Source: Mobula hypostoma (Eukaryota). From it: 64,000 nucleotides of DNA. The stretch is taken from NCBI RefSeq assembly GCF_963921235.1, contig NC_086108.1:63366001-63430000 (forward strand), in the 5' to 3' direction. Under the pieces are notes generated by a model that was given only the letters and a program-made list of their open reading frames with translations, was not told the origin of the DNA and made no database searches. The first letter of the stretch is position 1; each line of letters begins with the position of its first letter. Of this stretch, positions 1 to 64,000 are shown in pieces. Made by a program: the position numbers and the translations under genes.

Positions 1-1692
1 AAAATATTCCTTCTGTAAAAGCTACTTTTGAACACCCCTCTCTACTTTCTCTGGTCAATTCCTGTGTTTTGACTCTCTCTGAGTTTCTTGAAGTCCCTCA
101 TTCATTTATAAATCTCATGTGATGAAAATCTAATCTCTTGGTTTATAAAGATTGCCCAGGTTACCTGTTTCAATGCTCCATACTTTTGTTTATAAACCTA
201 AGAATCTCATGTTGCCTTTAATAAATTATCAACCTCCTCCACAATTTACAAATGTATGAGTCCTTCTAATGCGCTGGCCTTCAGTTACGAACACTTGATT
301 TATGGACTCCCCTTCATATGAGTAAGCTTCCTTAATATTAAATTCAAAGGTCCAAAATATGTACTTACATACATGCATACATACATACATTCATTCCAAG
401 GAATTTCATAACTAATTTCTACTTTTAGTATTTGTTCTTTCCTATCAATCTTATATACAGCTGATGCCATTCATTACAAATCTCTGGAGCTGGTTACCAT
501 ATAGGGAGTGATTTTTGTTTATTGAGGACAAAATCAACTTGTAGATATCTGTGTAATCAAACCTGTTTGTTACTTGAGATGGCCTGTAATTTGTTTCATT
601 CTGCTCTGTAAAAATCTTTACTTTGCACCTTTATAGCTCATATTTCATTTCCTCATTTTTGTATTCTATCCATATAATCCTAACATCTGCTAATGTCTCT
701 TCAGTTGTTTAATGAACATCTGAGTTTGGTGTCATTTGAAACTCGAAATACTGTCCTCCTTACTCTCCTGGTTATGAATAGCAATTAATATTGATCCCCA
801 GAACTACTTTATAGTTGTTTCTTCCAAATTGAAAAGCAATTCATCACCTTTCTTTTTTGTCTCCTCTTGTTCATTTCTGTGTATATGATGTCCCTCCCTT
901 CTTTGTTATGGGTTTCAGTTTTGCCAACGATGAGCTACTTTTAACTCTCCTTTCCAATGCACCTCTATATTAGCTTTCTCTCCTATTTTACGAAAGAAAT
1001 CCAAATTATTCAAATAATACATGCACTTAGGAAATCCATGTGGACTGCATTTTTTGTCTCAAACCTTCTAATCTTTAAGTCTTGTTTAATTGAACACAGT
1101 TATTCCACAAAACTGACACTTATGGAATATTTTATGCTTTTGAGACACCCCCCCCCCAAAGTTTTGACAGAAAGAATAAACAAAATTGTTTCTATACCAA
1201 TGATCATAGCTTATTTTATACAGATTAAATTGTTTTCCATATGTGATGTGCTATGCTGATCTTAAGAAATAATGGACTGCCATAGTAAGTCTATGCTGAC
1301 ATTTCTCCAGTCATTGGTCTCGAACCCTGTGGGTCACTCAGCTCAGTACAAGTTTTTGTATATCATAAGAAGAATAGAAATGGAAGCAGGAATAATGCAT
1401 ACGATTGGTCAATTCTGCTCAGCAGTTGCGTGAGACCTGGTTGATGTACCTAATTTTTGTCTGATTTCCCTGGCATTCACAGACCTGTGAGGTATAGCAT
1501 TCCACAGGTTTACGGTCCTCTCCAAATCCACATTAGAATCCCAAACGTTTGAGCTATTTTCTTGAAATTATAATTCTTAAGTTCTGGAATTTTAGTACGT
1601 TCTTGGCACCTGCCCTCTCAATTCCCTTGAAATCTTGTTTTGTTATTTCCACATTTCTCAATATAAAACAAATAATTGTGCACTACTTTCAG

Positions 1693-1839
1693 AGTTTGGC
1701 TTTTCAGAAGATGGCAATTGAAGCTCGACTTGAAGGCCTCAGTTCAAATAAAAATCGGTCCTTCTTAGCACAACAACGACAGGTTACCAGTTCACAGAAA
1801 GCACTTACAGTTGCCGTGGCTGCAGCACCTCCCAAATAG
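1693..1839 (+). CDS. hook1: Terminal coding exon of a Hook microtubule-tethering protein 1-like gene (upstream exons lie outside the window)
   Basis: Acceptor ctactttcag|AGT at 1692/1693; reads SLAFQKMAIEARLEGLSSNKNRSFLAQQRQVTSSQKALTVAVAAAPPK then TAG. SLAFQK...RL...RSFLAQQR matches my recollection of the HOOK1 C-terminus, and HOOK1 neighbours CYP2J2 in human. Confidence 0.82.
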   Translation, partial: SLAFQKMAIEARLEGLSSNKNRSFLAQQRQVTSSQKALTVAVAAAPPK

Positions 1840-2196
1840 AACGACTTGGAATCTATCGAATATGTACGGAATGTGTCTACATTAAAATAGCTCAAGAGTA
1901 GAAAGCAAAATTATGATATACATCAGTGTTTAATAATTCTGCTCCTTCTAAGAATAGGTTTCCTTTCTAATGGAAATGATTACCTTTAACTTGTAAAGAA
2001 TTGCTTTTCTTTTTGAATATAGTAGCACAAAACGGTAAAGGCTAAAGATGGGGGAGAAAAAGCATTTTCTTAAGATTTCTTTGCATTAAGATTTAAATTT
2101 GTATGTAAAATTGGTATATATCATATTTTAAAATAGGTGACAATGTAATCATAAGTTCAAAATTCATTTGTTCTGTATAACAAATTTTCACATGTA

Positions 2197-2202
2197 AATA
2201 AA
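2197..2202 (+). promoter_or_regulatory. Candidate polyadenylation signal in the AT-rich hook1 3' UTR
   Basis: AATAAA about 360 nt after the stop, followed by a T-rich tract; use is unverified. Confidence 0.35.
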
Positions 2203-3633
2203 AGATTTCATTTTTTATTGAGATAATTGCCCTTATTGAGATCATATGAAGCTTAATTATAAATTCTAAATCTTGTTTCTATAGTAACATTTAAAATGCC
2301 TGAGGTTTTATTAGTTTCATATTTTCATTTTTACTACAGAAAATAATAATTTAAACTTGACTGATTATTATTATTGAGTCTTTACTGAAGTTGATTATTA
2401 CATTAATCTGAGTAGACTGCGATTAAGGGATTGCTCAATATTTGTGTTTGTATTATATCAATATAACTGAATAGTTTTTGTAATTTTTGATATATAATGG
2501 GTGTTAAAATTGATGAACAGATTGCATAGATCTCAAACAAATAAGGAATATGTTATTTAAACTTACTTATCTGTGAAATTCGTTCATATTGGATGCTTAC
2601 AAGAAGCAACAAAAAATTTGGATTGAAAAATTGGATTCATTTTTTTTCTGAATTGGACTTGGAGTACTTAATTATTTATTCTTTTATCTCTGGTATTTTA
2701 AGAGATTTTAAGAGAAAACAATGGACAATGTGGATACTTTCTATATTTGCATTTTAAATTACTCTTGTTTCAAACTTAATTGTGTCTGTAGTCAAAATAA
2801 TGTGGTTGTTTTGTTATTCAATTGCCATTAGAAGGTCATTTTGAAATATTTAATTTATACTGGGGCAAAATAGAAGTATGAATTGGTAATAATGACATTG
2901 CATATACCTACAAAAATTATATATATTTTTGTTTGATTTGAGCAACATTGTACAACAATTCTTGACTTGCTTTTGCATTATTATTATAGATAATAATGCA
3001 AATACCATTTCCCTGACTCCAGAACTAAGTTTCTGAGTCTAAAATATGGCTCGGTTACAGATCTGGGTGGTTCATCCTGAAACATGCATATAGTTTGTGA
3101 TATTGCACTAAGTATTACAAGCAATATGTTATAAAAGGTGATTAACATGGGTGGATCTATTTTATGATCCAGTGTGTCCAATTTTAGTTTTCAAGAAAAA
3201 TAACTTGATGAGCTGCATAGAGATGGGGAAGGTAACAATTAAGTTGTTGTCTACAGGCAGGTCCATCTTTTAAATCAAATCAAATTCAATTTAATAATTA
3301 TTCAACCATAGATGAATACAGCAAAAAGAAAATGAGGCTGCTTGCCTCAGAGTTAACCTTTGTTTAACAAACAGTTCCTAAGGCTCAAGTTTCTTGAGCA
3401 ATGGGCAACATGGTAACTGAACAAAAACACAAATGACCAAACCAGTCGGGGAAGTTGATATACTTGTTCTTGAAGAAGACAAACTTAGCATGGGTAAAAA
3501 CGCCAGCTTATTTTTTTCTCAACTGTGTTCAGCACTCCAGCCCGACCGTGTGCATGTGAGCACCTCACCCATGACCCTTTTGGTCCTGACTGACCCACCT
3601 GCATTGCACACTGTGAACTGAAATTCTTTATTA

Positions 3634-6562
3634 TAGAAACATAGAAACATAGAAAATAGGTGCAGGAGTAGGCCATTCGGCCCTTCGAGCCTGCACCGCC
3701 ATTTATTATGATCATGGCTGATCATCCAACTCAGAACCCAGCCTTCCCTCCATACCTCCTGACCCATGTAGCCACAAGGGCCATATCTAACTTCCCTTTA
3801 AACATAGCCAATGAACTGGCCTCAACAGTTTGCTGTGGCAGAGAATTCCACAGATTCACCACTCTCTGTGTGAAGAAGTTTTTCCTAACCTCGGTCCTAA
3901 AAGGCTTCTCCTCTATCCTCAAACTGTGACCCCTCGTTCTAGACTTCCCCAACATCGGGAACAATCTTCCCGCATCTAGCCTGTCCAATCCCTTTAGGAT
4001 CTTATACGTTTCAAACAGATCCCCCCTCAATCTTCTAAATTCCAACGAGTACAAGCCCAGTTCATCCAGTCTTTCTTCATATGAAAGACCTGCCATCCCA
4101 GGAATCAATCTGGTGAACCTTCTTTGTACTCCCTCTATGGCAAAGATGTCTTTCCTCAGATTAGGGGACCAAAACTGCACACAATACTCCAGGTGTGGTC
4201 TCACCAAGGCCTTGTACAACTGCAGTAGTACCTCCCTGCTCCTGTACTCGAATCCTCTCGCTATAAATGCCAGCATACCGTTCGCCTTTTTCACCGCCTG
4301 CTGTACCTGCATGCCCACTTTCAACGACTGGTGTATAATGACACCCAGGTCTCGTTGCACCTCCCCTTTTCCTAATCGGCCACCATTCAGATAATAATCT
4401 GTTTTCCTATTTTTGCCACCAAAGTGGATAACTTCACATTTATCCACAATAAATTGCATCTGCCATGAGTTTGCCCACTCACCCAACCTATCCAAGTCAC
4501 CCTGCATCCTCTTAGCATCCTCCTCACTGCTAACACTGCCACCCAGCTTTGTGTCATCCGCAAACTTGGAGATGCTGCATTTAATTCCCTCATCCAAGTC
4601 ATTAATATATATTGTAAACAACTGGGGTCCCAGCACTGAGCCTTGCGATACCCCACTAGTCACCGCCTGCCATTCTGAATAGGTCCCGTTTATTCCCACT
4701 CTTTGCTTCCTGTCTGCTAACCAATTCTCCACCTACACCAATACCTTACCCCCAATACCGTGTGCTTTAAGTTTGCACACTAATCTCCTATGTGGGACCT
4801 TGTCAAAAGCCTTTTGAAAATCCAAATATACCACATCCACTGGTTCTCCCCTATCCACTCTACTAGTTACATCCTCAAAAAATTCTATGAGATTCGTCAG
4901 ACATGATTTTCCTTTCACAAATCCATGCTGACTTTGTCCGATCATTTCACCGCTTTCCAAATGTGCTGTTATCACATCCTTGATAACTGACTCCAGCAGT
5001 TTCCCCACCACCGACATTAGGCTAACCGGCCTATAATTCCCCGGTTTCTCTCTCCCTCCTTTTTTAAAAAGTGGGGTTACATTAGCCACCCTCCAATCCT
5101 CAGGAACTAGTCCAGAATCTAACGAGTTTTGAAAAATTATCACTAATGCATCCACTATTTCTTGGGCCACTTCCTTAAGCACTCTGGGATGCAGACCATC
5201 TGGCCCCGGGGATTTATCTGCCTTCAATCCCTTCAATTTACCTAACACCACTTCCCTACTAACATGTATTTCGCTCAGTTCCTCCATCTCACTGGACCTT
5301 CTGTCCCTTACTATTTCTGGAAGATTATTTATGTCCTCCTTAGTGAAGACAGAACCAAAGTAATTATTCAATTGGTCTGCCATGTCCTTGCTCCCCATAA
5401 TCAATTCACCTGTTTCTGTCTGCAAAGGACCTACATTTGTCTTTACCAGTCTTTTCCTTTTTACATATCTATAAAAGCTTTTACAGTCTGTTTTTATGTT
5501 CCCTGCCAGTTTTCTCTCATAATCTTTTTTCCCCTTCCTAATTAAGCCCTTTGTCCTCCTCTGCTGAACTCTGAATTTTTCCCAGTCCTCAGGTGAGCCA
5601 CTTTCTCTGGCTAATTTGTATGCTACTTCTTTGGAATTGATACTATCCCTAATTTCTCTTGTCAGCCACGGGTGCACTACCTTCCTTGATTTATTCTTTT
5701 GCCAAACTGGGATGAACAATTGTTGTAGTTCATCCATGCAACCTTTAAATGCCTGCCATTGCATATCCACCGTCAATCCTTGAAGTGTCATTTGCCAGTC
5801 TATCTTAGCTAATTCACGTCTCATACCTTCAAAGTTACCCCTCTTTAAGTTCAGAACCTTTGTTTCTGAATTAACTATGTCACTCTCCATGTTAATGAAG
5901 AATTCCACCATATTATGGTCACTCTTACCCAAGGGGCCTCTCACGACAAGATCGCTAATTAACCCTTCCTCATTGCTCAAAACCCAGTCCAGAATAGCCT
6001 GCTCTCTAGTTGGTTCCTCGACATGTTGGTTCAAAAAACCATCCCGCATACATTCCAAGAAATCCTCTTCCTCAGCACCTTTACCAATTTGGTTCACCCA
6101 GTCTACATGTAGATTGAAGTCACCCATTATAACTGCTGTTCCTTTATTGCACACATTTCTAATTTCCTGTTTAATACCATCTCCGACCTCACTACTACTG
6201 TTAGGTGGCCTGTACACAACTCCCACCAGCGTCTTCTGCCCCTTAGTGTTACGCAGCTCTACCCATATCGATTCCACATCTTCCCGGCTTATGTCCTTCC
6301 TTTCTATTGCGTTAATCTCTTTTTTAACCAGCAACGCCACCCCACCTCCCCTTCCTTCATGTCTATCCCTCCTGAATATTGAATATCCCTGAACGTTGAG
6401 CTCCCATCCCTGGTCACCCTGGAGCCATGTCTCTGTGATCCCAACTATATCATAATCATTAATAACAATCTGCACTTTCAATTCATCCACCTTATTACGA
6501 ATGCTCCTTGCATTGACACATAAAGCCTTCAGGCGCTCTTTTACAACTCTCTTAGCCCTTAT
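3634..6562 (-). mobile_element. CR1 LINE, young family A, 5'-truncated; ORF2 (APE endonuclease + RT) broken by one nonsense codon
   Basis: ORFs 4733-6610 and 3731-4732 are in frame across a TAG at 4733-4735 (TGG in the sister copy). Motifs VNARS, ITETW, GDFN, KSDH, KSPGPDG, YLDFQKAFD, QGSVLGP, KFADD; (TTTCTATG)n 3' tail ending near 3634. Confidence 0.95.
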
Positions 6563-6837
6563 GTATGCACGTAGTAACAAAAACGTGTTTGGAATGAAAG
6601 GAGTAATCATGCTTCACTTCACACTAAGCAAATCCAGGTCAGCTAGGAGCAGACTGATGTGGAACATCATGCAGCAAAAGAATCAGCAGCCAGACTTGAG
6701 TAGGAGTTGAGTTGGACATCGGCATGGGTTTATTATTGTTGTATATTGAGATATGATTAAAAGCTTTTATTTTGCATTTGATCCAAACAGATAATGAAAT
6801 GCATAATTACAATGAGGCAGTTAAAATTGGTTGTGAG

Positions 6838-7547
6838 AAACTATAGAAAGGTTGCAGAGGAGATTTACAAGGATGTTGCCTGGAGTGGGGGGCATGTCTT
6901 ATGAGAATAGGTTGAGTGAACTTGGCCATTTCTCCTTAGAGTGACGGAGGATGAGAGATGACCCGATAAAGCTATATAAGATGGTACTTTATACTTTATT
7001 GTCGCCAAACAATTGATATTAGAACGTACAATCATCACAGCGATATTTGTTCTGGCGCTTCCTGCTCCTGGATTACAAATATTAAATATTAAAAGTAGTA
7101 AAAATTAGTAAATATCAAAATTTTAAATTGTAAATCATAAATAGAAAAATGGAAAGTAAGGTCGTACAAAAAAACCGAGAGGCAGGTCCGGATATTTAGA
7201 AGGTATGGCCCAAGTGATGAGAGACATTGATCATGTGTATAATCAGAGGCTTTTTCCCAGGGCTGAAATGGCTAACATGAGAGGGCACTGTTTTAAGGTG
7301 CTTGGAAGTAGGTACAGAGGAGATGTCAGGGGTAAGTTTTTTATGCAGAGAGTGGTGAGTGCGTGGAATGGGCTGCCGGTGACAGTGGTTTAGGCGGATA
7401 CAATAGGGTCTTTTAAGAGATTCCTGGATAGGTACATGGAGCTTAGAAAAATAGAGTGCTATGTAATTTCTAAAGTAAGTACTTGTTTGGCACAGCACCG
7501 TGGGCCGAAGGACCTGTATTGTGCTGCAGGTATTCTATGTTTCTATA
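6838..7547 (+). mobile_element. CR1 3'-end fragment interrupted by a short LINE tail at about 6985-7212
   Basis: ERLQRRFTRMLPG-type coding remnant and ttctatgtttcta tail; collinear with the uninterrupted fragment at 35236-35792. Confidence 0.8.
6985..7212 (-). mobile_element. 3' tail fragment of an L2/Rex1-type LINE
   Basis: Minus strand ends ggcgacAATAAAgtataaagta; closely similar copy at 47283-47564. Confidence 0.65.
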
Positions 7548-8048
7548 TCAAAATCTCCAAAGACATTGTTGAGTACATATTTGGGCTGTGGCCTCCAGCT
7601 GCCCCTAAGTTTTCTAAATATATTTCTCAGCTTCTCTGCAAATGAATCATTGGACAAAGTATTGTTTTTCCACCAGAGACTAAGGCACAGCATTGTGGGC
7701 TGAAGGGCCTGTATTGTGTTGTAGGGTTTCTATATTCCTATAACCATCCTAAATCTCCATTCTCTGAACTATTGGCTAGTGTGTGTACCATCAAAAATGC
7801 TATAATTACACACCTAGGCCTCTTTGGTAGCATCTCTCAAATTGTTATTGCCAACATGAGAACTAGGTCAGCAAGTGTATAAGATCACCTCCACCTGCAG
7901 ATTTCCCTCCAAATTATACACTGTTGAGATTTGAAAAATCATCACTTGTCTTGTATCATTGCTGGGACAAAACATGGTCACCAACAGCATGGAAGAATAC
8001 GATTACCAAGAACACGAGAAAATCTGATGATGCTGGATGTCCAAAGCA

Positions 8049-8206
8049 ACACACACAAAATACCGGAGGAACTCAGCAGGCCAGGCAGCGTCTATAGAAA
8101 GGAGTAAACTGTCAACGTTTTGGGTCTTGGACTGAAATATCAACAATTTACTCTTTTCCATGGATGCGGCCTGGCCTGCTGAATTCCTCCATCATTTTGT
8201 GTGTGT
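8049..8206. repeat. Palindromic short element built from two inverted PLE terminal segments
   Basis: 8049-8123 is an imperfect reverse complement of 8132-8206; arms match the gatgctgcctggcctgctg...cagca sequence that follows the hammerhead in the PLE at 27132-27261. Confidence 0.75.
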
Positions 8207-8544
8207 GGTGCTTACCAAGAAGCAGCTCACCAGCACCTTCTCAAGAGTAATTTCAGATAGACAATAAATAAGGTTCATAGCCAGAAAATGGTTTGTTTGT
8301 ACTCAACCTTGGAACTGGATTATCAGTTTCATTGTAGTCACTGGAACTGTTCTCCAATATTTTTTACAGGTGATATCCCAGGGCAGTGAAACATGAATTT
8401 TAAAATAATCTGGCTATGAAGCAGCAAATCTTGAATGAATTTGAGTAATAACTTCAGCAAAAGTAATTTCAATCAAGTTCATTTCCCTTTTTAAATAATA
8501 GGTATTTTTGAAAACTATCACAAATATTAACAATATCTGAAGTG

Positions 8545-9522
8545 ATAGGTCTATGGCAGATGTTATCTCATTGCTTCTTGACACAACCCTGGAACATCTG
8601 GACAGCAAAAATGCATATATCAGGATGCTATTTATCGATTACAGCTCGGCATTTTACACCATCATCCTCTCAAAAGTAAATCAGTAAGCTCCAAGGCCTG
8701 GGCCTCAATAGCCCCTCGTGCAATTGGATCCTGGATTTCCTCATTTGTAGACCCCAGTCAGTTCAGATTAGCAAAATCTTCTTCACCACACAATCTCCAT
8801 CTATACAGGAGCACTGCGGGGATGTGTACTTACCCCACCTCACCCCCGCTGCATTCCAGTTACGCCTATGACTGTGTGGTTAATTATGCCATGTACTAGT
8901 TTGCTGACAACACCACTGTTGTAGGCTGTATCAAGGGGGTGATGATCAGTATACAGGAGGGCAATTGAAAAGTTGGCTGAGTGGTGTAATAGCAACAACC
9001 TTTCACTCAATGTCGATAAGTCCAAGGAACTGATTGTAGAAACAGGAGAGGGAAACCAGAGGTCCATGAGCCAGTAATCATCGGAGGATTATAGGAGGAG
9101 AGTGCATCACAGTACATCACAGGTAAAACCCTCCCAACTATTGAGCATATCTATGTGAAATGTTGCCGTAGAAAAGCAGCATCCATCATCAAGGATCCTC
9201 ACCACCAAGGCCATGCTCTTTTCTTGCTGCTGCCATCAGGTAGAAGGTACAGGTGATTCAGAACTTGCACCACCAGGTTCAAGAACAGTTACCAACCCCC
9301 CCAACCATCAGGGTCTTGAACAAAAAGGGATAGCTACACTCATTTAAGGGCTCTGTTATATTGTTATTTCATGCTCGTTATTTATTGCTATTTATTTATA
9401 TCTGCATTTGCACAGTTTGTTTACAGTTAACAGTTCCTGATGTTTATGGTTTACATTTACCGTTCTGTAGATTTACAAAGTATGCCTGCAGAAAAAGAAT
9501 CCCAGGGTTGAATGTGGTGATG
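8545..9522 (+). mobile_element. Degenerate Rex1/L2-type LINE (RT region and 3' UTR); tail resumes at about 10242-10280
   Basis: Remnant [24 protein letters not shown] frame, FADNTT, WCNSNNLSLNV. Confidence 0.7.
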
Positions 9523-10241
9523 TGTAGCCCCCTGGTAAGCCTCAGGCTTGCTCAGCTCGCTTTCGTCTTGGGGGGCAGTCCTCAGCCCTGCCAAACTGGG
9601 TAATCAAGTTTGTGTAAATGCTGTGTGATGTACCCCAGCATACCAAATAACAGACAGTACACCATATGCAATTAAATGATTACATTTTATAAGTATTTCT
9701 TGGTGATGGGTAGTAGAAACAAATATAATAAAGGCGCCAAGTCAGTAACTCTATCAATTTTGTGCACAAATAATTCATTGGAGCTCTTACAGAACCAGGT
9801 CTCCCTTCCTCCAGTTGATGTCCTCCTTACTCCAGTCGACCCATGAATGGGACCACCCTCGGTGCTCGACCAAACGCTCCACAGGAGTCTGTCCTCGTCT
9901 CCCCTCCCCGCCGAAGACCCTGGGCCTTGGACTCCCGCTCGGGGTCCGTTCCATCGCCCAGCTTACAGCATCGCGTCTCCTCTGTCTGTCCCCATCGCGC
10001 ATTCTCCTTAAAGCCCGCAAAAACAATAGCTTACAGAAACACAAGAAAGAATAACATCTATCTCAATTGGTTCGCAAATGAATACAGTTCTTATTATCAG
10101 TAGTTATAACCCAAACAAGCTGCTAGAGAGAGAAACACTGTCTCAGCAGTTAACATCACAGAGAAGCCACTTTATTTTTAACATAACAAAGAAGCCATTT
10201 TATAAGCCTTTGCAATAACATAAAAGAAGAAACCCCTTACA
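9523..10241. mobile_element. Probable solo LTR (719 bp)
   Basis: Starts TGTA, ends TACA, has no convincing ORF, flanks gatg/catg, and splits the preceding LINE's 3' UTR. Confidence 0.5.
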
Positions 10242-10336
10242 CATGTATGCACTCTGGAAATAATTTTTACTTGGAACATTACTTTTTACTTTGTCTGAAT
10301 GACTGATGTCCTGTCGGATTCATCTCAATAATAAAC

Positions 10337-11562
10337 AAATGCTTTGAGAGGCTGGATAAGGATTACATCTGCAGTATGCTACCACCCACCCTGGACCCCC
10401 TGCAATTCTCCTAACGACACAACCAGTTGACAGATGACGCAGTAGCCACAGCTCTACACACATCTGGAGAAGAAGGATGCTTATGTGAGAATGCTGTTCT
10501 TGGACTACAGTTCAGCACTCAACACCATAATTGCCTCCAGGCTTGACAAGAAGTTCAGAGACCTCGGCCTTCACCCTGCCTTGTGCAGCTGATCCTGGAT
10601 TTCTGTCAGATTGCCGGCAGGTGGTAAGAGTGGGCTCCCTCACCTCTGACCCTCAACACCGCTGTCCCTCAAGGTTGTGTCCTAAGCCCCCTCTACTCTG
10701 TATCCATGACTGTGTCTCCACCCACAGCTCCAATCTGCTAATTAAATTTGCTGACGATTCTACACTGATTGGCCTTATCTCAAATAATAAAAGGCAGCCT
10801 ACAGAGAGGAAGTTGTCACCCTGACACAGTGGTGTCAAGAGAATAATCTCTCCCTCAATGTCACCAAAGCAAAGGAGCTGGTTGTGGACGACAGGAGGAA
10901 TGGAGACAGGCTAACCCCTATTGAAATCAATGGATCTGGGGTTGAGAGAGTGAACAGCTTTAAGTTCCTCAGCATACACATCACTAAGGATCTCACGTGG
11001 TCTGTACATACTGGCTGTGTGGTGAAAAAAGCACAACAGCAACTCTTTCACCTCAGACAATTGAAGTTTGGCATGAATCCCCAAATCCTAAGGACTTTCT
11101 ACAGGAGCAAAATTGAGAGCATCCTGACTGGCTGCATCACTGCCTGGAAGGGGAACTGTACTTCCCTCAATCGCAGGACTCTGCAGAGAGTGATGCGGAC
11201 AACCCAGCACATCTGTAGATGTGAACTTCCCACTATTCAGGTAATTTACAGAGATAGGAGTGTAAAATGAGGCCAAAGGATCGTTGGTGACCTGAGTCAT
11301 CCCAATCACAATCTATTCCAGCTGCTACCATCCGGGAAATGGTACCACAGCATAAGAGCCAGGACCAACAGGCTCCAGTACAGCTTCTTCCACCAGGCCA
11401 TCAGACTGATTAATTCACACTGATACAATTGTATTTCTATGCTCTATTGACTGTCCTGTTGTACATAATATTTATTACAAATTGCACATTTAGACAGAGA
11501 TGTAACTTAAATGTTTTTACTCTTCATGTATGTGAAGAATGTAAGAAATAAAGTCAATTCAA
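10337..11562 (+). mobile_element. Degenerate Rex1/L2-type LINE, RT to 3' end
   Basis: KCFERL, LDYSSALNTI, LIKFADD, KKAQQQLFHLRQL, IESILTGCITAW motifs; ends with aataaagtcaattcaaa. Confidence 0.8.
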
Positions 11563-11720
11563 AGCAATAAACTTTGAAAATATCCAATTAATTAATGATG
11601 GGAGCCTTGCATTGCCATTTTAATGACATGTTATATCTTCATAAACCTTTCAACTTGGCAGGGTTTCAGCAGCATTCCAGTTTTCTTGGCATTAGTTTTT
11701 GCCAAGTCTAATCAAGAATG

Positions 11721-11730
11721 CTGATTGGAC
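11721..11730 (-). promoter_or_regulatory. Inverted CCAAT box in the presumed CYP proximal promoter
   Basis: ctgattggac about 280 nt upstream of the ATG, in the only non-repeat stretch before exon 1; the TSS is unknown. Confidence 0.3.
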
Positions 11731-12008
11731 AGTGTCAAAGGGAAACAAGTTCAGCCTCATTTTAATTCATGGAAAATGACCAGAAAGTACAATTACCTGT
11801 GAAAGCACTTTGGGTTTAAGCCGGGATCTCATCACAATAGTTACAGACTTCTGGATTTCACAAAGGCTCATGAGTCTCTCTTGCTTTCTGTATGATCTAA
11901 AACAGTTAATAACTGAGTGATCTTGTAAGTTGGGTAATCTAAGTTTGGCAGTTTTTCTGAACAGCTTTTTAATCTGTTGGATAGACTGTACAATGGTGCT
12001 AGCCTAGA

Positions 12009-12212
12009 ATGGAAGTTCAGAATCTTTCCTTTTTAAATCTGTTCTCAAGAGAGGTGTGGACCGTTGCAGTGTTTTTATTTGTTTTCTTGATTGTGTTTGA
12101 TGTTCTCCACACTCGTGTTCCCAAGAATTTTCCACCTGGTCCCTTCGGACTGCCGTTTTTCGGTAATACCTTTCAGCTGGACCTAAAGAATCCTCATCTC
12201 CAGTTTTGCAAG
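12009..12212 (+). CDS. cyp2j: CYP2 exon 1 (membrane anchor, proline-rich hinge)
   Basis: MEVQ...VAVFLFVFLIVF...KNFPPGPFGLPFFGN...QFCK then gtaatg. Confidence 0.93.
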
Positions 12213-12421
12213 GTAATGTACAGCATCGAGGAAATTTGTTGAGAAATGTAACTGTGCTTGTACTGCTGCCACAAGACAGCAAATTTCACATTATGTGTCA
12301 GTGGTAATAAATCTGTTTCGTTTTCCAAAAGTATTTAGTAGTTATAAGATAATTGCAATAAAAATGGTGACAAGGTTGCAAATCTGTCAACACCTGTTAA
12401 GAATATACCATTTTATTTAAA

Positions 12422-12987
12422 CACAAAATAATCTGCAGATGCTGGGGTCAAAGCAACACTCACAACACACTAGAGGAACTCAGCAGGTCGGGCAGCATCC
12501 GTGGAAACGATCAGTCAACGTCTTGGGCCAGAACCCTTCATCAGGACTGAAGAGGGAAGGGGCAGAGGCCCTATAAAGAAGGTGGGGGGAAGGTGGGAAG
12601 GAGAAGGCTGGTAGGTTCCTGGTGAAAAACCAGTAAGGGGAAAGATAAAGGGTTGGGGGACGGGAAGCAGACCGGTGATAGGCAGGAAAGGTGAAGAAGG
12701 AATAGGGGAAAACACAATGGGTAGTAGAAGGAGGCTGAACCATGAGGGAGGGGATAGGCAGCTGGGGGAGGGGGCAGAGTGAAATAGGGATAGAGGAAAG
12801 GAGGGGAAGGGAATTACTGGAAGTTGGAGAATTCTATGTACATACCAAGGGGCTGGAGACTACCCAGACGGTATATGAGGTGTTGCTCCTCCAACCTGAG
12901 TTTAGCCTCATCATGGCAGTAGAGGAGGCCATGTATGGACATATCTGAATGGGAATGGGAAGCAGAATTGAAATGGGTGGCTATCGG
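12422..12987 (-). mobile_element. Penelope-like element 3' fragment with decayed hammerhead at 12512-12549
   Basis: Minus strand reads EAKLRLEEQHLIYRLGSLQP, then a pyrimidine-rich tract, then cagtcCTGATGAagggttctggcccAAGACgttgactg. Confidence 0.8.
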
Positions 12988-13031
12988 GACCTATGTGAAT
13001 GGGAATTTTATTTTGTGAAACACATACTTAG

Positions 13032-13487
13032 CTGATGGCATGAACCTCAATTTCTCAAATTTCCAAGATTTCCAGTAATGTGCCCCCTGCCTTCACCATT
13101 CCCCATTACCCGCTCCCTGTTCACCATTCCCTTTTCCCTCTCTCACCTTATCTCCTTGTGTGCCCATTACCTCTCTCTGATGCTCTGATGTTCCTCCCCA
13201 CTTTTCTTTCTTCCATGGCCTTCTGTCCTCTCTTATTAGATTTCCCCTTCTCCAGCCCTGTATGCCTTTCATCAATCAACTTCATAGCTCTTTACTTCAC
13301 CCCTCCAACTCCCAGTTTCACCTATCATGTTGTTTCTCTGTCCTCTTCCCCCACCTTTTAAATCTACTCCTCATCTTTTTTTTCTCCACTGCTGCTGAAG
13401 GGTCTTGATCCAAATCATTGACTGTACTCTTTGCCATAGCTGCTGAATAGCCTGCTGAGTTCCTCCAGCATTTTATGTGTGTTATTT
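13032..13487 (+). mobile_element. Penelope-like element 3' fragment, inverted relative to 12422-12987
   Basis: ctgatggcatgaac, pyrimidine tract, decayed hammerhead near 13392-13424, then cctgctgagttcctccagcattttatgtgtg. Confidence 0.75.
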
Positions 13488-13957
13488 CCAAGAATATACC
13501 ATTTTGTTTTGTGACACACATATTTACCATTTACTGTAAATGGTAATTCACAAGTGTAGAATGTGTAGGTATCCCACTACAAATAAACAAAAATACGGCA
13601 ATTATTTTTAATCTATGTGTAGGTCTTTTTTATTTTGCTCCGTGTTTGAGTTTAGCTGTTGAGCAATTAGATCTTTGTATCATTTCATTAATTTGAGGAT
13701 TGAAGAAGAGTAGCAATAACAGATGAAGATTAAGATGTTTCAATTTTCAATAGCAGATTAACTCATTAAAAACTTGCTGAATAAAATCCAGGCCCAGTGT
13801 TTTCAAGTGTTAAAAGATTGGTTTAAAATTACAGATCTTACGAAATAATGTTCAGAACTATTTTCATTTGGGACATGTAAGCTCTTCCTCGCAAGTATAC
13901 CCAAAATTTTGTGACTGACATAACAAGCCAAATACTAATAGAGTATATCTTTTACAG

Positions 13958-14120
13958 TTTGCAGAGAAGTATGGAGATATTTTTAGCCTGAGGATTGGAT
14001 ATTCTTACCTTGTTGTCATAAATGGTTTAAATGCTTTTAAAGAGGCTGTGGTTCACCAGACAGATGTTTTTGCAGGAACAGCAGCATTTCCAGTTTTTGA
14101 TGATATTGTCAAGGGACACG
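13958..14120 (+). CDS. cyp2j: CYP2 exon 2 (163 nt)
   Basis: ttttacag|FAEKYGDIFSLRIGYSYLVVINGLNAFKEAVVHQTDVFAGTAAFPVFDDIVKGH(G)|gtaagt. Confidence 0.93.
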
Positions 14121-15558
14121 GTAAGTAATATGTTTAATTGTTTTATTTCTTTGCTCAGAACTGGATAATTGTAGGACCTTCTAATTTATGAAATATGTTA
14201 TCTGTTATAGAATGATGTAAGCAGGATTTTCACCAAAACGTAAAATGAAAATCTTTATACTTGAGGAGTATTCTAGTTCTTCAGTGTGCATATTTTTAAC
14301 ACAGCAATGAAACCTTTAGAGACAGGAAAGTATGTGTTCACATCTCCAAGAGCAGTACTGAGTTGCAAATAATGTTTGGCTGCTTTGACTTGTTTTAGGC
14401 ATCAGAGTTGTTTCTTTCAGTTTTTGACATTGTACTACAAGATTCAATTTCTATTTTATCGAAAGTCACAGAGTACTGTGGTCAAATATCAAGACTGTCT
14501 CAAAGAAGAAACTAAGGGATGAAATAGAAAATCAGTTTATTCTTAAGTCTCTTTCACAAAGATGTCAACAAAAAAAACTTGCAATTTTGAAGGAACATAT
14601 GTTGCATATAAATTAATTGGTCTCCTTGGCGATACAGGGGAGTGAAAAGAATGCTTGTGTGTGAATCTAAAAGCACACAACAAAGGTTTCAATTGCAAAC
14701 ATTATTTTCTGGTATAAACAAGATAGTGGAATAATTCAAAAATGCTAAAAACAACAGATGCTTGAAATCTGACATAAGAATGGACAATGTTGGCACTATA
14801 CTGCATGCTGGACAACATCTGTGCAGAGAGAAAAGACGGTGATGAGTCATGTTGAAGACCTGTTATCAGAACTCAGAAATGATGCAAGTTGAACAAGTTT
14901 GAGTCACACATAAACAGGAGTGATGGAGACATGGAAAAGATTGCCTGAGATAAGGGTGGAAATTGAGGGAATAAACAATGAACAATCTCTCTTGCTCTTA
15001 TCCCTTTGTTCACTCTGCTCATTCTCCTCCTCTGCAATGCAAAACATGTTCAACTTATAGTATTTCCTAATTCTGTTGTTTAGGTCTACAAAGTAAAATG
15101 TTAATGCCATTTTTTTCCACAAATATTGCATATTTCCCATGTTTTCTGGTTTTTACTTACAGTGAGTGGAATTATTCCACATGAAGTTGAAATGAGTGTG
15201 CTATATATACTTTCTCTATGCTGGGATATGCAGATAATTCCTTATGCTTTTCAGAACTCACTCAGCAAGTGAAGATTTTTGAAGCAAGTTTCTACAGACC
15301 CCATAAAATCCATTGTTTTTTCATAATATTTTAATATGTTATGAAGTTGAACAGCAAATTGAAGATAAGAAATTTCGTCCATCACAGGATTGTAAATCTC
15401 TGCAGTTTTCTACCCAAGAAGCAGTAGAAGCAAAGTTACTAAGTATATTCGAGAAAAACATTAATAGATCTTTGCAGGCAAAGGGAAGCAAAAAAATAAG
15501 ACTTCACTGAAGGAAAGAGACACTGGTTCTCGAACAAGCGTCCATTGTTTAGAAATAA

Positions 15559-18500
15559 AATCTTGAAAATCGATCGAGAAGACAAAACTTACGTATAATT
15601 GGTCTACCCGAGGATGTTGAGGATGGAGACCCTTTAATATTCTTTGCTCAACGTTTAAAGGATACGTTCAGTTCAGTTTTTCCCAACGAGCATCCATTAC
15701 TTAACCGTGCGCACCGTATACCGCGGCCAAAGTCAGCATCGGCTGTATCCAAACCGAGACCAATTATTCTTCATTTCCATTATGTTAATGTTAAAGAACA
15801 GCTTCTCCAGACTGCTCCTCGGCAAGGGATGATCAATTATCGCCAGCATTCCTTCAGGATAGTTCAAGATTACAGTCCCGAAGTGATGAAAGAGCGACTG
15901 ACTTTTAAACCTCTGATGTCGGAATGTTATCAAAAGAATCTCAAACCGGCATTATTGTACCCTGCACGTCTAAGAATTTCTCTTCCTGATGGATCTCGTC
16001 GCGTCTTCCATTCCATAACCGCCGCTCGAAGCTTTTTGGAAGATAACTACCCATCTGATACGGACACCGCCCTTTAACTAATGTTCTGTGCTCTCAATAT
16101 CAGCTTCTTTTTCTCGTGTTTTTTTTTTAAATAAACCACCTTCTACCGTACGATGAAGGATTTTAATAAGCTCAAGATTTTTGTTTTGTGCTTACTACTG
16201 TAGTTAGCACTTTACAACTTATATAAAATAGTTATTTCTTGTGAATAACGTTACTTTCTTTTTAGTTAATTTTTCCTTAACTTTTTGTTTTCCGATATTA
16301 TTACTAACGATTTGATCTGACGATCATTTTCAGTTATATGTTCTTTATTTTTGTTTTTGTACAATTAAAGTGGCGATTTGTTTTTCTTTTTGCATAATCT
16401 CCTTTGTTCTTTTTGGGACGCCATGTTCTTATGTTTCTTCTTCCCATAATCCCCTTTCTTTGGAAGCAATATTTTACTTACTCTCACTTATAATTAACTA
16501 ATCATACATATTGATACTAACATTTTCTTAATTATCTTAGTAGTTATACTATGTAGATTATTATAGTATAGTGTTTAATTTTTTTTTATATATCAGTTTC
16601 CGGGGGGTCATCTATATAACATATATCTTTGGAGTTGCCTCCTGCAGAAATGGGGTTAGATTCAGTATTAGTTAGTTCTTTCTTCAGCCTTTACTGGCTT
16701 AGTTCGGGGTTCTTGGAGATGGAGGGTGGGGTAGTCTTTTTCTTTTTTAATTTTTTCTATTGGCCTGATTTAGTACTACAAAGATGTCTGCTGTGTCGGG
16801 ATTTCTGGTTCCTCTCTGATCATGTATTCCTCTTCCGATTTCATGAACTCACATTATGGTTAATCCTTTACTCACCAAAGGGTTAATCTTAAATTATGGC
16901 TCACATTATTAATTTTGTCTCTTGGAATACAAATGGTTTAAACCATCCAAAAAAATGGAAAAAGATTTTCAAAGTATTCCAAAGACTGAATGCTCATATT
17001 ATTTTTGCACAAGAAACTCATGTAAGGAAAGCGGATAATCAACGCTTCTTTAAGTTCTGGAAAGAATAATACCACTCAAACTCCCAAGCCAAAGTTAAAG
17101 GTGTTTCAATTTTTATAGATCCCTCAATTACATTTATTCATCAAGACATTATCTCAGATCCTAATGGTAGATTTTTGTTAATCACTGGGTTACTTTTCAA
17201 TAAAAAGGTTGCTATGTTTAATGTTTATGCTCTGAATGTGGATTACCCTGAATGTTTTAAACACATATTCACTTCCTTTCCTAACTTAAACGAGTATATG
17301 TTGATAATGGGCGGTGACTTTAATTTATGTTTGAATCCCATGTTGGACAGATCCATAGGTAGTCCGGCTTTACTGAATAAGTCGGCTACTTTTATTAACT
17401 CTTTTATGTTTGATTCTGGGATTTCAGAAATTTGGAGATTTCTACACCCAAAGGATAAAGAATTTTCATTCTTTTCACATGTTCATCGTTCTTATTCTCG
17501 AATTGACTATTTTTTTATTGACTCTCGATTAATCCCATATGTAATTGATTGTAATTATGACATTATCGCCATTTCAGATCATGCTCCAATGAAACTTTCT
17601 ATCAAGTTAATGGATACTTCTTGTACTAATAGACAATGGCGATGTAACCCTATTTTGCTTCAAGACTTGGACTTTGTCAAGTTTATAAAGGGACAGATTG
17701 ATTTCTTTTTTTCAATTAATACTACGGAAGAAGTTTCCAATGAAACAGTTTGGGACGCTTTTAAAGCTTATATCCGTGGTCAGATTATTTCCTATTCGGC
17801 TGGTTTGAAAAAACGTGCTAAGAATGAAATACTCTTGTTGGTTGATAAAATTAAAGAAATTGATAAAAAAAATATGCTATTTCTCCCAGTAGCTGTACAA
17901 ACACAGAGTTGAACTTCAATTGGAACATAGCTTACTATTAACATCCTCGATTGAAAATCAATTAATGAGAACTAAAAGTGATTTTTATATTCAGAGTGAT
18001 AAATCGGGTAAATTATTGGCTAATCAATTGAAATTTGCTTCGGTTAAAAGTGAAATTACTAAGATTCGCAAACTCGATGATACTTTGGCATTTGATCATG
18101 ACAGGATAAACAAAACCTTTCAAGAATTTTATACCTCTTTATATCACACTAATTTTCCTCATGATTTTAATACCATGCATGATTTTTTAAGTAAACTGAA
18201 TTTTCCGAAATTATCACCCGAAGATTGCTTATCATTAGAAACTCCTGTTACAGAGGAAGAAATAATAACTGCAATCTCATCATTGAATTCTGGTAAAGCT
18301 CCCGGTCCGGACGGGTTTACAGTGGAATTTTTAAAATCCTTTTCCTCTATTCTCTCTCCGTGGTTGTCTAGAATATTCGAAGAAGCAATCAGTTTAGGTA
18401 AATTACCACAATCGTTTTATGAAGCCTCTATTTCCTTAATTATTAAAAAGAACAAAGATCCTACTGATTGTGCATCATACAGAACAATATCTCTTTTGAA

Positions 18501-21100
18501 TGTAGATTCAAAAATTTTTTCAAAAATTTTAGCAACTAGGTTAGAGAAGGTATTACCTCAAATTGTATCTATGGACCAAACTGGATTTATTAAAAATCGT
18601 TATTCATCCTTTAATATTAGGAGGTTAATGAATATTGTTTACACTCCTTCACTTATTACCCCAGAATGTATTATCTCATGAGATGCTGAGAAAGCCTTTG
18701 ACAGAGTTGAATGGCCTTATTTATTTAGTGTGCTTGAGAAATTTAATTTTAGTTTGATATTTATATCTTGGATTAAATTGTTATATTATTCCCCGGTAGC
18801 TTCGGTTTGTACTAATAATCAAAGATCTCCCTTTTTTCGTCTATTTCGTGGTACTAGGCAAGGATGCCCTCTTAGTCCTTTACTATTTAATATCGCCCTT
18901 GAACCTTTAGCAATTGCTATCCGTGACTCGCCCAATATTTTTGGTATTACCCATGGAAACAAAATACATAAATTATCACTATATGCAGATGATTTGTTAT
19001 TATATATCTCTAATCCGGAGAAGTCAATTCCTGCTATTCTAGCTTTGTTGGCTCAATTTAGTAATTTTTCTGGCTACAAATTAAATCTTAATAAGAGTGA
19101 ATTATTTCCCCTAAATAAGCAGGTACCTATTTATGGATGTTTACCATTTAAATTGGTTACTGACTCATTTATATATTTAGGGGTTATAATCACAAAAAAG
19201 TATAAAGATTTATTTAAAGCTAATTTTTTTACCTTTAATTGATCAGATTAAACTTTTGTTTACTATATGGTCACCAATATCTTTGTCTTTGATAGGTCGG
19301 ATTAATGCTATTAAGATGATTATTTTGCCTAAATTTCTATATCTCTTTCAATCGGTTCCAATTTTTATCCCAAAATCTTTTTTTGATAATGTTGATTTAA
19401 TAATTTCCTCATATATATGGCAGAACAAAGGTCCTAGGCTAGGTAAAAGGTATTTACAGAAATCTAAAAAAGAGCGGGGGCTCGCCCTCCTGAAGTTTAG
19501 ATTTTATTAATGAGCAATTAATATTCGATTCTTAAAATTTTGGTTACGAGATTTGGATGTATCTTTAAATCCACATTGGGTAAATCTTGAATGTAATTCA
19601 TTACAAGGGTTTTCTTTGGGTTCGGTTTTAGGAACTTCGCTTCCTTTTATTTCTTCTAAATTGTATAAACAAATGAATAATCCAATAGTTAAGCATGCTT
19701 TATGTATATGGTTTCAATTCCGAAGATTTTTTGGGTTTAATCAATTTATTTTAGCAAGTACTATTATATCTAATTTCCCTTTTCAACCTTCCACTACGGA
19801 TCAAGCTTGCTTTGATTGGAAAACCAAAGGTATAGTACGTTTTTGTGATTTATTTTTGGATATTTGTTTCATGTCTTTTGATCAACTTTCTAATAAATAT
19901 AATTTACCCAGATCTCACTTTTTTAGATACCTACAGATTAGAAACTTTTTAATTACAGCTTCTCCTAATTTTCCACACTCATATCCAATGGCTACTTTGG
20001 AAAAAATTTTAGATCTAAGTCTCTCTCAGAAAAGTGTTGTAGCAATTATTTATAACATAATTATGAATTTATGTCCTGATGTTTCCAATAAAATTAAAAC
20101 TGATTGGGAAAGAGAATTTAAGATTATTATGCCGATCGAAAAATGGGAAAAAATTCTTCAATTGGTTAATTCATCCTCTATATGTGCTAAACATGTGTTG
20201 ATACAGTTTAAAGCAGTGCACAGGGCTCATATGTCTAAAGATAAACTATCTCGTTATTATTCTTATATTAATCCTATATGTGATAGATGTCATTCCGAGA
20301 TAGCTTCTTTAACTCACATGTTTTGGTCATGTCCTTTGTTGGAAAAATATTGGAAAGATATTTTTGATATTATTTCAATGGTTTTGAATACAGACTTACA
20401 ACCTCACCCAATTACTGCTATTTTTGGATTACCAATGATAGACTCAAATCATTTAACCTCTTCAGCTCGTTGGATGATTGCATTTCATACTTTAATGGCT
20501 AGAAGATCCTTTTTGCTGAATGGGAAAGAGATTAACCCTCCTACTGTATTTCACTGGTGTTCACAGACTATGTTGTTTTTAACTTTGGGAAAAAATTAGA
20601 AGTGTGGTTTATGACCCTTCCATTAAATTTGAAAAAAGCTTGGAGGCCATTTATTCAACATTTTCATATGATGTAATTTGACCATTTCCAAACTTATTTT
20701 ACTTCTCTGTAGTGTTGGTTGAGAGGAATGGAGTCGTCGACACTAAGGTTTTCTTTTCTTCCATTTTTACGTTGTTAAAATTGTCCAAGTCTTTTTCGTT
20801 TAGTTGACTAATTCTGTTTAGATTAGTTGTTTTTAATTAGTTGATTAGTTGTTTTAAATTAGTTTGTTTTTTTAAAAATTTTTTTTTCTTTTTCATGATT
20901 TTTCTCCAGTTATTTTTTTTTGTCCTGTATTATTCATTGTTGCCCTACATGATTGGGAGTTTTGTCAATTTATACTATTTGGTTTTATAATTGCTTATCT
21001 TAAGTATAACAATGTATTTCCAACAATTTTGTATTATTGCTATGTTATGTTTATATTTTATGAAACTAATAAAAAGATTGAAAAAGAAAGAAAGAAAGAA
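15559..21100 (+). mobile_element. L1-clade LINE, 5'-truncated within ORF1; ORF2 (ATG 16896) disrupted by stops and frameshifts
   Basis: ORF1 remnant ENRSRRQNLRIIGLPE...LLYPARL; ORF2 motifs SWNTNGL, QETH, GGDFN, SRIDY, ISDH, KAPGPDG, RQGCPLSP, LYADD, CDRC...HMFWSC; AATAAA at 21068, (GAAA)n tail; TSD agaaataa at 15551-15558 and 21097-21104. Confidence 0.95.
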
Positions 21101-21772
21101 ATAAGATGTTCACCCATTTATGACGGGCAAAGTTTTCTCTATTAGAGTCATGAGTGTGTGGACATCTTTTTCTCAAAGCAGAGTGAAAGCAGGATCATTG
21201 AATGAACAGACACCCGATGAGTAATGGAATAGAAGGGAATACCATATTGAAGCTTTAATCAGCACAGCATTGATCTTAATGAATATGAAGAGTGGACGAG
21301 AGGCAGGGTGGCCTTCTGGTTTTAATTCATTTTGAATGGTAACACAGGTGTTAAGATTGAACTTCACCAGCTTCTATGTCTCATGTTTGTTTGCTTTTTG
21401 TGCTGTTGTCACCAATGGTGTGAATGGGAATATATGCACTAGCATTGAGGGAATACTTTCACCCACTAATCTTACTGTTCCTCAGGGATTCCAGCTTCAT
21501 GGCAGCTGGCCTGTAGATTCTGAGAGGCTATTAGCACCAATTGTAATTCTGGTCTGAGGAGAAGTCCAGTGAGCTGGCCCACTTTTCACACTTACAGTAT
21601 ATGATCAAAGAACCTGTACTCCTACATAATCTAGACATATCAGTCAATGTAATTCTAAAACGAGTCATTGTTCTTAACAACAGATGCATTGTCAAATCTT
21701 CACAATGTCAACTGAATCACCATCACTCGTCTCTAAAACAAACAAGTTTATCCCATCAGTTCATACTTCTTT

Positions 21773-23380
21773 ATAAAATATAGGAGCAGAATTAGCTGCA
21801 TCAAGTCTGCTCCACATTCAACCATAGATGATTTATTATTCCTTCACAATCCCATTCTTTTACCTTCTCCCCATAACCTGTGATATCCTTACTAACTGCG
21901 TACCTATCAACCTCCTCTTCAATGACGTGGACTTCACAGCCATCTGTGGCAATGAATTCCATAGATGCACCACTCTCTTGCTAAAGAAATTACTTCTCAT
22001 CACTGCTCAAAAGAGATGTCCTTCTGTACTGCCCTCTCTTTGTAAACTCTTCCACAATTGGAAAAATCCCTGCCACGTCCACTCTATCTAGGCCTTTGAA
22101 TACTCAGTGAGATTCCCCCTTCATTCTTCTAAACTCCAGTGAGTACAGGCCCAGAACCATTAAATGCTCCTCATACAATAGCCCTTTCATTCCTGGGATT
22201 ATTCCCATCAACCTCCTCTGAGCTCTCTCCAATGCCAACATATCCTTTCAAAATATGCAGTCTAAAACTGCTCAAAGTACTCCAAGTGCAGTCTGATCAA
22301 TGCCTCGTAAGGCCTCAGTGTTACACTTCTTCCTTATATTCTAGTCCTCTAGAAATGAATACTAACATTTTATTTGCCTTCCTTACTGCTGATTCTATCT
22401 GCATTTTAACCTTCAGGGATTTCACAGAATCACCACTCTCTGGTTAAAAACAGTTCCTCCTCATCTCCATTCTAAAAAGACACCAGTCTGTTCTGAGGCT
22501 GTGTCCTTTGGTCTTAGACTCTCCCACCACAGGAAACATCCTCTCCACATCCACTCTATCAAGACCATTCACTATTTGATAGGTTTCAATGAGGCCACCC
22601 CTCATTCTTCTGAATTCTGATGAATACAGCCCCAGAGCCATCAAATGCTCTTCATATGACAAGCCATTCAATCCTGGAATCATTTTTGTGAACCTCTTTT
22701 GAACCCTCTCCAGTTTAAAGATAAAGGGCCGAAAACTGATCACAATACTCCAAGGGAGTCCCCACCAGTGCTTTTTAAGCCTCAACATTATATCCTTGCT
22801 TTTATATTCTTTATTTCCTCTTGAAATGAATTCTATCATCACATTCGCCTTCCTCACCACAAACTCAACCTGCAACTTAACCTTTGGGAATCCTACACAA
22901 GAACTCCAAAGTCCTTTTGCACCTCAGGTTTTTATATTTTCTCTCTATTTAAAAAATAGTCTACCCATTTACTTCTTCCACCAAAGTACACGACACAAAC
23001 TTCACAACATTGTATTTCATCTGCCACTTCTTCGCCCATTCTTCGCCCATTCTTCTAATCTGTCCAAGTTCTTCTGTAGCCTCTCTGTTTCCTGAAAACT
23101 ACTTGCCCCCCCCACCTATGTTTGTATTGTCTGAAAACTTTGCAACAAAGCTATCAATCCCATCATCCAAATCATTGGCATATCATCCAAACCATATGCA
23201 TGCAAAGTAATGGACCCAACACCTACACCTGTGGAACACTGTAAGTCATTGGAAATCAACCTGAAAAGGCTTCCTTTTTTCCCGGTCTTTGTCTTCTGCC
23301 AGTCAGCCGATCTTATGTCCGTAGTTCTACCTTTCCTGTCATACCATGTGGTCTCGGCTTAATTAGCAACTTCATATTGG
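21773..23380 (-). mobile_element. Degenerate CR1 3' region with an internally repeated segment
   Basis: ORF 22444-22875 LERVQKRFTKMIPG...RRMRGGLIETY; about 21965-22420 resembles about 22430-22890. Confidence 0.8.
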
Positions 23381-23862
23381 GCCCTTTTTCATTGGTTTGA
23401 TAACTGTTTTAGTGAACACCTATGTTTGCCTGAGGAATCCTCTATGAATGGCATCTACCCTCTATGATGGTAGAGCATGGCATGTGCCAGCGGGTAAGGT
23501 TTAAAATGCTTTAGGATATTTTTTGGCATGATTTTTTGTGTCCTAAAGACAACGTCGTATACAGACGTTTGGTTCCAATGGTGGCAGACACTGTTTGTGT
23601 TGATCTCAGAGATGAGCTTAACAATGAATGAGTTTTGAAGCCAACAATTAGTTGTCACCAGGAAAATCAGAACAGAGCCAAGAAAACACAGCGCTCAGCT
23701 GGGTTATTTATAATCAAATATAAGATATCTTTACCCACTAGGTTGTTGGGAAGGTTTACTATCCATATCAATTTCTTTACAAGGAATTCTCTTATTTTTC
23801 CATCCAGGCTACATAGACCACTCATAAATCATTACAAATGCCACCTGTATTTCACTGCACAG

Positions 23863-24012
23863 GTATACATTTCTCAGATGGAAACGTATGGAAAGAGCAA
23901 CGGAAGTTTGCACGAATGACATTAAGAAGGTTTGGTGTTGGGCAAAAGTCTTTGGAAACTCAAATTCTTGAGAAAATTAAAGATCTTCAAGATGCATTCA
24001 AACGAGAGAAGG
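23863..24012 (+). CDS. cyp2j: CYP2 exon 3 (150 nt, helix C WxxxR)
   Basis: ctgcacag|(G)IHFSDGNVWKEQRKFARMTLRRFGVGQKSLETQILEKIKDLQDAFKREK(G)|gtaagt. Confidence 0.94.
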
Positions 24013-25600
24013 GTAAGTTCATTCTACATTTTGTTTTGGATATAATGCCATTGGACTGGATTTTGTGTAATGATGCAAAATTATTTGTTGATATCAGTGG
24101 TAAAAACAGACAGCAATTTCTATAAGATATGTGTTGCCATTTAAATGTTGCATTCCTGTAGACTTGTAAGCTCTTCAAATAAACATCCGTTTACTATGCA
24201 AAACTGATGAGCATTTCCACCCTAACAAAAGTGTCAGGCAGTGCATTGCAGATTCCTATTACTCTCTGGTTAAATAAATTTTCCTCATATCCCCTCTATT
24301 CATTTTACCTTTGAATTTAAATCCATGCTCATTTTTGACTCTAGTACTACATGAAATATATCCTTGTTATTTAGTCTATCTGAGTTTGCAATTTCAGACA
24401 ACTCAGTAAATTGTCCCAAACGGAAGAGCAGGAGCATAATAATTTTGCTCATAGGTGCATATTCCAGCTTTATTAACTCCTTCATGGGTTACCAGATATC
24501 CTCTCGAATGGATACTTTTTGTAGTTAATACTGGTGTGATGGAAAACACCCAGCACAGATCACTATGTTTTTAAGGGCAGCAAATATTGATATAACTTTT
24601 TGGTTGCAGACCAACTTCTTAATATTAAACACACAGCATATATTTTCCTCGCCTGAATATAGTGATGTCAATTATAAGTCACTTAGAAGTCAATAGCATC
24701 GTAACATTTTAAGTAACCAAAATCCCAGCTAATGTTGGGAACAAGTCAAATATGCCCCTGTTCACTTGCCGTCCCCACAGTTCCAGTTGGGCTTTGAAAG
24801 CAGACACTTTATCTACCAACTTGAAGACAGTTGTCATTCTCCCCTGAAGTGACAAATTGGGTTCAATGAGCAGGTTGGAGATGTCACACAGATAAGCGAG
24901 TTTTGCTATTCACTCCTCATCACTGAAGTGTGTTGCCAGTGGTGACTTTTTTCCTGAAAGAAATCTCTGCAGCTGCTCTCTTAATTCAAAAACCCTGGCC
25001 AGGACTCTTCCCCTTGATAGCCACCTGACCTTAGTGTGTAAGAGAAGGTGTTTGTGCTCTGCATCCATTTCCTCGCAAAGCTGCTCAAACAGACGTGAGT
25101 TAAGGGCTTTTGATTTGATGTGATTAATAACTTCAACAACGTCACTCAATATGCTGTGAAGATCAGGTGACATTTTTCGGCTAGCCAGCATTTCCCTGTG
25201 TATGACACAGTGTGTAGACTGGCATTCAGAAGCAACCTCTGTGACTTGGGTAGTGAAACCAGACAGCCGTCCAGTCATAGCTTCAGCCCGTCTGTGCATA
25301 TTCCAACACAGAATGACCAGCCCAGTTTGCCTGACATGTAGTCATTCAAAGATTTGAATTGCTCTGCCCCAGTTGTGTTAGTTGGCAGCCGCAGTGCACA
25401 CAACATATCCTTGTGCATATTGCCTTGAAATATATATCGCACATAAACCAGCAGTATTGCCTTGTTGTCGACATCGGTAGACTCGTCAAACTGGATAGCA
25501 TACCATGGTGACAGTTCCAACAGTTGTGCTTTGATGTCCTCTGCTACGTCCTCGATTCTCAATGAAACTTTGGTAGCTGAAATAGAAACTTGTGCCATCT

Positions 25601-27261
25601 AATTCCGCCTAGCGGAATTAGTCCTTACTCTTAATAATTTCACCTTTGGCTCCTCCCACTTCCTCCAAACTAAATGTGTAGCCATTGGCACCCGTATGTG
25701 TCCCAGCTATGCCTGCCTTCTTGTTGGCTTTGTGGAACAATCTATGTTCCAAACCTATTCTGGTATCTGTCCCCCACTTTTCCTTCGCTACATCGATGAC
25801 TGCATTGGCGCTGCTTCCTACACGCATGCTGAGCTCATTGACTTCATTAACTTTGCCTCCAACTTTCACCCTGCCCTCAAGTTTACCTGGTCCATTTCTG
25901 ACACCTCCCTCCCCTTTCTTAATCTTTCTGTCTCTCTCTCTGGAGACAGCTTATTTTCTGATGTCTACTATAAGCCTATGGACTCTCACAGCTATCTGGA
26001 CTATCCCTCTTCTCACCCTGTCTCTTGCAAAAGTGCCATCCCCTTCTCGCAATTCCTCCGTCTCTGCTGCATCTGCTCTCAGAATGAGGCTTTTCATTCC
26101 AGGACGAGGGAGATGTCTTCCTTTTTTAAAGAAAGGGGCTACCCTTCCTCCACCATCAACTCTGCTCTCAAACACATCTCCCCCATTTCACGTACATCTG
26201 CTCTCACTCTACCCCACTAGGAATAGGGTTCCCCTGGTCCTCACCTACCACTCCACCAGCCTCCGGGTTCAACATATTATTCTCCGTAACTTCGACCGCC
26301 TCCAACAGGATCCCACCACTAAGCACATCTTTCCCACCCCCCCCACCTCCTTTCTGCAGGAATCGCTCCCTACGCGACTCCCTTGTCCATTCGTCCCACC
26401 CATCCCTCCCCACTGATCTCGCTCCTGGCACTTATCCTTGTAAGAAGAACAAGTGCTACATGTGCCCTTACACTTCCTCCCTTACCACCATTCAGGGCCC
26501 CAGACAGTCCTTCCAGGTGAGGCGACACTTCACCTGTGAGTTGGTTGGGGTGATATACTGTGTCCAGTGCTCCCGATGCGGCCTTCTATATAGTGGTGAG
26601 ACCCGATGCAGACTGGGAGATCATTTCGCTGAACACCTACGCTCTGTCTGCCAGAGAAAGCAGGATCTCCCAGTGGCCACACATTTTAATTCCACGTCCC
26701 ATTCCCATTCTGATATGTTTATCCTTGGAATCCTCTACTGTAAAGATGAAGCCACACTCAGGTTGGAGGAACAACACCTTGTATTCCGTCTGCGTATCCT
26801 GCAACCTGATGGCATGAACATCGACTTCTCAAACTTCTGCTAATGCCCCACCTCCCCCTCGTACCCCATCCATTATTTATTTATTCTTTTTCTCTCTCTC
26901 CTTTTTCTCCCTCTGTCCCTCTCACTATACCCCTTGCCCATCCTCTGGGCTTCCAGCCCTCCCCCTTTTCTTCCTCCCTAGGCCTCCTGTCCCATGATCC
27001 TCTCATATCCCTTTTGTCAATCAACTGTCCAGCTCTTGGCTCCATCCCTCCCCCTCCTGTCTTCTCCTATCATTTTGGATCTCCCCCTCCCCTTCCCACT
27101 TTCAAATCTCTTACTAGCTGTTCTTTCAGTTAGTCCTGACGAAGGGCCTGGGCCCGAAACGTCGACTGTACCTCTTCCTAGATATGCTGCCTGGCCTGCT
27201 GCGTTCACCAGCAACTTTTATGTGTGTTGCTTGAAATTCCAGCATCTGCAGGTCTCCTCGT
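25601..27261 (+). mobile_element. Penelope-like retroelement (RT + Cys-rich linker + GIY-YIG endonuclease), 5'-truncated and frameshifted
   Basis: GTRMCPSYA, FLRYIDD, VYYKPMDSHSYL, PCKKNKCYMC, VIYCVQCSRCGLLYSGET, RLEEQHLVFRL; flanked by a 13-bp TSD with one mismatch. Confidence 0.92.
27132..27167 (+). ncRNA. Minimal type I hammerhead ribozyme motif in the PLE terminal region; predicted cleavage after C27163
   Basis: AGUC-CUGACGA-A-GGGC(CUGG)GCCC-GAAAC-GUC-GACU: stem I AGUC/GACU, complete core, stem II, loopless palindromic ACGU stem III. Confidence 0.8.
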
Positions 27262-28661
27262 ACCTGTGCCATCTTGTTAGCTGCAGCTTCTCCCAACAGT
27301 TCACGGCACATGTCCTTGGCAGCAGGCAGAATCAGTTCTTCACCAACAGTGAAAGGCTTCTTAGCCTTAGCAATACGACTAGCCACTCAGTACGACGCTC
27401 TCAGAGCAGCAGCATTTGCGGAGGTGGTGACTCTCAGCACTTGCTTCTGTCCCGCTTGCTCACATTTTTTTCTGCTCAAAAGACTCATCGGGTTTGTCTT
27501 TAAGTGCAGGTGCTTGGACTCAAGGAGCCGAAGCAGTTTTGAGGGCTTCCTTGCCTCATTAAACAGCTTGTCTCCACATATCACACACGGGGTGCTTGCG
27601 AGTCACCGGTCACATTAAAGCCATATTTTATGTACGACTTGTCGTATTTTCTGTTGGAGGAAGTTTTCTTTTTTTTTTTGCAGTCACGGCCTCAGCTGCC
27701 TCTGTGTTATCATCATCGTTAGGCCACTTTCCCATACCTCCTCTTCCAAAGATAATCTCAAGCGACGTTTGTTTTTAATGACCGACCGATAACCTCACGG
27801 GGATAATGACCTCGCATGTGTTCAAGTTCAACAGTGAACGTAACAGGGAATGAGGAAAGGTGCAGCTGACTCATATCATTTCATACCGCCAAATCAAATC
27901 CTTTCCTCATGGCCCGGTAGCTCATGCTTTGCGGCCCGGTGATTGGGGACCACTGATTTATGGAGTCTGAGATCCAGATACCAGGAATCAATTTATTTAT
28001 ATAATTTAGCAACTAAAAGTTCCTAGCTGATTTTCTGGGGCCTTCCTCACTCACAACTCTTCACTGCTTTGTTATTTTCAATCTCCTATCAACACTTCAT
28101 ACTTCGTTAAAGATTTTAATATATGCCCTGTTAATGCAGATAAACTCTCAAATTGAAAAGTGAAGCAATAATCTGAACTATAATCTCGACATCAAAACAA
28201 ATAATTTCGAAACATTCAGCAGTTTTCAGGTTGGGAGAAAGAAACAGCTAATGCTTGAAGACCTTTAGTCAGCAAATAGAAATCCGGTCCTTGACCTCAA
28301 TTATTAACTGTGATTTCTTTTCACTGCCAGATTTCCTGAGTACTTCAGCAATATCTGCTTTTGTTTCAGTTTTCGGGAATCTGCAGTTTTTTATTAGTAG
28401 TGTGATCACTCAAGTAAAGTATGATGATCTGTAAAAGTTCCCTTTTGGTGGATCTTCAGGTGGCTGTCAGAGGACTGTGGTTCAGTCTGAAACGTCGACT
28501 GTCCATTTCCCTCCATAGATGCTGCTTGACCCACTGAGTTCACCAAGATTTTTTTTTGGGTTGCTTCTGCTACAGAACTCCAGTGTCTTAACTTACAAAA
28601 CAGCTCACTTGCTGTGAACATGTGACAACTTTGTATGGATTCAGGATTGGCAATTCCTCCT

Positions 28662-31600
28662 CCATAGAAACCATAGAAACTACAGGACAGAAACAGGCCT
28701 TTTGGCCCTTCTTGGCTGTGCTGAACCATTTTCTGCCTCGTCCCACTGACCTGCACACAGACCATATCCCTCCATACACCTCCCATCCATGTAGCTGTTC
28801 AATTTATTCTTAAATGTTAAAAAAGAACCCACATTTACCAACTCGTCTGGCAGCTCATTCCATACTCCCACCACCCTCTGTGTGAAGAAGCCCCCCCTTA
28901 TGTTCTCTTTAAACTTTTCCCCCCTCACCTTTAACCCATGTCCTCTGGTTTTTATCTCCCCTTGCCTCAGTGGAAAAAGCCTGCTTGCGTTCACTCTATC
29001 TATACCCATCATAATTTTATATACCTCTATCAAATCTCCCCTCATTCTTCTACACTCCAGGGAATAAAGTCCTAACCTATTCAACCTTTCTCTGTAACTG
29101 AGTTTCTCAAGTCCTGGCAACATCCTTGTAAACCTTCTCTGCACTCTTTCAACCTTATTTCTATCCTTCCTGTAATTTGGTGACCAAAACTGAACACAAT
29201 ACTCCAGATTCGACCTCACCAATGCCTTATACAACCTCAACATAACATTCCAGCTCTTCTACTCAATACTTTGATTAATAAAGACCAATGTACCAAAAGC
29301 TCTCTTTACAACCCTATCTACCTGTGACGCTATTTTTAGGGAATTTTGTATCTGTATTCCCAGATCCCTCTGTTCCACTGCACTCCTCAGTGCCTTACCA
29401 TTAACCCTATATGTTCTACCTTAGTTTGTCCTTCCAACGTGCAATACCTCACACTTGTCTGTACTAAACTCCATCTGCCATTTTTCAGCCCATTTTTCCA
29501 GCTGGTCCAAGTCCCTCTGCAGGCTCTGAAAACCTTCCTCACTGTCTACTACACCTCCAATCTTTGTATCATCAGCAAATTTGCTGATCCAATTTACCAC
29601 ATTATCATCCAGATCATTGATATAGATGACAAATAACAATGAACCCAGCACTGATCCCTGTGGCACACCACTAGTCACAGGCCTCCACTCGGAGAAGCAA
29701 TTCTCTACTACCACTCTTTGGCTTCTTCCATTGAGCCAATGTCTAATCCAATTTACCACCTCTCCATGTATACCTAGCGACTGAATTTTCCTAACTAACC
29801 TCCCATGCGGGACCTTGTCAAAGGCCTTACTGAAGTCCATGTAGACAATATCCACTGCCTTATCTTCATCCACTTTCCTGGTAACCTCCTCGAAAAACTC
29901 CAATAGGGTGGTCAAACATGACCTGCCACGCACAAAGCCATGTTGACTCTCCCTAATAAGTCCCTGTCTATCCAAATGCTTGTAGTTTCTGTCTCTTAGT
30001 ACTCCCTTCAATAACTTACCTACTACTGACGTTAAACTTACTGGTCTATAATTTCCCAGATTACTTTTCGATCCTTTTTTAAACAACGGAACAACATGAG
30101 CCACTCTCCAATCCTCCGGCACCTCACCTGCAGACAGCGACTTTTTAAATATTTCTGCCAGGGCCCCTGCAATTTCAACACTAGTCTCCTTCAAGGTCCG
30201 AGGGAATACCCTGTCAGGTCCTGGGGATTTATCCACTTTAATTTTCCTCAAGACAGCAAGGACCTCCTCCTTTTCGATCTGTACAGTTTCCATGATCTTA
30301 CTACTTGTTTCCCTTAATTCCATAGACTTCATGCCAGTTTCCTTAGTAAATACAGACACAAAAAACCTATTTAAGATCTCCCCCAATTGCTTTGGTTCCG
30401 CACATAGCCGACCACTCTGATCTTCAAGAGGACCAATTTTATCCCTTACAATCCTTTTGCTCTTAATATACCTGTAAAAGCTCTTTGGACTATCCTTCAC
30501 TTTGACTGCCAAAGCAACCTCATGTCTTCTTTTAGCCCTCCTGATTTCTTTCTTAAATGTTTTCTTGCACTTCTTATACTCCTCAAGCACTTATTTACTC
30601 TCTGCTTCCTATGCATGTCATACAACTCCCTCTTCTTCTTTATCAGAGTTGTAATATCCCTTGAGAACCAAGGTTCCTTATTCCTATTCACTTTGCCTTT
30701 AATCCTGACAGGAACATACAAATTCTGCACTCACAAAATTTCTCCTTTGAAGCCTTCCCACCTACCGATCACATCTTTGCCAGAAAACAACCTGTCCCAT
30801 TCCACACTTTTTAGATCCTTTCGCATTTCTTCAAATTTGGCCTTTTTCCAGTTCAGAACCTCAACCCTTGGACCAGATCTATCCTTGTCCGTGATCAAGT
30901 TGAAATTAATGGTGTTATGATCACTGGAACCAAAGTGCTCCCCTACACAGACTTCTGTCACTTGTCCTAACTCGTTTCCTAACAGGAGATCCAATATTGC
31001 ATCCCCTCTAGTTGGTCCCTCTATATATTGATTTAGAAAACTTTCCTGAACACATTTTACAAACTCTAAACCATCCAGACCCCTAACAGTATGGGAGTCC
31101 CAATCAATATATGGAAAATTAAAATCCCCTACCACCACAACTTTATGATTCCTGCAGTTGCCTGCTATCTCTCTGCAGATTTGCTTTTCCAATTCTCGTT
31201 GACTATAGGGTGGTCTGTAATACAATCCCACTAATGTGGCCATACCTTTCCTGTTTCTCAGATCCACCCATAAGGACTCAGTAGACAAGCCCTCTAATGT
31301 GTCCTGCCTGAGCACTGCTTTAATATTTTCCCTAACAAGCAATGCTACTCCCCCACCTTTCATTCCTCTGCCTCGATTACATCTGAAACATCGGAACTCT
31401 GGAATATTAAGCTGCCAGTCCTGCCCCTCCTGTAGCCAAGTTTCAATAATTGCTATAACGTCATAATTCCACGTGTCAATCCACGCCCTCAACTCATCCG
31501 CCTTCCCCGCAATACTCCCAGATTGAAATAGATACACCTCAGAAGCTTTTTACCACCACTCACAACCTTTCTATTAGTGGATTTGCTTGAACTTTTAACA

Positions 31601-32810
31601 TCATTTATTTTCACCCCAGCCACACTGTCAGCTCTGGCACTCTGGTTCCCATCCCCCTGCAAATCTAGTTTAAAGCCTCCCCAGTAGTACCAACAAACCT
31701 CCCTGAAATGATATTGGTCCCCCTGTAGTTCAAGTGTAACCTGTCTCTCTTGTACAGGTCCCACCTGCCCCAGAAGAGGTCCCAATGATCCTGAAATCTG
31801 AAACCCTGCCCCCTACAGCAGTTCCTCAGCCATTTGTTCATCTTCCAGAGCATCCTATTCCTACCCTCACTGGCACGTAGCACAGGTAGCAATCCTGAGA
31901 TTACCACCCTCGAGGTCCTGCTTTTCAACTTCCTACCAAGTTCTCTATACGCACTCTCCAGGACCTCCTCACTCTTCCTTGCTATGTCATTGGTACTGAT
32001 GTGCACCACGACATCTGGCTGATCACCTTCCCACTTCAGAATGTCATGCAAGCGATCAGAGACATCCTTGACCCTGGCACCCGGGAGGCAACAAACCATC
32101 CTGGATTCTCTGTCACGACCACAGAACCTCCTATCTGTACCTCTAACTATCGAGTCCCCTTTCACTACCGCTCTCCTCTTTTTCCACCCTCCCTTCTGCA
32201 CTGCAGAGCCAGACTCAGTGCCAGAGATCCGGCTACTGCAGCTTGTTCCAAGTAAGTCATCCCCCCCAACAGTATCCAATGCGGTATACTTGTTGTTGAG
32301 GGGAATGACCACAGGGAAACCCTGCTCTGCCTGCCCTTTCCTCTTCCCTCGTCTGACAGTGACCCAATTTCCTGTCCTCTGCTCCTTTGGCGTAACTACC
32401 TCCCTGTAGCTACGATCTATAATCTCCTCATTCTCCCGAATGATCCGCAGGTCATCCAGCTCCTGCTCCAGTTCCCTAACGCAGTTTGTTGGGCGCTGCA
32501 GCTGGAAGCACTTCTTGCGGGGCTCGTTGTCAGGGACACCGGAGGGCTCCCTGACTTCCCACATCCTGCAAGAGGAGCATTCCAACATCCTGCCTGGCAT
32601 TCTCTCTACTCTAAACAATCTGAACAAAAAACTTACCGAAACCTACCCTGGTCTCCGCCTGTTCTCGCCGAAGCCTGTTGAGCCAAAGCTGTCCCACTTT
32701 GACTCAGTCCACTCCGATGATGGCCGCTGTATATGGTGGTCTGCTTTTAAACCTTGGCGTGCTACGTCATGCGCCAGCGCAGTGCAGACCCTTCTCCCCG
32801 AGCAGTGTTT
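28662..32810 (-). mobile_element. Near full-length CR1 LINE, family B; ORF1 intact, ORF2 broken
   Basis: ORF1 at 31665-32627; ORF2 pieces 30731-31537, 29421-30590, 28680-29243 with ETW, GDFN, SSDH, VPQGSVLG, KFADD; (TTTCTATGG)n tail at 28662. Confidence 0.95.
31665..32627 (-). CDS. CR1 ORF1 protein: Cys-rich N-terminus, coiled coil, SGNH/GDSL-type esterase domain
   Basis: CSSC, VRELEQELDDL, GDSIVRG, CCLPGARV, VVHISTND, DRLHLN in a 320-aa open frame. Confidence 0.8.
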   Translation of the reverse strand: MFRLFRVERMPGRMLECSSCRMWEVREPSGVPDNEPRKKCFQLQRPTNCVRELEQELDDLRIIRENEEIIDRSYREVVTPKEQRTGNWVTVRRGKRKGQAEQGFPVVIPLNNKYTALDTVGGDDLLGTSCSSRISGTESGSAVQKGGWKKRRAVVKGDSIVRGTDRRFCGRDRESRMVCCLPGARVKDVSDRLHDILKWEGDQPDVVVHISTNDIARKSEEVLESAYRELGRKLKSRTSRVVISGLLPVLRASEGRNRMLWKMNKWLRNCCRGQGFRFQDHWDLFWGRWDLYKRDRLHLNYRGTNIISGRFVGTTGEALN

Positions 32811-33399
32811 TAAAAAAAAAAGACTTTTTCTACCCAATTTTTTTTCAGTGAAAGAAAAATCATTTGACGGGTAAATGACACAGAAAGCATGTGTCTGGAG
32901 CATGGTTAAAGCAAAAAAAAAACCTAATAACCTTTAGAACCTTTGGTAGCAACATGACACGGAACACTAGGAACGACCTTGCCAGTATTAATCAGAATAA
33001 ACCACAGCAGATCCCCATAGTAAGAAGAATTATATTCAGCAACATGAAGAATGTGCACTGAGTAGTTGTTGCTGCCATCGGGTGTCTACTTGAGTGATGT
33101 CTGAATCACAAACAATTTTAAAGAATGAAGTTTCTTGTTCAAACAGTGGATGGGGGAAAAATCAGTGGAATCAGCAGCAATCTACACATCTGTGCAGCAT
33201 TAGAAGTTTACTTACATCTGTTTTTGATCTTTCAAGTGGTAGTTGCTGCGTGTTCAGAAAGCAAGCTTACAAAACATAAGATCTCCTGCCCAGGACAATG
33301 AATATCCATCCAGCATATAAATATTTTTAAAATATTTTGGAAAAGGCATAAAACTTCTCTGAGGGGCTGCTTTGTTCAGGTTCTGATGTCACTGTTTCA

Positions 33400-35050
33400 G
33401 TGGTGTTTTTCCAGGGAAACCCCTCCCCCTTCCCCATCCCTATTCTCAGAATCTGGAAGCAAAAACTGAAAGCCTCAGAGCAAGAATGCAGTGCCAGCGG
33501 GACATCAGGAGCTGTTCTGCACTCTGGATCAGAGACATGGCTCACCCTCAGCATTTCGGACAGAGCACTCCAACCTCAGGGCTTCACCTTCCACCACATG
33601 GAATGGACAGCAGATTCAGGCAAATGCAGAGGTGGTGGTATTTGCTTCATGATTAAAGTATCATATTGCACAGGGATGGCATTTCTGCCTCATTCCTGCT
33701 CCCCTGACCTGGAACACGCAGCTGTCAAACATCATCCATTCCATCAGCCAAAGGAGTTCTTTCACCATCATCTTGATTTCTGTGTACATTCCACCACTAT
33801 CAAACATAAAGATAACACAGGAGGAGCTAAGCACCATTATTAGAAGTCACAGATAGTGCACCCCGATGCCTTCCTGTTGTTCGTTTCTTAATCCGTCAGG
33901 GGATCAAAGGATATGGCACGAAGGCAGGTGAATGGGATTGAGTGGGATCTGGAATCAGTCATGAATGATCATGGGCTCAACGGTCTGAATGGCTTAATTC
34001 TGCTCCTGTGTCTTATGGTTTTAAATTACAGCCTCAGTATTAATAAACGAACTTCAAAACCTTGGCCTCCATATGTCCCTCTGCAATATGATCCTTGACT
34101 TCCTCTTCAGGAGAGCACATTTAGTGCAAATCAGTATTAACCACTTCCTCCTCGCTGACCATTAACACTGGCACACCTCAGGAATGCATGCCTAGCTTGC
34201 TGTTCTACTCTCAGCACATTCATGATTGTCTAGCTGGGCACATCTATAAATTTGCCGATGTTGTTGGTAGAATCTCTGGTGGTGACAAGGAGGCATACAG
34301 GAGTGAGACAGATTGGTTCATTGAGTGATGTCACAGCAACCTTGCACTCAATGTCAGCTAGATCGAGGAACAGATTGTGGACATCAGGAAGGGGAACTTA
34401 GGAGAGCACACACCAGTCCTCATTGAGGGGTCAACAGTGGAAAGGGTGAACAGCTTTAAGGTCTTAGGTGTCAACATCCCGGAGGATTTACCTTGGCACT
34501 AACTCATTGATGCAATGATGAAGAAGGCACACTGTCAGCTATACTTCGTTAGGAGTTTGAGGAGATTTAGTATGTCACCAAAGACTCTAGTGAATTTCTA
34601 CAGATATAACACGGAGAGCATTCTGACTAGTTTCATCACAGCCTATTTCCAGAATTCAAAGAAGCTGTCGAGGGTCGTGGACTTAGCTAACTCCATCATA
34701 GGCACAACCCAGATATCTTCAACACTCACAACCCAGATATCTTCAACAGGGGGGCCCTCAAGAAGGTAGCATCTGTCACTGAGGATATCGGGGACAAGTC
34801 TTCTTCTCATTACTATCTTTAGGGAGAAGGTCCAAGAGCCTGAAGAACCACACTTAATGTTTTAGGAACAGTTTCTTCCCCTCTGCCATCAGATTTCTCA
34901 ATTGTCTATGAAAACTGCATCATTATTCTTCTTTTATTCTATATATTTATGTAATATCATAGCTTATAATAATTTTATGTCTTGCGCTGTACTGCTGCAT
35001 CAAAACAACAAGTATCATGACATATCAATAATTATAAGCCAGATTCTGAT
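33400..35050 (+). mobile_element. Highly degenerate L2/Rex1-type LINE with a CR1 3' tail at about 33880-34025
   Basis: SETWLT and RGGGICF endonuclease remnants; YKFAD; KKAHCQLYFVRSLRRF, ESILTSFITA. Confidence 0.7.
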
Positions 35051-35235
35051 CCTTCCCTTGATTTTAGCTTGCTGTTTCTGTCCTTGTGGTCCACGTTGCC
35101 AGTGCAATCAAAGTGACATTCTACCCATCTCCATTATGCTTGAAAACTATCCTGTTTCCCTGTGAATTCGTGAAGCAAAGATTCTGGCTAACTATCACTT
35201 CCACTGCAATTTAAGTTATGGAAGAGCTTCCAGAA

Positions 35236-35792
35236 AGCAAGTAGCTATATAGGACCCTGGTCAGACCCCACTTAGAGTACTGTGCTCAGTTCTGGTCTCC
35301 TCACTACAGGAATGTGGAAACTATAGAAAGGGTGCAGAGGAGATTTACAAAGATGTTGCCTGGATTGGGGAGCATGTCCTATGAGAATAGGTCGAGTGAA
35401 CTTGGCCTCTTCTCCTTGGAGCGACGGAGGATGAGAGGTGACCTGATAGAGGTATATAAGATGATGAGAGGCATTGATCATGTGGACAGTCAGAGGCTTT
35501 TCCCAGGGCTGAAATGGCTAACATGAAAGGGCACAGTCTTAAGGTGCTTGGAAGTAGATACAGAGAAGATATCAGGGGTAAGTTTTTACACAGAGAGTGG
35601 TGAGTGCGTGGAATGGGCTGCCAGCGACGGTGGTGGATAGGGTCTTTTAAGAGACTCCTGGATAGGTACATGGAGCTTAGAAAAATGGAGTGCTGTGGGT
35701 AACCCTAGGTAATTTCCAAAGTAAGTACATGTTGGGCACAGCGTTGTGGGCTGAAGGGCCTGTACTGTGCTGTAGGTTTTCTATGTTTTCTA
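35236..35792 (+). mobile_element. CR1 3'-end fragment
   Basis: LYRTLVRPHLEYCAQFWSP, ERVQRRFTKMLPG; ttctatgttttcta tail. Confidence 0.85.
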
Positions 35793-36488
35793 TACTCAAC
35801 AGGTTGGGTAATGTCTGTGGAGAATTTGATAATTGGTTTAGTATTCTCAAGTGCACTGAAATACAGTGAAAGAATTCTGTTTGTGTGCCACCCTGGCAGA
35901 TCATGCCAGACATGCTGAAAGTACAATGAGACAGTAAAGAAAAAGCAGAATGCAGAATATAGTGTCTTCAGAGCAGGTGCACTGTCAGAAAATTAAATGA
36001 AAGGTCCTGGGGTAGATTGGGAAAATGTTAATGATTCAGAATTGGACAGGACAAAGTTGAGCAGAAATCTAAGGATGAGAACCATAAATATGAGGCATTG
36101 GTAACAGGAAGCCAATCAAAATTTTATCAGGATTTAGTGAGAAGTAGGAAATTGGAAATAGGGCTGTGTATGGATGAAAGAGTATGAGGTTGCCCGAGAA
36201 ATGTAGGATATTCTAGCTAAATGTTATGAAGAACTGCATATATTGCTACCTCCAACATGTCCTAAATCCACCTGTTGGAGCATGCAGGAACAACTGGTTC
36301 TTACTGTTTTTGAAGACTGCCTGAATCAAGTAAATATCCTAGTTATTCAACTTTAATTATTAGTTAGCTTTGAACATAAATTGCAAAGTATGTAAACCAT
36401 ATTTAAAAAGTATGTACGACATTCGTACATTGATAAATGAATAGGCTATTGAGAATAACTTTTAATATTCAACGTGTTCTGCTTTCAG

Positions 36489-36655
36489 GACAACCATTCA
36501 ATCCTCAAACCAAGATACATACATCAATTTTAAACGTAATTTGTTCAATTGTTTTCGGAGAACAGTATGACTGTGATGGTACCCATGCTGATATACAAGA
36601 ATTCCGTCTTATACTTGACAAAGTTGCAAAATTTTTGACGAATATTTGGGTTCAG
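36489..36655 (+). CDS. cyp2j: CYP2 exon 4 (167 nt)
   Basis: ctttcag|(G)QPFNPQTKIHTSILNVICSIVFGEQYDCDGTHADIQEFRLILDKVAKFLTNIWVQ|gtatgg. Confidence 0.92.
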
Positions 36656-37029
36656 GTATGGTTATATTTGGGAGTAATATTTTTAAATATTGAATTTTGG
36701 AAAAGGAAAAATATTTGACTGAAATTAAAATCTTTTAATTTGAAAAGAGTGTACGCTACCATCACTAATCAGGCACAATCTACAGAAATTCATGAAATAC
36801 ATTTATGTTAACAATTTATAAGTCTAATTTCAAACTCTATTTTCAAATTGTAGTGCAGGATGATAAACTTATGGTATGCGTGCCCAAGATGGCACATGCA
36901 AAATTTTTGTTAGCATGTGACATTCAGTGCCATTCCTCTATCCTTTAAACCCCACCCATTATAAAAAGATACATAATGATTATCTTTACTGCCAAATGAA
37001 GTAGCAAATTATTTTTTACAACCAAAGAG

Positions 37030-40000
37030 AAACCATAGAAACACTACAGAACAGAAACAGGCCTTTTGGCCCTTCTTGGCTGTGCCGAACCATTTTCTGC
37101 CTAGTCCCACTGACCTGCACACGGACCATATCCCTCCATACACCTCCCATCCATGTATCTGTCCAATTTATTCTTAAATGTTAAAAAAGAACCCACACTT
37201 ACCACCTCGTCTGTCAGCTCATTCCATACTCCCACCACTCTCTGTGTGAAGAAGCCCCCCCAATGTTCCCTTTAAACTTTTCCCCCCTCACCATTAACCC
37301 ATGTCCTCTGGTTTTCCTTCTCCCCTTGCCTCAGTGGACAAAGCCTGCTTGCATTCACTCTATCTATACCCATCATAATTTTATATACCTCTATCAAATC
37401 TCCCCTCATTCTTCTATGCTCCAGGGGATAAAGTCCTAACCCATTCAACCTTTCTCTGTAACTGAGTTTCTCAAGTCCCGGCAACATCCTTGTAAACCTT
37501 CTCTGCACTCTTTCAACTTTATTAATATTCTTCCTGTAATTTGGTGACCAAAACTGAACACAATATTCCAGATTCGGCCTCACCAATGCCTTATACAACC
37601 TCATCATAACATTCCAGCTCTTGTACTCAAAACATTGATTAATAAAGGCCAATCTACCAAGAGCTCTCTTTACGACCCTATCTACCTGTGACGCCACTTT
37701 TTGGGAATTTTGTATCTGTATTCCCAGAGCCCTCTGTTCTACTGCACTCCTCAGTGCCTTACCATTTACCCTGTATGTTCTAGCTTGGTTTGTCTTTCCA
37801 AAGTGCAATGCCTCACACTTGTCTGTATTAAACTCAATCTGCCATTTTTCAGCCCATTTTTCCAGCTGGTCCAAGTCCCTCTGCAGGCTCTGAAAACCTT
37901 CCTCACTGTCCACTACACCTCCAATATTTGTATCATCAGCAAATTTGCTGATCTAATTTACCACATTATCATCCAGATCATTGATATAGATGACAAATAA
38001 CAATGGACGCAGCACTGATCCCTGTGACACACCACTAGGCACAGGCCTCCACTCAGAGAAGCAATTCTCTACTACCACTCTTTGGCTTCTTCCATTGAGT
38101 CAATGTCTAATCCAATTTATCACCTCTCCATGTACACCTAGCGACTGAATTTTCCTAACTAACCTCCCATGCAGGACCTTGTCAAAGACCTTACTGAAGT
38201 CCATGTAGACAACATCCACTGCCTTCCCTTCATCCAATTTCTGGGTAACCTCCTCAAAAAACTCAATAGATTGGTCAAACATGATCTACCACACACAAAG
38301 CCATGTTGACTCTCCCTAATAAGTCCCTGTCTATCCAAATGCTTGTAGATTCTGTTTCTTAGTACTCCCTCCAATAACTTACCCACTACTGATGTCAAAC
38401 TTACCGGCCTATAATTTCCCAGATTACTTTTCGATCCTTTTTTAAACAACGGAAAAACATGAGCTACTCTCCAATCCTCCGGCACCTCACCCGTAGACAC
38501 CGACATTTTAAATATATCTGCCAGGGCCCCTGCGCTTTCAACACTAGTCTCCTTCAATGTCCGACGGAATACCCTGTCAGGTCCTGGGGATTTATCCATT
38601 TTAATTTGCCTCAAGATAGCAAGGACCTCCTCCTTTTCAATCTGTACAGTTTCCATGATCTCCCTACTTGTTTCCCTTAATTCCATAGACTTCATGCCAG
38701 TTTCCTTAGTAAATACAGATGCAAAAAACCCACTTAAGATCTCCCCCATTTCTTTTGGTTCCGCATATAGCCGACCACTCTGATCTTCAAGAGGACCAAT
38801 TTTATCCCTTACAATCCTTTTACTCTTAATATATCTGTAAAAGCACTTTGGATTATCCTTCACTTTGACTGCCAAGGCAACCCCATGTCTTCTTTTAGCC
38901 CTCCTGATTTCTTTCTTAAGTATTTTCTTGCACTTTTTATACTCCTCAAGCACCTTACTTACTCCCTGTTTCCTATACATGTCATACAACTCTCTTCTTC
39001 TTTATCAGAGTTGCAATATCCCTTGAGAACCAAGGTTCCTTATTCCTATTCACTTTGCCTTTAATGCTAACAGGAACATACAAGCTCTGCACTCTCAAAA
39101 TTTCTCCTTTGAAGGCTTCCCACTTACTGATCACATCCTTGCCAGAGAACAAGATCCTTCCTCATTTCTTCAAAGTTGTCCTTCTTCCAGTTCAGAACCT
39201 CAACCCTAGGACCAGATCTAACCTTGTCCATGATCAAGTTGAAACTAATGGTGTTATGATCACTGGAACCAAAGTGCTCCCCTACACACACTTCCGTCAC
39301 TTGTCCTAACTTGTTTCCGAACAGGAGATCCAACATTGCATCCCCTCTAGTTGGTACCCCTATATATTGATTTAGAAAACCTTCCTGAACACATTTTACA
39401 AACTCTAAACCATCTAGATCGCTAGAAGTATGGGAGTCCGAATTAATATATGGAAAATTAAAATCCCTTACCACCGCAACTTTATGTTTCCTGCAGTTGC
39501 CTGCTATCTCCCTGCAGATTTTCTCCTCCAATTCTCGCTGACTATTGGGTGGTCTATAATACAACCCCACGAATGTGGCCATACCTTTCCTGTTTCTCAG
39601 CTCCACCCGTAAGTACTCAGTAGACAAGCTCTCTAATCTGTCCTGCCTGAGCACTGCTGTAATATTTTCCCTAACAAGCAATGCTACCCCCCAACTTTCA
39701 TTCCTCTGCCTCTATCACATCTGAAACATCGGAACCCTGGAATATTAAAGCTGCCAGTCCTGCCCCTCCTGTAGCCAAGTTTCACTAATTGCTATAACGT
39801 CATAATTCCACGTGTCAATCCACGTCCTCAACTCGTCTACCTTCCCCGCAATACTCCAAGCATTGAAATAGATACACCTCAGAAGATTTTTACCACCACT
39901 CACAATCTTTCTATTTGCGGCTTTCCTTGAACTATTAACACCATTTATTTTCACCCCAGCCACACTGTCAGCTCTGGCACTCTGGTTCCCATTCCCCAGC

Positions 40001-40294
40001 AAATCTAGTTTAAAGCCTCCCCAACAGCACTAACAAACCTCCCTGAAAAGATATTGGTCCCCCTGTAGTTCAAGTGTAACCCGTCTCTCTTGTACAGGTC
40101 CCACCTGCCCCAGAAGAGGTCCCAATGATCCTGAAATCTGAAACCCTGCCACCTACACCAGTTCCTCAGCCAATTGTTCATCCTCCAGAGCATCCTATTC
40201 TTACCCTTACTGGAATGTAGCACAGATAGCAATCCTGAGATTACCACCCTCGAGGTCCTGCTTTTCAACTTCCTACCAAGCTCTCTATACTCAC
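37030..40294 (-). mobile_element. CR1 LINE family B, second copy, truncated within ORF1, ORF2 broken
   Basis: Collinear with about 28670-31955; ORF pieces 37272-37913, 38159-38989, 39124-39681, 40005-40358. Confidence 0.93.
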
Positions 40295-41890
40295 GTGGAA
40301 GTGAGATGTTTTTACAGGGAATGCCTGATTTCACACTGTTTGCAAGAGCATGTAACATTGAATGGTAGGTTTTGAAATACCTGCAAATCTGGTGGACACA
40401 CCAGTATTCGTTTATTAAATTATTAGACCAATTGGCATAGGTTCTGGTTTGCTTATAATTTTTCTTCTGTCACTTGTGAGTGAACACTGGATATTTGGTG
40501 ATAATAATGGTAAATACTGCATGAGATTTAGTAACTCCATGAATATTCGTTTTATCAGAATAAACATATTCTATTTAAACTATGCTATTTAAGTTTATTG
40601 ATGAAATATTTTTAAATTGTGCTTGCTCTTCTTGACATGTTCAGAACGTCAGATACACCAGCAAAGAAAGTAAAACATTCAAACGATGAGAGAGGCAGCA
40701 GAGATTTTCAAGAGTGGTAGAGTGAAGGATTTGGCATGATTAAAAATGGTGATAAAGCACATAAATATGCCACGACTCATCCTTTTCCTTTAAAAAGTTC
40801 ATAATTATTGTTAGTAATTTAGTAATCAATGATTATCTCTGCTGAAAATTACCTTGGTTTGCAAGAGAACTTTTTAGATTAGATTAGTGCCAACACAGTC
40901 TCTGAAAGGGTTGCCACCCCTAAAGATTTATACAGGACAACATTGTGTTCAGTGTGTCTTGTTGATGACAATCAGGGTGTCTTCATGAGCTAATCCCATT
41001 TGTCTGTATTTGACTCATATTTCTTGAAGTCTTTCCTATCCACATACCTGTCCAAATGTCTTTTAACCATTGTAATTATACCTGCATACATCACATCATT
41101 GGCTGCTCATTCTATATCACCCCTACTTTGCCTCTCAAACCTTTAAAACAGTCGACATTTTGGGCCAAGACCCTTCCTCAGGACTGGAGAAAAAAGATGA
41201 GGTTAGAGCAAGAAGGTGAGGCGGTGGGTGGGGGGAGTGGAGTGGGTATATGGAAGAAGAGGAAGAAATACAAGGTAGTAGGTGATAGGTGAAACCAGGA
41301 CAGGAGGAGGGGAACTCTTTCACCAATCAACAATCAATTTGCCAGCTCTTTATTTCACCCCTCCCCTTCTCCTGGTAAACATAAAATACAAATAGATACA
41401 TGTTTACTAATGTTCTTAAGTGGTATTTGCCAGGTCCAGGTGGAGGTCAAAATAGATCTATTAATTGCTAAGTAATTTGAATGGATCAGGCAAAAAAATA
41501 GTGACAAATGATGCAAAACATACGTTCATTTCACACCTGAAGTAAATAGAACAGAAGATTTTCTAAATTATAAAAGCCTTACATGAATGGAAGTGCAGAC
41601 AGATGCACAGAGATGATCAGAATCTTATGTATAGATAAAGAAAGGAATCCAGCAGACGACTGAAATGATGGATTTTACTTATGAATAATTAGTCACAAGT
41701 ATGTGTAAGTAATGGATGTCCAGACCCTATACCCCTCCACTGTCCATCAGGAGGACTTCAAATAATACAATGTTCATTTCAAAGCATCCTACTTCAGCAG
41801 GGAGATATTGACCGTGAAGTAAAGAATGTAGTGCAGATTTATAATGACAATAGCTGAATTCCAAAGTTTAAAACATAAAGAGGGATTAGG

Positions 41891-42390
41891 CTCAGTGGCC
41901 AGTTTATCAGATACAGGATTAGAACCCAGTGTTGTCTTCTGCTGCTGTAGCCTATCAACTTCAAGATTCAACATGGTTATTTGAGTTACTGCTGCCTTCC
42001 TGTCAGCTTGAAACAGTTGGACATTCTCCTCTGACCTCTTTGATTAACAAGTTGTTTTTACCTACAGAATTGCCAGTCACTGAGTGATTTTTGTTTTGAT
42101 TTTTGCACCATTCTCTGTAAATTCTAGAGACTGTTGTGTGTTAAAATCCCAGGCAATCAGCAGTTTCTGAGATACTCAAACCACCCTGTTTGGCATCAAC
42201 AATCATTCCACGGTCAAAGTCACTTAGATCATATTTCTTCCGCATTCTGATGTTTGGTCTGAACAACAACTGAATCTCTCGATCATGTACGCATGCTTTT
42301 GTGAATTGAGTTGCTGCCACATGATTGGCTGATTAAATATTTGTATTAATGAGCAGGTGTATAGCTGCATCTAATAGTGTGGCCGCCTAG
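41891..42390. mobile_element. Non-autonomous Tc1/mariner-like element with decayed TIRs
   Basis: Left ctcagtggccagtttatcagataca and right tgcatctaatagtgtggccgcctag are imperfect inverted repeats; no ORF. Confidence 0.5.
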
Positions 42391-42689
42391 TCTATGTTGT
42401 ATTTATCAAAGTTTTCACATAATAAAGAAATTGTCAGGGGCATGGGAGAAACAATTTCTGCTGTTCGGGGAGCTTTTTGGTTGGAAGAATAATTTAAAAG
42501 TTTGATCTTGAAAAAATGAAGTTAGGAAACACTTCAAAGTGAAAAGTGTAGTGAAAGTGTAAAACTCTCTTGTGATGCTGGGTCAGGTAAGCTCTGCTCA
42601 CTTTGAATGAAATAAGATTTGTTTGCTGCTTAAATCAGTCAAGGCTATAAGGTTGTCCTAATCTTTTCATTTAATGTTCCTTTCTACAG

Positions 42690-42866
42690 CTATATAATTC
42701 ATTTCCAAAGTTAGTGAGACATCTGCCAGGCCCACATAATGATCTATTTGCTTCATGGAAAAGTTTAGAGGACCTTTTCCAAAAGAACATCAAGCAGCAC
42801 CGGGAGAGATGGAACCCAACAGAACAAAGGGATTTCATTGACTGCTTCCTTTTACAAATGCAAAAG
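42690..42866 (+). CDS. cyp2j: CYP2 exon 5 (177 nt)
   Basis: ttctacag|LYNSFPKLVRHLPGPHNDLFASWKSLEDLFQKNIKQHRERWNPTEQRDFIDCFLLQMQK|gtgaag. Confidence 0.94.
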
Positions 42867-43744
42867 GTGAAGTTTTATGTAAACTTAAATTTTGAGATAG
42901 GAGGAATAGAAAGGGTGAATATTGTTTAAAGAGGGTGAGTAAAGGACACTATTACAGAGGAATTCTGGGTGTTCTCAGGTAGGACACGCAGGTTGTCAGT
43001 GAGTAGTTAAGAAGGTATTTATAATTCCTCTTTTTGTGGCAAAGGTGCTGAAGTACAGAAATTAAGAAGTCTTGCTAGAACTTTACGGGATGTTGGTAAA
43101 ATCATGTTTGACATACCCTTTATTATGTACGGATATGCTTACATCAACATAGTTTTAAGAAGTTGAACTGGGTGCATCTCTGGGTGGAAATAAATCTTTT
43201 ATGTGGAAAGGTTGAAGTACTGATGAGACTTCAGGAGAATAAATATGGGGCATCATTTCTGAATAAGTGTCACCTATTTAAGATTGAGGTGAGGTGGATT
43301 TTCTGCTCTGTGAATCAGGAATATTTAGAATATTCACAGCCAAGACAGGATAATATTAGGTTGATAAGGCAGTTGAGGATCATGTGGAATTGGCAGAGCT
43401 GGACTATTAGATCAGCCTAGTTTGTAGCCAGTGTCTGGAGGGTTCATAGGACCGACTCCTATTGCTCTGTTCTCATGCCCCTATTTCCGACTTTCTTGAT
43501 TCTGTTATAAAATTTTTGCTGGCCTTTATCAGGACTCTTACCCTAACCAGGACTATCGCATTGTTTCAGAAATGCAAAAATTAAAAAAAAATACAGATGC
43601 TAGAAAGCTGAAGGAAAATCACAGAAGGCGGGAACCTCTCAGCAAGTCAGGCGGTATTTGTAGAAAGAGAAACTGTTAACATTTCAGCCAAAGATCAATC
43701 ATCAGGGTTATGTGGTATTTTGGATTGCGGGGTGTAGATATGCC

Positions 43745-44095
43745 TCTATCATAGGAGGTGTGAGGTGCCCCTTCCCTCTGCTCGCCTGTAGGTCACCTTT
43801 GGGCATGGTGAAGCATCTGCTTAGCTCCACAATCAGTGTCACGTGAGGCCATGGGACCAAGTGGTGGATGGTCGTATGAGCAGCTGGTGCGTATATCAAG
43901 TCTCAGTTATAGGATTACTGACGCCGGGCAAATAATCTCTGAAGAGTATTGGTAATGGCTGGGGTCACGTTTCTTGTAAAGATGCTGTCCAGAAGGCAAT
44001 GGCAAACCACTTCTGCAGAATATGCCAAGAAGAATAATGGTCACAGACTATGATCGCCCATGTCATGCGACATGACACATAATAATGATGATGAC
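43745..44095 (+). mobile_element. SINE-like element with an RTE/BovB-type 3' segment
   Basis: Contains gaaggcaatggcaaaccacttc, similar to RTE/BovB 3' ends, and ends in (taa)(tga)n triplets; GC-richer than flanks. Confidence 0.45.
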
Positions 44096-44242
44096 AAGGA
44101 ATTAGCAGTAATGACATGACCAATTCTGATAAAGGTCATAGAACTGAGAATTTTATAGTGTTTCTCTTTTGACAACTTCTGTGTACTTCCAACATTTTTG
44201 GATTTGTTTTAGAAGCATGTCTTGCAGTGGTGTCTGGCAAAG

Positions 44243-44577
44243 CTATTTCCCGTGGTAGGGGATTCTAGGACAAGAGGGCATGACTTCAGGATTGAAGGAC
44301 GTCCTTTTAGAACTGAGATGTGGAGAAATTACTTTAGTCAGAGGGTGCTAAGTCTGTGGAATTTGTTGCCATGAGCGGCTGTGGAGGCCAAGTCATTGAG
44401 TGTATTTAGGGCAGAGATAGATAGGTTCTTGATTAGGCTGAGCATCAAAGGGTATTGGGAGAAGGCAGGGGAGTGGGAATGACTGGAGGAATTGGATCAG
44501 CCCATGATTGGTGGAGCAGACTCAATGGGCTGAATGGCCTACTTCTACTCCTATATCTTGTGGTCTTATGGTCTAAG
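44243..44577 (+). mobile_element. CR1 3'-end fragment
   Basis: SRTRGHDFRIEGRPFRTEM remnant and tcttgtggtcttatggtct tail. Confidence 0.75.
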
Positions 44578-45424
44578 CAAAGGGAAAGTTATCACCTTCT
44601 GGTTGTCCTTACATATTTTGATTTCCTATTGTCCTTTAAAACAAACTTACAAGGCTTTCTTTCACAATAAAGCTCCCAGTGTGAATCTTTGTTCAAAGGT
44701 GCTATAGATTGAGGTTGTGGAATGGGTAGCAGTAAGATAAAAGTACTAATACATCAGATTTTGGAAGCACAAATCCTCAAAGCACTCTGAGAATCTTAAG
44801 GTAGCTTATTTTTCTAATATTAATCGCACAATGCCCCTAACTTCCTGAAAACCTAATTTTTGAGTTAGTTGTGAAATATTCGCATTACCTTGCATCAAAA
44901 TGCAGGGAATTTCTGTTTGTTAATAAATCTATTTACAACTAACAAATACTTTGGTTTAATTCCACTATTCTTCAGATTTACTATGCTTTCTGGTAAAACA
45001 AGCTTAGAATGAGTAATAGTTAATCTACCTATTTACTCCAAGACACCAATTCTAGAACCATATTGACCCAGCAAACTTCCTATTACCAGAGCAGGCATCG
45101 GTTAAGCTAGTGGCAAACTGATCCAAACACCTTATTAGTCTGCAAGCAGGCACTGGATTCCACTCAAATCAAAAGAATGAGTGGAGCTGTGACTTTGCAC
45201 CCTTGTTGATCATTGAGAGAACAGACACACAGGGTGGGTTTGCCATCTTTGCTCAAACAACCAACAGTTTATTATAGCCAGCTGTAATCACCCACTCTCA
45301 TTAACTCCTGGTACAACAGGCTCAGTGGGTGAGGTTGCGCCATGTAACCAGGAAAGCTAAAGCTGAAACTCATTACATATCACTTAAATCTGTTGTCACT
45401 TTAATATATTTCTTGCTGTTTAAG

Positions 45425-45560
45425 GCTGCTCCTAACTCTAGTTTTGATGACCAAAATCTGCTGTATACATCATTGGATCTTTTCTTTGCTGGATCTGAGA
45501 CGACAGCTACCACATTACTTTGGGCACTGCTGTACATGGCAGGGTATCCAGACATTCAAG
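45425..45560 (+). CDS. cyp2j: CYP2 exon 6 (136 nt, helix I)
   Basis: gtttaag|AAPNSSFDDQNLLYTSLDLFFAGSETTATTLLWALLYMAGYPDIQ(E)|gtgagt. Confidence 0.92.
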
Positions 45561-46572
45561 GTGAGTAACTCAGGAGAAATTTAGGAAGTTCTCGATTTCT
45601 GCCTATGATTTCTGAATTTCTGTGATTATACTTAATGAAGCTATGGTCTTCCCAGTGCAACCTCGTCTACATTGGTGAAACCCGACGTGGATTTGGGGGA
45701 ACCACTTGACCGAGCACCTTCGCTCCACCGGCAACAGGGAGGATTTCCCATTGTCCATCCATTTTAATTCCACTCCTCATTCCCATTCCAACACACTAGT
45801 CCAGGGCCTCCTTTCCTGCCATGATGAGGCCACTCTGAGGTTGGAGTAGTAACACCATTTGGATAGCCACCAACCCTTCGGAATAAACATTGATTTCTCC
45901 CCCCTCCTCCTCTTCCATTCCCAATCCTAGCTCCCCTCTTACTCCTCTTCTTCTCACCTGCCCATCACCTCCCCCTGGTGCCCGTCCTCCTTCCACTTCT
46001 CCCATGGGATCTGTTCTCGTATCGGATTCCTCCTTCTTCAACCCTTCAGCCATTCTGTCTCTCACGTCCAGGCTTCTCATTTGATCTGTCCTCCCTCTCC
46101 ACCTACCTTCCCCTCAGCTGGATTTACCTATCATCTGCCCCACCAAAATTATACCTGCATACCCTTGTCCCACCAACATTATATCTGCAGACCTCTGCCT
46201 ACTGAAATCATATTTGTATACCTCATCTCTGTTTTATCTCTTCCCCCCAACCCAGTTTAATCTCTTCCTACCTACGTCTGTGACACTTCACACACTCTGG
46301 ATCTTTTCAACGGCTTCAAGTTCCCTGGCTCTGATCATCTTATTTTCACAATGGATGTCTAGATCCTATACACCCCCAACCCTCATCAGGAGGGCCTCAA
46401 AGCTCTCTGACAACAGACCTAACTTGTTGCCCTCCTCCATCTGGCAAAAACGGTCCTCTCTCAATAATTTCTCCTTTGGCTCCTCCCACTTCCTTCAAAC
46501 CAAAGGTATAGCCATGGGCGTTCGTATGGGTCCCAGCTATGACCGCCTGTTTGTCCGCTACATGGAACAGTA

Positions 46573-47024
46573 TGAGGGGTGATTGATAAGTTCGTGGCCT
46601 GAGGTAGAAGGAGTCAATTTTAGAAAACCTAGCACATTTATTTTCAACATAGTCCCCTCCTACATTTACACACTTAGTCCAGCAGTTGTGGAGCATACAG
46701 ATCCCTTTGAAGAAGTTGACATCTTCAACCTCCAGAAAGTGGTCCCGTGCAGTTGGTTCAACTCTCTGAGTGATAATGCAGAAGTTTGAAGTTAATAACT
46801 CATCCCCTTCTATCTTAGGCCACAAACGTATCAATCACCCCTGCTGTGGACCAGTATCTGGAGGTCCAAGATGCCGACTTCTATAAAGAATGGATTCGCA
46901 TGCTCCAGGACCACTGGACTAAGTGTGTAAATGTAGGAGGGGATTATGTTGAAAAGTAAATGTGCTAGGTTTTCTAAAATTGACTCCGTCTACCTTAGGC
47001 CACGAACTTATCAATCACCCCTCG
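46573..47024. mobile_element. Mariner-derived MITE (452 bp) with long inverted arms, inserted at TA
   Basis: TA|tgaggggtgattgataagttcgtggcct ... aggccacgaacttatcaatcacccctcg|TA; both arms encode the mariner C-terminus WTKCVNVGGDYVE. Confidence 0.9.
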
Positions 47025-47282
47025 TATGTTCCAAACCTACACCAATATCACTGCCCAACTTTTCCTATGCTAGATCAATGACTGCATTGGGGCTGCTTCC
47101 TGCACCATGCTGAGCTTGTCAACTTCATCAACTTTGCCTCCAACTTCCACCCTGCCTTCAAATTTACCTGGTTCATTTCTGACATTTTTCTTCCCCTTCT
47201 CGATCTCTCTGTCTCTATCTCTGGAAATAGTTTATCTGCTGATGTCTTTTATAAATCCACTGATTCTCACAGCTAACTGAAC

Positions 47283-47564
47283 TACTTTATACTTTATTGT
47301 CGCCAAACAGTTGATACTAGAACGTACGATCATCACAGCGATATTTGATTCTGTGCTTCCCGCTCCCTGGGTTACAAATCGATAGTAAATATTGAAAATT
47401 TAAATTATAAATCATAAATAGAAAATAGAAGAATGGAAAGTAAGGTAGTGCAAAAAAACCGAGAGGCAGGTTCAGATATTTGGAGGGTACGGCCCAGATC
47501 CGGGTCATGATCCATTCAGTAGTCTTATCACAGTTGGAAAGAAGCTGTTCCCAAATCTGGCCAT
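47283..47564 (-). mobile_element. L2/Rex1-type LINE 3' tail nested in the PLE
   Basis: Same sequence as 6985-7212 but longer; acta repeated at 47281-47284 and 47565-47568. Confidence 0.7.
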
Positions 47565-50014
47565 ACTATACCTCTTCCCACCATGTCACTTGTAAAAATG
47601 CCATCCACTTCTCTCAGTCCAATTACCACTGCATCTGCTCTTAGCTCACGATAAGGTTTTTCATTCCAGGACTAATTAAATGTCCTCCTTCTTCAAAGAA
47701 AGGGGCTTTCTTTCCTTCACCATCAATGCTGCTGTCATCCACGTCTCTTCTATTTTGTGCATATCTGCCACACCACCAGGGATAGGGTCCTCACCTACCA
47801 CCCCACTAGCTTCTCTGCCCAGCACATAATTCTCCGTAACCTCTGCCATCTCCAATGGGATTCCACCACCAAGCACATCTTTGCTCTCCCCCAACTTTCT
47901 ACTTTCCACAGGGATTGTTCCATACGTGACTCCCTTGTCCATTTGTCCCTCCACACTGATCTCCTTCATAGTACTTATCTTTGCAAGTGGACAAGTGCCA
48001 CACCTGCCCCTACACTTCCTTCCTCACTACCATTGAGGGTCCCAAGCAGTCCTTCCAGGTGAAGTGATATTTCACCTGTGAGTCTGTTGTGGTCATCTGC
48101 TGTATCCGGTGTTCCCAGTGTGGCCGCCTCTACGTCGGTGGGACCCAACATAGATTGGGAGACCGCTTCGCCCAGCACCTGTGCTTCATCTGCCTGAAAA
48201 AGCAGGATCTCTCAGTGGCCACCCATTTCAGTTCACCTTCCCATTCCTATTCTGACATGTCAGTCCATGGCCTTCTCTTCTGCCACGATGAGCCCACACT
48301 CAGATTGGAGGAGCAACTCCTTTTAGCCAGACGGTGATGAACCTGTGGAATTTTTTTCCCATGGGCAGCTGTGAAAGCCAATTCTTTATGTATATTTAAG
48401 GCAGAGGTTGATAGATCCTTGATTAATCAGGGCATGAAGAGATATGGGGAGGAGGCAGGAGATTTGGCTGAGAGGAAAATTAGATCAACCATGATGAAAT
48501 GGCGGAGCAGACTCGATGGGCCAAATAGCCTAATTCTGCTCCTATATCTTATCGTCTTATGGTCTTATAGTCTGTCTGGGTAGTCTCCAACCTGATGGTG
48601 TGAATTTGCAGGAATTGCACCCACCCTCTCCTTCACCATTCCCCACTCCTGTTTCTCTCTCTCACCTTTTCTTCTTACCTGGCAGTCACCTCCCTCTGGT
48701 GCTCCTCCCCCTTCCCTTTCTTCCGTGGTCTTCTGTCCTCTCCTATCCGATTACCCCTTCTCCAGCGCTTTACCTCTTACACCAATCAACTTCGCAGCTC
48801 TTTACTTTGCCCACTCCCCACTGCCAGTTTCACCTATAACCTACCACCTTGTGCTTCTACCTCGCCCACTTGCTCTGACTTCTCATCTCTTTTTTCCAGT
48901 CCTGACGAAGGGTCTCGGCCCAATCATCAACTGTTCACTCTTTTCCGTTGATACTGCCTGGCCTGTGTGTGTTGCTTGGATATCCAGCATCAGCAGATTT
49001 TCTTGCGTTTTTGGTTTCCGTATCACCTTCGAGCTTGTACTCCTTCTCCTCACCCCACCGCTTTCCTTTCCAGTTCTGTTGAAGTGTCTCAGCCCCAAAA
49101 CAGCAGCTCTTTATCCCCCCCCATAAATGCTGCCTGACCTGCTGAGTTCCTTGAGTATTTTGTGTGTGTTACTGTGATCTTGCCTGATTATAAATTGGTG
49201 AACAGTGATGATTTGTACCAAGATACCATAGGTACTAACATATTGGTGCTGTGAGATATTGATACTTAGAATGATCTAAGAAACATAATTTGGAAAATTA
49301 ACACTAAAGAAAAATGTTATGAAGAATGACCCAATGTTTCAATACTTTTGAGAATAATGAGTGGCCAGATCAATTTGATAGCTATTGTAGTTTCCATTTT
49401 GATAATCCTAGCCATCTCATTTACACAATGGATATCCAAACTTTCCATATATCCACATGTCCACCTCCCACCAGAACAGACTGCTGACCCTTCACTTCCT
49501 GAATGGAGGCAAAACCAGTCCTTATCCTCCATCATTGCCATTCTCCTGTACCTCATCTTTGTTACACATTGAACAACTCCTCACTGTCTCCAAATAAAGG
49601 CTGTTGCAATGCAAATCTGTGTAGTTCATGAATATAGTTACCTTTTTTGTGGAATACAAGTTTGTTTTTGCCAGCATCTTCCAACCCATCAGTTTTAACA
49701 TTCAATGAATCCACTATCTCCTTCATAATGCTTCCACTATCCTTTTTATCTTTCCTTTCAAAATTATAATTGTCTCTCTCCCTTCAGGATACCCCAATTC
49801 ACTTCTCAATCCTTCCTGCTCACAATGCATTCACTTCCCACAGCACCTTAATATCCTATTCATTTTATCTCCTTGTTTCCAGCCATTCAGATCTTTTACA
49901 AGTGAAATTTTCATTTTCTTGCACTGCACTTGCCAGTGTTTTTGTATATATTTTCAATTTAAATGGCTGTGGAGCCTCATTCATTGGGTATATTTAAAGC
50001 AGAGGTTGATAGAA

Positions 50015-51080
50015 ACCATAAGACTATAAAATATAGGAGCAGAATTAGGCCATTTGGCCCATCGAGTCTGTTCCGTCATTTCATCATGGCTGATCCAATT
50101 TTCCTCTCAGCCTCAATCTCCTGCCTTCTCTCCATATCTCTTCATGCCCTGACCAGTCAGGAATCTATCAACCTCTGCCTTAAATATATATAAAGTGTTG
50201 ACCACAAGTGCTACAGATTCACCACTTTCTGGCTAAAAGAATTCCTCCTCATCTCCATTCTAAAAGGACGCCCCTCTATCCTGAGCCTATGTCCTCTGGT
50301 CCTAGACTCTCCCACCATAGGAAACATACTCTCTACATCCACTCTTCACCATTCGAAGGGTTTCAATGAGGTCACCCCCTCAATCTTCTGAATTCCAGTG
50401 AATACAGCCCTAGAGCCATCAAACATTCTTCGTATGACAAGCTATTCAATCCTGGAGTCATTTTCGTGGAGCTCCTTTGAACCCTCTCCAGTTTCAACAC
50501 ATCCTTTCTAAGATAAGGGGCCCAAAACTGCTCACAGAATTCCAAGTGAGGTCTCATCAGTGGTTTTATATTCTAGTACTCTTGAAATGAATGCTAACAT
50601 CCCATTTGCCTTCCTCACCACAGTCTCAACCTGCAAATTAACCTTTAGGTAATCCTGCACAAGGATTCCCAAATTCCTTTGCACCTCAGTTTTTTATATT
50701 TTCTCTCCATTTAGAAAATAGTCAACCCTCTCATTTCTTCTACCAAAGTGCATGACCATACACTTCCCGACACTGTATTCCATCTGCCATTTTTTTGCCC
50801 ATTCTCCTAATCTGTCTAAGTCCTTCTGTACCTCTCTACTTCACAAAACAACCTACCCTTTCTCTTATCTTCATATCACCTGCAAACTTTGCAACAAAGC
50901 CATCAATTCCACCATCTAAATCATTGACATTTACCATAAAAAGAATCGGTCCCAACACAGAACCCTGTGGACCACCACCAGTCACCGTCAGACAACCAGA
51001 TAAGGCTTCCTTTATTCCCACTCTTTGCCACCTGTCAATCAGCCCCTGCCTTATCCATGCTAGAATATTTCCTGTAATAA
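50015..51080 (-). mobile_element. CR1 3' fragment inserted into a plus-strand CR1 tail (about 49960-50014 and 51081-51225)
   Basis: RPHLEFCEQFWAPYLRKD, PQGSVLGP, KFAGD; flanks rejoin as gcagaggttgataga/ttctagataagtaagg. Confidence 0.8.
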
Positions 51081-51624
51081 GATTCTAGATAAGTAAGGAT
51101 GTTGAAGGTTGTAGAAGCAAGGCAGGAGAATAGGGTTGAAAGGGAATAATAGATCAGCCATGATGAAATGGTGGAGTAGACTTGAATGGCCTAATTGTGC
51201 TCCTGTGTCTTATATTCTTTTAGCCTAAAACACATTACCATTAATAAGGTGCTTATGTAGAACTTAACACAATAGCCATTTATGTAGCTGTTGTTAAGGT
51301 TTCACAAATCCTAGCCCACGGAAAACTAAGTAATGGCCTAGAAATTCTGTTCCGTGGGATAAGGATCCATGACTGTGTACTCTGTGGTGAGCTCTGCATG
51401 CTTTATCTAAATGTTTTCTGTTGTAAAATTGTCCTGTGCACAAGGCCTTGTGTGCAACTTAACTAGTCTTACAAGCTTAATGCAAGAATATTTGTCTGCT
51501 CACTTTCTTTTCAAGATGAGTGAAGCAGGTAGGTATTGGGACAAGGGAGGGAAGAATAGGGAAATGTTCCGGGGAGGAATAGTAAAGTGAAGTTTGTGGT
51601 GTCAGACAAGCTAAGCCTATTTTT

Positions 51625-51900
51625 TAAAGATTAGCTTCATTTGGTATATATATAAACATCAAAACATTCCCTGAAATGTGTCATTTACACCAACAAACAT
51701 CACAGCACGAGAATGTGGTAGGGGAAGCCTGCAAGTTTTGCCCTGCTTCTGGCAGCTACATATCATGTCCACAACCTACTAATCCTAATCTTTGGAATGT
51801 GGGAGGAAACTGAAGCACCTGGAAGAAACCCACATGGTCAGGGGGAAAACATACAAGCAGCAGGAATTGAACCTGGATTGTTGGTTCACCACGCTACGGT
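51625..51900 (-). mobile_element. V-SINE/HE1-like fragment
   Basis: Minus strand tgggtttcttccaggtgcttcagtttcctcccacattccaaaga resembles the V-SINE central domain. Confidence 0.5.
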
Positions 51901-52639
51901 AGTGTCCAAAGAGAATTGGTTGTCTTAGATCAGAATGGGCAAGTGTGTGAAGACAGGTGGAGGGGGAGAATTGGAGGAAACGAGAAGAGATGAGATGGTG
52001 AGGTTTATGAGATTGTGATTTGTTGGATGTAGGAGTTGGAAGCTTGGAGGTAGTTTTTATCTTAAAGGTACCTACATATAGCTGGTTCCATGGTTTGGTT
52101 CCCTGGGCAGGTTTGCTCAATAGGTCCCTCCTGAGCATTGCCAAAGTAGGCTTCACCTTGGCAATCATTCATGAGTTCTAAACTAAATTCATCAAGTGAT
52201 AAGCTTTCCTATGAAATACTACCACATAGAATACAAATATCTCATCCTACACAACTGTACCTTCAGAATTCAACATACCGTATGAGGTCATTTAAACTGT
52301 AAGATTCCTGCATGAAAGGTTTGGTGCGGTAGTAGGGCCACATGGCAAGGTAACAGGGCCACTCAGCCCACCACCCCTGTGCCAAGTAGATGGGTGTCTC
52401 AAATGAGGATGGGCATCTTGCTGTCATGCTCACACTCTGCAATTGGAAATGATTACCATAGTTGTCTTTAATTACAGATCAATATTTCCTTTTACATAAT
52501 GGGAACAACATATTGGGAATCCGAGATAAGAATCACAACATGCTGGAGATTTTCAGCAAGTCAGATAACATTTATGGAAGGGGAAAGTTAATATTTCAGG
52601 TTCCCAAGAGCCGAAACGTTGTGTCCCACTCTCACAGCT

Positions 52640-53110
52640 GGAATATTGTACACTTGTTTGCAGTTCTCGTCACCACACCATAGGACGGAATAGAATTGGA
52701 GGGAATGCAGAAGAAATTCACCAAGTTGCCTTGGAGCAGAGAAATCTGAGGTGGACGAAACAGAAACACAAAATCACGAGAAACAGAGATATGGTAGAAG
52801 TAAGACATTTTTCCCCATGGCAGAGGTGTTTGAGACCATAGGACAAAGGTTTAAGATGAGGTGTAGGATGTTCAGAGGAAATCTGAGGAAAATTTTCATC
52901 AATAGGATCATTACAATTTGCAACACTGCCTGAGAAGGTGACAAGGGCAAATACATTCACAATATCAAAGAAACATTTGAACAATTACTTCAATCACTGA
53001 AGCTGGTAGGCCATGGACGAAGCACTGATAAAAGGGATTAATATTGATAGGACCTGATGATCGATATGACCTTGCTGGGCCAAGGCCTTCTTCTTTGCTG
53101 TATGGCTCTG
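52640..53110 (+). mobile_element. Old CR1 3' remnant
   Basis: ELEGMQKKFTKL and FFPMAEVFETIGQRFK remnants. Confidence 0.55.
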
Positions 53111-53347
53111 AGCACATGACCATCAGATCTCCCTTTTGTAATGTTAACCCTTCTTTCCACTGAGACTGCCTAATGGACTGAGCATTGCCTGTCTGTTAAG
53201 ATACTCTTATATGTTGTTTTTTTCCCCATATCTACTGGAGCATTGCTTGGGGCACAGTGGCATGTTAAAAGCTTAATTCTTATTGTTTAAAAAGTAGCAT
53301 TGTGATGGTCATCTGGATCCTTCTGTACCCTTTCTCTTTCTTTGCAG

Positions 53348-53532
53348 AGAAAGTCCATGATGAGATTGTGAGTGTAATTGGCCAGCAAGATCCTGTGATG
53401 GATGATCGAATCAATCTTCCTTACACCAATGCAGTTGTTCATGAAATACAGCGAAAAGGCATCTTAGTCCCATTTACTCTTCACAGGAAAACTACTCGAG
53501 ATACAACAGTGGGAAAATACTTCATACCAAAG
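53348..53532 (+). CDS. cyp2j: CYP2 exon 7 (185 nt, helix K ExxR)
   Basis: ttttgcag|(E)KVHDEIVSVIGQQDPVMDDRINLPYTNAVVHEIQRKGILVPFTLHRKTTRDTTVGKYFIPK|gtaatt. Confidence 0.94.
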
Positions 53533-54331
53533 GTAATTGAAACACAGGTTTTCAACATGAAATCGTATTGAACGAACACAGAATATAATATAAATAAGAT
53601 GAAAGAATCAAGAAAGATGATTATAAGAGCTGGGTGCTGTGAATATTCACAGTTTGAGAGATTTGCTAAAGCTAGGGTGTGTTTTGATATGAATAATTCA
53701 TTTCTTGAAGCCTTTTGAGGACTTTCCTTCCTTTTTACTATTCTGACAAATACTTGTGTTGTGGATTAAATCTACAAATCTATCAAGATATCACAAGAGC
53801 CTCGCAGGTAAGAAATACATTCATAATCAGCCCATCTTAATTTATTTGTTTAAACAAATCTCCACTGTTTCCATTGCTTCTGTCAAAATATTTCTTTAAT
53901 AATTCTCTTTTTTATTTGGCTCCATGCAAACTTTTGTTATTCACTATGATTAAAAACTGCTTTATGTCTTAGAACTGGCTTTTGTTGACTTGAATCTCTC
54001 TCCTTGTTCCATCCTCAAAGTCCACTCTTTATCCTTAGTTTTCCTCGGAACATGATGTGAAAAATGGATTAACACCACATATCCTTTCAGGAGTAAAACA
54101 TATGTGCACACAAACAAACGAGGATGTAATGAAGACCATAAGGACAATTTGCTTGTTATTGCCTTGCATCTTAGAAAAATTGGTTGAGAACAGTCAGAGC
54201 TTGCATTTTCAAGCTACAATGACCTCATCCAGCTCTGCAGCAGAAGAAGCATACTGATGGGTTTCACATTAACACCTTAATTTACAACTTGGGGGAAGCG
54301 AAATACTGCTTCTTCCTACTCCCTACATAAA

Positions 54332-57207
54332 CATTCGTAATAAGGTGGATGAATTGAAAGTGCAGATTGTTATTAATGATTATGATATAGTTGGGATCAC
54401 AGAGACATGGCTCCAGGGTGACCAGGGATGGGAGCTCAATGTTCAGGGATATTCAATATTCAGGAGGGATAGACATGAAGGAAGGGGAGGTGGGGTGGCG
54501 TTGCTGGTTAAAGAAGAGATTAATGCAATAGAAAGGAAGGACATAAGCCGGGAAAATGTGGAATCGATATGGGTAGAGCTGCGTAACACTAAGGGGCAGA
54601 AGACGCTGGTGGGAGTTGTGTACAGGCCACCTAACAGTAGTAGTGAGGTCGGAGATGGTATTAAACAGGAAATTAGAAATGTGTGCAATAAAGGAACAGC
54701 AGTTATAATGGGTGACTTCAATCTACATGTAGACTGGGTGAACCAAATTGGTAAAGGTGCTAAGGAAGAGGATTTCTTGGAATGTATGCGGGATGGTTTT
54801 TTGAACCAACATGTCGAGGAACCAACTAGAGAGCAGGCTATTCTGGACTGGGTTTTGAGCAATGAGGAAGGGTTAATTAGCGATCTTGTCGTGAGAGGCC
54901 CCTTGGGTAAGAGTGACCATAATATGGTGGAATTCTTAATTAATATGGAGAGTAAGATAATTAATTCAGAAACAAAGGTTCTGAACTTAAAGAGGGGTAA
55001 CTTTGAAGGTATGAGACGTGAATTAGCTAAGATAGACTGGCAAATGACACTTAAAGGATTGACGGTGGATATGCAATGGCAAGCATTTAAAGGTTGCATG
55101 GATGAACTACAACAATTGTTCATCCCAGTTTGGCAAAAGAATAAATCAAGGAAGGTAGTGCACCCGTGGCTGACGAGAGAAATTAGGGATAGTATCAATT
55201 CCAAAGAAGTAGCATACAAATTAGCCAGAGAAAGTGGCTCACCTGAGGACTGGGAGAAATTCAGAGTTCAGCAGAGGAGGACAAAGGGCTTAATTAGGAA
55301 GGGGAAAAAAGATTATGAGAGAAAACTGGCAGAGAACATAAAAACGGACTGTAAAAGCTTTTATAGATATGTAAAAAGGAAAAGACTGGTAAAGACAAAT
55401 GTAGGTCCCCTGCAGACGGAAACAGGTGAATTGATTATGGGGAGCAAGGACATGGCAGACCAATTGAATAAGTACTTTGGTTCTGTCTTCACTAAGGAGG
55501 ACATAAATAATCTTCCAGAAATAGTAAGGGACAGAGGGTCCAGTGAGATGGAGGAACTGAGTGAAATACATGTTAGTAGGGAAGTGGTGTTAGGTAAATT
55601 GAAGGGGTTGAAGGCAGATAAATCCCCAGGGCCAGATGGTCTGCATCCTAGAGTGCTTAAGGAAGTAGCCCAAGAAATAGTGGATGCATTAGTGATAATT
55701 TTTCAAAACTCGTTAGATTCTGGACTAGTTCCTGAGGATTGGAGGGTGGCTAATGTAACCCCACTTTTTAAAAAAGGAGGGAGAGAGAAACCGGGGAATT
55801 ATAGGCCGGTTAGCCTAACGTCGGTGGTGGGGAAACTGCTGGAGTCAGTTATCAAGGATGTGATAACAGCACATTTGGAAAGCGGTGAAATGATCGGACA
55901 AAGTCAGCATGGATTTGTGAAAGGAAAATCATGTCTGACGAATCTCATAGAATTTTTTGAGGATGTAACTAGTAGAGTGGATAGGGGAGAACCAGTGGAT
56001 GTGGTATATTTGGATTTTCAAAAGGCTTTTGACAAGGTCCCACACAGGAGATTAGTGTGCAAACTTAAAGCACACGGTATTGGGGGTAAGGTATTGGTGT
56101 GGGCGGAGAATTGGTTAGCAGACAGGAAGCAAAGAGTGGGAATAGACGGGACCTTTTCAGAATGGCAGGCGGTAACTTGTGGGGTACCGCAAGGCTCAGT
56201 GCTGGGACCCCAGTTGTTTACAATATATGTTAATGACTTGGATGAGGGAATTAAATGCAGCATCTCCAAGTTTGCGGATGACACGAAGCTGGGTGGCAGT
56301 GTTAGCAGTGAGGAGGATGCTAAGAGGATGCAGGGTGACTTGGATAGGTTGGGTGAGTGGGCAAACTCATGGCAGAGGCAATTTAATGTGGATAAATGTG
56401 AAGTTATCCACTTTGGTGGCAAAAATAGGAAAACAGATTATTATCTGAATGGTGGCCAATTAGGAAAAGGGGAGGTGCAACGAGACCTGGGTGTCATTAT
56501 ACACCAGTCATTGAAAGTGGGCATGCAGGTACAGCAGGCGGTGAAAAAGGCGAGTGGTATGCTGACATTTATAGCGAGAGGATTCGAGTACAGGAGCAGG
56601 GAGGTACTACTGCAGTTGTACAAGGCCTTGGTGAGACCACACCTGGAGTATTGTGTGCAGTTTTGGTCCCCTAATCTGAGGAAAGACATCTTTGCCATAG
56701 AGGGAATACAAAGAAGGTTCACCAGATTGATTCCTGGGATGGCAGGTCTTTCATATGAAGAAAGACTGGATGAACTGGGCTTGTACTCGTTGGAATTTAG
56801 AAGATTGAGGGGGGATCTGATTGAAACGTATAAGATCCTAAAGGGATTGGACAGGCTAGATGCAGGAAGATTGTTCCCGATGTTGGGGAGGTCCAGAACG
56901 AGGGGTCACAGTTTGAGGATAGAGGGGAAGCCTTTTAGGACCGAGATTAGGAAAAACTTCTTCACGCAGAGAGTGGTGAATCTGTGGAATTCTCTGCCAC
57001 AGCAAACTGTTGAGGCCAGTTCATTGGCTATGTTTAAGAGGGAGTTAGATATGGCCCTTGTGGCTACAGGGGTCAGGGGGTATGGAGGGAAGGCTGGGGC
57101 GGGGTTCTGAGTTAGATGATCAGCCATGATCATAATAAATGGCGGTGCAGGCTCGAAGGGCCGAATGGCCTACTCCTGCACCTATTTTCTATGTTTCTAT
57201 GTTTCTA
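54332..57207 (+). mobile_element. CR1 LINE family A, 5'-truncated, with an uninterrupted 921-codon ORF2 frame
   Basis: ORF 54345-57110 carries the endonuclease and RT motifs; near-identical by eye to 3634-6502; ttttctatgtttctatgtttcta tail. Confidence 0.96.
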
Positions 57208-57739
57208 AACCACTAATTTGCACCATCCACCCCTATATTGACAGCCATAGAATCATCCTCTCTTGCTCAGCAGGGAGGTTGGTTCCAACTTTACAAAACA
57301 TTGGTTGTTCCTTAGCTGGAGCATTACACACAGTTCTGGTCGCCACACTATATGAAAGATGTGACATTGCTGGAGAGGGTACAGAGGAAATTCACCCGGA
57401 TGTTCCCCAGGATGGGATGTTTCAGTAATGAGGAGAGATTGCAGAGTCTGTGTCTGTTCTTTCTGGAACAAAGGAGGTCCAGAAGTGAGACGATTGAGAT
57501 ATATAAAATTATGAAGGGTGTAGATAGGGTAGTCTGCAGGAAACTATTCTCCATATCAGTGATAGACACCCTTAAGTTCATAAATTTAGGAAGGGATCAC
57601 TGATTTAGAGGAGATCTGAGAGGGACTTTTTCACTTGGTGAATGAGTGGGAACTTTTCACTCAATAAATGATGAAAACATTGCCTGAAAGAATGCAGGAA
57701 GTAGAGCAATTTAAGTGCTCACCCAGTCACTTCTAAAAT

Positions 57740-58109
57740 GTCAAGTCAAGTCAAGTCAAGTCGCTTTTATTGTCATTTCAACCATAACTGCTGGTACAAT
57801 ACACAGTAAAAACGAAACAACGATTCTCCAGGACCATGGTGCTACATGAAACAACACAAAACTACACTAGACTATCTGAAACAACACTAAACTACACTAA
57901 ACTATGTGAAACAACACAAAATCAGGCCTACCCGGGACTACATGAAGTGCAAGACAGTACAATAATTAATAAACAAGACAATAGGCACAGTAAAGGACAA
58001 ATTACAATATAATAATAAATGATGTAAACGTAAGCAATGTAAACAATGTTTCAGCAGGAATTGAGAAAGAAATGAGCAAAAATTGCAAAGGGAGTGGAGT
58101 GGTGTTCAG

Positions 58110-58140
<31 letters not shown>

Positions 58141-58730
58141 GGTGTCAAACTAGACTCTGGGAATTAAAGATTCTAATGGCTTGGGGGAAGAAACTGTTAC
58201 ACAGTCTGGTCGTGAGAACCCGAATGCTTCATTACCTATTTCCAGATGGCAGGAGGGAGAAGAGTTTGTATGAGGGGTGCGTGGGGTCCTTCACAATGCT
58301 GTTAGCTTTGCGGATGCAGCGTGTGGTGTAAATGTCTGTAATGGCGGGAAGAGAGACCGATGATCTCTTCAGCTGACCTCACTATCCGCTGCAGGGTCTT
58401 GCAATCCGAGACGGTGCAACTTCCGAACTAGGCAGTAATGCAGCCGCTCAGGATGCTCTTGATACATACCCTGTAGAATGTGGTGAGGATGTGGGGTGGA
58501 AGATGAACTTTTCTCAGCCTTCGCAGAAAGTAGAGACGCTGCTGGGCTCTCTTGGCTATGGAGCAGGTGTTGAGGGACCAGGTGAGATTCTCCGCCAGGT
58601 GAACATCAAGAAATTTCGTGCTCTTAATGATCTCTACGGAGGAGCCATCAATGTCAGTGGAGAGTGGTCGCTCGGTGCTCTCCTGAAGCCAACAACCATC
58701 TCTTTTGTTTCGTTCACATTCAGATACAGT
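57740..58730 (-). mobile_element. L2/Rex1-type LINE 3' fragment with (CTTGA)n tail, a 30-bp tandem repeat (57847-57921) and a (TG)n microsatellite (about 58091-58138)
   Basis: ORF 58428-58802 KRAQQRLYFLRRLRK...SILSGCITA; (tcaag)4 at 57741-57760. Confidence 0.8.
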
Positions 58731-58819
58731 TAAGTGCTGACAGCATTTAAGAAGCATCTGGATGAGCATTGAATTGTTTGGGCATAGAAGAATATTATTC
58801 ATGCTGGAGAATGGGATTA

Positions 58820-60960
58820 AGGCATAGAAGAAGAATTAGGCTATTCAGCCCACTGAGTCTGCTCCACCATTTCATAAAGGCTGATCCATTTCCCTCTCAA
58901 CCCCTATTTTCCTGCTTTTTCCCCAGAACCTTTCACCTCTCACTAATCAAGAACCTATCAACCTCAACCTTAAATGCACTCAGTGACCTGGCCTCCATAG
59001 CCACCTGTGGCAACAAATTCCATAGGTTCTTCACCCTCGGCTAAAGAAATTTCACTTTATCTCTGTTCTAAATGGATATCCCTCTAAGCTGAGGCTATGC
59101 TCTCTGGTCGTTGATGCTCCCTACCAAAGGAAACATCCACTTCATATCCACTCTATCTAGGCCTTTCAGCATTTGATAGGTTTCAATGAGATCCCCTCCC
59201 CCTCATTCTTCAAAACTGCAGTGAGCACTGGCCCAGAACCTTCATTCACTGCTCATATGATGACCCGTTCATTCCTGGAATCATTCTCGTGAGCCTCCTC
59301 TGAGCCTTCTCCAATGTCAGCACGTCTTTTCTTAAATAAGGGACCAAAACTACTCACAATACTCCATGAGGTTTCACCAATGCCTTATACAGCCCCAGCA
59401 TTACATCTTTGCTTTTATATTCTAGTCTTCTTGAAATGAATATTAATATTGCATTTGCCTTCCTCACCACCAATTCAACCTACAAATTAACCTTTAGAGA
59501 ATCCTGTGTGAGAACTGCCCAATCTGTTTGCTCCTCACATTTTTGAATTTTCTCCCCATTTAGAAAAGTCTAATAGAAAAGTGTTTGCTTGATCAAACAC
59601 TTCCTAACACTGTATCCATCTGCCACCTCTTTGCCCATTCTATTAATCTGTCTAAATCCTTCTCAGCCTCTCTTCTTCCTCAACCCTACGTGCACTTCCA
59701 CCTGTCTTTGATTCGTCCGCAAACCTGACCACAAAGCCATCAATTTCATCATCTAAATCGTTGACATATTGTACAATGTAAAAAGAAGCAGCTCAATACA
59801 TACCCCTTGGAATGTCTCTAGTCACTAGCAGCCAATCTGAAAAGGATCCTTTTATTCCCACTCTTTGTCTCCTGCCAATCAGCCAATGCTGTATCCATGC
59901 TAGTATTTTTCCTGTGCTCTTATCTTGTTAAGCAGCCTTGGTGCGGCACCTTATCAAAGGCCTTTTGAAAATCCAAGTACACAACATCCACTGATTTTCC
60001 TTTGTCTGTCCTGCTTGTTATTTATTCAATGAATTCCAACGGATTTGTCCGACAAGGTTTTCCCTCAAGGAAACCATGCTGACTTTGGCTTACTTTGTCA
60101 TGTACCTCCAAGTACCCCAAAACCACATCCTTAATAATCAACTTCAACATCTTCCCAACCACTGAGGTCTGGCTAACTTGCCTATAAAGTCCTTTGCAAC
60201 ACACACAAAATGCTGGAGGAACTCAGCAGGCCAGGCAGCATCAATTTAAAAGAATAAACAGCCGACATTTCAAGCTGAGACCCTTAATCAGTACTGATTT
60301 TGTGTATGTGTTTGGATTTCCAGCATCTGCTGATTTTCTTGTGTCTATAAATTCCTTTCTTCTGCCTTGAAAGAGTGTAATGACATTTGCAATTTTCCAG
60401 TCCTCTGGAACCATGCCAGAATCTATTGATTCTTGAAAGATCGTCACTAATGCCTCCACAATCTCTTCAGCTACCTCTTTTAGAACCCTTGGGTGTAGTC
60501 CATCAGGGTTCAGGTGGCTTCTCTACCTTTATCTTTCACCATCTCGCTAGGGATAGCAACTGCACTCACTTCTGCCCCTTGACACTGTGAAACTTCCAGC
60601 ATACTACTAGTGAAGATTGATGCAAAATACAAGTTCAGTTCGTCTGCCATTTATTGGCTAGCTTACTTTCATAGTTCATCTTGTCCCCACCCCCACCACC
60701 ACCAATGATTTCTTTAGTTGCCTACTGGTAATTTTTAAAAAATTCCCAATCCTTTAACTTTCTGCTAATTTTTACTCTATTATATGCCCTCCTCTTTCGC
60801 TTTGACTTCCCTTATCAGCAACAGTTGTGTTATCCTGCCTTTAGAATACTTTCTCTTCTTTGAAGTGCATCTATTCTGTGCCTTCTGAATTGCTCCCAGA
60901 AACTCTAGCCATTAAAATTCTGCCATCATCCCTGCAAGTGTCACTTTCCAGTCAAGTTTG
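58820..60960 (-). mobile_element. Degenerate CR1 ORF2 with a PLE-derived short insert at about 60196-60345
   Basis: QSQHGFLEGK, VPEDWKIANV remnants; the insert carries a decayed hammerhead at about 60259-60296. Confidence 0.78.
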
Positions 60961-61461
60961 GCCAGCTCCTCTCTCATGCCTCTGTAGAGCTGATACATTT
61001 AAATTTAGCTTCTATGTTTCAAATTGCAGGGTAAATTTTATCACAGTTTCCTAACGGTTCCATTACCTTAAGTTCAAGTTAATTTAACAACACCCAATTA
61101 ATATGGGTGGATGCCCAGAGGTCTTGATGGTCATTGTGGGCCAGATGGCTGTCTATGTCTCCATCTCACCTGGACTCACCCTGGGACTATTGCTGGCTCT
61201 TGAGCAGAACGGACTTGTATAGAACTCAACTAGTGAATGTTGTTGACTTGCATATTTATTTAACTTTTGCAACATGCAGGGGTAATGATGAAACTCAGCA
61301 ACCATATTAAGATGGTCCCTTGGGCTTCTGTTCAGTTGTATTTTGGTTTTTAATGAGTTGAAGCTCTATATATCTTCTAGCCTTTCTTCACATCCAAGCT
61401 TAGATATAGGAGATTGAAACTTTCTATTTCATTTGACATGTATTTCTTGTTTGGTCGTTAG

Positions 61462-61603
61462 GGCACACAAGTAATTGCAAACCTCTACTCAGTGTTGATG
61501 GACAAATCAGAATGGGAAACACCTGAGGAATTTAATCCTGAACACTTCCTGAACAAAGATGGGAAATTTGTGAGAAAGGAAGCATTTGTCGCTTTCTCTG
61601 GAG
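61462..61603 (+). CDS. cyp2j: CYP2 exon 8 (142 nt, meander region)
   Basis: cgttag|[47 protein letters not shown](G)|gtaaat. Confidence 0.94.
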
Positions 61604-63166
61604 GTAAATAGTTTCATTTATGTCACGGTATATGGCAGAAATTAGTAATTAGTTGAAAATTTTAGGAGTGAATGAAAGAAAGAAAGCAGCTTCCTTGTTA
61701 TTTATTTGGTTCAAGTTACTCGGATTGTACTGTATATCATGTCCATTTCTGTCGACCTGACAGATTAACCTTTTACATGTGGATCCTTCAATATTTTTGA
61801 TAGAATGGATACTACAATTTGGAGAATCTTTTAAAACAATCGAATGAACAGAAGTTCGTAATCTTTACGGGGAAAGTGACTACAAACTTTTAGCTTCTTC
61901 ATAATGCTAGTTTGTACTAATAAATAACACAAATGAAAATCTTCATATTCACCATCATTATTCTGACATTTTTATTTTATCTAGCCAACTATAAAGGCAA
62001 CTTGCATCTCATTTCTGAATATATTATTTATTTTCTAAGATAAGAGCCTGAAAATATTGAGGAAACAGACTATTTTGAAAAAGGATCTAGTGCTTTCCTG
62101 GTGTATGTGACAAACAAACTCACTCTTTTTGGGTTTCCCGGTACAGTTATTGATTATAACTGATATTTCAATGACAGACTCTGCCATCTTCATCAGGGAT
62201 GATACCTGGGCTTGTCTCGTCCCGTGGTATTTATGTTGTTTATTAAATAGATTATTTTTGCTTGATCATTTACCAACTTCTTTGGTTTGTTATGATATTA
62301 TCCAATTGATATAATCCTTCCAGGAAGTGTTTACATGAATAGTCTTTGGCCTTCTAGGTACCAGGTGGTGTTCCAGAAAGTGGAACCATTTCACTTTCCC
62401 CAATACCGTGACTGTAATATGCCTGCTGTGCTGTTCAAACCACATACCTCCTTCCAATACACTCTGGATATGGTCAGATATGAGCTGCCGTTATATATGA
62501 AGCATTTGATCATGCTTATTTATCTGCGTTGTATTAGTTCCTTCAGGATAATTCTCCCATCCAGACCAAACTATTACCATTGAAAACGTGAAGTTTAGTT
62601 TGGCTTAAGAACAACTGCTTTTTTCACTTAAAGCGTTCAATATATTCACTTTTTTTGAGAAATGGTATTAAAATTAAACTGATGGGGATATCAGAAGATG
62701 GATTTGCTTGACATCTTTTTAATGGATACAAATTAAAATGAATGTGTATTAAAAATTAAGTTAAACCAACTTTCTGCATTTGCAGTAATATACATGCATT
62801 CATGTTTTTAAATGGTGTTCATAGTGGAAACCAAGCAAATTATTTCTAGGCTCCATTCCTTTCTAATCTAAGTAATGCATTCTGAGGGAATTGCTGATCC
62901 AATTGATTCAAATCCAGCCCAAGGTCAGCCAATGAAAGAAACTCTTCTCCACTTGTGAAGATATTTTCTGAATCTTATTCAGGAACCACTGATTGCAAGG
63001 ATTATACCTCAGCCCCCAAAATTATGTTATGATTGAGCAGATAAAGAGAAGATTGTGCTGGGTACTTATACTTGGGGTGCTTCAATATTTATTCTCGACC
63101 CCGGTGAATAGAAAGATTATTTCACATGCCTGTAATTATATAATGCATATGTCTATTCATTTGCAG

Positions 63167-63342
63167 GAAAACGCAACTGCATGGGAGAACCACTGGCTAG
63201 AATGCAATTGTTCCTTTTCTTCACTTCTTTAATGCAGAAGTTCAAATTTGTTTTTCCTGTGGGTGTCAAGCCAAGTTTTGAAGCTGTAATGTATGTATTA
63301 CATAGCCCTCAGCCATACAAGATATGCGCAGTTCCACGCTGA
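63167..63342 (+). CDS. cyp2j: CYP2 exon 9 (heme-ligand Cys codon at 63178-63180; stop TGA)
   Basis: tttgcag|(G)KRNCMGEPLARMQLFLFFTSLMQKFKFVFPVGVKPSFEAVMYVLHSPQPYKICAVPR then TGA. Confidence 0.95.
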
Positions 63343-63480
63343 ACCAAGGGAGCAGTAGTATCTATTGTATGACACAATACCTTGGCTCCTTGGACCAGCT
63401 TTCTATCTTTCCTCTTTGCAAAACTGAATCCTCTTTAATTCAAGATCACTAAGAAATCTCCCTTTTAAAATCAATGTTTC

Positions 63481-63486
63481 AATAAA
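63481..63486 (+). promoter_or_regulatory. Polyadenylation signal of the CYP gene
   Basis: AATAAA about 140 nt after the stop, with GT/T-rich sequence downstream. Confidence 0.65.
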
Positions 63487-63779
63487 TGTGTTATTCTAAT
63501 GCTTTGTGGAAACACGAGGAAAGGAAGCATTCAATTGTAAAGAAGATCAGAACATTCCCTCGATTTAACACTCCTGAAGTAACTAAGTATTTCTTTCTGG
63601 GTCAGCTCTTCCTGCTAATCAAGGCTAAGAACAACCATCTAACTTCTCTTTAGTCTCTCCCTCACATCTTTCCATCCAACAACTGTTCATTGACAGCATC
63701 ATCTGAAGGCATAAGTCAGTTTTCACGTAGAAGCCCATGACACATTACAATATCTCTAAATACTCATATCTTCTGTATG

Positions 63780-63905
63780 TCCTGATGAAGATGTTAGTCC
63801 ATTAACTCTTTATTCCTCTTCATAGATGCTGCCCGGCCTGCTGAGTTCCTTCAGCATTTTCTGTGTGTTACTCTAGATTTCCAGCATCTGCAGAATCTCT
63901 TGTAT
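63780..63905 (+). mobile_element. PLE-derived terminal fragment
   Basis: cctgatgaag followed by gatgctgcccggcctgctgagttcc...ttccagcatctgcag. Confidence 0.65.
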
Positions 63906-64000
63906 TTAGTTGTTCCTTCACTACTGTATAAGCAGAAATTTCACAATTTCACAAATCAGTCTTGCTACAAGTTCTTCAGCCAATGCCAATTCCACTTCCT

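Follow-up and report, generated by a model that had tools for sequence, protein, structure and literature searches.

Minimal type I hammerhead ribozymes of Penelope-like elements (PLEs) form a class that is already known (Cervera and de la Pena 2014). In the metazoan elements described in PMC4209133 they carry an extra nucleotide, the G10.1-C11.1 pair and a palindrome; the Schistosoma monomer was reported there not to cleave, while dimers and trimers cleaved weakly, and a review agrees that the monomer of the PLE minimal hammerhead is inactive and that its dimers are low in activity (PMC6765202). Cleavage by the anole Poseidon hammerhead was described only with the element's protein, insertion in vitro did not require the ribozyme, and the published account gives no RNA-seq reads ending at its site (PMC11167929). 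RECK-type amniote intronic hammerheads and the CPEB3 ribozyme are described as conserved across species and as standing apart from any element (PMC6155905, PMC10274809), and CPEB3 cleaves as a monomer in minutes (PMC10274809). Non-LTR retrozymes are non-coding tandem repeats, each with a hammerhead derived from PLEs; about 43% of the Xenopus copies are reported to lie in introns, one chondrichthyan genome contains them, and of nine Xenopus dimer elements one cleaved strongly in vitro and eight yielded no product (bioRxiv 10.64898/2026.07.22.740005).

The window analysed here is the whole 64-kb stretch of Mobula hypostoma DNA, in which an initial annotation had reported an intact minimal hammerhead in sense orientation within intron 3 of a cytochrome P450 (CYP) gene. 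The motif is very probably a minimal hammerhead in the terminal repeat (pLTR) of a dead, 5'-truncated PLE, likely silent, as suggested by analogy with described elements and by predicted folding, and what the locus adds to the known class is one more copy and a ray family of very high abundance. It has in common with the elements of PMC4209133 the type I topology without helix III, the palindromic 15.2-16.2 pairing, a short helix I, the extra nucleotide that separates positions 9 and 10.1, the G10.1-C11.1 pair, the place in the pLTR and an abundance of thousands per genome, for the most part solitary copies left by truncated elements. Helix II is shorter here (4 bp versus 7-8 bp in the Schistosoma families), and cartilaginous fish are not among the hosts named in the excerpted text of that article. 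A literature search for Penelope hammerheads in sharks found none, a result that does not show absence from print.

As in the RECK-type and CPEB3 cases (PMC6155905, PMC10274809), a ribozyme motif lies on the sense strand of a host intron; in contrast to them, the present motif lacks helix III, lies within a young repeat and is not conserved beyond background. A retrozyme identity was rejected, since a PLE-derived hammerhead is shared with those elements (bioRxiv 10.64898/2026.07.22.740005) but occurs here as a single intact copy on a coding PLE remnant. Stems I and II and loop II are common to the motif and to the Poseidon element PAc of Anolis (PMC11167929), and by analogy the same help would likely be needed. 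PAc belongs to another clade, Poseidon without the Zn linker, and its ORF starts inside stem II; according to the same source its dependence on protein was shown, whereas the ray copy is known from its sequence.

The element and its host gene

The host is an intact gene with GT/AG borders at all eight introns, whose joined exons gave 499 codons without a stop. The motifs PPGP, WxxxR, AGSET, EIQR and FSGGKRNCMG were present, and Pfam p450 was matched on two of the exons; the gene is probably CYP2-like, as judged by its motifs rather than by a tree. The features of the gene and of the element are as follows.

12009..63342, + strand: intact cytochrome P450 gene, 9 exons, 499 aa
12009-12212, 13958-14120, 23863-24012, + strand: P450 exons 1-3
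36489-36655, 42690-42866, 45425-45560, + strand: P450 exons 4-6
53348-53532, 61462-61603, 63167-63342, + strand: P450 exons 7-9
24013..36488, + strand: CYP intron 3, 12,476 nt
24900..25600, - strand: hAT-type (FAM200/ZBED5-like) transposase fossil left of the PLE (Atlas score 0.93, a lead)
25591..25600, + strand: target-site duplication, left copy (10 nt exact; 13 nt with one mismatch)
25601..27261, + strand: 5'-truncated PLE with one pLTR, showing sharp depth steps of sequencing-run contigs at both ends
25603..26217, + strand: C-terminal part of the PLE reverse transcriptase (RT) and thumb, with a YIDD motif, starting mid-RT
26222..26843, + strand: linker and GIY-YIG endonuclease, in two further frames
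27262..27800, - strand: hAT fossil right of the PLE (outer limit approximate)
27265..27274, + strand: target-site duplication, right copy

Of 1070 candidates, 360 matched the RT piece as homologues at E<=0.001; the nearest with a name came from rays (80-86% identity, with 84-86% for the best ray proteins), and a relative carrying Pfam RVT_1 and GIY-YIG (P0066) was 52% identical. Pfam gave no match on the RT piece of the window and a weak one for GIY-YIG (E 0.11), and a PDB sequence search with the RT piece returned 0 matches. A CX4CX2C linker was found near 26440-26470, between RT and endonuclease, and the GIY-YIG domain showed CX2C between the GIY and YIG boxes and HX5H, which together make a CCHH motif. 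A CX2-5CxxC linker and a CCHH motif are the described signature of Neptune/Nematis EN+ PLEs (Craig et al. 2021, PMC8557442), and the element is probably of this type, an assignment made by the signature and not by an RT tree. It has in common with the elements of that report the RT followed by a C-terminal GIY-YIG, the linker, the CCHH motif, the pLTR hammerhead and the inverted partial copies beside many family members, and it differs from them in being 5'-truncated and frameshifted.

An active PLE is recognised by a full ORF between two pLTRs, whereas this one starts mid-RT, carries two frameshifts (near 26217 and 26350) and has one pLTR, with none upstream. Its identity to other genomic copies was about 89-92%. 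The frame ends at a stop codon at 26841-26843, and the hammerhead lies 289 nt behind it, about 100 nt before the 3' end of the element. The RT piece, the GIY-YIG domain, the position behind the endonuclease stop and the stem covariation in related PLEs described below all support the earlier proposal of a PLE-borne minimal type I hammerhead.

Since the 10-nt duplication flanks the PLE and the hAT transposase frame continues across it, the hAT fossil was in the intron first and the truncated PLE then jumped into it. Pfam gave no match on the hAT fossil. The simplest view of one sequencing-run contig, which skips 25512-27262, is that it represents another hAT copy lacking the PLE. The contigs of four runs over 25300-27660 were dominated by paralogous repeats, with no listed piece bridging a junction, and as they were swamped in this way they are informative neither on RNA ends nor on orthologous insertion.

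The hammerhead motif and its family

The parse of the motif agreed with that first given and is listed below.

27132..27167, + strand: minimal type I hammerhead, by parse, descriptor match and alignment of related motifs
27132-27135, + strand: stem I, 5' strand
27136-27142, + strand: CUGACGA core
27143, + strand: extra A, between positions 9 and 10.1
27144-27155, + strand: stem II, 4 bp with a 4-nt loop
27156-27159, + strand: GAAA box
27159-27162, + strand: ACGU palindrome without a loop, running directly into C17
27163, + strand: C17
27164-27167, + strand: stem I, 3' strand

The core CUGAnGA, the GAAA box and the UH site were all present, helices I and II were pairable, and the 15.2-16.2 positions were palindromic with no helix III loop. 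Stem I has 4 bp and can be extended to 5 bp by a U.G pair, G10.1-C11.1 is present as G27144-C27155, and the scissile bond, placed by the parse, lies after 27163. The extra nucleotide between 9 and 10.1 and the location in the pLTR, on the strand of the ORF, are likewise those of PLE minimal hammerheads. An extra A at this place was correctly described as tolerated in the CChMVd hammerhead, where a moderate loss of rate is reported (PMC3705267).

A structural descriptor made of the core, both stems and the paired 15.2-16.2 positions gave exactly 1 match on both strands of the window, at 27132-27167, and 0 matches in all 200 dinucleotide shuffles, while the bare CTGANGA..GAAA pattern was not above chance (8 matches versus a mean of 6.7). 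An Rfam scan of the window at E<=10 gave 9 matches, none of them a hammerhead family, and the motif search proposed with the initial annotation was thus positive for the descriptor and negative for the Rfam models. A profile search recovered 12 hammerhead-family matches in the window (within the P450 gene, 5 sense and 4 antisense), and the description of 27132-27167 as the only fully intact copy holds within this stretch.

As copies within the source genome are about 90% identical, no two-sided change in stem I was found among 52 descriptor matches there, and this lack of covariation was rejected as a refutation of the structure because the copies are too alike. A set of 79 related PLE loci was therefore taken from metagenome contigs, as the best 80 of 538: the descriptor gave 23 matches in 19 of these 79 loci, 18 of the 23 on the ORF strand, against 0 matches in 20 shuffled sets; matching by sequence, with no pairing demanded, gave 37 motifs, 25 of which had both stems; and 17 distinct flank pairs from the same best-ranked loci held 39 Watson-Crick pairs out of 51, against a shuffled mean of 14.3 and with 39 reached in 0 of 10,000 shuffles. 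In a 15-sequence alignment, composed of 12 of the 23 descriptor matches picked for diversity and 3 copies from the source genome, so that pairing was partly built in, two-sided changes occurred in all four pairs of stem I, in three of the four pairs of stem II and in the 15.2-16.2 pair, and the core letters were invariant in all 15. Covariation of stems I and II in related elements of other organisms shows the hammerhead structure to be genuine at the level of the family, and the covariation that the initial annotation had named as decisive was found at that level. In one of the metagenome loci (L162), the - strand near 2030 carries, by a PLE remnant, a hammerhead of canonical type that lacks the extra nucleotide and has a palindromic helix III of 6 letters.

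Copies with an intact core are very abundant in the genome. A 34-letter pattern covering the whole core, three stem I pairs and the palindrome gave 58,985 exact matches (29,427 forward and 29,558 reverse; reversed control 0), compared with 4,000-9,000 copies given for coelacanth and Xenopus in PMC4209133, where the descriptors differ. A tighter 35-letter pattern gave 6,090 matches, and a pattern with stem II two letters longer gave 9, all insertion variants. G10.1-C11.1 was kept in 12,974 of the 58,985 core-intact copies (22%), and a G10.1.U11.1 wobble replaced this conserved pair in the other 46,011 (78%). Since the CpG at C7-G8 was kept in 93 of the first 100 copies among the matches listed, the wobble points to a subfamily that expanded with it rather than to CpG decay, and with 78% of copies carrying it the hammerhead of the most successful lineage may be a weakened one. 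In an older pLTR subfamily, present at 13380-13486 (+) of the window and at several arbitrary loci, A6 of the core is replaced by C (CUGCYGA); another has U17. The roughly 59,000 copies with their subfamily variants (G10.1.U11.1, A6C, U17) offer material for an in vivo cleavage test, and strand bias in introns would make a genome-wide test of minimal PLE hammerheads possible.

In 54 arbitrary 10-kb stretches (540 kb) the descriptor gave 14 matches, 12 of them palindromic, and a strict form of it (G10.1-C11.1, Watson-Crick palindrome, C17) gave 0 matches in the same 540 kb, where about 2 were expected. As the genome-wide counts predict 1.09 core-intact copies per 64 kb (0.24 with G-C) and, for the sense strand of a gene as long as the P450 gene, 0.44, a single intact sense copy here is no more than background. 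Against the family majority, the motif differed at 2 of 36 sites (5.6%) and the whole PLE at 89 of 1625 (5.5%); there is thus none of the conservation that marks a domesticated ribozyme and no sign of selection on this copy, a comparison of low power at 36 nt, and the chance that 15 core sites stay unchanged at the background rate is 0.43. With abundance and divergence both at background, the special meaning first attached to a single intact sense copy was lost. One of the two changes is a C-G pair in stem II where the family has U.G, common to 7 of 82 aligned copies, and with this pair and G10.1-C11.1 kept the copy is, as judged from its letters, among the better-looking ones. Divergence from the family was 2.4% and 3.2% in the non-coding 3' part and 6.4% in the ORF part, and the lower 3' values may come from subfamily mixing in the comparison set.

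Partners, predicted folding and the host transcript

As suggested by the literature, the tandem repeats of an active parent element would supply two half-ribozymes, joined by crossed stems I and by the pairing of their ACGU palindromes; the element's protein would likely help the dimer, and the element RNA would be cut out of a longer transcript. The position, the target duplication and the family show that the copy at 27132-27167 was brought in passively with the 3' end of its element. This orphan has no upstream repeat to pair with and has probably stayed intact for want of time, the insertion being young and its core still untouched by drift. In the predicted monomer fold G5-G8 pair with C15.2-C17 (P 0.99-1.0) and the open core has P 0.0009, which would lock the core into an inactive rod; when the native flanks are included, stem I reaches no more than P 0.02, its 5' strand being taken by an upstream hairpin. 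The active homodimer was predicted at -18.1 kcal/mol, versus -27.2 for two monomers and -42.8 for an inactive duplex, values from nearest-neighbour energies that omit Mg2+ and core tertiary contacts and so understate active folds.

Of 12 motifs that were folded, from distant PLEs, 11 likewise had the core paired with the palindrome and C17 (P 0.68 or more), at 27138-27163 of the window and at loci L091, L094, L098, L115, L119, L120, L138, L165, L002 and L006. Such pairing could be a built-in off state of monomers. The core-lock helix was rejected as a selected structure, its covariation score being reached by 157 of 500 shuffles.

Within intron 3 the cut site is 3,151 nt away from the 5' splice site and 9,326 nt away from the 3' one, and the substrate half at 27159-27167 is intact. 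The initial annotation had envisaged that a second copy, in cis or in trans, would cut after 27163 and so regulate the CYP transcript, and tens of thousands of sequence-compatible enzyme halves in the genome could in principle serve in trans. The P450 gene, however, holds no intact cis partner. The only same-strand candidate is a decayed pLTR copy of another subfamily:

28483..28501, + strand: decayed pLTR copy with core and stem II deleted and an intact substrate half (ACGUC and the 3' strand of stem I), potential cut after 28496

Each strand of a double hammerhead is cleaved by the other copy's core. The decayed copy has lost its own and cannot cut at 27163, so a cis dimer would cut after 28496 instead, and the proposed cis cut after 27163 falls; cutting there would need an intact copy in trans. 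Two identical copies are moreover predicted to prefer the inactive duplex, a bimolecular reaction would need to be over by the time intron 3 is spliced out, and the anole element shows no RNA-seq ends at its cut site in the published account (PMC11167929), so that this regulatory scheme is extremely unlikely. A cut after 28496 is also very unlikely, if somewhat better founded: the core at 27136-27162 would act on the core-less copy 1.33 kb downstream, mainly when PLE protein is present, and slightly less CYP mRNA would result. The + strand of the window holds a single enzyme half, at 27133, and substrate halves at 27159 and 28492 only, the two partners lie on one strand and are fully complementary over the ACGU helix and the two crossed stems I, each of 5 bp, and the predicted heterodimer is little above the separate folds (-15.7 versus -19.1 kcal/mol). 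Fast scission of an intron can lower splicing, as described for CPEB3 (PMC10274809). Yet the active form is not the lowest, the minimum free energy fold (-19.5 kcal/mol) having its core locked; CPEB3 acts on splicing over a similar distance of 9.9 kb with a half-life of 2-3 min (PMC10274809), whereas dimers of PLE minimal hammerheads are low in activity; and with about 200 family matches per Mb, chance alone should yield pairs of this kind.

A further reading takes the motif for a chance or degenerate hairpin of a family that has lost ribozyme function altogether. It would fit the Rfam result, the lack of two-sided stem I changes among the 52 matches of the source genome and the wobble in 78% of intact copies, but is hardly credible given a motif that none of the 200 shuffles produced, an invariant core with stems that covary across 15 aligned sequences from distant elements, and a position just where it is expected behind the endonuclease. 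The evidence thus favours a genuine minimal hammerhead, likely silent, in the terminal repeat of a dead PLE, and any host effect of it is improbable. If paired copies did cut host introns, a retroelement would have a route to change host gene output; nothing here points there. A highly improbable extension is that ray introns hold tens of thousands of locked half-ribozymes that gain paired activity when Penelope protein is made, the 27136 core and the core-less 28483 copy, cut after 28496, forming a split, protein-gated cis ribozyme from two independent insertions; were it true, a split ribozyme would couple transposon activity to host mRNA output.

Other repeats in the window

Another PLE of the type found in intron 3, more decayed, occupies 46148-48996 (+) in intron 6, with a pLTR copy at 48894 that has no GAAA box. 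Inverted pairs of pLTR ends forming long hairpins were observed at 8015-8213 of the window and at loci L038, L040, L041, L043, L055 and L083, matching described inverted PLE insertion structures, and a weak Rfam mir-3202 match (8088-8167) falls on the pair in the window.

Two 2.77-kb arms, 98% complementary, were located upstream of the CYP gene (3737-6503) and in intron 7 (54332-57098), and presumably contain LINE-like RT text. A stop-free frame of 361 codons at 19514-20596 (+), in intron 2, resembles what we take to be the C-terminal end of an L1/Tx1-type ORF2. Finally, two long copies of one repeat, at 28679-31821 and 37043-40161, are 91-95% identical, lie about 8.35 kb apart and flank exon 4.
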